Position numbers and translations under genes: made by a program. The notes under the pieces are model-generated. The model worked only from the letters and a program-made list of their open reading frames with translations, ran no database searches and was not told the DNA's origin. This document shows positions 1 through 64,000 of a stretch of 64,000 nucleotides of DNA, one piece after another; the stretch's first letter is position 1, and each line of letters begins with the position of its first letter. The stretch is from Eukaryota sp. GEM-RC1 (Eukaryota). The stretch lies in the NCBI GenBank assembly GCA_040285855.1, contig JAUFOQ010000003.1, positions 1,612,001 to 1,676,000 of the forward strand, in the 5' to 3' direction.

Positions 1-2
1 CT

Positions 3-731
3 TCTGCTCAAGAAGCAAATTCAGCTCTTACTCAGCTCAAGAACGCAGATTGGGGAGCCGGTAAACTCGAAGTCAATTTCAAGGAACGCTACGCCAACCA
101 TTCATCTACTGGTAATAGCTTATTTCTCCGAAACATTCCTGCTTCCTGGAACGAGGACCAACTTAAGGCACTATTTGAAAAGGTAGGACCGGTTTCTTCT
201 GCAACCATCAACCGTACTGATGGTAATATCTCTATTGAATCTGGTTATGTTAACTTTAAACATTCTGCTCATGCCACTAACGCCAAATTCGAGTTTGATG
301 GTGTTTTCCTTGATCACCGACCCCTCAAGGTTGCTTTTGCTAAGCCCCGCGGTCAACGCATTGCTGAATCGAAGTCACTTAGCAAACCATACATCTCTGC
401 AAATCCTGCTCCAGTGGCCACCTTCCAAAATCACACAGTCCGTCAAAGTCCCCCTGTAGTAGTCACCCCTCATGTTGAAACCCCTTCCAACAACACTGCT
501 CCCGCAGATCAATGGAAGGCAGAGATTGAAGGTATGTCCGAAGAGGATTCTGTGTTCTTCCTTACCAAAAGGTTGTTTGACAAGTTGAAGGAAAAAGACT
601 CTCAACATGCTCCTAAGATTGCTGGAATGTTCAAAGAACTTGGCCTTGAGGAACTTATCAAACTCAATGAAAACGAACAATACTTTGAAGAGAATTATGA
701 AGAAGCTAGAACTGTTCTTGTTAATAATTAG
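3..731 (+). CDS. PABP: Polyadenylate-binding protein, 3' part (last RRM + MLLE/PABC-like domain); 5' end lies outside the window
   Basis: Frame open from nt 3 to TAG at 729-731. RRM: SLFLRNIPASWNEDQLKALFEKVGPV...GYVNF...PLKVAFAK. C-terminal APKIAGMFKELGLEELIKL...EEARTVL resembles PABC (KITGMLLE). Confidence 0.8.
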   Translation, partial: SAQEANSALTQLKNADWGAGKLEVNFKERYANHSSTGNSLFLRNIPASWNEDQLKALFEKVGPVSSATINRTDGNISIESGYVNFKHSAHATNAKFEFDGVFLDHRPLKVAFAKPRGQRIAESKSLSKPYISANPAPVATFQNHTVRQSPPVVVTPHVETPSNNTAPADQWKAEIEGMSEEDSVFFLTKRLFDKLKEKDSQHAPKIAGMFKELGLEELIKLNENEQYFEENYEEARTVLVNN

Positions 732-780
732 TATGTATGGCGATAATAAAGTTCATGAGTTGGAGATTTTATTTTTTTAA

Positions 781-2045
781 CTACATTTGGGATGTCTTGG
801 TCTTTGGTGCTAACTTGTTGTTGAGCTGTGTATAAATTTTGGTGTAGAGAGAATCTGATACGCGATCAACTGCAGAGATCACTTTTCGGGATGAAATAGA
901 ATCCATATCGTGTTCTGTTCGCTCCACGTATAGTGAACCATCAGACTCCCTTGTAAGTCGAAAATCTAATTGGTTGATGCTAATCAAGTGTGTAAGAATG
1001 GACAGCATTTCAGATTCGGTTAGAGAGAAATTCTGGACAAGAGTGGAAAGAGACACGTTTAAATATGGACTCAGTGAAGTGATTATTGATTTGTGGAGAA
1101 GGGTTGATGCAAAATCACGGATATAACGATGCAAGTGTAGGTCGATAGCAAAACGATGGCGAACCTCTGAATTATTCAAGAGCGAGACAAAGAGGCAAAC
1201 TCTAGACGAGAGAAGGTCATCACCAGTTGAGATATGAGCGGTTCATCTGAGAGCAAGTTTCGGAAGATGTAGTTTTCGTTGATATGGGAGGATATCCATT
1301 CAGACTTCTCCACTTTGAGAGCACAAAAACAAGAATATACAACGATTTCTGACAATGAGACCAATTCTCTTAGAGATATTTCATGAGTGACCGCTTTAAT
1401 AAAGAGGGGTAGGGCATCGCTGCACTTATCTTGGTGAAAAAGAGCCAAAGCGCGTGTTAGTTCGACCTTTTGAGCATACTGTTCAGCGATGTCCTGAGAA
1501 ATAGATGACCCGCTAGCTAGGTCTCGAAGTAATACTGTAGTTCGATCGATGTGAACCAGTGCTTCACCGTATTTGTCCATATAACAGCATATGAGAGCAA
1601 GCAGGTAAAACAGTTCCAAAGTAGTACTTGAGGAACCAATGAAATCACGAAGATCTGTAAGTGCAGTATATGCCGATTCAAGATTTCCTACAGAGATATA
1701 AGAACGCGCTCTCGATATGGTTGTCTGTCTAATAAGCTCAGCAATCATTGACGACTGAGCCTGAGACTTCTCCTCGGACAATCGGTGCTGCTCATGATTG
1801 AAATCAGCTTCAGAAATCGCCAGCCAGTTCTCTAAGTGAGGCATCATAATGGAGTGGTGTTCGGGGTGTTCAGAAGCCCATATTCTATATAATACAAACA
1901 ATTTGGATGATTTAAGAAATGAAGTTGTCCTATGAACCGTTTCAGAAGTGACAGAAGCAGCATTAAAAGTTGCAAAGTAATGAAGAATCCTTTGAGCTTT
2001 GGGCACAGGATCGAGATCAAGTTCAAAGAGAGACATTTGAGACAT
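781..2045 (-). CDS. PCI-domain protein, COP9 signalosome subunit 1 (CSN1)/Rpn7 family; one frameshift near 1177
   Basis: ORFs 1176-2093 and 781-1179 join into a CSN1-like protein (LIRQTTISRARSYISVGNLESA...LRDF; ELVSLSEIVVYSCFCAL; SPYLNVSLSTLVQNF...LTHLI winged helix). Likely ATG at 2045 or 2036. Confidence 0.7.
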
Positions 2046-2066
2046 TTTTGGAACAAAACTTCTCTC

Positions 2067-5000
2067 ATGAACTTCGATTTGGATGACTTCCAAGACTGCC
2101 TTGATGTTGATTCAGACATTGTCGATGACTTTGATCAGTTTGAAGACTGTGTCCCGGTTGATTCAGCCACTTTGAGTCATCCTCAATCTACGTCTTTAAA
2201 CTCTGATACTTTGACTGAATCTGCTTCCAAGCCATTCACGGAAGTGGATATGGATTCTAGTATGTGTGATACTGATGCTCTTGACTTGCATGTTCTGAAT
2301 GAAAAATGCGTGAATATTACACAAGAGGAGTTACTAATTGAAACTGTAGTTGAAGAAGAACAATCAGTTGAAGTTACTGCTGATGATGATCAAATTACTC
2401 ATGAACAATTGCCAGTTGAAACTGTAGATGAAGAAGAACAATCAGTTGAAGTTACTGCTGATGATCAAATTACTCATGAACAATTACCAGTTGAAACTGT
2501 CGTTGAAGAAGAACAATCAGTTGAAGTTACTGCTGATGATCAAATTACTCATGAACAATTACCAGTTGAAACTGTCGTTGAAGAAGAACAATCAGTTGAA
2601 GTTACCGCTGCTGATGATGAACAAATTACTCATGAACAATTACCAGTTGAAACTGTCGTTGAAGAAGAACAATCAGTTGAAGTTACTGCTGCTGATGAAC
2701 AAATTACTCATGAACAATTACCAGTTGAAACTGTAGATGAAGAAGAACAATCAGTTGAAGTTACTGCTGCTGATGAACAAATTACTCATGAACAATTACC
2801 AGTTGAAACTGTAGATGAAGAAGAACAATCAGTTGAAGTTACTGCTGATGATGAACAAATTACTCATGAACAATTACCAATTGAAACTGTCGTTGATGAA
2901 GAACAATCAGTTGATGTTACTGCTGATGATGATCAAATTACTCATGAACAATTACCAGTTGAAACTGTCGTTGAAGAAGAACAATCAGTTGAAGTTACCG
3001 CTGATGATGATCAAATTACTCATGAACAATTACCAGTTGAAACTGTCGTTGAAGAAGAACAATCAGTTGAAGTTACCGCTGATGATGAACAAGTTGTTCA
3101 AGAGGAATTACCAGTTGAAACTGTCGTTGAAGAAGAACAATCAGTTGAAGTTACCGCTGATGATGATCAAGTTGTTCAAGAAGAATTGCCAGTTGAAACT
3201 GTCGTTGAAGAAGAACAATCAGTTGAAGTTACCGCTGATGATGATCAAATTACTGATGAACAATTACCAGTTGAAACTGTCGTTGAAGAAGAACAATCAG
3301 TTGAAGTTACTGCTGATGATGAACAAGTTGTTCAAGAAGAATTGCCCGTTGAAACTGTAGTTGAAGAAGAACAATCAGTTGAAGTTACTGCTGATGATGA
3401 ACAAGTTGTTCAAGAAGAATTGCCCGTTGAAACTGTAGTTGAAGAAGAACAATCAGTTGAAGTTACCGCTGATGATGAACAAGTTGTTCAAGAAGAATTG
3501 CCCGTTGAAACTGTAGTTGAAGAAGAACAATCAGTTGAAGTTACCGCTGATGATGATCAAATTACTCATGAACAATTGCCAGTTGAAACTGTCGTTGAAG
3601 AAGAACAATCAGTTGAAGTTACTGCTGATGATGAACAAGTTGTTCAAGAAGAATTGCCCGTTGAAACCGTAGTTGAAGAAGAACAATCAGTTGAAGTTAC
3701 TGCTGATGATGAACAAGTTGTTCAAGAAGAATTGCCCGTTGAAACCGTAGTTGAAGAAGAACAATCAGTTGAAGTTACCGCTGATGATGATCAAATTACT
3801 CATGTACAATTACCAGTTGAAACTGTCGTTGAAGAAGAACAATCAGTTGAAGTTACCGCTGATGATGAACAAGTTGTTCAAGAAGAATTGCCCGTTGAAA
3901 CTGTAGTTGAAGAAGAACAATCAGTTGAAGTTACCGCTGATGATGAACAAGTTGTTCAAGAAGAATTGCCCGTTGAAACTGTCGTTGAAGAAGAACAATC
4001 AGTTGAAGTTACCGCTGCTGATGATGAACAAATTACTCATGAACAATTACCAGTTGAAACTGTCGTTGAAGAAGAACAATCAGTTGAAGTTACTGCTGCT
4101 GATGAACAAATTACTCATGAACAATTACCAGTTGAAACTGTCGTTGAAGAAGAACAATCAGTTGAAGTTACTGCTGCTGATGAACAAATTACTCATGAAC
4201 AATTACCAGTTGAAACTGTAGATGAAGAAGAACAATCAGTTGAAGTTACTGCTGATGATGAACAAATTACTCATGAACAATTACCAATTGAAACTGTCGT
4301 TGATGAAGAACAATCAGTTGAAGTTACTGCTGATGATGAACAAATTACTCATGAACAATTACCAATTGAAACTGTCGTTGATGAAGAACAATCAGTTGAT
4401 GTTACTGCTGATGATGATCAAATTACTCATGAACAATTACCAGTTGAAACTGTCGTTGAAGAAGAACAATCAGTTGAAGTTACCGCTGATGATGATCAAA
4501 TTACTCATGAACAATTACCAGTTGAAACTGTCGTTGAAGAAGAACAATCAGTTGAAGTTACCGCTGATGATGATCAAGTTGTTCAAGAAGAATTGCCAGT
4601 TGAAACTGTCGTTGAAGAAGAACAATCAGTTGAAGTTACCGCTGATGATGATCAAGTTGTTCAAGAAGAATTGCCAGTTGAAACTGTCGTTGAAGAAGAA
4701 CAATCAGTTGAAGTTACCGCTGATGATGATCAAATTACTGATGAACAATTACCAGTTGAAACTGTCGTTGAAGAAGAACAATCAGTTGAAGTTACTGCTG
4801 ATGATGAACAAGTTGTTCAAGAAGAATTGCCCGTTGAAACTGTAGTTGAAGAAGAACAATCAGTTGAAGTTACTGCTGATGATGAACAAGTTGTTCAAGA
4901 AGAATTGCCCGTTGAAACTGTAGTTGAAGAAGAACAATCAGTTGAAGTTACCGCTGATGATGAACAAGTTGTTCAAGAAGAATTGCCCGTTGAAACTGTA

Positions 5001-8000
5001 GTTGAAGAAGAACAATCAGTTGAAGTTACCGCTGATGATGATCAAATTACTCATGAACAATTGCCAGATGAAACTGTCGTTGAAGAAGAACAATCAGTTG
5101 AAGTTACTGCTGATGATGAACAAGTTGTTCAAGAAGAATTGCCCGTTGAAACCGTAGTTGAAGAAGAACAATCAGTTGAAGTTACTGCTGATGATGAACA
5201 AGTTGTTCAAGAAGAATTGCCCGTTGAAACCGTAGTTGAAGAAGAACAATCAGTTGAAGTTACCGCTGATGATGATCAAATTACTCATGTACAATTACCA
5301 GTTGAAACTGTCGTTGAAGAAGAACAATCAGTTGAAGTTACCGCTGATGATGAACAAGTTGTTCAAGTTCAATTGCCAGTTGAAACTGTCGTTGAAGAAG
5401 AACAATCAGTTGAAGTTACTGCTGATGATGAACAAGTTGTTCAAGAAGAATTGCCCGTTGAAACTGTAGTTGAAGAAGAACAATCAGTTGAAGTTTCCGC
5501 TGATGATGAACAAGTTGTTCAAGAAGAATTGCCCGTTGAAACTGTAGTTGAAGAAGAACAATCAGTTGAAGTTACTGCTGATGATGAACAAGTTGTTCAA
5601 GAAGAATTGCCCGTTGAAACTGTAGTTGAAGAAGAACAATCAGTTGAAGTTGCTGCTGATGATGAACAAATTACTCATGAACAATTACCAGTTGAAACTG
5701 TCGTTGAAGAAGAACAATCAGTTGAAGTTGCTGCTGATGATGAACAAATTACTCATGAACAATTACCAGTTGAAACTGTCGTTGAAGAAGAACAATCAGT
5801 TGAAGTTACCGCTGATGATGATCAAATTACTGATGAACAATTACCAGTTGAAACTGTAGTTGAAGAAGAACAATCAGTTGAAGTTACTGCTGATGATGAA
5901 CAAGTTGTTCAAGAAGAATTGCCCGTTGAAACTGTAGTTGAAGAAGAACAATCAGTTGAAGTTACTGCTGATGATGAACAAGTTGTTCATGAACAATTGC
6001 CAGATGAAACTGTCGTTGAAGAAGAACAATCAGTTGAAGTTACTGTTGCTGATGATCAAATTACTCATGAACAATTGCCAGATGAAACTGTCGTTGAAGA
6101 AGAACAATCAGTTGAAGTTACTGTTGCTGATGATCAAATTACTCATGAACAATTGCCAGATGAAACTGTCGTTGAAGAAGAACAATCAGTTGAAGTTACT
6201 GTTGCTGATGATCAAATTACTCATGAACAATTGCCAGATGAAACTGTCGTTGAAGAAGAACAATCAGTTGAAGTTACTGCTGATGATGAACAAGTTGTTC
6301 AAGAAGAATTGCCCGTTGAAACTGTAGTTGAAGAAGAACAATCAGTTGAAGTTACTGCTGATGATGAACAAGTTGTTGAAGAAGAATTGCCAGTTGAAAC
6401 TGTCGTTGAAGAAGAACAATCAGTTGAAGTTGCTGCTGATGATGAACAAATTACTCATGAACAATTACCAGTTGAAACTGTCGTTGAAGAAGAACAATCA
6501 GTTGAAGTTGCTGCTGATGATGAACAAATTACTCATGAACAATTACCAGTTGAAACTGTCGTTGAAGAAGAACAATCAGTTGAAGTTACCGCTGATGATG
6601 AACAAATTACTCATGAACAATTACCAGTTGAAACTGTCGTTGAAGAAGAACAATCAGTTGAAGTTACCGCTGATGATGATCAAATTACTGATGAACAATT
6701 ACCAGTTGAAACTGTAGTTGAAGAAGAACAATCAGTTGAAGTTACTGCTGATGATGAACAAGTTGTTCAAGAAGAATTGCCCGTTGAAACTGTAGTTGAA
6801 GAAGAACAATCAGTTGAAGTTACTGCTGATGATGAACAAGTTGTTCAAGAAGAATTGCCCGTTGAAACTGTAGTTGAAGAAGAACAATCAGTTGAAGTTA
6901 CTGCTGATGATGAACAAGTTGTTCAAGAAGAATTGCCCGTTGAAACTGTAGTTGAAGAAGAACAATCAGTTGAAGTTACTGCTGATGATGAACAAGTTGT
7001 TCAAGAAGAATTGCCCGTTGAAACTGTAGTTGAAGAAGAACAATCAGTTGAAGTTACTGCTGATGATGAACAAGTTGTTCAAGAAGAATTGCCCGTTGAA
7101 ACCGTAGTTGAAGAAGAACAATCAGTTGAAGTTACTGCTGATGATGATCAAATTACTCATGAACAATTACCAGTTGAAACTGTCGTTGAAGAAGAACAAT
7201 CAGTTGAAGTTACCGCTGATGATGATCAAATTACTCATGTACAATTACCAGTTGAAACTGTCGTTGAAGAAGAACAATCAGTTGAAGTTACCGCTGATGA
7301 TGATCAAATTACTCATGAACAATTGCCAGTTGAAACTGTCGTTGAAGAAGAACAATCAGTTGAAGTTACCGCTGATGATGAACAAGTTGTTCAAGAAGAA
7401 TTGCCCGTTGAAACTGTAGTTGAAGAAGAACAATCAGTTGAAGTTACTGCTGATGATGAACAAGTTGTTCAAGAAGAATTGCCCGTTGAAACTGTAGTTG
7501 AAGAAGAACAATCAGTTGAAGTTACTGCTGATGATGAACAAGTTGTTCAAGAAGAATTGCCCGTTGAAACTGTAGTTGAAGAAGAACAATCAGTTGAAGT
7601 TACTGCTGATGATGAACAAGTTGTTCAAGAAGAATTGCCCGTTGAAACTGTAGTTGAAGAAGAACAATCAGTTGAAGTTACTGCTGATGATGAACAAGTT
7701 GTTCAAGAAGAATTGCCCGTTGAAACTGTAGTTGAAGAAGAACAATCAGTTGAAGTTACTGCTGATGATGAACAAGTTGTTCAAGAAGAATTGCCCGTTG
7801 AAACCGTAGTTGAAGAAGAACAATCAGTTGAAGTTACTGCTGATGATGATCAAATTACTCATGAACAATTACCAGTTGAAACTGTCGTTGAAGAAGAACA
7901 ATCAGTTGAAGTTACCGCTGATGATGATCAAATTACTCATGTACAATTACCAGTTGAAACTGTCGTTGAAGAAGAACAATCAGTTGAAGTTACCGCTGAT

Positions 8001-10301
8001 GATGATCAAATTACTCATGAACAATTGCCAGTTGAAACTGTCGTTGAAGAAGAACAATCAGTTGAAGTTACCGCTGATGATGAACAAGTTGTTCAAGAAG
8101 AATTGCCCGTTGAAACTGTCGTTGAAGAAGAACAATCAGTTGAAGTTACCGCTGATGATGAACAAGTTGTTCAAGAAGAATTGCCCGTTGAAACTGTAGT
8201 TGAAGAAGAACAATCAGTTGAAGTTACCGCTGATGATGAACAAGTTGTTCAAGAAGAATTGCCCGTTGAAACTGTAGTTGAAGAAGAACAATCAGTTGAA
8301 GTTACCGCTGATGATGATCAAATTACTCATGAACAATTACCAGTTGAAACTGTCGTTGAAGAAGAACAATCAGTTGAAGTTACCGCTGATGATGAACAAG
8401 TTGTTCAAGAAGAATTGCCCGTTGAAACCGTAGTTGAAGAAGAACAATCAGTTGAAGTTACTGCTGATGATGATCAAATTACTCATGAACAATTACCAGT
8501 TGAAACTGTCGTTGAAGAAGAACAATCAGTTGAAGTTACCGCTGATGATGATCAAATTACTCATGTACAATTACCAGTTGAAACTGTCGTTGAAGAAGAA
8601 CAATCAGTTGAAGTTACCGCTGATGATGATCAAATTACTCATGAACAATTGCCAGTTGAAACTGTCGTTGAAGAAGAACAATCAGTTGAAGTTACCGCTG
8701 ATGATGAACAAGTTGTTCAAGAAGAATTGCCCGTTGAAACTGTCGTTGAAGAAGAACAATCAGTTGAAGTTACCGCTGATGATGAACAAGTTGTTCAAGA
8801 AGAATTGCCCGTTGAAACTGTCGTTGAAGAAGAACAATCAGTTGAAGTTACCGCTGATGATGAACAAGTTGTTCAAGAAGAATTACCAATTGAAACTGTC
8901 GTTGATGAAGAACAATCAGTTGATGTTACTGCTGATGATGATCAAATTACTCATGAACAATTACCAGTTGAAACTGTGGTTGAAGAAGAACAATCAGTTG
9001 AAGTTACCGCTGATGATGATCAAATTACTCATGAACAATTACCAGTTGAAACTGTGGTTGAAGAAGAACAATCAGTTGAAGTTACCGCTGATGATGATCA
9101 AATTACTCATGAACAATTACCAGTTGAAACTGTGGTTGAAGAAGAACAATCAGTTGAAGTTACCGCTGATGATGATCAAGTTGTTCAAGAAGAATTACCA
9201 ATTGAAACTGTCGTTGATGAAGAACAATCAGTTGATGTTACTGCTGATGATGATCAAATTACTCATGAACAATTACCAGTTGAAACTGTCGTTGAAGAAG
9301 AACAATCAGTTGAAGTTACCGCTGATGATGATCAAATTACTCATGAACAATTACCAGTTGAAACTGTGGTTGAAGAAGAACAATCAGTTGAAGTTACCGC
9401 TGATGATGATCAAATTACTCATGAACAATTACCAGTTGAAACTGTGGTTGAAGAAGAACAATCAGTTGAAGTTACCGCTGATGATGATCAAATTACTCAT
9501 GAACAATTACCAGTTGAAACTGTGGTTGAAGAAGAACAATCAGTTGAAGTTACCGCTGATGATGATCAAGTTGTTCAAGAAGAATTACCAGTTGAAACTG
9601 TAGTTGAAGAAGAACAATCAGTTGAAGTTACTGCTGATGATGATCAAGTTGTTCAAGAAGAATTGCCAGTTGAAACTGTAGTTGAAGAAGAACAATCAGT
9701 TGAAGTTACTGCTGATGATGAACAAGTTGTTCAAGAAGAATTGCCCGTTGAAACTGTAGTTGAAGAAGAACAATCAGTTGAAGTTACTGCTGATGATGAA
9801 CAAGTTGTTCAAGAAGAATTGCCAGTTGAAACTGTCGTTGAAGAAGAACAATCAGTTGAAGTTGCTGCTGATGATAATGATTCCACTTTAAGAGTTACTA
9901 TTCCTCGACGATCTTCATCTGTTTCTCACGTTGTTCTTCCGTTTCACTCCACTTTAAGCCCAGCATCATCTAAGAGACTTCAAAATCTCTATCTCCAAGG
10001 TTACCTTATGAAACAGTCTGGAATTTTTAAACGTTGGATAAAACGCTGGTTTGTTCTATCCAACAAAGTTTTATCCTACTATGAGAACAGCACAACTTCA
10101 GAACCCAAAGCCCGTCTTCATTTGACCTCTGTAAGTACTGCGGGTGTTATTCCCACAGATGTTTCCATTAAAGAAGACAAACGGGATAGATGTTTCTTTG
10201 TGTGTATAGCACCGGGGGAACGTGTCTATTATCTTGAGGCAAATAGCATTGCTGATCAAAAGAGATGGATTGGTGCTATCACAAAAGCTGCTTCTTCGTA
10301 A
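2067..10301 (+). CDS. Giant acidic repeat protein: N-terminal FFAT-like motifs, ~97 x 26-aa E/V/D-rich repeats, C-terminal PH domain
   Basis: Uninterrupted ORF; likely ATG 2067 (MNFDLDDFQDCLD). PH domain LQGYLMKQSGIFKRWIKRWFVL...YYLEANSIADQKRWIGAI at ~9990-10290. Confidence 0.8.
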   Translation: MNFDLDDFQDCLDVDSDIVDDFDQFEDCVPVDSATLSHPQSTSLNSDTLTESASKPFTEVDMDSSMCDTDALDLHVLNEKCVNITQEELLIETVVEEEQSVEVTADDDQITHEQLPVETVDEEEQSVEVTADDQITHEQLPVETVVEEEQSVEVTADDQITHEQLPVETVVEEEQSVEVTAADDEQITHEQLPVETVVEEEQSVEVTAADEQITHEQLPVETVDEEEQSVEVTAADEQITHEQLPVETVDEEEQSVEVTADDEQITHEQLPIETVVDEEQSVDVTADDDQITHEQLPVETVVEEEQSVEVTADDDQITHEQLPVETVVEEEQSVEVTADDEQVVQEELPVETVVEEEQSVEVTADDDQVVQEELPVETVVEEEQSVEVTADDDQITDEQLPVETVVEEEQSVEVTADDEQVVQEELPVETVVEEEQSVEVTADDEQVVQEELPVETVVEEEQSVEVTADDEQVVQEELPVETVVEEEQSVEVTADDDQITHEQLPVETVVEEEQSVEVTADDEQVVQEELPVETVVEEEQSVEVTADDEQVVQEELPVETVVEEEQSVEVTADDDQITHVQLPVETVVEEEQSVEVTADDEQVVQEELPVETVVEEEQSVEVTADDEQVVQEELPVETVVEEEQSVEVTAADDEQITHEQLPVETVVEEEQSVEVTAADEQITHEQLPVETVVEEEQSVEVTAADEQITHEQLPVETVDEEEQSVEVTADDEQITHEQLPIETVVDEEQSVEVTADDEQITHEQLPIETVVDEEQSVDVTADDDQITHEQLPVETVVEEEQSVEVTADDDQITHEQLPVETVVEEEQSVEVTADDDQVVQEELPVETVVEEEQSVEVTADDDQVVQEELPVETVVEEEQSVEVTADDDQITDEQLPVETVVEEEQSVEVTADDEQVVQEELPVETVVEEEQSVEVTADDEQVVQEELPVETVVEEEQSVEVTADDEQVVQEELPVETVVEEEQSVEVTADDDQITHEQLPDETVVEEEQSVEVTADDEQVVQEELPVETVVEEEQSVEVTADDEQVVQEELPVETVVEEEQSVEVTADDDQITHVQLPVETVVEEEQSVEVTADDEQVVQVQLPVETVVEEEQSVEVTADDEQVVQEELPVETVVEEEQSVEVSADDEQVVQEELPVETVVEEEQSVEVTADDEQVVQEELPVETVVEEEQSVEVAADDEQITHEQLPVETVVEEEQSVEVAADDEQITHEQLPVETVVEEEQSVEVTADDDQITDEQLPVETVVEEEQSVEVTADDEQVVQEELPVETVVEEEQSVEVTADDEQVVHEQLPDETVVEEEQSVEVTVADDQITHEQLPDETVVEEEQSVEVTVADDQITHEQLPDETVVEEEQSVEVTVADDQITHEQLPDETVVEEEQSVEVTADDEQVVQEELPVETVVEEEQSVEVTADDEQVVEEELPVETVVEEEQSVEVAADDEQITHEQLPVETVVEEEQSVEVAADDEQITHEQLPVETVVEEEQSVEVTADDEQITHEQLPVETVVEEEQSVEVTADDDQITDEQLPVETVVEEEQSVEVTADDEQVVQEELPVETVVEEEQSVEVTADDEQVVQEELPVETVVEEEQSVEVTADDEQVVQEELPVETVVEEEQSVEVTADDEQVVQEELPVETVVEEEQSVEVTADDEQVVQEELPVETVVEEEQSVEVTADDDQITHEQLPVETVVEEEQSVEVTADDDQITHVQLPVETVVEEEQSVEVTADDDQITHEQLPVETVVEEEQSVEVTADDEQVVQEELPVETVVEEEQSVEVTADDEQVVQEELPVETVVEEEQSVEVTADDEQVVQEELPVETVVEEEQSVEVTADDEQVVQEELPVETVVEEEQSVEVTADDEQVVQEELPVETVVEEEQSVEVTADDEQVVQEELPVETVVEEEQSVEVTADDDQITHEQLPVETVVEEEQSVEVTADDDQITHVQLPVETVVEEEQSVEVTADDDQITHEQLPVETVVEEEQSVEVTADDEQVVQEELPVETVVEEEQSVEVTADDEQVVQEELPVETVVEEEQSVEVTADDEQVVQEELPVETVVEEEQSVEVTADDDQITHEQLPVETVVEEEQSVEVTADDEQVVQEELPVETVVEEEQSVEVTADDDQITHEQLPVETVVEEEQSVEVTADDDQITHVQLPVETVVEEEQSVEVTADDDQITHEQLPVETVVEEEQSVEVTADDEQVVQEELPVETVVEEEQSVEVTADDEQVVQEELPVETVVEEEQSVEVTADDEQVVQEELPIETVVDEEQSVDVTADDDQITHEQLPVETVVEEEQSVEVTADDDQITHEQLPVETVVEEEQSVEVTADDDQITHEQLPVETVVEEEQSVEVTADDDQVVQEELPIETVVDEEQSVDVTADDDQITHEQLPVETVVEEEQSVEVTADDDQITHEQLPVETVVEEEQSVEVTADDDQITHEQLPVETVVEEEQSVEVTADDDQITHEQLPVETVVEEEQSVEVTADDDQVVQEELPVETVVEEEQSVEVTADDDQVVQEELPVETVVEEEQSVEVTADDEQVVQEELPVETVVEEEQSVEVTADDEQVVQEELPVETVVEEEQSVEVAADDNDSTLRVTIPRRSSSVSHVVLPFHSTLSPASSKRLQNLYLQGYLMKQSGIFKRWIKRWFVLSNKVLSYYENSTTSEPKARLHLTSVSTAGVIPTDVSIKEDKRDRCFFVCIAPGERVYYLEANSIADQKRWIGAITKAASS
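2330..9875 (+). repeat. Coding tandem array, 78-bp unit (LPVETVVEEEQSVEVTADD-EQVVQEE / -DQITHEQ), ~97 copies
   Basis: Direct periodicity of gttgaaactgtcgttgaagaagaacaatcagttgaagtt; two interspersed unit subtypes. Confidence 0.97.
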
Positions 10302-11131
10302 TTTTTCATTTTTGTGTTGTATTTTATGCGATTTAGTTGTACATAAATTGTATCAATATGTTCCTTTGTTATAATATTTGAAGAATGTTATTTTTGTATG
10401 CACTTTCTCAAGTTCATATGTGTATTGAAGTGTATAAATTCAAACACGAACTTTCGATGTATTTTGTATGCCTGTAGTAAGTCAATAAATTCAATTTAAA
10501 ATACAAATGGCAAAAATAATATCAATAATGAAATTAAGCTAGTGAAACCTAAAACTAGATCGTATTCAAGTGTATATTGAGACAGAACCCAGTCCACTTC
10601 CACAATGAAATGGGTCAATGGTGTCCACCGTCCATGTCTTTCCAAAAGTTCACACAAAGGTTATGAACACGATGCATACTTTGTACAGAATGTGCAATTG
10701 GCACTCAAGTGGCTCCGTTTCGAATGTGAATGGATATGGGAAGATTTTCAGTGTATCAAAAAAAACAGATCTGTACAATATTTTGAACAATCGGTCTAAA
10801 GCAGACTACCAGTGATTTAGACCATTTGGTAGAATGAACAGATATTGATATTGTTTGGGGAAGTGTTCTTTAAGATATCATAAGGAATACTCGTGACAAC
10901 TTTGAGTATGAAACAGACAATGTGAGAACAAGCTTATTGACAAGAAATAGATGCAAATAGATAGAAAAACGATCACATAACAACTCTAAGGTGCCACTGG
11001 ACCTACAATAGCAGTAATGTTTAACCGTAAATCTTGGGATTCATTAGATCAAAAGGGCCAAAAAATTGATCCACAACAATCAAATGAAACGTGTGTATTG
11101 GTAGTCAACACTTTTACATCCACACCTGACT

Positions 11132-14100
11132 ATGAATCGGGACATCGTTGTCCTATTGTTCCTGTTAGTCTCCACTGCTATCGTAGATGGGCATGATCGT
11201 CAGGATCTCAGCTCCTTTGAACTCAAAAACCGTTCCTTCTTTTTCGATCCCTTCTTGAATTTGGACAAGTGGACTGTTGTTTCAAATGATAAGTATCATG
11301 GTCAGTGGAGCGTTGAAGTCGTGAAACCACCAACAGGCATTCCCTTCGATGAAGGTCTGGTTATGAAAACCCCTGCTTCGTATCATGCTATTTTCACAAG
11401 GCTCAAACAGCCTGTAGTTTTAAAGCAACAGTCCTTGGTTCTTCAGTATGAAGTTCGCTATCAGAAACACCCAATCTCTTGTGCTGGGACTTACATGAAG
11501 CTTCTTAGAACTACTCCAACTGGTTCTGATTTCTCTGACGATACTCCTTACGTTATCATGTTCGGCCCCGATGTCTGTGGTTCCTCCAAAGTCCACTTCG
11601 TCTTCACATCTTTAAACCCAATCACCAACAAGTACGAAGAACATCATTTGGTTAATCCTCCTTCTGTTCAGAATGATGGTCTTACCCATCTCTACACCCT
11701 CATCGTTGATCCCAAAACCAATGACTTCCAAATCAAGATAGATGACAAGATCGTGTCTTCTGGAAGTCTTTTGACTTCTTTGAACCTCCCGTTAACCCTC
11801 CCAAGCAGATTCCTGACCCTAAAGTCCAAAAACCTAATAACTGGGATGACCGTCTACTTATTCCAGATCCTTCAGTCCAAAAGCCTTTGTACTGGGATCA
11901 GCCAGAGTTCATTCCTGATCCAGATGCTGTTAAACCTGACGATTGGAATGAAGATGCTGATGGTGAATGGGAACCTCCAGTTGTTGATAATCCCGAGTTC
12001 TATGGTGAATGGATTCCTCCAATGGTTTTGAATCCTGATTATAAAGGAAAGTTTGAAGTTCCACTCATTGACAATCCTAATTACTTTCAACTATCTCAGC
12101 CATTAAAGAAGTTGAAAGTTGAAGCTATTGGTATGGAAGTTTGGACTTTGGATGAGGATATTCTCATTGACAATGTTCTTTTAACTCACGATGAGACTGT
12201 AGCAATGAGTCTAGCCAAAGAAACCTTTCATGTAAAGCAGGCAAATGAAGTGGAGGAAACAATTGTTGAGGAACTTCCTGTTGATGAAGAATTAAAGGCA
12301 GTGGTTAAAGAGACGTTCTTGCTGATTGTTAGATTGTTTTCAAATTCTTGTCAGGCAATTGATGACGTGCTTCCAATCGGCAGTGTCTGTTCTCTTGTTG
12401 TTTTAACCATTCTTTTTGTTGTTATTTTCCAGCCATTTAACCGTGACTACAAACATGCTGTTCACCCTGAACTTAAAGTAAATGAAGGTTCTAAGAAGCT
12501 TGGTAATGATATCAGTTCTATTGTTGATCAGATTGACGAGGTAGAACCTGGAGAGAATCTTGGTGAAACTGAAGAGAGGAAGCAAGACGAGCATGATGAG
12601 TTTACTGACGATGTTGTTGAAACTGCAGAACGTTTACCAGTTGAACCTGTTGTTGGAGAAGAACAATCAGTTGAAGTTACTGCTGATGATGACCAAGTTG
12701 TTCAAGAAGAATTGCCAGTTGAAACTGTTGTTGAAGAAGAACAATCAGTTGAATTTACTGCTGATGATGAACAAGTTGTTCAAGAAGAATTGCCAGTTGA
12801 AACTGTAGATGAACAAGAACAATCAGTTGAAGTTACTGCTGATGATGAACAAGTTACTCATGAACAATTGCCAGTTGAAACTGTTGTTGAAGAAGAACAA
12901 TCAGTTGAAGTTACTGCTGATGATGATCAAATTACTCTTGAACAATTACCTGTTGAAACTGTAGTTGAAGAAGAACAATCAGTTGAAGTTACTGCTGATG
13001 ATGATCAAATTACTCATGAACAATTACCTGTTGAAACTGTAGTTGAAGAAGAACAATCACTTGAAGTTGCTGATGATGATGAACAAATTACTTATGAACA
13101 ATTGCCAGTTGAAACTTTCGTTGAAGAACAATCAGTTGAAGTTACTGCTGATGATGAACAAATTACTCATGAACAATTACCAATTGAAACTGTAGTTGAA
13201 GAAGAACAATTGCCAATGGAAACTGTAGTTGAAGAAGAACAATCAGTTGAAGTTGCTGATGATGATGAACAAATTACTCATGAACAATTAGCTGTTGAAA
13301 CTGTAGTTGAAGAAGAACAATCAGTTGAAGTTACTGCTTCTGATGAACAAATTACTCATGAACAATTAGCTGTTGAAACTGTAGTTGAAGAAGAACAATC
13401 AGTTGAAGTTACTGCTTCTGATGAACAAATTACTAATGAACAATTACCAGTTCAAACTTTCGTTGAAGAAGAACAATCAGTTGAAGTTGCTGATGATGAT
13501 GAACAAATTACTAATGAACAATTAGCTGTTGAAACTGTAGTTGAAGAAGAACAATCAGTTGAAGTTACTGCTTCTGATGAACAAATTACTAATGAACAAT
13601 TAGCTGTTGAAACTGTAGTTGAAGACGAACAATCAGTTGAAGTTACTGCTGATGATGAACAAATTACTCATGAACAATTACCTGTTGAAACTGTAGTTGA
13701 AGAAGAACAATCAGTTGAAGTTACTGCTGATGATGAACAAATTACTCATGAACAATTACCTGTTGAAACTGTAGTTGAAGAAGACCAATCAGTTGAAGTT
13801 GCTGATGATGATGAACAAGTTACTCATGAACAATTGCCAGTTGAAACTGTAGTTGAAGAAGAACAATCAGTTGAAGTTACTGCTGATGATGAACAAGTTA
13901 CTCGTGAACAATTGCCCGTTGAAACTGTCGTTGAAGAAGAACAATCAGTTGAAGTTACTGCTGATGATGAACAAGTTACTCGTGAACAATTGCCAGTTGA
14001 AACTGTCGTTGAAGAAGAACAATCAGTTGAAGTTACTGCTGATGATGAACAAGTTACTCATGAACAATTACCAATTGAAACTGTAGTTGAAGAAGAACAA

Positions 14101-16173
14101 TCAGTTGAAGTTACTGCTGATGATGAACAAGTTACTCATGAACAATTGCCAGTTGAAACTGTAGTTGAAGAAGAACAATCAGTTGAAGTTACTGCTGATG
14201 ATGAACAAGTTACTCGTGAACAATTGCCAGTTGAAACTGTAGTTGAAGAAGAACAATCAGTTGAAGTTACTGCTGATGATGAACAAGTTACTCGTGAACA
14301 ATTGCCAGTTGAAACTGTAGTTGAAGAAGAACAATCAGTTGAAGTTACTGCTTCTGATGAACAATTAGCTGTTGAAACTGTCGTTGAAGAAGAACAATCA
14401 GATGAAGTTACTGCTGATGATGATCAAATTACTCATGAACAATTACCAATTGAAACTGTTGTTGAAGAAGAACAATCAGTTGACGTTACTGCTGATGATG
14501 AACAAATTACTCATGAACAATTACCAATTGAAACTGTCGTTGAAGAAGAACAATCAGTTGAAATTACTACTAATGATGAACAAGTTACTCATGAACAATT
14601 ACCAGTTGAAACTGTAGTTGAAGAAGAACAATCAGTTGAAGTTACTGCTGATGATGAACAAGTTACTCATGAACAATTACCAATTGAAACTGTAGTTGAA
14701 GAAGATCAATCAGCTGAAGTTACTGCTGCTGATGAACAAATTACTCAAGAACAATTACCAATTGAAACTGTAGTTGAAGAAGAACAATCAGTTGAAGTTA
14801 CTGCTGATGATGATCAAATTACTCATGAACAATTACCAGTTGAAACTGTAGTTGAAGAAGAACAATCAGTTGAAGTTACTGCTGATGATGATCAAATTAC
14901 TCATGAACAATTACCAGTTGAAACTGTAGTTGAAGAAGAACAATCAGTTGAAGTTACTGCTGATGATGAACAAGTTACTCATGAACAATTACCAATTGAA
15001 ACTGTAGTTGAAGAAGATCAATCAGCTGAAGTTACTGCTGCTGATGAACAAATTACTCAAGAACAATTACCAATTGAAACTGTAGTTGAAGAAGAACAAT
15101 CAGTTGAAGTTACTGCTGATGATGATCAAATTACTCATGAACAATTACCAGTTGAAACTGTAGTTGAAGAAGAACAATCAGTTGAAGTTACTACTAATGA
15201 TGAACAAATTACTCATGAACAATTACCAATTGAAACTGTAGTTGAAGAAGAACATTCAGTTGAAGTTACTACTAATGATGAACAAATTTCTCATGAACAA
15301 TTACCAATTGAAACTGTAGTTGAAGAAGAACATTCAGTTGAAGTTACTACTAATGATGAACAAGTTACTCATGAACAATTACCAATTGAAACTGTAGTTG
15401 AAGAAGAACATTCAGTTGAAGTTACTACTAATGATGAACAAGTTACTCATGAACAATTGCCAGTTGAAACTGTCGTTGAAGAAGAACAATCAGTTGAAGT
15501 TACTGCTTCTGATGAACAAATTACTCATGAACAATTGCCAGTTGAAACTGTCGTTAAGGAAGAACAATCAGTTGAAGTTACTGCTTCTGATGAACAAATT
15601 ACTCATGAACAATTGCCAGTTGAAACTGTCGTTAAGGAAGAACAATCAGTTGAAGTTACTGCTTCTGATGAACAAATTACCCATGAACAATTGCCAGTTG
15701 AAACTGTCGTTAAGGAAGAACAATCAGTTGAAGTTACTGATGATGGTAAGGATTCCACTTTAACAGTTACTGTTCCTCGACGATCTTCATCTGTTTCCCA
15801 CGTTGTTCTTCCGTTTCACTCCACAACAACTCGAGCATCATCAAAGAAACTTCGAAATCTCTATCTCCAAGGGTATCTCATGAAACAATCTGGAGTGCTT
15901 AAACGTTGGAAGAAACGTTGGTTTGTTCTCTCCAACCAAGTATTATCCTACTATGAGAACAGCACTACTTCAGAACCCAAAAACCGTCTTCATTTGACCT
16001 CTGTAAGTACTGTGGGTTCTCTGCCGAAACATTTTGCCATTAAAGTAAACAATCGGGATAGATGTTTCTTTGTCTGTGTAGCACCTGGGGAACGTGTCTA
16101 TTATCTTGAGGCAAATAGCATTGCTGATCAAAAGAGATGGATTGGTGCTATTACAAAAGCTGTTGCCCCTTAA
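11132..16173 (+). CDS. Calnexin-like lumenal domain + TM + ~40 acidic 26-aa repeats + PH domain; frameshift at ~11780
   Basis: Signal peptide MNRDIVVLLFLLVSTAIVDG; calnexin/calreticulin motifs VLQYEVR, CAGTYMKLL, YVIMFGPDVCG; P-domain IPDPDAVKPDDWNEDADGEWEPP; IGMEVWT; TM ~12376-12438; PH ~15860-16160. Confidence 0.85.
12630..15740 (+). repeat. Coding tandem array, 78-bp unit, ~40 copies; same family as 2330-9875 but more heterogeneous
   Basis: Direct repeat periodicity; peptide EQLPVETVVEEEQSVEVTADDEQITH. Confidence 0.95.
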
Positions 16174-16752
16174 CTGTCCTTTTTTGTGTTGTATATTATT
16201 CGATTTCGTTGTATATTTTAAATAAATAGTTAGATTCTCAAAATCTTTATCAATAGTTGTATCAGTCGTCGATTTGAAAAACAACTTGTGAACCCAACAA
16301 TGTAAATTGAAATGGTGTAATTATCGAGCTTATAATATGACACATTGAACCCATGCACACTCTTTCCTTGACTCTATACAATAAAGTTCTTAACACCAGA
16401 AAAGACACTAATGTTGAATTCATTTGGGGTGCATACTCCCCAAAATCATTTTACCCCAAATACTCTTCACCCCATAACCACATCCCCAAACTGATTCACT
16501 TATACCTTCTTTGATGGATTCCATACATCGTTTGATATCCAGTGTTGAGCTTCTTTCAAGATAGAGACGTGTTTGCAGGTATTCGTTCTTAGACTTGTGA
16601 ACCGTGTTCATCCATGTCAAGAATAAAATCAACGTTGTACAACCATCTTACAACACATACATCACATTGACATCTTATCCTCCCAAGGAAAACATCAAGG
16701 TTTGCTTCATGAAGCTTCATGCATCAGAAGACACAAAGACACCAAGTTATAA

Positions 16753-17601
16753 CCCCTGCTTGGATTCTATCTCCGTTGAGTCGATATATGGATAGCTTTT
16801 TCTCCTCTCCCGTTGATGTCATGCTGCCACCTTGTTGTTTGTATTTGACCCAATATGAGGCGGAATCCCCTGCTTGGATTCTATCTCCGTTGAGTCGATA
16901 TATGGATAGCTTTTTCTCCTCTCCCGTTGATGTCATGCTGCCACCTTGTTGTTTGTATTTGACCCAATATGAGGCGGAATCCCCTGCTTGGATTCTATCT
17001 CCGTTGAGTCGATATATGGATAGCTTTTTCTCCTCTCCCGTTGATGTCATGCTGCCACCTTGTTGTTTGTATTTGACCCAATATGAGGCGGAATCCCCTG
17101 CTTGGATTCTATCTCCGTTGAGTCGATATATGGATAGCTTTTTCTCCTCTCCCGTTGATGTCATGCTGCCACCTTGTTGTTTGTATTTGACCCAATATGA
17201 GGCGGAATCCCCTGCTTGGATTCTATCTCCGTTGAGTCGATATATGGATAGCTTTTTCTCCTCTCCCGTTGATGTCATGCTGCCACCTTGTTGTTTGTAT
17301 TTGACCCAATATGAGGCGGAATCCCCTGCTTGGATTCTATCTCCGTTGAGTCGATATATGGATAGCTTTTTCTCCTCTCCCGTTGATGTCATGCTGCCAC
17401 CTTGTTGTTTGTATTTGACCCAATATGAGGCGGAATCCCCTGCTTGGATTCTATCTCCGTTGAGTCCATATATGGATAGCTTTTTCTCCTCTCCCGTTGA
17501 TGTCATGCTGCCACCTTGTTGTTTGTATTTGACCCAATATGAGGCGGAATCCCCTGCTTGGATTCTATCTCCGTTGAGTCGATATATGGATAGCTTTTTC
17601 T
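16753..17601 (+). repeat. Near-perfect 114-bp tandem repeat, 7 full copies + 1 partial
   Basis: Unit cccctgcttggattctatctccgttgagtcg...gaggcggaat starts at 16753, 16867, 16981, 17095, 17209, 17323, 17437, 17551; one substitution seen, in copy 7. Confidence 0.97.
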
Positions 17602-17687
17602 ATGTTGTGAAAACACTTCCATCTCTGCTGTTGTATGTACTCTACTTCTATTCATGTGTTATCCCTTCCCATCCTCCGTTCCCAAAA

Positions 17688-17729
17688 GACCTCACCGCTG
17701 ATGGTGATATTGAATCCAATCCAGGACCC
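17688..17729 (+). other. 2A / StopGo ribosomal skipping peptide DLTADGDIESNPG|P
   Basis: Exact match to the D(V/I)ExNPG|P consensus, in frame with ORF 16719-18578. Confidence 0.9.
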
Positions 17730-18400
17730 GTAACTCAAGAAGCCATAAACTCAGTTTATCCTCATCAATGGGTTGATGACGAAGCGATAGTGGAGTACTG
17801 TAAAGTGATATTTCAAGAAGCAGAGTTAGACTTTGAAAGCATGTTTATCCATCCGACCACATTGCTTCAATATATTGTTTCACCAGATGCCCCGCTAGAT
17901 CAATGGTTGTTGACGAAAATTGAGAAAAATCAAATCATAAACTCCAAATACCTCTTTGTTCCCCTTAGTGATACCATGACTAGAAATGCTAATTATTCCA
18001 GAGAAGGTGTCACTGGTTCTCATTGGGGTTTAGCCATTATAGACTGTTGTGAAAAGGAATGGATCTTCATTGATCCAATGTTAACTACCGTCGATATGAG
18101 TAAGTCTATGGTAAAATCAGCTGTAGACATATTATTCGAAGTACTTGTGCCATGGGGGTATGATTTCCGTTATGTGCATGTGACTAAAAGTCAGTCTGCT
18201 AACGACTTTGGAGTTTATGTCATTGCGTATATTCAAAAATATGTTGAACTTTTTAAAAGACTCATGTATGTTCCGTCTCTGATGTATATGGAGTCTGATT
18301 TGGTCCAAGTGAACATTGAACTTCAAGCAGACATATTTCGTGAAGAAATTCTGGAGGTCTTGTCTCAACAAAGGACACTTTATCTACAACAACGTCAAAC
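17730..18400 (+). CDS. SENP8/NEDP1-like (Ulp1/C48) cysteine protease domain; catalytic Cys replaced by Phe
   Basis: QWVDDEAI; YLFVPLSD...GSHWGLAII (His 18021); IFIDPM (Asp 18072); SQSANDFGVYV with TTT at 18207 where DCG is expected. Confidence 0.8.
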
Positions 18401-18858
18401 CACAGTAGCTCCTATTGTACCATCGTTACCCATTCAACCTCCTGCCGGTAAAGAACATCCACTTCAATTCCTCTCACAGGTTCACGTCTTGCTAGCACTA
18501 AAACATCTACTGGTTTTAGCACTAAAAAAAGTAAGCCCAAAATTTCTGATATTCCATCACCACGAGGTTCACCTTTAATTCAACGAAATAAATTTAGAAC
18601 TACCAGCTCCCTTGTTTCAACTGGTGACACTCCAATACGAAAGACTCACCGCCGTATGTCCACATTGGAATCATCTGAAGTACCACCATCTGAATTGGCT
18701 CCATCACCATCTGAAGTACCACCATCTGAACTACCACCAAAATCACAGGCCTCCATTATGTCGTATCCATCGCCAATTCAAGAAGAAATCCAAAAAATGG
18801 AAGTAAATCTACACACTGAGCCTATAGAAGAAGAAATACAAATTCAAGACTTTCTTAA

Positions 18859-19790
18859 ATCCCCTCTACTTTGGAACAATCTACCAACTTTTTGTTTAAT
18901 TCATGTTCAAAGAGATTTTGCCAAAAAGAAAGAATTATTGGCAGAAATGTTCAACTTGTTCAAGAAGATGATGATTACATTGAAACTGTTGAAGGTGAAG
19001 CTGAAGATCAATTAGAAGTTAAACGTGATTCTTCTGTTGATCCGATTGTATCAATTTCCATCCAGATCATTGATCACAATGAGTTTAATGAAAAGCATTT
19101 ATTTTCTCATGGCAATTTTGATACTACAAACTTGGATTTGTGTACTTTACATATTTCAGATAGTGAATCCAGTATGCTTAAAAACTTCATTTCCTTCATT
19201 ACTCAACATTGTCCACGATTGTTTGTGAGTTATGACTTTCACTTAGATACATTTCCCTTTCTTGTATCACGTTGTCAAGTCCTCAAAATCAATACAACGT
19301 TTACTTTTCCAGAATTTAAACCCTACATTCCCTTTTGGTTCAACAAATGGTGTAAGGAAACAACTTTTGGTCCGTTTTTTAGTCTTGATTTGAATGCTGT
19401 ACTGAAGAATTTTTATGTCTTTACTGGTGGCCGTTTTTTGGAAAATGTTGTTCAAATTTTTCTTGAAATGAATAATTTTTCTAAAAATGAAACTGTCAAA
19501 CGCTTGGAAGAACTTAATCATGACTCTGATCCTGATGAAGTTCAATTGGTCAATAATGTCCAAAACTTGCATGGCATAATTGACAGTATTAATGTTTTAG
19601 TTCCAGACAATCCCAAAGTGAAGGTCGATAAGATTAAAAAGAAATTTGTAAGAAATTTGGAGAAAGTAAATGAACTTTGGGCCAAGGAATCGACAAGACC
19701 GCTATTGTTGATCAACTCAATTCAACAATTACCTCTGATTGAGTACTTGTTGGCTGACCTATTGGATCCCAAAAACAAACATTACGTTCA
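18859..19790 (+). CDS. Family-B DNA polymerase 3'-5' exonuclease-like (DEDD fold) domain, catalytically degenerate
   Basis: DPIVSISI...SESSMLKNFISFITQHCPRLFVSYDFHLDTFPFLVSRCQVLKI...SLDLNAVLKNFY...LENVVQIFL parallels the Pol delta exo pattern (DPVIQI...E..LL..W..FI...DPD.ITGYN...FDLPYLI.RA..L...D.L.V...L..V...FL). ExoI DxE appears as NVQ. Confidence 0.65.
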
Positions 19791-19799
19791 AAGTCACCA

Positions 19800-22681
19800 A
19801 TGAAAGTGGTTAAGAAACGACTAGACAATGTTGTGTCCAAAGCGAAGGTTAAATTTATTGAATCTCGTGTTAAGAGAGCTCACCAAGTAAGAGTCCGTAG
19901 TACTCTCTTTTTGAAACATTTTTTTGTTCATAATTTTCACCATTCTGGTATTTTAGGTTACATTCAGAAGTTACTGCCTGCTACTGTTCCAAATGTAACT
20001 GTTAAGGAAGAAATGAATTCTGATACAGATGAGTCAACTGAAGAAGAAACAGATGTACCTTCAGAGTCTATCCATGCTGCTACTCCTCCTATTAAATTAG
20101 AAAATATTGAAGATGCGAGTGATGAACCTAAACCTGAACCTGACCTTTGGACTAAAATTCAAACTGCCAAAATTGAATTGCCAGACTGGAAGAATTTTTT
20201 ACGTTGAAATCAATGGAACAAGTGTTGTCTATGATGACGATTAGGGACAACAAACTTGTAAACAATCAGAATCATATGGAGACTGTACAAGAATCGTTAA
20301 CAAACATAATTTCTAACACAAATGATGGCTCAACTCAAAATCAGTTTGCTCAACACTTATTGTTTCATTACATTCCTCGTTTAGAACTAGCTGCTGATTC
20401 CGTTGGACTTGATAGGATTGTGTTTCCCAGTAGCCATCGTTTATCTCCTATATTGCATTACATGGCTACAGAAATTATTACAAATTACAAGAATAACATG
20501 AGTGAACACTTTCACGAATATGTTTTTCAAGTATTTAATTTGGTTACCCTGAAAAAGATAGACTTAACAAGCTTACTGATGAGAATCAACGACAAGAGTT
20601 GTGTACAAAGCTTAATGAAGTCAGACAGTTGATCATTAATGGGGAAATTTCAAAAATTAATTTTCAAGATGTTGAAATGTTTCCTGATCCCAATTCTAGA
20701 CTGAGTTTACTATTTTTTAATTATTTGTTTACTTTTTTTGAAGGTAAAACGGAGAAAACAATCTATTATGCTGAAAAAGTAGATCCTTTGAAATTCTTAA
20801 GTCATGCAGTGTATTTGAAACGTCTTGTTGAAGACTCTTGTACTGGTGTTACTGCCAATAATCCTTTTCCTCTGACAAAATCATTGATTCCTAATCATAT
20901 CAGATTGGATACTACATGGTTTAAAAAAGTTTATGCATCAGAAATTAAAGGTAGCTTTGATGACGTTCGAAAAGATATTTGGCACTCAGTTTTGAAACCA
21001 AAGTTTCTTCCAAAGTCATTGTCTCATGACTTCAAATACAGTTCCATTTCTACAGATGGAGTTAGCTGTAGTTTAATGATGATGCGGAAAGATCTGCTTG
21101 ATGGGAGAGGAAATCCTCATAAGAAGGTGAAAGCTGTTGACTACACAGCTACTGAAAGGTACATTGATTCTTTGAGTTCCACAGAAATTCAAAACTTAAA
21201 TTTGAAATCAAAAAGAATTGTTGCTATTGATCCTAATCAGCATGATTTGATGTATTGTGCTTCTTTAAAATCTAAGGAGGAAAAGAAAATCGAAGGTTTC
21301 GATACATCAGCCAATCTCAGAAGAAGAAAGATTTGTCCAAAATCGTCAAAGAAAAAAGGAAGCTTGAAAAAATTAAAAAAGGAATTGAAGGATTGGAAAG
21401 ACGCACCTACTATTGACAAACCATCAACTGTCAAGTTGAAAAATCGAGACAATTGGAAAGTATTCAGATACACTGCTGGGGAACGCAATGCCGATATTAA
21501 AAAGTCTCCATGGAAAAGAAAAAAACAAGGAAGGAAAGAAAAAGAGCTAAGAGAAAGAAGAGGAAGCTGGAGAAGAAAATAAGACGATACAATCTCCACC
21601 GTTTATCTGAATCCGAACGGTTACAACAATATTCTACTCAATTTATTCACATTCCAGATGGCAGACGCATTGACATAAATGGGCAACAAATTTTAGATCA
21701 ATGGGGCTCTAACTCGCCAGGCAGTAGATCTTGTGATTTGACTCAGTATTCTGATTTTGTTCTTGGTAAAGAAATTACCTGTTCTTTATTACGATCACCC
21801 ACTACTGATCAAAGAAATACTGAAGGAATTTACGAAGAAAAGTGGTTTAGGAGGAATCGTCTCACACAGTATTCAAGAAAGGAACGAAGTGAGAAAAACA
21901 TGCTTCACAGATTTGCTCTCCAATTTGGTAACCCAGATGAAGTCGTTGTTGGGTATGGAGACTGGAACGACACTACTTTTCGTCGAAGAAGAGGTAAAGC
22001 ATCTACTGTAAAAGGTGCTTCAATTCGGAAATTATTGGGAAAATTTGGATTTAAAGTGTTCCTAGTTGATGAATTTAAGACCAGTAAATGTTGCTCTGCA
22101 TGTGTTTCCAGAAACGACGAAGGTATCTGTTCCAATCCTGAAAGGATAAAAGTCACTGATCCTCATTGGAAGAAGAAGTTACAGAAGGAAGAGAAAGAAT
22201 TAAAAAGGAAATTATGGAACACAATCACTTAGACAATATTGTGGAGCGTAACTTTGATGAAGAATGGACTGACCAGTTGCCATTTTCGAAAGAAAGATTG
22301 AAGAACAACAAAGTCTCACCATGGGGCTTAGTTGAATGTGCTAAATGTCATGTCCTCTGGAATAGAGACTTCAACTCTGCTATCAATATTTACAATATTG
22401 TAAATGGAACCATTCAAGGTCAAGGTAGACCTGCCATCCTCGAGAGACCAAAATCTCAAACAACACCTGTCGTGGATGGCGGGAATACAGATCAGATTCC
22501 TAAGAAAAAGACTGTGAGTAAGGGTAAGGGTAAGGCAAAACGTCCTCCAACAACTGTCAGAGGTCCTAACAAGTGTCGTATATGTTCTCAACCTGGACAT
22601 AACAAAACAACTTGTCCAAATAAGCCTAAGAAAGATGTACCCAAGGACTCACACGTAAACCAGAAAGATCAGGAATCTTGA
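19800..22681 (+). CDS. Fanzor1: Fanzor1 (eukaryotic TnpB-derived RNA-guided RuvC endonuclease), ~960 aa, split by ~4 frameshifts; C-terminal CCHC knuckle
   Basis: N-terminal ILHYMATEIITNYKNNMSEHF; HIRLDT; ISTDGVSCSL; RuvC-I IVAIDPN (Asp 21229); VVVGYGDW (GDW at 21957); VDEFKTSKCCSAC (Glu 22071); CAKC..WNRDFNSAINI (Asp 22367); CRICSQPGHNKTTC at 22574-22615. Confidence 0.9.
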
Positions 22682-22791
22682 ATCTATGAAGTTAGCTCGT
22701 TTTAAAAGACTTTGCGAATGAGGACTTTGTCAACTGTGGTTTATCTCATGAAAATGCTGAAGGGTTATGCCCTTATGCATTTGGAATGAAA
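22682..22791 (+). ncRNA. Candidate Fanzor omega-RNA scaffold
   Basis: Directly after the Fanzor stop. Stem atgag(22718-22722)/ctcat(22745-22749); hairpin aaatgc(22752-57)...aaggg-ttatg-ccctt...gcattt(22777-82); then ggaatgaaa. Boundaries inferred. Confidence 0.5.
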
Positions 22792-23728
22792 TTCACAGTA
22801 ATGTACAGTAGTAAATTATAAAAAACGAAGAAACAAAAGAGAAAGTAGCAATGCGTCATTCGTCTACTCCCAAAATATTTTGTCTATCGCCTCTCCCAAT
22901 TTCCAAAAAGGTACGTGAAACCGCCAAATCCTACAACTTGTCTCCAAATGAAGATAATGGCGTGGAACAACTAATAACAGTATGCATTTGAAGTGAAAGC
23001 GGGCAGACACTATTTCTGCTTTAAATCACTACACTAGTTGTAAAAATATATTTTGCTATGATATACAGAAAGATGAAGCAGTCTATAGATTGAAGCATAT
23101 GTTGGAGTGAACCGAAATTGAACTTCCTTCGAGGCATTCTTGTTTTAATTCATAAATTCTACTGACCCATGGCCTTGTATTTAAAGAGTTATTTCCCAAA
23201 AAAAGAAGTCCAACTGTTCATACTAGTACTGATATTCAACAAGTACAATAATTAAACATGATTTTATGATCAGTAATTTAGGTAAATGATCAATAATGAG
23301 TTGGCAAAACCGCGAATTGAAGGTATGTTGTGTGATGATTGTACTCATACTTTGAATGTTATTACGTTTATTGTTTCCATTTGTGTAGTATTTGACTGTA
23401 TTTCGTCCTACAACGTAAAAAGTTAAGTAAGCAAAGTAAATAAATCAAAATTGTCCAACTCGATATCAATATTATTTGGATAGAATGTGCTTGTTACAGT
23501 GAAACAGTTACACACCACATTTGAGCATGACGAAGATTGAGAACTAATGGTCATGGTGCAGTAGTTGTTTTCGTTAACAAGTGCTTCAGTACCATAAATA
23601 AGTTATTGACTCATGCGTTTGATTTGATTTCGCAAAATAACGGATTAACGATTTATAGAGGAAGGAAAAGACAGTTTATCCAAGGAGAAATTCTCTCCAA
23701 GACTTCTCTTGAATTCATCCCCTCACAC

Positions 23729-24187
23729 ATGTTCTTCTTACGAAAACCCAAACAGCAACTCACACCGTCAGAATCAATCAAATTCATCCTGGCTACATCC
23801 ACAAAGGCTGCTGTTAGCGGGTTTCTGAGTGGTTTTGCATATGAACTTTTTCACAGTACAGTTAAGGGAGCAATAACGCCGAAAGCGGCGATACCCTTAC
23901 GCGATCGAACGTTTAATGCCATTATTGCTGGAAGACAAATGAGTTTGACCAGTTCTCTCTTCGCAGGAATGGAATCTTCGCTCATGTGTTTGACGAAACA
24001 TGAAGGTTCCGCCTTGTCTGCCGCTTCAGCTGGTATTAGTGCATTGGTGATAAACAAAGGTCCCGTCAAGACCAAACTCATGAATGCTTCTTCTTTCATG
24101 ATCATGACACTGAGTACAGACCTCCTTTGTGGGAAACCTTTCTACCAAAAACTGGATTTCAGTTCGATTCATGACGAGTACTGTTGA
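23729..24187 (+). CDS. Tim17/Tim22/Tim23-family membrane translocase-like protein
   Basis: ~152 aa from ATG 23729; Gly-rich TMs AAVSGFLSG and GRQMSLTSSLFAGMESSLMCLTKHEGSALSAASAG, matching the Tim17-family pattern. Confidence 0.55.
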   Translation: MFFLRKPKQQLTPSESIKFILATSTKAAVSGFLSGFAYELFHSTVKGAITPKAAIPLRDRTFNAIIAGRQMSLTSSLFAGMESSLMCLTKHEGSALSAASAGISALVINKGPVKTKLMNASSFMIMTLSTDLLCGKPFYQKLDFSSIHDEYC

Positions 24188-24401
24188 GCAATTGCACCTC
24201 CTCCAACCCATGCACCTCCTCCAATTTATGTATAGATGGGGTGGTTAAATCATATCCCCTTTGTACTTTGTTTTTTTTTGGACAATGTAATAAACATCAT
24301 GCTTTTTTAATGTTTATTTTCTAGATGCAACACAGAAATGATTTACACTGTGGTTTCTATAGTGAGCGTGTTGTAACAAACTTGTCAATAAATGCTTAAA
24401 C

Positions 24402-25067
24402 CAGGGGTGGGAAAACAATATTGCTCTTCCAATAGTGCAATAAATATTGCTCCAATATTTATTTCCGCTCTTTGAGGTGGACCAATATTTATTGTTGCAC
24501 CGGTTAACTATTGCAATATTGCTAATAACTTTTAGTTGTTCATTTTGTTGTTGTACTTCTCCACTTGGACTCCCAAAACCCGTTTTGGTGCCTTATGTGT
24601 TTAAATATAGTGAGAGTTGATTATTCGGTGATGATTTCTAGTTGTTGTCTTATCATAATGTCTGTCATTTGAGCTCATTTCGAGTGTTTCCTGAAGTGCA
24701 ATGTAAATTCTTTCTTCTGAAGCCATTTTCTCTGAAGCCCTCCAGATAATGATTCAAGATAACAGTGATTTTTGGGATCAAGCTACTGTAAGACTTATCA
24801 TGAGCAGTAAAAACAATCGAAGATGTAGATAATGGTATTGACTCAACACCAATATCTTCATCTTCGATACTATTCTCAAGACTATTGAGATTATTTCCGA
24901 TATTTCTGATTATGAACAATAGAATCTGCGGGTTTTTCGTAATAAATACATAATATGATTCTTATTGTTGCAATATTTATTGGTACTATTTCAGAAATTG
25001 CAATATTTATTTTGTGGCTAATATACAGTATGTTTATATTTATTGCAATATTGTTTTCCCACCCCTG
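24402..25067. mobile_element. Non-autonomous hAT element (MITE), 666 bp
   Basis: Perfect 23-bp TIR caggggtgggaaaacaatattgc; 8-bp TSD GCTTAAAC (24394-24401, 25068-25075); subterminal (a)atattgc repeats. Confidence 0.92.
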
Positions 25068-25700
25068 GCTTAAACACCAGTTACAATATCAATAAGTTGT
25101 TTATACTAACATCTACACGTACTAGTATTAAACAAACGGGGTTTATGATCAATCATCTATTACAACTCGAACAAAATTCTTGAAGATAATTCCATATGTC
25201 AAAAAGTCATTTTACTGACTGAATTTATAGCACAAAAACGTCTTTTCAGTTTTCAGTTTAGACTTTTGTTTGGCTCATTTGTTTTGTTGCAACTACATTT
25301 CGATATTGGGCAGTTGGTTTAACAGTTTTAATAGTCTCTACATTTCGTTTCATATTGTGTGGATGTTTCAGTACATAACAGTTCTTTGCAACTTAATGAG
25401 AATATTTACACACATTGCAAAAAACACATCTTTTCTGCAAAAAACTATTGACACAGTATGTAAAAGAATTCAAAGTCAAAGTCACTAGTGGAATGGGAAA
25501 TGAATAATTTGTTTATTTTAAAAGTCAAACATCTTCAATAGAAAACAACAAAAAGTATCTTCAATCAATCAAAACAATCAATCAATTAGCAGTTACAACC
25601 ACAAGAATAAGTAAGTAAAATAACATTACAGTCCAATCGAACAAAGAAAGCTCAATAGAAAACGACATTAGTAGAAAACAACGAAAACACCGTCATCAAA

Positions 25701-28700
25701 TTAATCCATATCATCCAAATTTTTCAAAATATCTCTCCACGTCACTTTTGAGTGTGATTGCCTGCCTCTTTTAAGAGGAAACTCTTGTAAATCCTCACAC
25801 CCTACAGATCGCGTTGATCCATGGCTACAAATCATTAAATCAAAGCTTTCAGGAGTAAAAACAAATTGTCTAGTCGATGTATCCAATCGAACCTGTAAAT
25901 TCCCAAATACAAAAGGGAAATCGGTAAACTCAAACATTGTCCTCTTTAAAAAAGGTCTGACGTGGCAGGACAACATGGGATGACATCGTTTCCTCGATTT
26001 CCAATGAGGTAGAGTTCTCCAAGGTACAGATTTTTGAAAAAACTCATCACCAACTCGAATATTTAAACTTTGTAATCGTTCAACTTGCACTTCATCTTCA
26101 ACATAATTAAAAGATTTAATAATTGATTCGTCACAAGTCGTTTGAATCAGACCCCCGGGTAACCTCGGGCTAGGAGTGGAAAACAAAACACCAAGAATAG
26201 ATATAGTAATTCTTAAAGGGCAGTGACCTACACGCACGTCAAACAGACACTTATCAGATCCAATCAACGACATCGCGTGATGACGATATTCAGAAGCAAA
26301 TGATTGAAAAATTTCAGATGATAATTGAGGTTTTCCTGGTTTAGCAGATGGTACCAGATATCCATCACCATGTTCAGCAAGAAGCTGATTAGAAACAAAG
26401 GAATGAAGATCAACTAACTGACACGCGAGAGTTGATCGTGTCTTGATAATGATAATCTGGACAACGACTCTTCTTGCCACAACTGGTAGTACTGCAAGAG
26501 GAAAGAAGTTCAATGGACCAAAGAAAGTTGGTAAAAACGAGTCAAAATCTCGCTGATTACTACTGGAAAGAGAGAAAGACAGAAGTTGGCGGCAGAACTC
26601 TTCAAAAGTAGAAACACCAAGATTCTTTGGCAGGGGGTCTAATTCAGGATTACTAACGATATCTCGACAGTTCTTATGGAGTTCCTGTTGTCGACACATT
26701 GTAAAAGCAATAGCCAACCGATCAAAAAGATTGATAACAGTCGGAACAAAACCACGAGTGTCAAATCACAATAAATCAGATTGATTGGTTCCCCGTCATC
26801 ACCAGTACCAGGAGAAGGGATCTCATGAGGGTTGTCATCATTAACAACATAGTGAGGGTTAAAAACCTTTGCATTTGCCCTCCAGACTTGCTTTAACGGC
26901 AGTGAATCAGGAGGTAGGTTCAGGTCAAACTCTGACTCCTCAAAGTTCTTAACAACGTCAGCAACTTCCTCAGTTCCGACGTTCATTCCAAAGAACGACG
27001 AACCCAAGAATCTCAGAATGAACTGAGTTACCACGGTGGAGCTCTCCTGAAGACCGGCTGAGATGGCGGCCAGCACGGCAATTCCCTTTTCAATTACTAC
27101 GGGATGTCTAATGACTGACTCGTAAGTTACTGGAAACTCTCCAAAGCCCAAGGAATCCATGATGACACGAGAGTCGGTCGGATCAGGATTAAGAGTTTCA
27201 TCTGGATATTCTCCAAGAGATTTCATTAGTTCAACATGCTTTTCACTTAAATCGTGGTGAATTACTAGAGGTTTGCATAGTTCAAAATCTTGTTCTTTAA
27301 TCTGGTCTAATTCACAATTAACAGCCTGTTCGTATGAAACTTCAATTGTTTCACGCCAATGTGGTGACAATTCAGTTTTCAAAGACATTAGCTCAGAATG
27401 TTTTGATTTTAATCGGTTTAAAACAATCGGTATCGTGACATCAGGATGTTTGTAAATATTATCAATAATTTCGTCAGCTTTTGAGCCATACTCACGACGT
27501 AGAATGTACTGGTAAATAGGGGATATCGTCTCAGCAAAATAGCTCTGTGGGGAATCAACATACTTCGACACAACTTCACTCAAACGTGACATGACCTCCA
27601 CTTTCCTAATTAGAGCGACTGTCAAATCAATCATCATATTGAGCTCACTTATATCATCTTCGTTTTTAGTAAGTGTGTTGTACAGCACAGTCATTGCTGA
27701 CATCACGCGACCATGTGCAAGACCTCCACTTTCACTTCCTGCTGGTGCTGAAACAATCGTATCATTCAATACTGATTCCTCCAGCTTCCCTCTTCCTGAA
27801 CACTTTGGATGAATGTAGTCAACAGGGAGGGCTCTGTAAGAAGGGGTTACTTTGGACAACTTCTCTTTGAAACCAGGAGTAGCTGCTAGCAGAGCAGCAT
27901 TGGATTGAAGAACTTCGCGATCATTAGAAAGAAGAGCTTGTAGAGAATCAACAACATAAGTGTGATCCTTAAAGATCTCACGCCATAGTTGCAAGACATC
28001 GTCATCAGTGAAAACTTCCAAAGTGTAAAGCTCTAGTGTTTTTAAAAAGGAAGACCATAGACCAGGTTGTGTTGAGAGAACTCTTTTGGCTGATGAAAGG
28101 ATGGCGTGTTCTTCATGACGTAGGATGATGTCATCGGTGGTAAGAGGCATGATAGTACCATAGGGAGCATGTGGGATTTCCTTAGCCTTTGGCGGTGGAC
28201 GTTTACGGGGTTTGGGTTTGATGTCTTCAAGTTGGATTTCTGGGGCAGGAGCTCCTGTAAGTCTACGAGAGCTTCGCTTAGGGGGGAGGAGAGGGAAGTT
28301 CTTCAGGAAGGTCCATATCGAAGCTTTCTGCAGTGGGTTGAGGAAGAGACTCTAGATAGTGAGATGAGAGAGACTGTGGACGATAGGAAAAGGGAAGGAA
28401 CTGAATCCATGACACCAGGAGGTCTGCAGAATCTGCTTTCAGAAGATCAAGCATATCGGCATCGATATCAGCAATTGACCGGGAATCAGTGGTGAACTCC
28501 TTGATAAGACCATATATGATAGATAGACGATCTGTATCGTAGGTAAACCGTTCCTTGACAGTAAGGATAAATTTTGTAGCTTCGGAGTAAAGATCACGAT
28601 CCACAGCATTAAGATCGTTTTCAGAGTAGAAGGATTCATGAAGAGGGTGAGTAGTTTCAGTAATATTCGAGTCAGCGATAGGTTCTTGTTCCGTTATAGG

Positions 28701-29006
28701 AGAAGACGATATTCCCTGGATATGCTCCAGAGGTATCTCTTTGCCCTCATACAGTTCAAAGACCTCAGGAAGTGGCATTTTGTAGCCTTCAGGTAGAAAG
28801 AAGTTGAAGCCTTGGGCAAGATGGGGGTGTTCTTTAAGAAGATCACAAACTCCATGGATAACAGTGTTCGTGTCAATCTTAGTAGTGGTAAAGTCATTAA
28901 GAATACGAACAAAGTGGTCATACTTATCTGGTCCCAGCACAGCAGACACTTCATGGATGTAACGCATCGCTTCCTCACGAACTTTGTTCTTTGAATCCTC
29001 AGACAT
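25701..29006 (-). CDS. SIN3: Sin3-like transcriptional corepressor (PAH domains + HDAC-interaction domain); frameshifts near 28280 and 26720
   Basis: PAH: EAMRYIHEV...YDHFVRILNDF...VCDLLKEHPHLAQGFNFFLPEGY. HID: TPSYRALP...CSGR...VLNDTIVSAPAGSE; HPDVTIPIVLNRLKSK. Confidence 0.9.
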
Positions 29007-29457
29007 TAAGACTATTATAGCAAGAAGGGTACAAAACTTTGATTGACAAATTGCAAAATTGATTGAGGTTTCGACCGACAGTAACTCTTCCTCAACCAAG
29101 GACTGAAAGATCATTGTCACACGCCTGTAGAGTTGAATCTGCGAAACATTCGATCGGCAATAAGCAATAAACATCTTGCAAAAGTAACTCCAAGGTTAAC
29201 TCACAAGGAACTGAATCAATAGGAGAAACATTATCCGTTAGAAGAGAAACGAAATATGTCAACGTTCCAAATAGTAGATTTGGACTGTGGTTGTGATGTG
29301 CGGTTTAGTCAATTTATAATAAGTGTGTGTCTTCATTCTATCATTAAATTAACAATTCACTAACAAGTCACTAAAAAACACTATCATTTGAAAAAAAACC
29401 GTCCGAGCAATCAATAAACAAAGATGCTACCAAATATAAATATAAAAAGTACACAAA

Positions 29458-30558
29458 CTAATGCAAAACAAGCTCCTCAACTAGCTCAAACGGATCTTCT
29501 GTTAACTCTCCCCTTAAAGACCGAACCATGAGACTTTTAATTGCTTTCGTATCTAAACCCAAACTCAAAAGCCAACTCAACTTAGTAAAAGCAGCTTCAG
29601 GAGTCATGTCCATTGCTCCAACACATCCCACTTTAGCCATGGAGCTACCAGTAGCATAATGTTCCAAATCAACAAATCCTCTAAAACATTGACTAGCATC
29701 CACCAAAACAACTCCGCGATCACTGGCCTTCTTTAAAGTCTCCATGAAGTCCTTCTTCTCATCAGGACCATTACCCATTCCAAAAGCAAGAATGACGAGT
29801 CCTTTAATGTGTGGTTCAAGGATGGTTTCGAGATATTGCTTTGTAATCGAAGGGAATAGGTAGACGATGGCTACATTAGAGTGGAAAGTTCCAGATGAAA
29901 GTTTCAAGGGAGATGTTGGATACGGAAGAATATGATGACGTGATAATCTGAAGCTACCTCCCCACTCTCCCAGGATAGGATACTGGCCAGAAACAAAAGC
30001 AGAAAGATCCCAGTTAGAGAACTTGCGAACTCGATTTCCACGGAATAGTTGGTTGTTGAAGAAGACAGTGACTTCTGGGATGTGGTATTTCCCAGCGATG
30101 ATCATGGAACCAATGAGATTGTTCCACCCATCGCTGTATGTCTCTACTAAAGGAATTTGAGATCCTGTAACAACAACAGTTTTGTTGAGATGCTGCAGCA
30201 GAAATGAAAGGGCAGAGGAAGTGTAAGCAAGAGTATCAGTTCCATGAATGACCACAAATCCATCATACTTATCGTAATTATCGAAGATATCCTGAGCGAT
30301 CCGAATCCAATGAGTGGAGTTGATATTGGAGGAATCGAGAAGGGGGGCGTACTCTAGCATGGTGTATGATACGTTGAGCAATGGGTCGTTTATTTGAGGG
30401 TAAGATGCAATGAGTTCACCAAGATAGCCAGGAATCGGAGCATAATGACCATCAACGGTTTTCATGCCGATGGTACCACCTGTATAAATGAATAAGACAT
30501 TAGAACAGTAGGCAAAGGTGACAATGCATATGAAGAACAGTAGATGTCCTAGGTGCAT
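29458..30558 (-). CDS. L-asparaginase, type I (AnsA-like), with predicted signal peptide
   Basis: IYTGGTIGM, DSSNI, HGTDTLAY, VTGSQIP, RGNR, DMTPEAAFTKL, RGELT; N-terminus MHLGHLLFFICIVTFAYC. Confidence 0.9.
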   Translation of the reverse strand: MHLGHLLFFICIVTFAYCSNVLFIYTGGTIGMKTVDGHYAPIPGYLGELIASYPQINDPLLNVSYTMLEYAPLLDSSNINSTHWIRIAQDIFDNYDKYDGFVVIHGTDTLAYTSSALSFLLQHLNKTVVVTGSQIPLVETYSDGWNNLIGSMIIAGKYHIPEVTVFFNNQLFRGNRVRKFSNWDLSAFVSGQYPILGEWGGSFRLSRHHILPYPTSPLKLSSGTFHSNVAIVYLFPSITKQYLETILEPHIKGLVILAFGMGNGPDEKKDFMETLKKASDRGVVLVDASQCFRGFVDLEHYATGSSMAKVGCVGAMDMTPEAAFTKLSWLLSLGLDTKAIKSLMVRSLRGELTEDPFELVEELVLH

Positions 30559-30969
30559 TTGTTTCCAAGTCAAAACTGAAAAGAGATTTCTGTTTTCCTT
30601 GTTTGTCAGCAACCTTTAAATAATTAGTTTAGTCTGGACATGTATAGTGATTGTTAGTCCCACTCTGTTAGTTTAATCTCGTCATTTAACAAAAAGAATT
30701 GAATCTTGGAAATTACGAGGAAATAGTTGGAAATGTCTAGACTGAGAGAAACAGTAAAAGAGTTTATCGATGAAGGCACAAAAATACATACCATAATAAA
30801 AGCTAAGAAACACTAGACACAGAATATTCCTCATCAACAGTGTTTCTCAATTACAACCAATATTTGTGGAGTGTGAACACTACGCCAAATTGTTAAACCA
30901 AATCCACTTAATGTCAGGTTGATACTTTCAATGATAGTGAATGATAGAAGAAAAGTTCAGTGCATCTTT

Positions 30970-31494
30970 TCATGTTATGACGTGTGAAACAATAAAAGTT
31001 ATTTAAATCATAAATTTAAGGCTAATGGTTTTCATGCAAAAATTGAACCTTTATTTGCTAATCTTTCTGATCAGCCAAAAGTTGATAGAAGTCGTGGTGA
31101 TTTGATTGGTCATTGGTTATCTTGTCAGGAAATTATTATGGATTTCACGACTGTTGATCCTTGTAATTCAAGATCAATTTCCAAAAATTTTGATGATGAT
31201 TTTTCTGCTCTTAAAGTGGCTGAAAAAGGAGAAAATTCAAGGTACTGTCACTTAATTAACCAATTGAATGTTGACAGGTACAATTCTTTTGTGTTTCAAC
31301 CCTTTGCGATGTCGATATACGGTAATATTGGGCCAGCTGCACAAGGTTTTTTAATTTCCTTTGATAAATTGCGTTCTGAGTATGGTAAAGCTTTCAATGA
31401 AAATTTTTGGTTGAGTAGGTTAACGTTTGCGTTGTTTCGTTCAATGCACAGATATTTTAATTCAATTTTAGGTAAGTTGTTCGGTGATGGATAG
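30970..31494 (+). pseudogene. 3' fragment of a non-LTR retrotransposon with restriction-like endonuclease (CRE/SLACS-like)
   Basis: KIEPLF...RGDLI...IMDFTTVDP...AEKGENSRY...FQPFAMSIYGNIGPAAQGFL fits the RLE C-terminal pattern EP..R.D...D.T...AE..K..KY...PF....G..G. Confidence 0.6.
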
Positions 31495-31736
31495 AAGGAT
31501 CATAGTTTAGATACTTTAGTTAGTGTCTGTTAGTTATTAACTTCTGCAAATGCATTTATTTCACTGACTCATCATAAACCCCGTTTTTTTAAATCATTGC
31601 AATTATTTATTACTGTGTTGAAAATACGACAATGATTATTCTATTGTACTAAAATACGGCAGTTAATGATTTTATGTTATTCAGAGTGCAATAATCTATT
31701 TTCATTCTTTTTAACAGCCCTGATGTAAACTATGAT

Positions 31737-32110
31737 ATGAAATATCCTTTAAACATTGCTGAAAATAACAACCAAAGAAAGTATGCTGATCCTTTGAAAG
31801 AAATGAAACACATTGCCCCTGTTGAATATTTACTTGTCCCATTTGCGATTTCCATATATGGTAGATTAGGCAAATTGGCCTTGAAGTTCCTTGATGAATT
31901 TGCAAAGGTTGTAGCCCGTAGAACTAACAAAATATTTGATCGTTCTTTTGGCAGAACCGAATTGTCTTTACGATTCTAAAGGCAGTTCCCACAATGATTT
32001 CAAAAGCTTTGTTATCCCTAAGTGTGTTTTATGAAGACAAAGCTTCAACAAGGTTCGATTCGAAGGAATCTTTTTTGATCACATTGAGTATTAGATCATC
32101 TTTTTTTATT
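31737..32110 (+). pseudogene. Second, shorter RLE non-LTR retrotransposon 3' remnant
   Basis: AENNNQRKY...LVPFAISIYGRLGKLALKFL is homologous to the preceding fragment. Confidence 0.5.
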
Positions 32111-32759
32111 TTCGAAAAAATGTATTTTTTCAAATAACACAATTAAAACGGTTCTCTATACAACATTACCCGATGTTAAAATTAATTAATAGATTGAGAG
32201 AATTCGAATACAAAAATCGTTTGGTTAGTAGCAGTAAGATCCAATTGATGCTTACGTTGGTGGCTCCAAGTTAATGAACTGGAATTACACAAACAACAGT
32301 TATTGAATTACTATATGTCTGTTCCTCCTAGTCTCAAGTAGATCTTGATTCGCTGCCAAAGAACCCAACTTGTAAAGTTTCTCAACTGATCCAGAAATGG
32401 GAAGGCATATTGAGATGAATGGAAAACACAATACGGATTTTCCATTGAGACATTCTAAAACACAAAATGAAATAGTCCTTAGTTAAAGTGCTGCGGAACG
32501 TCCAAAGTGTTACTACATGTATGGATAAGTTTTGAGGAAACTGGATCATAATGTGTATTCAAACAGAATCAACGTTATAATCATTGAATCCAAATGCAGT
32601 GATGGTGTTTCTTGAGAATTCTTGAGAAATCTTCTACACCGATTGTTTCAATTAGTCACACTGAGACTAATACCGTACATCATTTTCATTTGTCACATAT
32701 CGGAATTAGTCTCACCGAGACTAATTTCTAGTGAGAGTAAGTGCAAATAGTCTCACTGA

Positions 32760-32861
32760 TGTTGGCCACAGGTGTTATGATGTGGCAGTGTTGAAGTATG
32801 GTGTTGCCATTTATAAAATATATTATCCTTTCCCCTTGCATGTCTACCTTTACAGGTATCA
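32760..32861 (+). repeat. 5' LTR
   Basis: tgttggccac...caggtatca, identical to 39297-39398. Confidence 0.95.
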
Positions 32862-32911
32862 ATAATTATTGTCCTTCTCGTGGTAGAAGCGACGAAGATT
32901 CGACAGCTCGT

Positions 32912-35760
32912 ATGAGTCCTCGAACTGAAGATCCCTCGACAGCTTCTAGAAGCCCTCGAGATGAAGGAGAAGCGACAACCATGTTTGGTCCTCGCATTCG
33001 AAGTCCTTCTGGTTCCCCACCTGGTTCCAGAGGAGATGAAGCTCCATTGAAAGATTCCCAGACAACCAATCCTGGTCCTCTGGATGATTCCCAGACAACC
33101 TCTCAAGGTCCTCTGGATGGTTATATTTCCCAAACAACCCCTCAAGGTGCTTTGGACGAATCAACTCCCAAACAACCCCTCAAGGTGCTTTGGATGTCGC
33201 TGCAAACCAGACAACCTCTCACGGTCCTCTGGCTGGTTCCTCTGTCGTATCCCCTGACGTCGTTCAAATTGAAGATTTGTCACGGGAGGAAGAACGTGAG
33301 TTCCATAAACTACGTCTCGAAGCAACGCAGAAAGAACTAAAAGCTGCAGCCGACAAGGTCAACACGTTGTTATATGCCAAACCTACTCATGGTTGGGCTA
33401 TTCAGTCCCATAAACATATGATCGACGAGGAGCGCAGGAGATATAACAATGCAGAGAAGGCAAAGCTAGTCCAACGCCAGTTCCCCGAGTCATCTCGAAA
33501 CCCGCAAAATTGGCACAGAGCAGCGATACCGAATGAGCTCATTCCGTTCGCCAGTAGCCAGGACTCGCTCATTGGAATTGACGATCGCCAACTGTGGCAA
33601 ATGGCCAAGTTCGATCCCTTCAATGTGCTCCTTCGTCAAAGATTGAAGGAATCCAAGCACTTCCTAATCAGAAATGTACCTCCTATGACTCCCCCAGAAG
33701 TAATCACTCGTTACCTTGCAGGTAAGTTTGACCCACGTCGCGGGGACACATATAGATTTCCCGTTAGTGAATCCTGGGATCCAGCTCATGGAATCTCAGT
33801 CGAACCACTGATGGAAACGGTTCATCCATCCGGACAGAGTTTGGTATATGAGTACCCAGCATGGTACCAATACAGCTTGTCCACTAAGAAAGCTGCATGC
33901 AAAGATGTTGCAATAAGCACAGCGTGGCTTCCCGAAACCCCCGTATACGACAACTTACCTCCTGGCAAATCGTCGGAGCAAGTTTATAGTATTATGCCCC
34001 CCACTAGATATGGAACAATCGTCCCTTTCGGAATGAGAGGTGACCAATTGATCGATCCTACTGAGGGTTCTAATAAAAGGGAACGGCAAATCCATGCTGC
34101 CCTGCATGATGACCGCGAACTTCTTGATTCAACGAAACTTCCGTCTCAAGAAGAATATCCAGGTCAAAGCAAACGCCCTGAAACAGTGATCGTTTACAAA
34201 ATTCTGGACCGAACCTTGGGTACAACTGAGGAAATCAAGAAGTCCGAATTCGACGAACTCACTCGTCAGGAAAGTAGTGCTTCTTCGAGAGATCCCTTGA
34301 CAACAAGTCAACTGGAGAAAACTCCAAGAGTGAAACAGAAGAAAAGAACTACTGTTCTACGTTCACCGTCACTATCACCGACACCACCCGGATACAGACC
34401 TCCAGTGTATAGTCCTAGTCCTGCTTCAGCACGAAAAGAATTCGAACGCCAACAAGAAGAATGGAAACGCCGAGAAGAGAGTCGTCGAGAGCCATCCCCA
34501 TCTGAACCCGAGGAACCAAGCTCCTCCGAAGAAGACCAAGGAACATCTCATCTGACCTCCTCTGCTATCTCTGGTCGTGGTCACCCCAAAACGTCTAAAT
34601 CGACTTTAAAATCTAAAAACAAATTCCGTCCAAAAACTCTAGACAGTGAGGACCCGAAGAAAATTTTAAATTTTATCTTAGATTTCACGTACTGGTCAAA
34701 AGAAATTCGTGGTCAAGGTGATGGCCCCTATTCTACTGAGTTAGGTGAACCTGTACATGGCTTCGACCTAGTACGCACTTCTCTCAAGGAAGTAGACCCA
34801 TCTGAATGTTCTAAGTTTATTAGCACAGAACTGGTTTACTCCTGGAGAATGCTGAATGAATTGGAGATGGAAGGTACGAGTGATGAGAAACTTTGGTTAT
34901 ACATCCTTCTACTGACTCAATTTCCATCCTCTTCGACGGCTATCCAGGCCCTCAAGAGAGTTCAGTGCACTCTTAGCCAAGAGCCCACTCAAGCAATCAA
35001 TGCCTATTTGAAAGGTGTGATTACAATCATTCAACGGTCAACTGCTGTTCCCACAGTCCACCAACACGAACGCAAACATGTCCCCGCAAACCTAATTGCC
35101 GACGTCATGTTAAAGAAGTTAGATCCCCAAGGTGAATCATCCCTATTAACGGATCTGAAAATTCATTGGGTTGATCGTCTCACTTCTAGAGACAATCAGT
35201 ACGAATTGCCTCAGTTCATTAATGAACTCAAGGCCGCGTACATTGATTGGAAACGCTCTTCCGCTACTGTTAGCACGTCTCGCCCAACTGAAAAGCCCGC
35301 CGAAAGACGACAACACAGAGGCTCCAAGAAAAGAGATCAATCTCAGGACCAAAGAAGAGGTCCCAGAGACGAAGTCGTTTGATACAATTGTAACAAGAAG
35401 GGTCATCTTGCCAAAGACTGCCGCTCAAAGAAAGCAGAGCAACCCCAACGACAACACAAACGTAGAGCTGGTGACGATAGAAGTTCAAAAAAATCAAATA
35501 AAGATAGTAACTACATTTTTCAACTTAACAAAATCGACAACACCCCTCTAGAATATTCAAACCCCATAGCGTCCTTAGACTCACTGGGTAGTGGTAACAA
35601 AATAAACAGCTTACAGAACCTAGGGGTCGATGATAGTGGAAAAGGGTCCCTATCTTTTCGACTGTTGATCAACAATGTGCCAGTAACCGGCGAATTTGAC
35701 ACAGCTGCAACATGCTCTGTCATTACACAAGATTTAGCCCGTCTCTGTGAATGGATATGA
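32912..35760 (+). CDS. gag: Gag (CCHC knuckle) + aspartic protease; frameshift at ~33170; in-frame TGA at 35380
   Basis: VV*YNCNKKGHLAKDC knuckle; the same frame continues to protease GEFDTAATCSVI at ~35690-35725. Confidence 0.75.
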
Positions 35761-38700
35761 TCGATGACAGCATCGATTACCTTTCAGCGAATAATATTCG
35801 TGCAACATCCCTGGGGAGTGCAATTGGTACACTGACGTTCAACGTCGGGAGTCTGGCCAACAACGTTCACATGAAGCACTGTCTTCCTATAATTCCTGGT
35901 ACCGGAATATTTTTAATAGGACGTGACCTGCTTAACGAACTTGGACTCCTGACGGATGATGGTTTAGTCATTCAACTAGACAAAGAGCACCGCACTATCC
36001 TGAACGCAGAGAGTGAATTTGACGCAAGGATGATAACTCCTCCAAATTCCATCGGGAATCAATCAATTTTGAATGTTTCTAACGATGTGAACGGCGACTC
36101 TCAATCAAATCCAAACTCAGGTTCCGATTTTGAACGATTCATAGATGATTCTGGCTGTATCATTCGTCTTGACGACACCACTCGAAGAGAGACATTGCTG
36201 AAAACACTAAGTGAGTACGCAGACGTTTTTTCAGAAGACATTGACCCCGATGGCATAGACTGCTCTCCGATGTCAATCCCCTTCTATGACGAAAACGTCA
36301 CTGTCTTTCGTCCTCCCCGGAAGCTAAATCCCACAAAACAACGGGTAGCCGAGGAGATTTTTAATGAATTAATACGTAAAGGATGGGCCGTACCATCAAA
36401 CGGAAAGTTCAGCAGTCCCATAGTCTTGGTCGTCTACAATGACCACCGCAAGCCTCGTTTAACTGGAGATTTCAGTGGACTTGATGGGATCAATGCTAAT
36501 ACCAAACCTGTGAAGCCGAACCTTCCAAGGATTTGCGATACCCTGGAGTTCCTATCGAAAGCAAATTTCATAGGAACACTCGACCTCCCAAAAGCCTTCT
36601 GGCAGCTAAAAGTAGCTGACGAGGACGTCAATAAGACCACTCTGTCTATTCCAGGTATGTCAATTAGCTTCAAACGAGCATGTTTTGGTTTAAAGAATGT
36701 ACCTGCAATCTTCCAAAACATCATGATGGAAATCTTCAGTTGTGAAGGTGTGTTCATTTATATCGACGATATAATTGTCATTGGCAACACCTTCGAAGAG
36801 TTTCTTTCAAGAATCGCAAACGTACTTGAACGCGCCAGACGTTACCGAGTACGGTTTGGCTTAAAGAAGTGTCATTTCACGACTTCAAGTCATAAAATAA
36901 AGATTCTAGGCAGCGACTTTGTGAACAAAACCCGTCACATTGACGAGAGTAGGGTCTCGGCTTTAAAGAGTCTACCGTCCCCCAAGACACTTCCTGAGGT
37001 TCGAAGTCTCATTGGCGCGTTGAATTACATCCGTGATTGGATTCCGAATTTCTCGGACCTGATGTCACCGATTATTAAACTAACCAGAGACAAACCAAAG
37101 AAGATTTACTGGACAGACGAACATGAAAACTTATTAAGCGAAATAAAACGGTTGATAATCAATAACATGGCTCTAGACTTACCTGACGAAGATAAGAACA
37201 TTATCATATCGACAGACGCATCGGACATCGCCGTAGGAGGAGTCATCTGGCAGGAAGAAAACCCCCAGCTCCACCCGGCACTCCACTGAAGGATCGCAAG
37301 GTAAAACCGGTATCCTTCTATAGCCGACTCCTTAACGACAGTCAGCAAAATTGGTCAGCTATCCAGAAAGAGCTGTACGCAATCTTGTTGATTCTGACTG
37401 AATCAAACCTAGAAAGCTTCCTCATAAGTAGACACTTGGTGATCTTCACTGATCACAGGAACCTTTCCTTTCTCATATCCGCCCCAGAAAAGAATAGGAT
37501 CGTAAAACGTTGGATCCCCATCTTATCCGAGTTTAGTTTTGAGATTGAACACGTTGCAGGAGAAGACAACCACTGGGCTGACATGCTCTCTCGCGTTATT
37601 GACCGCAATCCAGTGGAAACAATCAAATCAGTAAATCTGATTGAACGCCACACCGAGGATCACATCACACTCAATCGTAATGATTTGAGATATGATGAAG
37701 CCAACTACATCGAGTCTCAACCACATGACAACTCAGTTTATGTAATTAGCAACCTCCGTGAACTTTCAACAGATGGCAAGTTGCCCCTGTTCAACTCATG
37801 GCTATCAACCATCAGAGCTGAGCAGCTAACGGCAATAAAAGCAAAAGACACTTTATTCACAAAAGCTAACCTTTGTCCTAAGAGCAAGACTTACGTTAAC
37901 AGCAAGAATAAGATACTGATACCGTCGAGCTTACGTAAGAAAGTCCTCTACATGCTCCACGGACTCGTCCAGTCTGGTCACCCTAACTTGAAAAATAGTT
38001 TGGAAAAGCTGTTCAATAGTGGCTACTTTTGGCCTAGCATGAAGGTTGACATGATCAACCACGTGAATCGATGTCCATCCTGTCAGAAAACGGCACCTGT
38101 CCGTAAACTGGCAATTGAGCCGACGGGTTCTCTCTGGGCTAATCGACCTTTTGCAAGACTTAACGTCGACACAATAGGACCTCTGCCAAAGGATCAAAAT
38201 GGAAACCAGTTTCTACTGGTATTTGTTGACTCGTTCAGCAGATACACCATTTTAAGCCCCCTCGAGGATCTGAATAGCACTGAAGTAGCATATCGCCTGG
38301 TTTGGGATGTAATAGCTATTTTTGGTATACCGTTCTGTATCCATAGTGATAACGGCAAGGAGTTTGCTAACGCTACATTCGAGGCAGTTTGCAACCTACT
38401 GGCCATTGAAGTCAGTCGATCGATTCCTCATTTCTCTCAGAGTAATGGTCTGGTGGAACGACGACATAGAGACGTGCTGCAAAGTCTACGCCGTCTTCTT
38501 GTAGATTTCAATGATTACGACAATTGGTCAACATACATTCCTTCGGTTCAGCTCCAAATCAATTCAACTAAGAGTAGTGTAACGGGACATTCCCCCCTAC
38601 GAGTTGATGTTTGGTAGCGACATAAGCCCAGGTGCAGACCCCGGTACTATGTTAAAAGCGATCGAATGTTCCACTTCGGAAATTTCGTTCATCGACGACA

Positions 38701-39296
38701 TGGCTCTGAAACTGAAACGCCTTAAAGAAAAGAGAGAAAAGGCAGGGGCTCGACAATCGAGTAAGGCTCCTTCTAAGAAATCTCAACCTAATCCCTTTAA
38801 GGCAGGGGACCTTGTGCTCAAGGCAACTAAGTCATCCAAGCTACATGGTAGTTATTGTGGACCATTCTTAGTAATGTCAATTGATTCCAATACTTCCATG
38901 TCTATCAAGAATTTGATCACTGGTCACGTTGGTAAAGCAAGCATCCATCAATGCAAGATCTATCAGACAGATTTACCCAATGATGATGAGCTTCACAAGG
39001 CTGTTGCTTCGGGTGATACTGAAGAACATATCTTGGTCAAAGTCCTTGATCGATATGATACCCCTGAAGGCGAGTATTGCACAGTAGTCTGGTTTGGTGG
39101 CGAACACTCAGTAGTTCCCCTAAAAGACATCACGAATACGAAAGCATACTCAGAGTTTATTAAATTAAATAGTAATAGTAGTAATGACTCCACTGTCCAC
39201 AGGCCTAAGAAGAAAAGAGTATCCAGCGAGCAATCTCAGAAAGCTAAGTCACCTGTAGCCAAGAGAACAAGGAACTCGAAAAGAGAGAAGAGGTAG
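35751..39296 (+). CDS. pol: Pol: protease C-terminus, reverse transcriptase, RNase H, integrase with GPY/F and chromo-like tail; frameshifts at ~37265 and ~38595
   Basis: RT LDLPKAFWQ, FGLKNVP, YIDD; RH TDASDIAVGG; IN H..GH...CPSC, VDTIGP, SDNG, ERRH; YCGPF; VLDRYDTPEGEYCTVVWFG. Confidence 0.92.
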
Positions 39297-39398
39297 TGTT
39301 GGCCACAGGTGTTATGATGTGGCAGTGTTGAAGTATGGTGTTGCCATTTATAAAATATATTATCCTTTCCCCTTGCATGTCTACCTTTACAGGTATCA
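39297..39398 (+). repeat. 3' LTR
   Basis: Identical to the 5' LTR; followed by TSD CTGA. Confidence 0.95.
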
Positions 39399-40069
39399 CT
39401 GAGATTAATTATTTCGCAATTGTATTAGTCTCACTAAATATATATAAACATGACATCATTTTTCTTTGAAACACTACCCCTACTTCAAGTTCCCAATCTT
39501 TTTTAACAAGTAAACTTTGCCCTTGATCCATCTGTGTTTCTTCGTGATTTCTTGAAGACCAAAGATCAACTGATATTCATACCAAAGTCCAGTATCATCT
39601 CCAAATGGAGCTTGGAAGATGTTCTGAGCCTTATAGCTACGAATGAAGCCACAAAAATTGATTTAGATTGGTGAATGGGGAATCATATGGTTAAGTACAG
39701 TGTTAAGTTGATCTTATCAGTATAAAACTTCTTCCAATTGTAAAAACTCATTCAATCATTTGTATTTTTGTTACATCTTTCTCGTTAAAACAACAAAAGT
39801 TGTATTTGGGAGGTCAAAATTGAAACTCTCATATCGGAATTAGTCTCACTGGGACGATTTTCTAGTGAGACTAATTTGTTAGTGAGACTAATTGAAACAA
39901 TCGGTGTAGTTGATTGCAAATTTAATCTGCTAGAAGAATCCTCAAGGATTAAATACAATGTTTAATTGACATGCCCTGACTTCACCACAGAACTTCATGT
40001 GGATGTAAATGTTGACAACTACATGTAATATGATCTCATCATAGACTAATTTTTGAATTTGTTTATGTA

Positions 40070-40160
40070 CAGTCTACCCTCTAATTAGTGACACCCCAGC
40101 GGCAGTCACTTTATCGAGGGTGTCACTATTCAGAAATGTCACTATTCAGAGGTTAGACTG
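40070..40160. mobile_element. 91-bp Tc1/mariner (pogo-like) MITE
   Basis: TIR cagtctaccctctaattagtgaca, 21/24 match; TA flanks at 40068-69 and 40161-62. Confidence 0.7.
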
Positions 40161-40235
40161 TACTAGATTGATCATTAAACGTAATAATAATAACTTTATC
40201 CACAGTCTATACAACCACAACTAACTAGAAAAGAC

Positions 40236-41751
40236 TCAACAAACTTCAGGAGTTCTTTTAAAATCAGGCCATACTAAGCCACATTTTTCATTGATATGAG
40301 CATGAGGTTTAACTGAATTAACACCAATCAAATCCAAGAGATAATGTCCAAGAATGTGACAGAAAGGATACGAATCAGTTTGACAAACATCAGGTTTAAT
40401 CGGCTCAAAAAGCTGAATCTGATACAAATCACGTGGATGAAACTCAGCGGCATTAACCTTTGAGCTAAAACCTTCCCCAAACACCCCATCAAACAGACCA
40501 GAAACCTTCCATGCCTTCACCACTAAATTGGTACATTGAAGACACTCTCTCGAGTCAACCATTAAATGATCAGGATTACTAGACTTCATTGGGTACCTCC
40601 AGTCATCTTGCTCAGGAATAACAAAGAGATCTACAACAGTTTTGTTATGATCTCTGGCCCAGATAACAACGTCTTCAAATGACTCGACCTTGGTATGGAT
40701 ACGTTGTTCAAAAGCTCCATAAAGCATCTCTTTGGCACCGGCAGGAGTAGCACGCTCAATGAGATATCCAAACAATAGACCAAAGTAAGTTCCATTGATA
40801 GGGTAAGGGAAAGGATGCTCAGTTGAGTCAATGGGGGCAAAGAAATTCCCATGATAACAGTATTCCCAGCCTTCTCTCTCAGTGAACCATTCCCAGAGCT
40901 TGTATTCATCAATGTATTTAACCCAATCGCGTCTGATTGGTAACCAGACGGCAGAGCAAGTTTCAGCGTGGCAAAGAGTACCATTGGCGTGTAGCTCCAC
41001 CCATGTTTCATATTCAAACTTGTTGATTCCAAAAGAAGGGTTGGTTTCAGCTACATAGAGTTGTTTTGTGTAAGGATTACGGATGAAGAAAGCGGAGTGG
41101 CCGGCGCGACTACCAGATCCATAACAGATTCCAGCTTCCTCGGTGTTCATTTTAAGAATGGATAAGGCGTCTCCACTGTGGATTAGGTGTTCAGGGACAA
41201 GCGAGTAAGGTTGTTCACGACGAACAAACTCGTGTTGAGCGTACTTTTCTAAGAAGGTGCGGATAGCCTTGGGATCTTCTCTTTTAAAGGCATTATATAT
41301 GTCCCAGATGAATCTGATGTCTTTGAGTAAGTTGATATCAAGGCGGAAAATAGCAAGGCCATATTGGAGGACGTCTTCGTAAGCATCGATCTTATCAGTT
41401 TGCCAGTTCTTGATCTTCCATCTATGGATTCCTAAGATGAGCGAAAGGAGGAAACGAACCTCGCATTTCACAAGTATGGATGAAATACTGAGTCCCCGAA
41501 ACAAAGAGGTAGAAATCGGCACAAAAGAAGGATGTTGGCATTTGGGCATCAAGGATTAGTTCTCCACCCTCCGGGGAGGCATATAGAGTGGCCTTGTTCA
41601 TGGTAAAGCAGTCAGATGAGAACACGAATGGTTTACCCCCATGATTTGCTGGTTTGACGGCGCCCTTATATTCAACAGGTAGATGTTGGTTAGACAGCGT
41701 CTGGCCTGCACAGACCAGACTGATAACGCAAAGGATAAGTAGATGATGCAT
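40236..41751 (-). CDS. Secreted protein with permuted papain-like (NlpC/P60 YiiX-type) fold; frameshift at ~41430-41550
   Basis: Signal peptide MHHLLILCVISLVCAG; SGD...AGHSAF (His) precedes LQCTNLVVKAWK (Cys); EFHPRDLY. Confidence 0.55.
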
Positions 41752-41832
41752 TGAATCAAAACAAAGTTCCCGATATCTTCAATCAAATCATGTGAGGCAT
41801 CTTCTCACTTTTGGTCTCCTACTTCGGCTGTG

Positions 41833-43105
41833 ATGTGGACACTCATCAAACATCTGGGCTTTCTTTTTGTTTTGTTGATCACAAATATCTTTCTGTATGT
41901 TCAATCTCTGCATTCATTTGTTCAATTCCTTTGGTTTATGCAGATTATTGTACTTGTTGCGTTTGCTTCGTCTAATTTGTGGTTAAACTCCTTTCATAAC
42001 TTAACATTTGACTCATTTGTATATTGCATTCTCATTTCTTCGTCACTGCTGTGTCTTTTCTCTATCGAGTCTGGTAGAGAGTTAAATAAGTGTCGATCTC
42101 AATTCCATTCAAGCAATACTGTATCAATCGTTCCAAATAACACGGCTTTAGTAACACTTACATCTGGAAAATTTATCACTGACTTAATTGCATTATCTCT
42201 TTCGCTGGAAATCACCAACCCTCAGTTACCCCTTATTTGCTTAGTTTCCTCTGAGTTCAATCCTTCAGATCTGAACCTCCTACGTAAGTATTGTACGTCC
42301 ATTAAACAATTTTCTCATTTGCAATTATCATGGTGGAAGTACCATCGTCATTTTAAGTGGCATCGGACTTTAGAGATGGTCGAAGCGGTAAACAAGATTC
42401 AAATTTGGCGTCTTAATGAACTTCCTGTAATTGACAATCCAATGCCTCCCATTGACCATTGTTTGTATGTTGACAGTGACTGTATAGTACAACAATCAAT
42501 TGAGGAGAAAATCCCGTCTCTAAAGGAACTGTCTGCTGTTACAGGCCCTGTTAAATCCAAGATTAACAGTGGTGTGCTAGGTTTCCAGCCTAGTAATGAC
42601 ACCTTCACAGAGCTGTGGAACAAGTGGGTATCGGGAAGTTATCCCAGGGGCTTTGGTGATCAAGGTTTGATTGGAACACATTTTTACGATCAAAAAAGGG
42701 TGAATTTTATTGATGGTTTGTCATTGCTTTCATGTGCTCATCGTAGATTCCTGGAATTGGAGGACGTATCTAGATCACAAAGGGGTGACATTGATGAAAG
42801 AAGCCAAAATTCTACATTTTAATGGAAAATTAAAACCATCGAATTTTGATCTTCATGGAAGTGTGTTGTTGAGAAAGCTTGGTATTGTGATTTGGGGAAG
42901 TTATAGGGTGAATCAATGGTTGTTGTTGACAGAAAAGGCATTTCAACAGGAACCTACAAACAGCAGCTGTGAAGGATATACATTCATCAAAACGATATTC
43001 TTCACATGTTTTCTAGTGTCAATTATGATCTGTTTTTACTGTAGACATAGACCTTATCTGGTGCCAAAATACCATAGGCTAGCACTACTACAATCATGTC
43101 CTTGA
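41833..43105 (+). CDS. Glycosyltransferase family 8 (glycogenin-like fold) membrane protein; frameshift at ~42720-42780
   Basis: ALVTL; KIQIWRL; CLYVDSDCIV (DXD); INSGV; GDQG; ILHFNGKLKP; N- and C-terminal hydrophobic segments. Confidence 0.8.
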
Positions 43106-43241
43106 ATTTGACCGTTTACGAGGGACTGATACATGTGAAAATCGATTAGGTATCGTTGAACTAGAAGTTCTCAAAGAAATACAAAAAACACTACATGTAC
43201 ATTGACAAGACAAAAAACATAATAATATACAACAAAAATGA

Positions 43242-46200
43242 CTAAGAATTAATTACTTGGGAAAGAACATCAGTCCACCGGGTACGATCTGCTGAACTCA
43301 TGGCTTCAAGGTAATAAGTTCGTTCTCCATGTTCAGCACAAATACAGAAACACCGATCACGTTTCTTTGACCCATTGACTGTAGCAGACTTTTCTAAAAC
43401 AACAACAGAATTTGAATTCAAATGGATACGTCCTTTGGGTTCTGCTGTTGAACTGTTTTCGTAGTAAGATAGAACTTTGTTGGATAGGATAAACCACCGC
43501 TTTTTCCAATTTTTCCACATACCTAAAATAAATCTAAGATAAATACATACCACCTTGTTTCATGAGATACCCTTGAAAGAAGATATTTGCTGGGGGATTC
43601 TGCTTATGAGGAGGAGAATGAATTGGTGAGTTGGATTTCGGAACAAGAGCTGATTTTTGAGCAACAGTGTGTTTGACAACAACTTCAGGAATTTCATTAA
43701 CTTCAGCTGGTTTTTCCACACTTGTTGGTTCAACTAGCAAATTTTCTTGTGCAACAACATCAAGATCTTCATTAACTTCAGCTGGTTTTTCCACAATTGT
43801 TGGTTCAACTGGCAAAATTTCTTGTGCAACAACATCAAGATCTTCATTAACTTCAGCTGGTTTTTCCACAATTGTTGGTTCAACTAGCAAATTTTCTTGT
43901 GCAACAACATCAAGATCTTCATTAACTTCAGCTGGTTTTTCCACAATTGTTGGTTCAACTGGCAAATTTTCTTGTGCAACAACATCAAGATCTTCATTAA
44001 CTTCAGCTGGTTTTTCCACAATTGTTGGTTCAACTGGCAAATTTTCTTGTGCAACAACATCAAGATCTTCATTAACTTCAGCTGGTTTTTCCACAATTGT
44101 TGGTTCAACTAGCAAATTTTCTTGTGCAACAACATCAAGATCTTCATTAACTTCAGCTGGTTTTTCCACAATTGTTGGTTCAACTAGCAAATTTTCTTGT
44201 GCAACAACATCAAGATCTTCATTAACTTCAGCTGGTTTTTCCACAATTGTTGGTTCAACTAGCAAATTTTCTTGTGCAACAACATCAAGATCTTCATTAA
44301 CTTCAGCTGGTTTTTCCACAATTGTTGGTTCAACTGGCAAATTTTCTTGTGCAACAACATCAAGATCTTCATTAACTTCAGCTGGTTTTTCCACAATTGT
44401 TGGTTCAACTAGCAAATTTTCTTGTGCAACAACATCAAGATCTTCATTAACTTCAGCTGGTTTTTCCACAATTGTTGGTTCAACTAGCAAATTTTCTTGT
44501 GCAACAACATCAAGATCTTCATTAACTTCAGCTGGTTTTTCCACAATTGTTGGTTCAACTAGCAAATTTTCTTGTGCAACAACATCAAGATCTTCATTAA
44601 CTTCAGCTGGTTTTTCCACAATTGTTGGTTCAACTAGCAAATTTTCTTGTGCAACAACATCAAGATCTTCATTAACTTCAGCTGGTTTTTCCACAATTGT
44701 TGGTTCAACTGGCAAAATTTCTTGTGCAACAACATCAAGATCTTCATTCACTTCAGCTGGTTTTTCCACAATTGTTGGTTCAACTAGCAAATTTTCTTGT
44801 GCAACAACATCAAGATCTTCATTCACTTCAGCTGGTTTTTCCACAATTGTTGGTTCAACTAGCAAATTTTCTTGTGCAACAACATCAAGATCTTCATTAA
44901 CTTCAGCTGGTTTTTCCACAATTGTTGGTTCAACTGGCAAAATTTCTTGTGCAACAACATCAAGATCTTCATTAACTTCAGCTGGTTTTTCCACAATTGT
45001 TGGTTCAACTGGCAAACGTTCCTCGACTTCTGCAGTTTCAACAACATCGTCAGTAAACTCATCATGCTCGTCTTGCTTCCTCTCTTCAGTTTCACCAAGA
45101 TTCTCTCCAGGTTCTACCTCGTCAATCTGATCAACAATAGAACTGATATCATTACCAATCTTCTTAGAACCTTCATTTACTTTAAGTTCAGGGTGAACAG
45201 CATGTTTGTACTCACGGTTAAATGGCTGGAAAACAATAACAAAAAGAATGGTTAAAACAACAAGAGAACAGACACTGCCGATTGGAAGCACGTCATAAAT
45301 TGCCTGACAAGAATTTGAAAACAATCTAACAATGAGCAAGAATGTCTCTTTCACCACTGCTTTTAATTCTTCATCAACAGGAAGTTCCTCAACAGTTGTT
45401 TCCTCCACTTCATTTGTTTGCTTTACATGAAAGGTTTCTTTGGCTAGACTCATTGCTACAGTCTCATCGTGAGTTAAAAGAACATTGTCAATGAGAATAT
45501 CCTCATCCAAAGTCCAAACTTCCATACCAATAGCTTCAACTTTCAACTTCTTTAATGGCTGAGATAGTTGAAAGTAATTAGGATTGTCAATGAGTGGAAC
45601 TTCAAACTTTCCTTTATAATCAGGATTCAAAACCATTGGAGGAATCCATTCACCATAGAACTCGGGATTATCAACAACTGGAGGTTCCCATTCACCATCA
45701 GCATCTTCATTCCAATCGTCAGGTTTAACAGCATCTGGATCAGGAATGAACTCAGGCTGATCCCAGTACAAAGGCTTTTGGACTGAAGGATCTGGAATAA
45801 GTAGACGGTCATCCCAGTTATTAGGTTTTTGGACTTTAGGGTCATGAATCTGCTTGGGAGGGTTAACGGGAGGTTCAAAGAAGTCAAAAGACTTCCAGAA
45901 GACACGATCTGGTCATCTATCTTGATTTGGAAGTCATTGGTTTTGGGATCAACGATGAGGGTGTAGAGATGGGTAAGACCATCATTCTGAACAGAAGGAG
46001 GATTAACCAAATGATGTTCTTCGTACTTGTTGGTGATTGGGTTTAAGGATGTGAAGATGAAGTGGACTTCGGAGGAACCACAGACATCGGGGCCAAACAT
46101 GATAACGTAAGGAGTATCGTCAGAGAAATCAGAAGCAGTTGGAGTAGTTCTAAGAAGTTTCATGTAAGTCCCAGCACAGGAGACTGGGTGTTTCTGATAG

Positions 46201-46525
46201 CGAACTTCATACTGAAGAACCAAGGATTGTTGCTTTAAAATTACAGGCTGTTTGAGCCTCGTGAAAATAGCATGATGGGAAGCAGGGTTTTCATAACCAG
46301 ACCTTCATCGAAAGGAATGCCTGTTGGTGGTTTACCGACTTCAACGCTCCACTGACCATGATACTTATCATTTGAAACAACAGTCCACTTGTCCAAATTC
46401 AAGAAGGGATCGAAAAAGAAGGAACGGTTTTTGAGTTCAAAGGAGCTGAGATCCTGACGATCATGCCCATCTACGATAGCAGTGGAGACTAACAGGAACA
46501 ATAGGACAATGATGTCCCGATTCAT
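43242..46525 (-). CDS. Calnexin-like + TM + 25-aa acidic repeats + PH domain (paralog of 11132-16173); 28-nt intron; frameshifts at ~46288 and ~45878
   Basis: Calnexin part nearly identical to 11132-12625. PH domain FFQGYLMKQG^GMWKNWKKRWFIL...RWTDVL is restored by splicing 43523-43550. Confidence 0.85.
43523..43550 (-). other. 28-nt GT-AG spliceosomal intron
   Basis: gtatgtatttatcttagatttattttag; removal restores KQGGMWKNWKKRWF, collinear with the intronless paralogs KQSGIFKRWIKRWF and KQSGVLKRWKKRWF. Confidence 0.85.
43690..45015 (-). repeat. Coding tandem array, 75-bp unit (PVEPTIVEKPAEVNEDLDVVAQENL), ~17-18 copies
   Basis: Direct 75-bp periodicity. Confidence 0.95.
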
Positions 46526-47927
46526 GAGAGATAACTCAGGTAAAACAATGGGCAAAACACGTGTTTTTTGATTGTTCTTTTGATTCACATCGCAACTTAC
46601 TAGTCATCACAGCTGATTCTGAGTTTTGCTAAAAATAAGGACAGTATCAAAATACAATCTATGAAATACTAGACAGAAAATTCTTGATCAACAGTAAGTT
46701 ATATTGGAGAATATTCTCTACAACAAAGTGGTAATTGAATTAATAAATTTGGGAACCGATAAGAACAGAGAAAGAATCAAACGGTTTTGTCAAATGGATA
46801 TCATGTCAATTTGTTCATCAAATTTGTAGACAAATTCTTGCTATAAAGGTCCATACATCAAATTGCTGCTTTAACCTCACGGAGACGTAATTCTGTATTT
46901 CAGATTCTTGCTAAATATGTTTGAAGAATTGTGTTCAGAATGTGATACGAAGTGTCACAGGGCGTACCAGGGCCTGTGGATAAATATTTGTATTTAAATA
47001 TTTAAAATAAATAATGATATTTTATGTATTTTTTCAAGTTGGGCTCCCCCATTATTTATTTTGGGAAAACAGAAAATGAAAAATTATTGATGTATTTTTT
47101 TGTTCTCTCACTGCACAGCCGTAGCTCTGTTGTGAATATTGATGGTATTGTGTATTTGTAAGTGCATATACAAGTCGTTTTTTCCTTCTAAGCTTGATAA
47201 AGATCATTCCCCTGTCGAAATAGAGCCATACCAATCTAATTTAAGCAGTAGTACTCTTTGTAACAAACAAATGCTGTTCCCATGGTACTAATTGTAATCT
47301 TTCAACCCTGGAACTCAAAGAATGTGAAAATGTGTTTGCTGTACGGTAACTGTTGGAAAATATTGATTTGGTTTGACCACATTCCCGTTGAATGGAACTC
47401 CGTGTCTACAACAGGGATGTAATAAAATATATTTAAATAAATAAAATATTGTGTGGGCTTGCAATAAATATATTGATATTGTCAGGCATCACAATAAATA
47501 ATTATATTTATTGACAATATTATCTGCTGCAACTTTAGTACTGGTATAATGTAGAAAAACCGGGTTTATGATCAATTAGTGAAAAATTGCTATCATAGTA
47601 AAAAAATTGCTATCATAGTCACTTTCTTGAAAGAACTTTATTCGGCACCCAATAAGGTAACCTTCCTACAAGCTATGAAATTGTAAAAACACACAAATAA
47701 TACTAAGATTAAATCCAAACGACTTCATCACCACCCGGTAAAAGATTACGTTTATCAACATTAACCTTCACACCAAACTTGTACAATTTCTCAATTAATC
47801 TAGAGAAATAGAAAGACATATTTTTGATATATGGAAAACACAATACGGTTTTTCCATTCAGACATTCTAAACTTACGCTTCTTTTCTCTACACAATTCTT
47901 CGAAAAATATATATAAAATAGTATAAT

Positions 47928-48130
47928 CTATTCTTCATCTATTACTTCCCCATCTTGGTGCAACAAATCTTGACAAGGATTGTGGAGGAGAATTCTTCGA
48001 ACAGTCTCTTCATTCCAAAGTTGGGAGTTGTAGAGTAAAAGTAACTGTTTCTCAAGGCTTGAAGGGTGTAAACGTGATCGAAGAGCGCCAGTAGTAAGCT
48101 TTGCTCGACTGAACAATCTTTCAATTTTGT
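47928..48130 (-). pseudogene. hAT transposase C-terminal dimerisation-domain remnant
   Basis: IERLFSRAKLTTGALRSRLHPSSLEKQLLL; nearby atattgc-rich subterminal-type repeats at 48250-48380. Confidence 0.7.
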
Positions 48131-48646
48131 TCCATGATGGTATGATCAACTGTTTGTATCCTTGGTTACAAAATTGAGACAGTACTGTACGAATTGAAAT
48201 GAAGAAAGTTCGATATTTGCAAATGAAAACACAACAATTTGGCATGAAAATATATTGTCACAATATTGCAATATATTGCGATATTATTGCATATTGCGAT
48301 TTGAGACAATAAATATATTGTTGATCCAGCTGCTGACAATAAATAAATAAAAAATATTTATTTATTGCAATAAATACAGACTTTAACTTTTTGCACCATC
48401 GAATGCACCGTAAATTATATTTATTTCACCAAATTCACCACACAACTGAATGTACCATATATCATCTCAATGCACCACAATCTTTTCCTTCATTGTCTAC
48501 CAGTTATTTAATGGATTCCTTAAATCCTCGTGCGGACACTTTAGACGATCTTAAGACTTCCCTAACTCAAAGAAGATGAAACAGAACTTCGGAATTGACC
48601 AACAAACATTATAAGTTATAGTTCGAAATGCTCACGTATTCCACAC

Positions 48647-48939
48647 GTGCGCATACGGAATACGGTAGAACACGTGCAAAGTACCGTATTTCTACTTAAC
48701 ATCTACTGGTTGATGATATTTTTATGTGAGCTAATCTGTGTTTACAGCTGTTTCATCACATCCCTGTAGATGAACCTGAATTGCTATTGATCTGATAGAT
48801 TTCCACGATAGTTTAAGTTCATTGATGATATCAGCTTAAAAGACAAGAAACCAGTACACTAGTTAACATAAAGGAAAAGTAAAAGGAAGGGCACGTTGGA
48901 ATACGGCAAAAAAGAACCCAACGTATTCCGTTTGTGCAC
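48647..48939. mobile_element. Possible degenerate MITE
   Basis: Imperfect 18-bp inverted repeat gtgcgcatacggaatacg / cgtattccgtttgtgcac (16/18); no TSD found. Confidence 0.3.
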
Positions 48940-49007
48940 ATACTATCACTACAACACAATTAAAAAGAATTGTTTTTCAAACAAGAACATAATCAATTTA
49001 TAATAAA

Positions 49008-52000
49008 TTAGAAAAAACCATTATCTTTTTTCAACCTATCTTTCTTCCATCTGGGCAGGGAATTATACTTGTCTCTTGTGAGACCAAATTCCTTTCAAAT
49101 TCTTCATCTGATAGGTAAATCTCCAACTCAAGACGCTTAAACCCAATTGGCAACTCTGCAAGTTTCGCTTTGACATGTTTTGGAATAGAATCAAGATCTC
49201 TTTGGTGTTGTTCCAACTGAGAAGGGGTAGGAGGGGGATTTACTGCTTTGGCTGTTGTGTGTTTATGTGATGAGAGTGAAAATGGATTCCAAGGTTTTTG
49301 CATTATGTGAACTGAAAATTGGTCAAGAGATGAGGTGTTTTTCTGCCCCGACTTGTTTTGTGATGATTCGTTGTTTTCTGGAGCTGTAATTTCTTTAAGT
49401 AGAACGTCACCAGAAGGAGTGCAATTGCGGAAGTCAAACGAAGTCTTGCTTGAATTGACCTTGATTAAATCACGAAACTCGGAGATAGCATCAGTAGAAA
49501 TGATACAGTTTTCTAGAGTAAACTGTTTGATATTACAGGAGTTTAATAAAGATGTTAGTGCTACAACTTCTTTAAGAGTAATTGTAGTAGGGATATAAGG
49601 ACTAAATCGAAAACCACCAGTTTCAATTTCAATTGAATGTGGCGAGAACAAATGGCTCTTAAAAATAGAGTTGCTGAAGGAAAAAACTTCAAACAACGTC
49701 ACAAATGATAGTAAACTTAGAGATTTCATACCGAAACAATTCACACATTTAATAGAAACACTGGATTTCAAAGTTTTCAAAAGCGCAATTAGATCAAAGT
49801 GGGTAACTCTATTTTTGAAGATAATAGAACTGCTAGTAACATCGATTGAGTGAGGAGAAAGATCAAGATCTATCACCGAATTTCTAATAAAAAGAATTTC
49901 ATATAAATTCACAAGTGATTCAAAATTTGGAGATTCTAACCCTAGACTTTCGACACATTCTATAGAAGAGTTAGACTTCAAGGAATTTAGAAGAGATATC
50001 AAATCGGAGTTTGTAACACTTGATTTACATGAAATACTACAAGAATGAATATCAATTGAATGAGGAGAAACTTGAATATTTGAAGTGATTTGCTGAGTAG
50101 AGATCAAGTCAAAAATAGTTATGAGACTTTTAAGACCAAAAGAGTTATTACTCAGATTAACTTTTCTTATTGAATGATTAGATTGAACTGCATTAATTAA
50201 CTTCAAAACACAATCATCAGTCAACTCACAGCTACTGAAGTCAATAGAAATCAACGAATCACTGACCCTGATCAAATCACACAAAATATTGATTGAAGAA
50301 GGTGAAAAACGGCAGTTGTTGATAGCTAGTTCTGTTAAATTTGGTAGTTTCACAAGAGAATTTAGAGATGAGTCTTCAACGATAAAAGGAATGGACCCTG
50401 AAGGTGAAAAACAGAAACTTCCTTTTGAAATATTAATTAAATGAGGAGAAATATCAAGAACAACAACTGAATTCTTGATGGAAAGAATTTGAAAAAGATC
50501 AACAAGTCCTGTTAGAGTTAGACCATTTAAGCTTTGAATTTTGAGAAATTTAATTAGAGAATCTGAATTTAAAGTCTTGAAAAGTGAAATTGCATCAGAG
50601 TGTTCAACTTCAGTACCAACGTAAATAGTTCCAGTAAAAACATCAACTGAATGAGGAGGAATCTGAATATTTAAGGTTAGTTTTTGATTTAAAACCAACT
50701 TAAAAATGAAAAAAAGACTCTCTAAACTTAACAAATTATTGTTCAAATAAACGCTCCTTATTGAACAATGACATTGAATTGCATCTATTAAGTTCAAAAC
50801 ACATTCATCAGTTAATCCACAGTTACTGAAGTCAATAGAAGTCAACGAATCACTGTCCCTAATAAAATCACACAAAACAGTGATTGAAGAAGGTGAAAAA
50901 AGACACCGTTGAACTGTTAGCTCTTTTATTCCAAGTACTTTCACAAGAGATCGTGGGAAAGAGACTTCACCATAAATTGGAATGTGCCCTGAATGGGAAA
51001 AACATAATGTTCTATTTGAAATATTAATTAAATGAGGATAAACATCAAGATCAACAACTGAGTTATTAATGGAAAGAATTGCAAATAAAGTCACAAATTC
51101 TTCAAAATTTGGACTTTTGATTTTTGGAATTTCAACACGTTTAAGACAAGTCAGATATTTCAAGGATCTTAAAAGAGAAATTAGATCAGAGTTATTAACC
51201 TTAGATTTACATGCAATGTAACCAGTAGAAATATTAATCAAATGAGGAGAAATTTGAATATTTGGAGTTAGTTGTTGATTAGAGATCAAATCAAAAAGAG
51301 TGATAAGGCTAAACAGACCAGAGGAATTACTATTCAGATTAATTTTTCTTATTGAACGATTAGATTGAACTGCATTAATTAATTTCAAAACATTATCATC
51401 AGTTAACCCACAGTTATTGAAGTCAATAGAAGTCAACGAATCACTGACCCTAATCAAATCACACAAAATATTGATTGAAGAAGGTGAAAAACGGCAGTTG
51501 TTGATAGTTAGTTCCTTTAAATTTGGTAGTTTCACAAGAGAATTTAGAGATGAGTCTTCAACAGAAAAAGAAATGGATCCTGAAGCTGAAAAACGGAAAC
51601 TTCTTTTTGAAATATTAATTAAATGAGAAGAAATATCAAGAACTATAACTGAATTCTTGATGGAAAGAATTTCAAAAAGATCAACAAGCCCTTCCAGAGT
51701 TGGACCATTTAAGATTTGAATTTTGAGAATTTTAATTAGAGAATCTGAACGTAATGTTTTGAAAAGTGAAATTACATCAGAGCGTTCAACTTCAGTACCA
51801 AATTCAATAGTTCCAGTAGAAACATCAATTGAATGAGGAGAAATCTGAATATTGGCAGTTAGTTCTTGACTTGACACCAACTTAAAAATAATTAAAAGAC
51901 TTTCTAAACTTTGACAATTATTGTTGAGATTAAGATTTCTTATTGAAGGATTAGATTGAACTGCATCTATTAACTTCAAAACACAATCGTCAGTTAACCC

Positions 52001-55000
52001 ACAGTTACCGAAGTCAATAGAAGTCAACGAATCACTGATCTTAATCAAATCACACAAAACATTGATTGAAGAAGGTGAAAAACGGCAGTTGTTGATAGTT
52101 AGTTCCTTTAAATTTGGTAGTTTCACAAGAGAATTTAGAGATGAGTCTTCAACAGAAAAGAAATGGATCCTGAAGGTGAAAAACGGAAACTTCTTTTTGA
52201 TACATTAATTGAATGAGGAGAAATATCAAGATAAATCAATGAATTATTAAGAGAAAGAATTTCAAAAAGTGTCAGAAGTACTTCCAGACTGGGAATTTCT
52301 ATAGGTGTACTTTCGATACGTTTAATTGAAGGATTTGAATTCACTGACCCGAAAATTGAAATCAATTCGGAATGGTTAACTTTGTTTTCATAGAAAATAG
52401 TACCTTCTGCAAAATCAAAAAATGAGGAGAAATTTGAACTTTTGAAGTAAATTCGTGACTAATGACTAAATCAAATATGATTAAAAGACTCTTTAATCCA
52501 AGAAGATTATTATTCAAATTAACGTTTCTTATTGAATGATTAGATTGAAGTGCATCTATTAATTTCAAAACACAATCATCAGTCAACCCACAGTTACTGA
52601 AGTCAATAGAAGTCAACGAATCACTTTCCCTAATCACGTCACACAAAAGAGTGAGAGAAGTACGAGATATACTACATCTTTTACAAGTTATCTCTTTTAT
52701 TCCTAAAAGTTTCACCAAAGAACGTAGAAACGGAACTTCGCCTGAAAAAGGAATGTGCCTTGAACTGTAGAAACAAAAACCCCTTGTTGAAATATTAATA
52801 AAATGAGGAGTTAGATTATTAAAATTGGTAGCAACGTCGAGATCAATTACTACATTATTGGTAGAAAGAATTTCAACTAACGTTACCAATAATGCAAGAT
52901 TTTCACATTGTACTTTTGGAATATTAATGCGTTTGATGGAAGATTTGGATTTCACAGATTTTAAAAGTGGAATTAAGTCAGAGTTGTTAATCCTAGATTT
53001 ACAGGAAATACTTCCAGTAGAAACATCAATTGAATGAGGAGAAACTTGAATACTTGAGGTTAGTTTTTGACTTGAAATCAACTCAAAAATAATTGAAAGA
53101 CTTTCTAAACTTAGACAATTATTGTTGAGACTAACTTTTCTTATTGAATGATTAGATTGAACTACGGTAATTAATTTCAAAACACAATCATCAGTTAATC
53201 CACAGTTACTGAAGTCAATAGAAGTCAACGAACCACCGATCCTAATCAAATCACACAAAACAGTGATTGAAGAAGGTGTAAAACGACAGTTGTTGATGGT
53301 TAGTTCCTTTAAATTTGGTAGTTTCACAAGAGAATTTAGAGATGAGTCTTCAACAGACAAAGGAATGGATCCTGAAGGTGAAAAACAGAAACTTCCTTTT
53401 GAAATATTAATTAAATGAGGAAAAATGTGAACATTTGGAGTTATTTGCTGAGTAGCGATCAAATCAAAAATAGTTATGAACCTTTGAAAACCGACATAAC
53501 TGTTACTCAGATTAATTTTTCTTATTAAAGGATTACATTGAACTGCATTAATTAACTTCAAAACACTATCATCAGTTAAACCACAGTGACTGAAGTCAAT
53601 AGAAGTCAATGAATCACTGTCCCTAATCAAATCACACAAAACAGTGATTGAAAAAGATGAAAAACGGCAGTTTTTGATAGTTAGTTCCTTTAAATTTGGT
53701 AGTTTCACAAGAGAATTTAGTGATGAGTTTTCAACAGACAAAGGAATGGATCCTGAAGGTGAAAAGCAGAAACTTCCTTTTGAAATATTAATTAAATGAG
53801 GAAAAATATCAAGATCAATCAAAGACTTATTAGTAGAAAGAATTTCAAACAGTAAAACAAGTTCTTTGAAGTTTGAACTTTTTACTTTTGAACTTTCAAT
53901 ACGTTTAATAAAGAGTTAGATTTCAAGGACCTTGAAAGTGAAATTAAGTCAGAGTTATTAACCACAGATTTACAGGAAATACAGCCAGTAGAAATATCAA
54001 TTGAATGAGGAGAAACTTGAATATTTGAAGTGATTTGCTGAGTAGAAATCAAATCAACCATATTTATAAGACTTTTAAGACCGAAAGAATTTAAGTTCAA
54101 ATTAACTTTTCGTATTGAAGAATTAGATTGCAATGCATTAATAAATTTCAAAACGCAACCATCAGTTAACCCACAGTTACTGAAGTCAATAGAAGTCAAT
54201 GAATCACTGTCCCTAATCAAATCACACAAAACAGTGATCGACGAAGATGAAAAACGGCAGTTTTTGATAGTTACTTCCTTTAAATTTGGTAGTTTCACAA
54301 GAGAATTTAGTGATGAGTCTTCAACAGACAAAGGAATGGACCCTGAAGGGGAAAAACAGAAACTTCCTTTTGAAATATTAATTAAATGAGAAGAAACACC
54401 AAGATCAATAACTGAGTTCCTAATAGAAAGAATTTCAAATAAAGCCAATATTCCTTCAAGATTTAGAGAATCTACTCCTCGACTTTCAACACGTGTTATA
54501 GAAGTCATAGATTTCAAAGATTTTAAAAGTGCAATCAAATCGGAGCTACTAACCTTAGTTTCGTAATACACAATACAAGTACTGTAATCAATGAAATGAG
54601 GCGATAATTGAATCTTTCGAGTTAACTTTTGATTTGAGGCTAATTCAGTAATGGTTATTAGACTCTTCAATCCGAGACTATTATTATTCATATTAATTTT
54701 TCTTATTGAAGGATTACATTGAACTGCATTAATTAACTTCAAAACACTATCATCAGTTAAACCACAGTGACTGAAGTCAATAAAAGTCAATGAATCACTT
54801 TCCCTAATCAAATCACAAAAAACAGTGATTGAAGAAGGTGAAAAACGACATCTACTAATCACCAGGTTTTTTAATTCTAATAGTTTCACAAGAAAACGTG
54901 GAAACGTTACTTCATCATATGAAGCAATGGATTCTGAAGGTGAAAAACAGAAGCTTCTTTTTGATACATTAATTAAATGTGAAGATCGATCAAGATCGAT

Positions 55001-58000
55001 AAATGAATTTCTGTTAGTAAGATCTTTAATCAGAGCCACAAGTTCTTCAATATTTGGATTTTCTAGATTTCGACTTTTAATACCTTTAATGGAAGAATGT
55101 GATTTCAATGATTTTAAAAGTGAAATGAAATCAGAGTGTTCAATCACATTGTCATACAAAAACCATCCAGTAGATACATCGAAAGAATGAGGAGAAATTT
55201 GAATATTTGGAGTGAATTTTTGAGTTAAAGTCAGTTCAAAAATGATTGCCAGACTATTAAGTTTGAGACAATTATTACTCAGCTTAACGTTTGTTATTAT
55301 AGGATTAGATTGAACTGCAATAATTAAGTCCAAGACACAATCATCCGTTAATCCACAGTTACTGAAGTCAATAGAAGTCAACGAATCACTGACCCTAATC
55401 AAATCACACAAAACATTGATTGAAGAAGGTGAAAAACGACAGTTGTTGATAGCTAGTTCCTTTAAATTTGGTAGTTTCACAAGAGAATTTAGAGATGAGT
55501 CTTCAACAGAAAAAGGAATGGACCCCGAAGGTGAAAAACAGAAACTTCCTTTTGAAATATTAATTAAATGAGAAGAAACACCAAGATCAATCAATGAATT
55601 ACTGACGGAAAGAATGTCAAAAGATCAACAAATCCTGTTAGAGTTGGACCATTTAAGATTTGAATTTTGAGAATTTTAATTAAAGAATTTGGTTTTATAG
55701 CTTTGATAACAGAAATTACATCAGATTGTTTAACTTTAGTACCAAAGTAAATAGTTCCAGTAGAAACATCAATTGAATGAGGAGAAATTTGAATATTTGC
55801 AGTTAGTTCTTGACTTGACACCAATTCAAAAATAATTAAAAGACTTTCTAAACTTAGACAATTATTGTTGAGATTAATTTTTCTTATCGAATGATTAGAT
55901 TGAACTGCACCAATTAATTTGAAAACACAATCATCAGTTAAACCACAGTTACTGAAGTCAATAGAAGTCAACGAATCACTGTCTGTAACCAAATCAAACA
56001 AAATAGTGATTGAAGAAGGTGAAAAACGACAGTTGTTGATAGCTAGTTCTTTTAAATTTGGTAGTTTCACAAGAGAATTTAGAGATGAGTCTTCAACAGA
56101 CAAAGGAATGGATCCTGAAGGGGAAAAACAGAAACTTCCCTTTGAAATATTAATTAAATGACAAGAAACATCAAGATCAATAACTGAATTATTATTATAA
56201 AGAACTTCAAAAAGACCAACAAGTTCTTCTAGTTTGATGTTAGTTCGGGTTTGCATTTTAAGAAGATTAATTAATGACTTTCGACTCAAACTATGTAAAA
56301 GTGAAATTACATCGGAGTGTGAAACTTTAGTACCAAAGTCAATGTACCCAGTAGAAACATCAACTGAATGAGGAGAAATTTGAATATTTGCGGTTAGTTT
56401 TTGACTTGACACCAACTTAAAAATAATTAAAAGACTCTCGAAACTTAGACAATTATTGTTGAGATTAACATTTCTTATTGAATGATTAGATTGAACTGCA
56501 GCAATTAATTTCAAAAACAATCATCAGTTAACCCACAGTTACTGAAGTCAATAGAAGTCAATGAATCACTGACCTGGATCAAATCACACAAAACAGTGAT
56601 TGAAGAAGGTGAAAAACGGCAGTTTTTGATAGTTACTTCCTTTAAATTTGGTAGTTTCACAAGAGAATTTAGTGATGAGTCTTCAACAGAAATAGGAATG
56701 GACCGTGAAGGTGAAAAACAGAAACTTCTTTTTGAAATATTAATTAAATGAGGAGAAACATCAAGATCAATAACTGAATTCCTGATAGAAAGAATTTCAA
56801 ATAAAGACATGATTCCTTCAAGATTGAGAGAATCTACTCCTCGACTTTCAACACGTGATATTGGAGTCATAGATTTCAAAGAATTTAAAAGTGCAATCAA
56901 ATCGGAGCTACTAACCTTAGTTTCGTAATACACAATACAAGTACTGTAATCAATGAAATGAGGCGATAATTGAATGTTTCGAGTTAACTTTTGATTTGAG
57001 ACCAATTCAGTAATGGTTATTAGACTCTTCAATCCGAGATTATTATTATTCATATTAATTTTTCTTATTGAAGGATTACATTGAACTGCATTAATTAACT
57101 TCAAAACACTATCATCAGTTAAACCACAGTGACTGAAGTCAATAGAAGTCAATGAATCACTTTCCCTAATCAAATCACACAAAACAGTGATTGAAGAAGG
57201 TGAAAAACGACATCTACTAATCACCAGGTTTTTTAATTCTAATAGTTTCACAAGAAAACGTGGAAACGTTACTTCATCATATGAAGCAATGGATTCTGAA
57301 GGTGAAAAACAGAAGCTTCTTTTGATACATTAATTAAATGTGAAGATCGATCAAGATCGATAAATGAATTTCTGTTAGTAAGATCTTTAATCAGAGCCAC
57401 AAGTTCTTCAATATTTGGATTTTCTAGATTTCGACTTTTAATACCTTTAATGGAAGAATGTGATTTCAATGATTTTAAAAGTGAAATGAAATCAGAGTGT
57501 TCAATCACATTGTCATACAAAAACCATCCAGTAGATACATCGAAAGAATGAGGAGAAATTTGAATATTTGGAGTGAATTTTTGAGTTAAAGTCAGTTCAA
57601 AAATGATTGCCAGACTATTAAGTTTGAGACAATTATTACTCAGCTTAACGTTTGTTATTATAGGATTAGATTGAACTGCAATAATTAAGTCCAAGACACA
57701 ATCATCCGTTAATCCACAGTTACTGAAGTCAATAGAAGTCAACGAATCACTGACCCTAATCAAATCACACAAAACATTGATTGAAGAAGGTGAAAAACGA
57801 CAGTTGTTGATAGCTAGTTCCTTTAAATTTGGTAGTTTCACAAGAGAATTTAGAGATGAGTCTTCAACAGAAAAAGGAATGGACCCCGAAGGTGAAAAAC
57901 AGAAACTTCCTTTTGAAATATTAATTAAATGAGAAGAAACACCAAGATCAATCAATGAATTACTGACGGAAAGAATGTCAAAAAGATCAACAAATCCTGT

Positions 58001-60111
58001 TAGAGTTGGACCATTTAAGATTTGAATTTTGAGAATTTTAATTAAAGAATTTGGTTTTATAGCTTTGATAACAGAAATTACATCAGAGTGTTTAACTTCA
58101 GTACCAAAGTAAATAGTTCCAGTAGAAACATCAATTGAATGAGGAGAAATCTGAATATTGGCAGTTAGTTCTTGACTTGACACCAACTTAAAAATAATTA
58201 AAAGACTTTCTAAACTTTGACAATTATTGTTGAGATTAAGATTTCTTATTGAAGGATTAGATTGAACTGCATCTATTAACTTCAAAACACAATCGTCAGT
58301 TAACCCACAGTTACCGAAGTCAATAGAAGTCAACGAATCACTGATCTTAATCAAATCACACAAAACATTGATTGAAGAAGGCGAAAAACGATATCTTTGA
58401 AGACTTAACTCCTGAACACCTGATGATTTCATTCGAGAATGTATTGATGAAACCAGACTAGAAATTGAACGATGTCGTGAAGGTGAAGAATCTTGACCTC
58501 TTTTTGTCGATCTTGTTGAATTCCATGTATTATTCAGGGAACTGAAGTGAATGAAAGATTCCAATTCCTTAAGACTTACACTTTGTTCTTCAACGTTTTC
58601 CTCGTCCTTCAGGGAACTGTTATAACGTTTATCAGAAGGTTTAGATTTCAAGGAGTTAGGGTGATTTTGTCGAAGTTCCTTTAGTAAGACTGATAAATCT
58701 CTTGGATCAACAGTTGTAACTGGTGTATGTTTGTTGGCATCTTCTGGAGTTCTAATACTAGGTGGAACTACTTCACGACTTGTAACGGGAGTGGGTTCAG
58801 AAGGCAACGAATTTGTATCAACAACACCGTCAGTAAACTCACCATGTTCTTCTTGCTTCCTCTCTTCAGTTTCACCAAGATTCTCTCCAGGTTCTACCTC
58901 GTCAATCTGATCAACAATAGAACTGATATCACTACCAATCTTCTTAGAACCTTCATTTACTTTAAGTTCAGGGTGAACAGCATGTTTGTACTCACGGTTA
59001 AATGGTTGGAATACGACAACAAAAAGAATGGTTAAAACAACAAGAGACCAACCACCACCAACATAAAGGAAAATTCCACTAATGACGTAATAAGAGCTGG
59101 AAAAAAATCTAGTGAAGAAGAATGAAATTTTAAACACTGAGTTTTGTTCTTCAACAGTTGTTTCCTCCACTTCATTTGCCTGCTTTACATGAAAGGTTTC
59201 TTTGGCTAGACTCATTGCTACAGTCTCATCATGAGTTAAAAGAACATTGTCAATGAGAATATCCTCATCCAAAGTCCAAACTTCCATGCCAATAGCTTCA
59301 ACTTTCATTTTCTTTAACGGTTGAGATAGTTGAAAGTAATTAGGATTGTCAATGAGTGTAGCTTCAAACTTTCCTTTATAATCAGGATTCAAAACCATTG
59401 GAGGAATCCATTCAGCATCTTCATTCCAATCGTCAGGTTTAACAGCATCTGGATCAGGAATGAACTCCGGCTGATCCCAGTTATTAGGTTTTTGAACTTT
59501 AGGGTCAGGAATCTGCTTGGGAGGGTTAACAGGAGGTTCAAAAGAAGTCAAAAGACTTCCAGAAGACGCGATCTTGCCATCTATCTTGATTTGGAAGTCA
59601 TTGGTTTTGGGATCAACGATGAGGGTGTAGAGATGGGTGAAACCATCATTCTGAACAGAAGGAGGATTAACCAAATGATGTTCTTCGTACTTGTTAGTGA
59701 TTGGGTTTAAGGATGTGAAGACGAAGTGGACTTTGGAGGAACCACAGACATCGGGGCCAAACATGATAACGTAAGGAGTATCGTCAGAGAAGTCAGAACC
59801 AGTTGGAGTAGTTCGAAGAAGTTTCATGTAAGTTCCAGCACAAGAGATTGGATGCTTCCGATAGCGAACTTCATACTGAAGAACCAAGGGAAGCTTTTTC
59901 AGTACAAGGGATTTCTTGAGTTTCGTAAAGATAGCAGACGAAGAAGAAACGTCCTTGTTATTGGTAACAGTCCACTTATCCAAGTTCGAGAAGGGATCGA
60001 AGAACAATGAATGTTTTGTGAGCTTGAAGAAATCGAAATTGTGACGATCTTGGCCATGAACTATAGCAGTTGTCAAAAGAAGATCAATAGGACAGTAATG
60101 GTCCCATTCAT
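49008..60111 (-). CDS. Calnexin-like + TM + very long RNI-like LRR array + C-terminal villin headpiece; multiple 1-nt frameshifts
   Basis: ORF 57269-60076 holds calnexin, TM and the first LRRs in one frame. The LRR units (LKELTINNCRFS...SLTSIDFSNCGLTDD...IRKINLNNN) continue to ~49400. The end LPIGFKRLELEIYLSDEEF.[shift]EFGLTRDKYNSLPRWKKDRLKKDNGFF* (stop 49008-10) is a villin headpiece. Confidence 0.75.
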
Positions 60112-60450
60112 GAGAGAAACGGTTCAGTTAGTGACAGATGCAGATGTAATTGAAATTGTCAAATAGATCAATATTTAGAAAGAGTGTGTTAGTTTATTGA
60201 TGTTGTAGTAGTATTACAAGAACAAATCTATGAAACAATAGACCACATTTTTACCAGTCAATGGCACCACAGATCTCAAAAATAAAATTCTGTTCTTCAC
60301 CATCAACTGATCTAAAATCGAATTACAATATATTTGCATGGAACGACACAGTTCAAAGTTTCAAACGTTAACCCACTCAACCAAAAAATTTCATTGAAAA
60401 CTTTACCATACTCAGAACACAAAAAAAAACTGTTCTCAAACACAGATCCT

Positions 60451-62302
60451 TAGCACTGGGCGTTCAGATCAGATTTCACTTCAGATTTCGGATCGGATCG
60501 GATTCAGATCGGATTCAGATCCAGTTTTGCTATTTTGTTCGGATTCGGATCAGATTCGGATTCGAACGTTCGGATTCAGATCGGATTCAGATCCTTTTGT
60601 TCGGATTCAGATCGAAGTCAGATATCCGTTATCTGAAACCAATTGTGGTGTATACAACTTGTTATTGTTGTAATTATACAATGATCTTTATACTAGTAGT
60701 AAATATTTTGACATTAGTAGCCGATCTGTTCTATCAAAGTACTGTAGCAAAATCGATCAAATACAGATTCTTCCCGCCATTTTATTTCATCCTTTAAAGC
60801 ATGTCTAGTTTCTTCGGTGTAAGCTCTGATGACGATGTCGTTGAAATCCCGCCTTCAGAATCATCTGTTCATTCTCAAAGAACACAGTCTACTGCTCCCA
60901 CAACTGAGTCCTCCCCTCCTATGAAAAAAACTCGCACTATGAAAAGTCGCTCTCGTGTATGGGATTATTTCAAAATTGATAAAGCACGAAATGTTGTATT
61001 TTGCACTTTATGCAATAATTGTGAATATTCAATTGCTCAATCACCACCATCTACTGGGAACATGAGCAGACATCTCAGTAACAAGCATGGTGATTGGCAA
61101 AGTGGAAATCCCAGCAATCAACTGACAATGGACTCCTTTTTGGCAGTAGCACCCAGTGTTAAAACACAAAACGATCTTGAAGAGAGCTTATTGAAACTTA
61201 TTATCACCCAAAACGTGCCTTTTTCTATTCTTGAATCTAATCATTTGCAAGATTTTGTGCAGATAATTCATTCAATGAAGGAAAAACCTACTGTTCCTTC
61301 CAGAAGATCATTTGGCCGACTCCTCAAATCTAAATACTGTGTAGAACGAGAAGAAACCACCACCAAAATGCACACTTGTGATTCTCCTATCTGTTTAACT
61401 GTTGATGGATGGTCTGGCCGCCAACAAAAACACTTTCTGGGCATCACTGCTCATTTTATTGATGATGCATTTAACTATCATAACTTTTGCTTAGATGTTG
61501 TAGAAATAAAAATACAACAAACCACCAAGAATTTAAAGGATTTGATCGTTGACATCATGATTAAGTTCAAGTTAATCCACGAGGGAAAATGTCGCGTGTT
61601 TGCCATGACCTGTGATAATGCGAGGAATATTGTCAAGGCTGGAAGTCTACTTAAAGCGGAGTGGGCCATCGAAACCAGACGATGCGGAGCTCATGTCCTA
61701 AATTTGATTGTCAAACAGGGATTGGAACCCATTAAGCCAGCCATAGGCAAGGTTAGGGCTTTTGTCCTTGCTTACAGAACTTCAATATTGAAGGGAGTCC
61801 TAAATAGGTTCTGTGCTTCAAAGAGTTTTCAAAAGATCAACACTCTGAAGGATGATGTTGAAACTCGCTGGAACAGCACGTACGACATGTTGAAGAGCTA
61901 CCAGGATGCCATGATCGTCATAAAGAACTTCTTTGCAGAACCCAGCGTTTCTAGTGGATATTATGAATGAAGCTCTTGAAGCTATGTGTTCTCTAAAATC
62001 TTGGTGGAATCAGCTTGGTGCTGTAGATAATGAAGATAGTGACTCAGAATAGTACTTGTATTTATTTAAGTGATATAAAGAATATGATATTGGTGTTCTC
62101 ATATAGTCAAGAAAGGGCTAAGAAGATTCTGCTTGTTCGGATTTCAGATCGGATTCAGATTAGAGTAGTTCGGATCGGATCGGATTCAGATTAGAGTAGT
62201 TCGGATCGGATCAGATTCGGATCAAGGTAGTTCAGATCGGATCAGATTCGGATACAAGAAATTCAGATCAGATCGGATCGGATATCTGAACGCCCAGTGC
62301 TG
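60451..62302 (+). mobile_element. hAT DNA transposon, internally deleted
   Basis: TIR (t/c)agcactgggcgttcagat; 8-bp TSD CAGATCCT (60443-50, 62303-10); subterminal tcggat/tcagat arrays. Confidence 0.93.
60801..61970 (+). CDS. hAT transposase with BED zinc finger, truncated before the catalytic Glu and dimerisation domain
   Basis: VWDYF...CTLC...NMSRHLSNKH; TVDGWS; TCDNARN; CGAHVLNL; TRWNS. Confidence 0.88.
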   Translation: MSSFFGVSSDDDVVEIPPSESSVHSQRTQSTAPTTESSPPMKKTRTMKSRSRVWDYFKIDKARNVVFCTLCNNCEYSIAQSPPSTGNMSRHLSNKHGDWQSGNPSNQLTMDSFLAVAPSVKTQNDLEESLLKLIITQNVPFSILESNHLQDFVQIIHSMKEKPTVPSRRSFGRLLKSKYCVEREETTTKMHTCDSPICLTVDGWSGRQQKHFLGITAHFIDDAFNYHNFCLDVVEIKIQQTTKNLKDLIVDIMIKFKLIHEGKCRVFAMTCDNARNIVKAGSLLKAEWAIETRRCGAHVLNLIVKQGLEPIKPAIGKVRAFVLAYRTSILKGVLNRFCASKSFQKINTLKDDVETRWNSTYDMLKSYQDAMIVIKNFFAEPSVSSGYYE

Positions 62303-62332
62303 CAGATCCTACTTCTGTAGTATATATCATAT

Positions 62333-64000
62333 ATGCTCTCGCCTCTTCACAGCCTTCAACAGTCTTTATTGGTGTTGCTCAGTTCTAATCTTCTTCGAAA
62401 ACTCTTTAAGTCCCATCTTTCAATTGATTATGATGATCCACGCTGCTCTCTTCGTTGTCTTTTAAGACACTTTCCCTCATGCTTTGAGAAAGTTGGATAT
62501 GTGAGCAAAAGATTCTTTGAATCTACGTTCCTTGCAGCTCATCTCTTCTTTGAATCAAACACATTCCCTGTTGTATCAAGAGATATCCCTCTTCTGTCTT
62601 CCATTGCTGCCCTCTTTGCAGCAAACATACGATCTATATTCTTAATTGATGGCAGGAAGTTCAAAGTAGAAGACCTTTCCTATTCTTTTTCGTCCATATC
62701 TGGATTAAGCCTAAGACTGCATCACGATTGTACCATTCAGTTCGACTTTATGATCCACTCATGTCCTCTTCATTTACTTCATCTTAAGAAAGTTGACGTC
62801 TTGGTTTATCCCATGGCTTCTCTTTCTTTCTTTAGTAAAGCCCTCAGTCTTAATCACACAATTCGAGAATTAAATGTTTATTTCTACTACTTCTCATTTG
62901 CTGATTCCACTGCTTTTGAAGAAGTTTTCTCCTCAAACACCACATTGACCAACGTCACTATATCCTATAGCCCTTTGTTCCCCAGTGATCGTCTTGTTGA
63001 TGACGAGTTTCGACTTCTTTGCATTGCCCTTGAAAAAAGTACAGTGATTGAACTGGTAGACTTTTCTGGTTTCTCTGTGGCTGATTCAAATAATTTAATT
63101 TCTCTACTAAAGAGTCGTAGTATTAGAAGGTTTAAGTGTCCTATAGCTCCTTTTGTTCATTCTACCGTGTTTACTGCTCTTAATGCGTCGTTTATTAGGG
63201 AATTGTCTTTCAGGAATACAAATTTTAGTGTTGAAGATCTTTGTGATTATTTAAAGTTTAATCTCTATTTGAAAAAGCTGGAGATATCGGAATGTGCTGT
63301 ATCATTTCAATCATTTTTCAAATTTCTCGAATCTAATTCTTCTTTATCAGAATTAATACTCAATAAGTGTAAGAAGTCGCTCAATGAATCTCATTCATTT
63401 GTTCAAATGTTGCAATATAACCAGGGTTTACTTGTTTTAAATCTTGATGAGTCACTCTTTAAGTCTATTAATTTCCAAAAGTTATACGTGGTTTTTCAAA
63501 GAATTCTACTTTAAAGTCTGTCACTTTCTCAGCACTAGATTTTAGATCTTTACTTGTATTGTTTGAAGGATTAGTTGAATTCAGGTTTAAAACTAGTATC
63601 GATGTTTCCCCCAATTCTATTGACATTTCTACTGGATGTATTGTTTATGAAAATAAGATCAAAAACTCTGATCTGGTTTCACTTTTTTAATTCTTTGAAA
63701 TCAATGACTCCAATAACACGTGTTGAAAGTCGAGGGTCAGATTCTCTAAGTCTTGAAGGAATATTGGCCTTATTTGAAATTCTTTCTATCAACAGGTCAG
63801 TGATTGTTCTGGATATTTCTCCTCATTTAATTGATTTTGCTTCTGGTACTATTAAGTTTAGAAGTAATGTTTGTGCTAACGATTTGCACTGTTTGTTAAA
63901 TGCTTTAAAATCAAATGTTCCTATCAAACGTGTTGATTGTCTTGGATTGAAAAGTCCAAATCTTCTCGAAGTTGTGTATATATTTAAAATTCGCTTAATT
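62333..64000 (+). CDS. RNI-like leucine-rich repeat protein, frameshifted, running off the window end
   Basis: LRR motifs NHTIRELNV, NTTLTNVTI, LKKLEISEC, NSSLSELIL. The 3' part (SPNSIDISTG; SPHLIDF) belongs to the same repeat family as 49-58 kb. Confidence 0.7.

Follow-up and report, generated by a model that had tools for sequence, protein, structure and literature searches.

Many Fanzors sit in elements without a matching transposase and, to our knowledge, their role in hosts is not settled. The locus studied here raises the question of whether a Fanzor1 nuclease can belong to one long protein that also carries protease and exonuclease modules, and of what would move such an element; end-processing and deSUMOylase-type domains joined to a Fanzor would point at the purpose of its cut. 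The window is the whole 64-kb stretch of DNA analysed, from Eukaryota sp. GEM-RC1; a hAT element is also present elsewhere within it. A sequence-only reading had described at 16719..22791 a polyprotein with the order repeats, 2A, SENP8/Ulp1-like protease, linker, PolB exonuclease-like domain, Fanzor1 and CCHC. This order, on a single strand, was confirmed when the modules were located by Pfam, by alignment with SpuFz1 and by motifs. The features are the following:

16747..16752, + strand: weak candidate left TSD/TAM, TTATAA, directly adjoining the truncated array
16753..17601, + strand: leader, 7.4 tandem copies of a 114-bp repeat, units 99% alike, open in frame, beginning mid-unit
17688..17729, + strand: predicted 2A/StopGo motif DLTADGDIESNPGP, core GDIESNPGP fitting (G/H)D(I/V)ExNPGP
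17730..18350 (end approximate), + strand: Ulp1/C48-type cysteine protease domain of family A (Pfam), His at 18021 and Asp at 18072
18452..18460, + strand: break J1, a 4-base loss found only in the window copy, read through by seven siblings and common to none
18461..18858, + strand: Ser/Pro/Lys-rich linker, from composition
18859..19773, + strand: PolB-type 3'-5' exonuclease-like domain (Pfam PF03104, E 2.4e-7, over the cut-off)
somewhere in 18859..18950, + strand: break J2, one base, -1 sense, with homopolymer candidates T5 at 18889 and A5 at 18923
19800..22450, + strand: Fanzor1 nuclease (REC/WED, RuvC, C4 zinc finger), from the SpuFz1 match and motifs
21226, 21957, 22068 and 22361, + strand: Fanzor motifs RuvC-I IDPN, GDW, RuvC-II DEFKTS and RuvC-III NRD, respectively
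22574..22615, + strand: C-terminal CCHC zinc knuckle (Pfam zf-CCHC_2, E 0.006, under the cut-off)
22679-22681, + strand: stop codon of the open reading frame
22682..22821, + strand: candidate omega-RNA scaffold, two stems predicted, extending to the candidate right TSD
22816-22821, + strand: candidate right TSD, TTATAA, a 6-mer matching the left one

Counted from the first ATG, and with X at the breaks, the open frame encodes 1,988 aa, of which 1,651 follow the 2A, with no internal stop, so the size first estimated (about 1,700-2,000 aa) holds. The identity of the last large module is also supported. Two pieces match SpuFz1 (E 2.4e-7 and 5e-4), the RuvC region thus fitting Fanzor, and the RuvC triad, the GDW motif and the zinc finger are intact as had been claimed. 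All the elements of the Fanzor1 motif D-X(125,275)-TS-XX-C4 zinc finger-X(5,50)-RD (available text of PMC3627910) are present in order, with a D-to-TS spacing of 283 (281 in the relative P0066) that lies slightly above the published range. The RuvC-I DP motif is DPG in most Fanzors (PMC10711439); the alignment displays here IDPN, with DPN instead of DPG as in SpuFz1. The RuvC-II Glu lies six residues ahead of the first CxxC (EFKTSKCCSAC), with equal spacing in P0066, and 77-78 residues separate the two CxxC pairs. The proposed structure search was run with a model of the sibling P0043 (mean pLDDT 72; exonuclease part low): matches with E <= 0.001 were only to PpFz, SpuFz and GtFz (7/19), and the modelled REC/WED fold appears of Fanzor1 type, nearer to Fz1 than to TnpB/Fz2. 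SpuFz1, GtFz1 and PpFz1 (PDB 8GKH, 9CER, 9CF1) are thus alike in sequence, predicted REC/WED/RuvC fold, D-E-D triad and GDW, and likewise in a Glu placed six residues ahead of the zinc finger and in a structured 3' untranslated region. Most Fanzor1 proteins comprise 600-700 aa (available text of PMC11423790), whereas about 650 extra post-2A residues (protease and exonuclease-like domain), a CCHC tail and the 77-78-residue CxxC gap are found here. The CCHC is also present in P0056, P0057 and the more distant P0063, and absent from P0066.

The upstream domains are kept in other copies. P0043 and P0053 are continuous from the exonuclease through RuvC-I, which represents a direct exonuclease-Fanzor fusion, and P0001 and P0006 span window positions 19372-21306 across three breaks. 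A single ORF of P0066, a distant relative of 1,473 aa, contains the 2A, a linker, a PolB exonuclease and a complete Fanzor1; protease and CCHC are absent from it. The claim of a single long ORF therefore stands for 2A, exonuclease and Fanzor (P0066) and for exonuclease and Fanzor (P0043, P0053, P0001, P0006), but not for the protease: we infer its presence in the same protein as the exonuclease, since J2 is crossed by none of four siblings. The RuvC-I piece belongs to an 18-member 90% cluster, of which the 14 listed named members are spread over contigs of 8 different sizes, and eight 277-aa RuvC-I pieces share 94-99% identity. The family is thus recently amplified; 3' pieces seem to be in excess, but gene calling and search length limits confound this count. 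Among the viral and metagenome contigs searched, no related DNA locus was confirmed.

The exonuclease-like domain scores 149 against the intact exonuclease of P0066 (shuffles 38 +/- 6, maximum 68 of 300), and on this alignment we consider the two homologous. All DEDDy motifs are found in P0066 (FDVET, GYNCDKFD, YCVND; PF03104 E 5e-13). In the window copy, P0043 and P0053, the only siblings covering the site, the ExoII Asp is replaced by Thr (19228-19254), the best ExoIII match has Asn for Asp (the alternative YLLAD scores lower) and ExoI is unplaced, so that the pattern ExoI DxE, ExoII D, ExoIII YxxxD is incomplete here; the exonuclease of this family is probably inactive. DIET/YIET at 18974 was rejected as ExoI, a rejection that is unproven, since the stretch belongs to an acidic insert shared with P0066, in which this insert follows the true ExoI. 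A query with the exonuclease ORF recovered 0/663 candidates at 172-550 aa, the exonuclease-holding siblings being of 800 aa and in another cluster. The single-sequence fold of the window exonuclease (pLDDT 36) was excluded from the evidence, as were A1 and A2 from the queries, their exonuclease piece having been misplaced by MAFFT. In the ESM Atlas, the P0066 exonuclease finds PF03104 clusters at 0.94-0.95, no clear donor being seen among them, and P0043 finds leads below 0.9 only. Engineered fusions of Fanzor2 to exonuclease or DNA-binding domains follow the same design idea in the laboratory, the active exonuclease lowering editing and the DNA-binding domains raising it (available text of PMC12923547); P0066 and the likely inactive form of the window's family would be their natural counterparts. 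With every catalytic motif in place, P0066 offers a compact, natural fusion of Fanzor1 and exonuclease that lends itself to direct testing.

A SENP8/Ulp1-like protease had been proposed. The domain is present (Pfam E 0.002 in the window copy, under the family cut-off; over it in the siblings P0021 and P0024), but the catalytic Cys is replaced by Phe at 18207 (QSANDFGV), which leaves the His-Asp-Cys triad incomplete here, whereas the Cys is kept, with the full triad, in 10/10 siblings covering the site. The sibling search took in representatives of 218-695 aa only, and among these no single protein contains both protease and exonuclease. Only four accession numbers separate the protease gene KAL0233075 from the Fanzor piece KAL0233079. 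The P0066 linker has the matching place and a similar composition, but its sequence is not significantly similar (score 58; shuffles 47 +/- 8).

The 2A motif was found in 11 of the 207 scanned proteins, namely 10 siblings and P0066 (core GDVEANPGP). The virus-like processing first proposed is not borne out: cleavage between the modules was rejected, the sole 2A being located 5' of all of them. This position resembles that in APE-type non-LTR retrotransposons (available text of PMC3708506), which argues for leader trimming and not for module processing; the predicted 2A activity would trim the variable leader and leave the modules joined. Some motif-bearing 2A peptides are inactive, ribosome skipping depending also on upstream residues (same available text). 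Across the family, leaders vary in repeat number and are of two types with an identical 2A. The leader repeat of the window is of family-B type, its 114-bp unit occurring in 1-3 copies in P0024, P0025, P0027 and P0032, and the window is the sole leader-B/body-A combination among 11 compared. The N-terminal start of these four proteins was absent from the three frames upstream of the window array, whose beginning mid-unit is a 5' truncation. The fold of the repeat unit is no better than shuffles (z -0.31).

The ends, the TSD and the candidate omega-RNA rest on one locus, a single DNA copy having been compared. The probability of meeting TTATAA by chance within 250 nt past the stop is 0.29, which is not significant alone. 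The fold z is -2.99 for 22682-22821 and -3.98 for 22735-22800, windows picked after the first fold, and only -1.14 for the wider 22640-22880; Rfam gave no match of the candidate omega-RNA. An A-rich sequence comes after the 3' stems. No transposase is visible in the element (Pfam), as first stated, and neither a DDE transposase nor, between the candidate ends, terminal inverted repeats were detected, the true 5' end being absent from the window copy. The element has no match in the rest of the 64-kb window, hAT element included. A bacterial promoter scan, irrelevant to this DNA, gave nothing above chance.

On balance, we favour with modest confidence the reading in which the copy at 16747-22821 is a damaged, 5'-truncated member of a multi-copy mobile element without a transposase gene, likely encoding one long protein whose variable repeat leader the 2A would remove; the copy itself is probably defective. 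The remaining chain of about 1,650 residues (protease, linker, exonuclease-like domain, Fanzor1, CCHC) would load an omega-RNA derived from the 3' end of the same element and cut element-free target sites, and host break repair would probably copy the element into the cut site. The exonuclease may trim the cut ends (P0066) or, once inactive, bind DNA ends (the window's family), and the protease may free host factors for repair or silencing from SUMO/NEDD8. Copying may begin at the 3' end and often halt early, which would produce truncated 5' ends and exchanged leaders. The element may also need a helper enzyme supplied in trans (Helitron Rep, reverse transcriptase). That no transposase at all is required, the fusion itself cutting RNA-selected sites, preparing the ends and lifting SUMO-type control while repair copies from the 3' end, we consider rather doubtful. 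If true, this would be a self-sufficient RNA-guided copy-and-paste eukaryotic element, and P0066 a natural nuclease-exonuclease editor. The many near-identical insertions in one genome make the copying mechanism readable from their flanks.

The same long protein could instead be encoded by a non-autonomous retroelement that multiplies through RNA, with a non-LTR reverse transcriptase acting in trans and the Fanzor cut possibly being the priming site. An N-terminal 2A marks APE-type non-LTR elements and RNA viruses (available texts of PMC3708506 and bioRxiv 10.64898/2026.09.24.754024), and the tandem-repeat leader, leader swapping, 5' truncation, the A-rich sequence after the 3' stems and the C-terminal CCHC all fit this explanation. 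Ingi, L1Tc, CR1 and L2 also have a 2A near the N-terminus of one long ORF and 5' truncation (available text of PMC3708506). Unlike them, this element has no APE and, by Pfam, no reverse transcriptase, and at the one locus there is no clear 3' tail or long TSD; we regard RNA copying as unlikely. The 2A peptide is now placed in an element without reverse transcriptase.

The reading frame of the window copy is broken seven times. Three breaks had been claimed; four unlisted ones are inside the Fanzor (near 20195, 20552, 21519 and 22202). The supposed missing A at ~18450 is really the 4-base loss J1, relative to the sibling peptide GKEHPTTSIPL. The one-base break claimed at ~18857 exists (J2), with a position narrowed only to 18859-18950: the crossover scan against P0066 is flat (scores 81-89), and fixing it at the A5 at 18923 was rejected, the ungapped scan mildly favouring the other frame. 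The break claimed at ~19790 is indeed an A-run lesion, located at the A5 run at 19771 (sibling peptide LLDPKKQTLRS). Siblings labelled Eukaryota sp. GEM-RC1 read through 5/7 breaks. Six of the seven are placed on A/T runs of at least 5, each one base short (P 2e-7, counting J2 at its A5, a placement of our choice), and look like long-read errors; collapse grows with run length (0/20 for 5, 4/12 for 6, 1/4 for 7, 1/1 for 8). The same kind of lesion had been reported in host genes, and a calnexin-like gene has one T-run break common to 2/3 window copies. J5 is broken in five siblings and whole in five; inheritance of mutations may thus account for some of the shared breaks.

It is quite unlikely that J2 and J6 are real sites of programmed -1 frameshifting or transcriptional slippage, rationing the downstream domains so that little complete nuclease is made. 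J6 (21519), between RuvC-I and RuvC-II/III, is crossed by 0/12 siblings and falls on an in-register A AAA AAA heptamer, and J2 is broken in 4/4 siblings. However, no stable or stimulatory structure lies 3' of either site (fold z -0.96 for J6, -1.05 for J2), P0066 is continuous at both places, and the run-collapse trend with the host-gene example accounts for shared breaks. If GEM-RC1 is the isolate GEMRC (PMC11316075), a link we infer from the names, the named relatives were sequenced on R9.4 Nanopore cells. These two breaks are most probably sequencing errors, with recoding an unlikely origin and inherited lesions a still less likely one.

A reading as an ordinary DNA transposon, non-autonomous and of Helitron2 or cut-and-paste type, moved entirely by a transposase in trans, shares the protein with our favoured reading and differs in what moves the DNA; the Fanzor would only restore excised donor sites and the other domains would be passengers. 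This is the described Fanzor1 situation (available texts of PMC3627910, PMC13565253 and PMC10530073), Ginger and Mutator transposases carry Ulp1 domains (available text of PMC2836005), and the window also contains the hAT element. Spu-1 carries inverted repeats of 30 nt, of which none were found in this element. CRe-1/2/3 (Chlamydomonas, Helitron2-type) and MCi-2 and MCi-5 (Mucor) are likewise without TIRs or fitting transposase, 5'-truncated with intact 3' ends and AT-rich TSDs, and combine interchangeable 5' parts with a common 3' part that codes for the Fanzor; fused domains or a 2A, as seen here, are not reported for them in the available text of PMC3627910. Of the Helitron2 features, a 3' hairpin is present, and the 5' end, with any ATIR or 5' hairpin, is absent from the window copy. 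Ginger1 and Mutator transposases also join a C48 protease to a mobile-element DNA cutter (available text of PMC2836005), whereas here an RNA-guided RuvC does the cutting, the protease stands at the N-terminus and a DDE domain is absent. Against it, neither terminal inverted repeats between the candidate ends nor matches elsewhere in the window, hAT included, were found, and the in-frame fusion of the exonuclease persists across two lineages that share just 29% identity, one of them retaining the catalytic residues, a pattern that speaks against a passenger role; we consider this explanation very unlikely.

Chance juxtaposition of unrelated decayed pieces, which the seven breaks and the lost Cys might suggest, is hardly credible given the neighbouring accessions of protease and Fanzor piece, and is refuted for 2A, exonuclease and Fanzor by the order and frame kept in siblings and P0066. 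In the literature searched, no Fanzor1 element with this protease/exonuclease/2A layout was found. In the phylogenetic tree, the fusion-bearing rows and 6 fragments group in a single branch (SH-aLRT 98), which is separate from the 38 stand-alone Fanzor1.

The ORF scan of positions 16713-22681 revealed eight ORF pieces, all located on one strand. The series of modules is headed by a 114-bp tandem repeat (7.4 copies), followed by a 2A motif, a Ulp1/C48-like domain that falls below the Pfam cut-off in the window copy (E 0.002), a linker rich in Ser and Pro, a PolB exonuclease domain above the cut-off (PF03104, E 2.4e-7), the Fanzor and a terminal CCHC knuckle. SpuFz1 was matched by two Fanzor pieces (E 2.4e-7 and 5e-4), and GtFz1 and PpFz1 by one piece each. 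The same-strand order of modules proposed by the sequence-only reading is thus borne out by the ORF scan and Pfam. The proposed length of about 1,700-2,000 aa also agrees with the frame read with X at its seven breaks, which comprises 1,988 codons without a stop, 1,651 of them downstream of the 2A. The architecture is real and conserved and represents a Fanzor1 element in a new form; the window copy of this element is probably defective.

The close relatives detected by protein searches (siblings) are all labelled Eukaryota sp. GEM-RC1, which the NCBI taxonomy lists as an unclassified eukaryote, and fall into two families, A and B. Family A displays 86-96% identity with the window body and includes 8 proteins with the protease. 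Its RuvC-I piece belongs to an 18-member cluster; among the 15 members listed, 14 are labelled GEM-RC1, on at least 8 different contigs. In family B, the protease shares 42-49% identity with the window (4 proteins) and the Fanzor 67% (four GEM-RC1-labelled proteins and the protein P0059); we infer that this protease and this Fanzor are parts of one element. The catalytic Cys of the protease is conserved in all 10 siblings covering the site and is replaced by Phe in the window. The fragments P0060-P0063, P0067 and P0069 represent at least two or three more families on the same Fanzor branch, and the CCHC tail is also found on P0063.

For each frame break, the proteins reading through and those with the same break were counted by pattern among 204 proteins, excluding the window's own; the sibling gene models are predictions, of which at least one (P0056) seems to bypass a break by a modelled intron.

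Frame breaks of the window copy (forward strand) and their state in related proteins
J1, 18452, after the protease: read-through 7, same break 0
J2, 18859-18950, between linker and exonuclease: read-through 0, same break 4
J3, 19771: read-through 2, same break 0
J4, 20195, inside the Fanzor: read-through 9, same break 0
J5, 20552, inside the Fanzor: read-through 5, same break 5
J6, 21519, inside the Fanzor: read-through 0, same break 12
J7, 22202, inside the Fanzor: read-through 1, same break 0

The three breaks initially claimed are present, but the four inside the Fanzor had been missed. Their description as one-A lesions stands in part: for each of the six breaks other than J1, a placement exists at an A or T run short by one base, but J1 is a 4-base loss, unique to the window copy. 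Such runs represent 5.6% of the coding length, and their collapse grows with length: 0 of 20 runs of five bases, 4 of 12 of six, 1 of 4 of seven and the single run of eight (J2 being placed, by choice, at its A5). The host calnexin-like gene has a like break in two of its three window copies, as had been claimed for host genes. The proteins P0043 (801 aa) and P0053 (800 aa) run in a single frame from inside the exonuclease to beyond RuvC-I, and P0001 and P0006, from family B, span the same three breaks as these two. The reading of all breaks as pure sequencing errors was weighed against real or inherited breaks. It is opposed by J2 and J6, crossed by no sibling (0 versus 4 and 0 versus 12), by the even division at J5 (5 versus 5) and by the in-register heptamer A AAA AAA at J6, which follows the rule for slippery sites. 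RNA folding found no stimulatory structure downstream of J2 or J6.

Among the best 150 of the 197 representatives matched by the central Fanzor piece, the sole long N-terminal extension is that of P0066, a distant intact relative of 1,473 aa. Besides a leader, this protein has the 2A GDVEANPGP and a linker rich in Ser and Pro. Its PolB exonuclease (E 5e-13) carries the motifs FDVET, GYNCDKFD and YCVND, its Fanzor1 is complete and shares 29% identity with that of the window over 754 columns, and its frame is unbroken at the positions of J2 and J6. The two exonucleases are homologous (score 149 versus 38 +/- 6 in 300 shuffles); alignment scores against shuffles reveal no detectable homology between the linkers, and the protease and the CCHC are absent from P0066. 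A tree of 49 rows was obtained by a quick search without bootstrap and with a midpoint root, from the window, 4 fusion rows, 6 fragments and 38 stand-alone Fanzor1 (P0002, P0003 and, in the 580-860 aa range, the first 36 representatives). In this tree, the fusion rows and the fragments form one side of a branch with an SH-aLRT of 98. Because P0066 carries all three modules and this branch unites the fusions, the combination of 2A, exonuclease and Fanzor is, on sequence comparison, old and conserved. The protease seems to have been gained later, unless P0066 lost it.

Of the PolB exonuclease motifs ExoI, ExoII and ExoIII, Thr takes the place of the ExoII Asp in P0043, P0053 and the window copy (ungapped score 28 for the best placement, 8 for the runner-up), and the best match to ExoIII has Asn in place of Asp (score 14, next 8). 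A lower-scoring alternative for ExoIII is YLLAD near the domain end, where family B has YLLFD. No placeable match to ExoI was found in the window-family exonuclease. From these motifs, the exonuclease domain of the window's family is likely inactive. The solved structures best matched by the exonuclease domain of P0066 are those of yeast polymerase delta (E 4e-4).

The Fanzor motifs described in PMC10711439 and PMC3627910 are all present in the window. A structure model of P0043 was built from 80 sequences (mean pLDDT 72, mostly above 85 in the Fanzor part and low in the exonuclease part). All seven of its PDB matches at E <= 0.001 are PpFz, SpuFz and GtFz structures, which upholds the Fanzor identity, and its BFVD matches are large-DNA-virus proteins, either uncharacterised or labelled "transposase".

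The window copy is 5'-truncated, since the first unit of the repeat array, at 16753, is incomplete and a search of the three frames upstream of this position did not find the start peptide of family B. The window leader is of the family-B type and its protease of family A; B leaders pair with B proteases in 4/4 proteins and A leaders with A proteases in 6/6, and this mixture argues that the window copy is a recombinant with its crossover in the shared 2A segment, a misassembly being less likely. The two leader types are homologous and their repeat number varies, and it fits that the 2A would give the working protein a constant N-terminus despite the varying leader. The 140 nt located 3' of the stop contain two predicted stems (z -2.99; inner stem -3.98), in windows picked after a first fold (z -1.14). 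TTATAA occurs on both flanks (chance 0.29 on its own). A repeat search found no terminal inverted repeats in this single, 5'-truncated copy, and no second copy was found within the 64-kb window.

The fusion protein would lead to DNA cutting by the steps of Fanzor1 biology, as described in PMC10432273, PMC10711439 and PMC13565253. Cutting may in turn yield new element copies, a step proposed because of the lack of a transposase, the 5' truncation, the leader exchange and the similar pattern in CRe-1/2/3 and MCi-2, as portrayed in PMC3627910. The words "protease" and "exonuclease" are absent from the main texts of PMC3627910 and PMC10711439; in PMC10530073, "exonuclease" is absent and "protease" is confined to the methods. 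No Fanzor1 polyprotein or Fanzor-Ulp1 element was found in literature searches, an earlier record being possible in supplements or Repbase. Papers matched for exonuclease-fused Fanzor transposons were, judged by their listings, engineering studies and reviews, and further literature searches turned up no such element.

The window also contains a hAT-type element (60452-62302), flanked on either side by the 8-bp target duplication cagatcct, with terminal inverted repeats, sub-terminal short repeats and a zf-BED transposase ORF ending early, at 61970. A Ty3/gypsy-type LTR retroelement (33088-39296) displays RT, RNase H and integrase across frame-shifted ORFs, and a 168-aa ORF (30988-31494, forward strand) resembles the C terminus of a retroelement protein, with no Pfam match. 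The calnexin-like gene family (1923-16173; 43534-46304 and 57269-60127, reverse strand) is characterized by long acidic 75-78-bp repeats and a terminal PH domain, replaced in one copy by a fused leucine-rich-repeat-like sequence. Extended arrays of leucine-rich-repeat-like ORFs, a family named by appearance alone, occupy several frames at 49031-60127 (reverse strand) and 62321-63514. Finally, a short inverted repeat (24438-24454 and 24478-24494, 94%) lies within 24400-24600, possibly the terminus of a small non-coding transposon.
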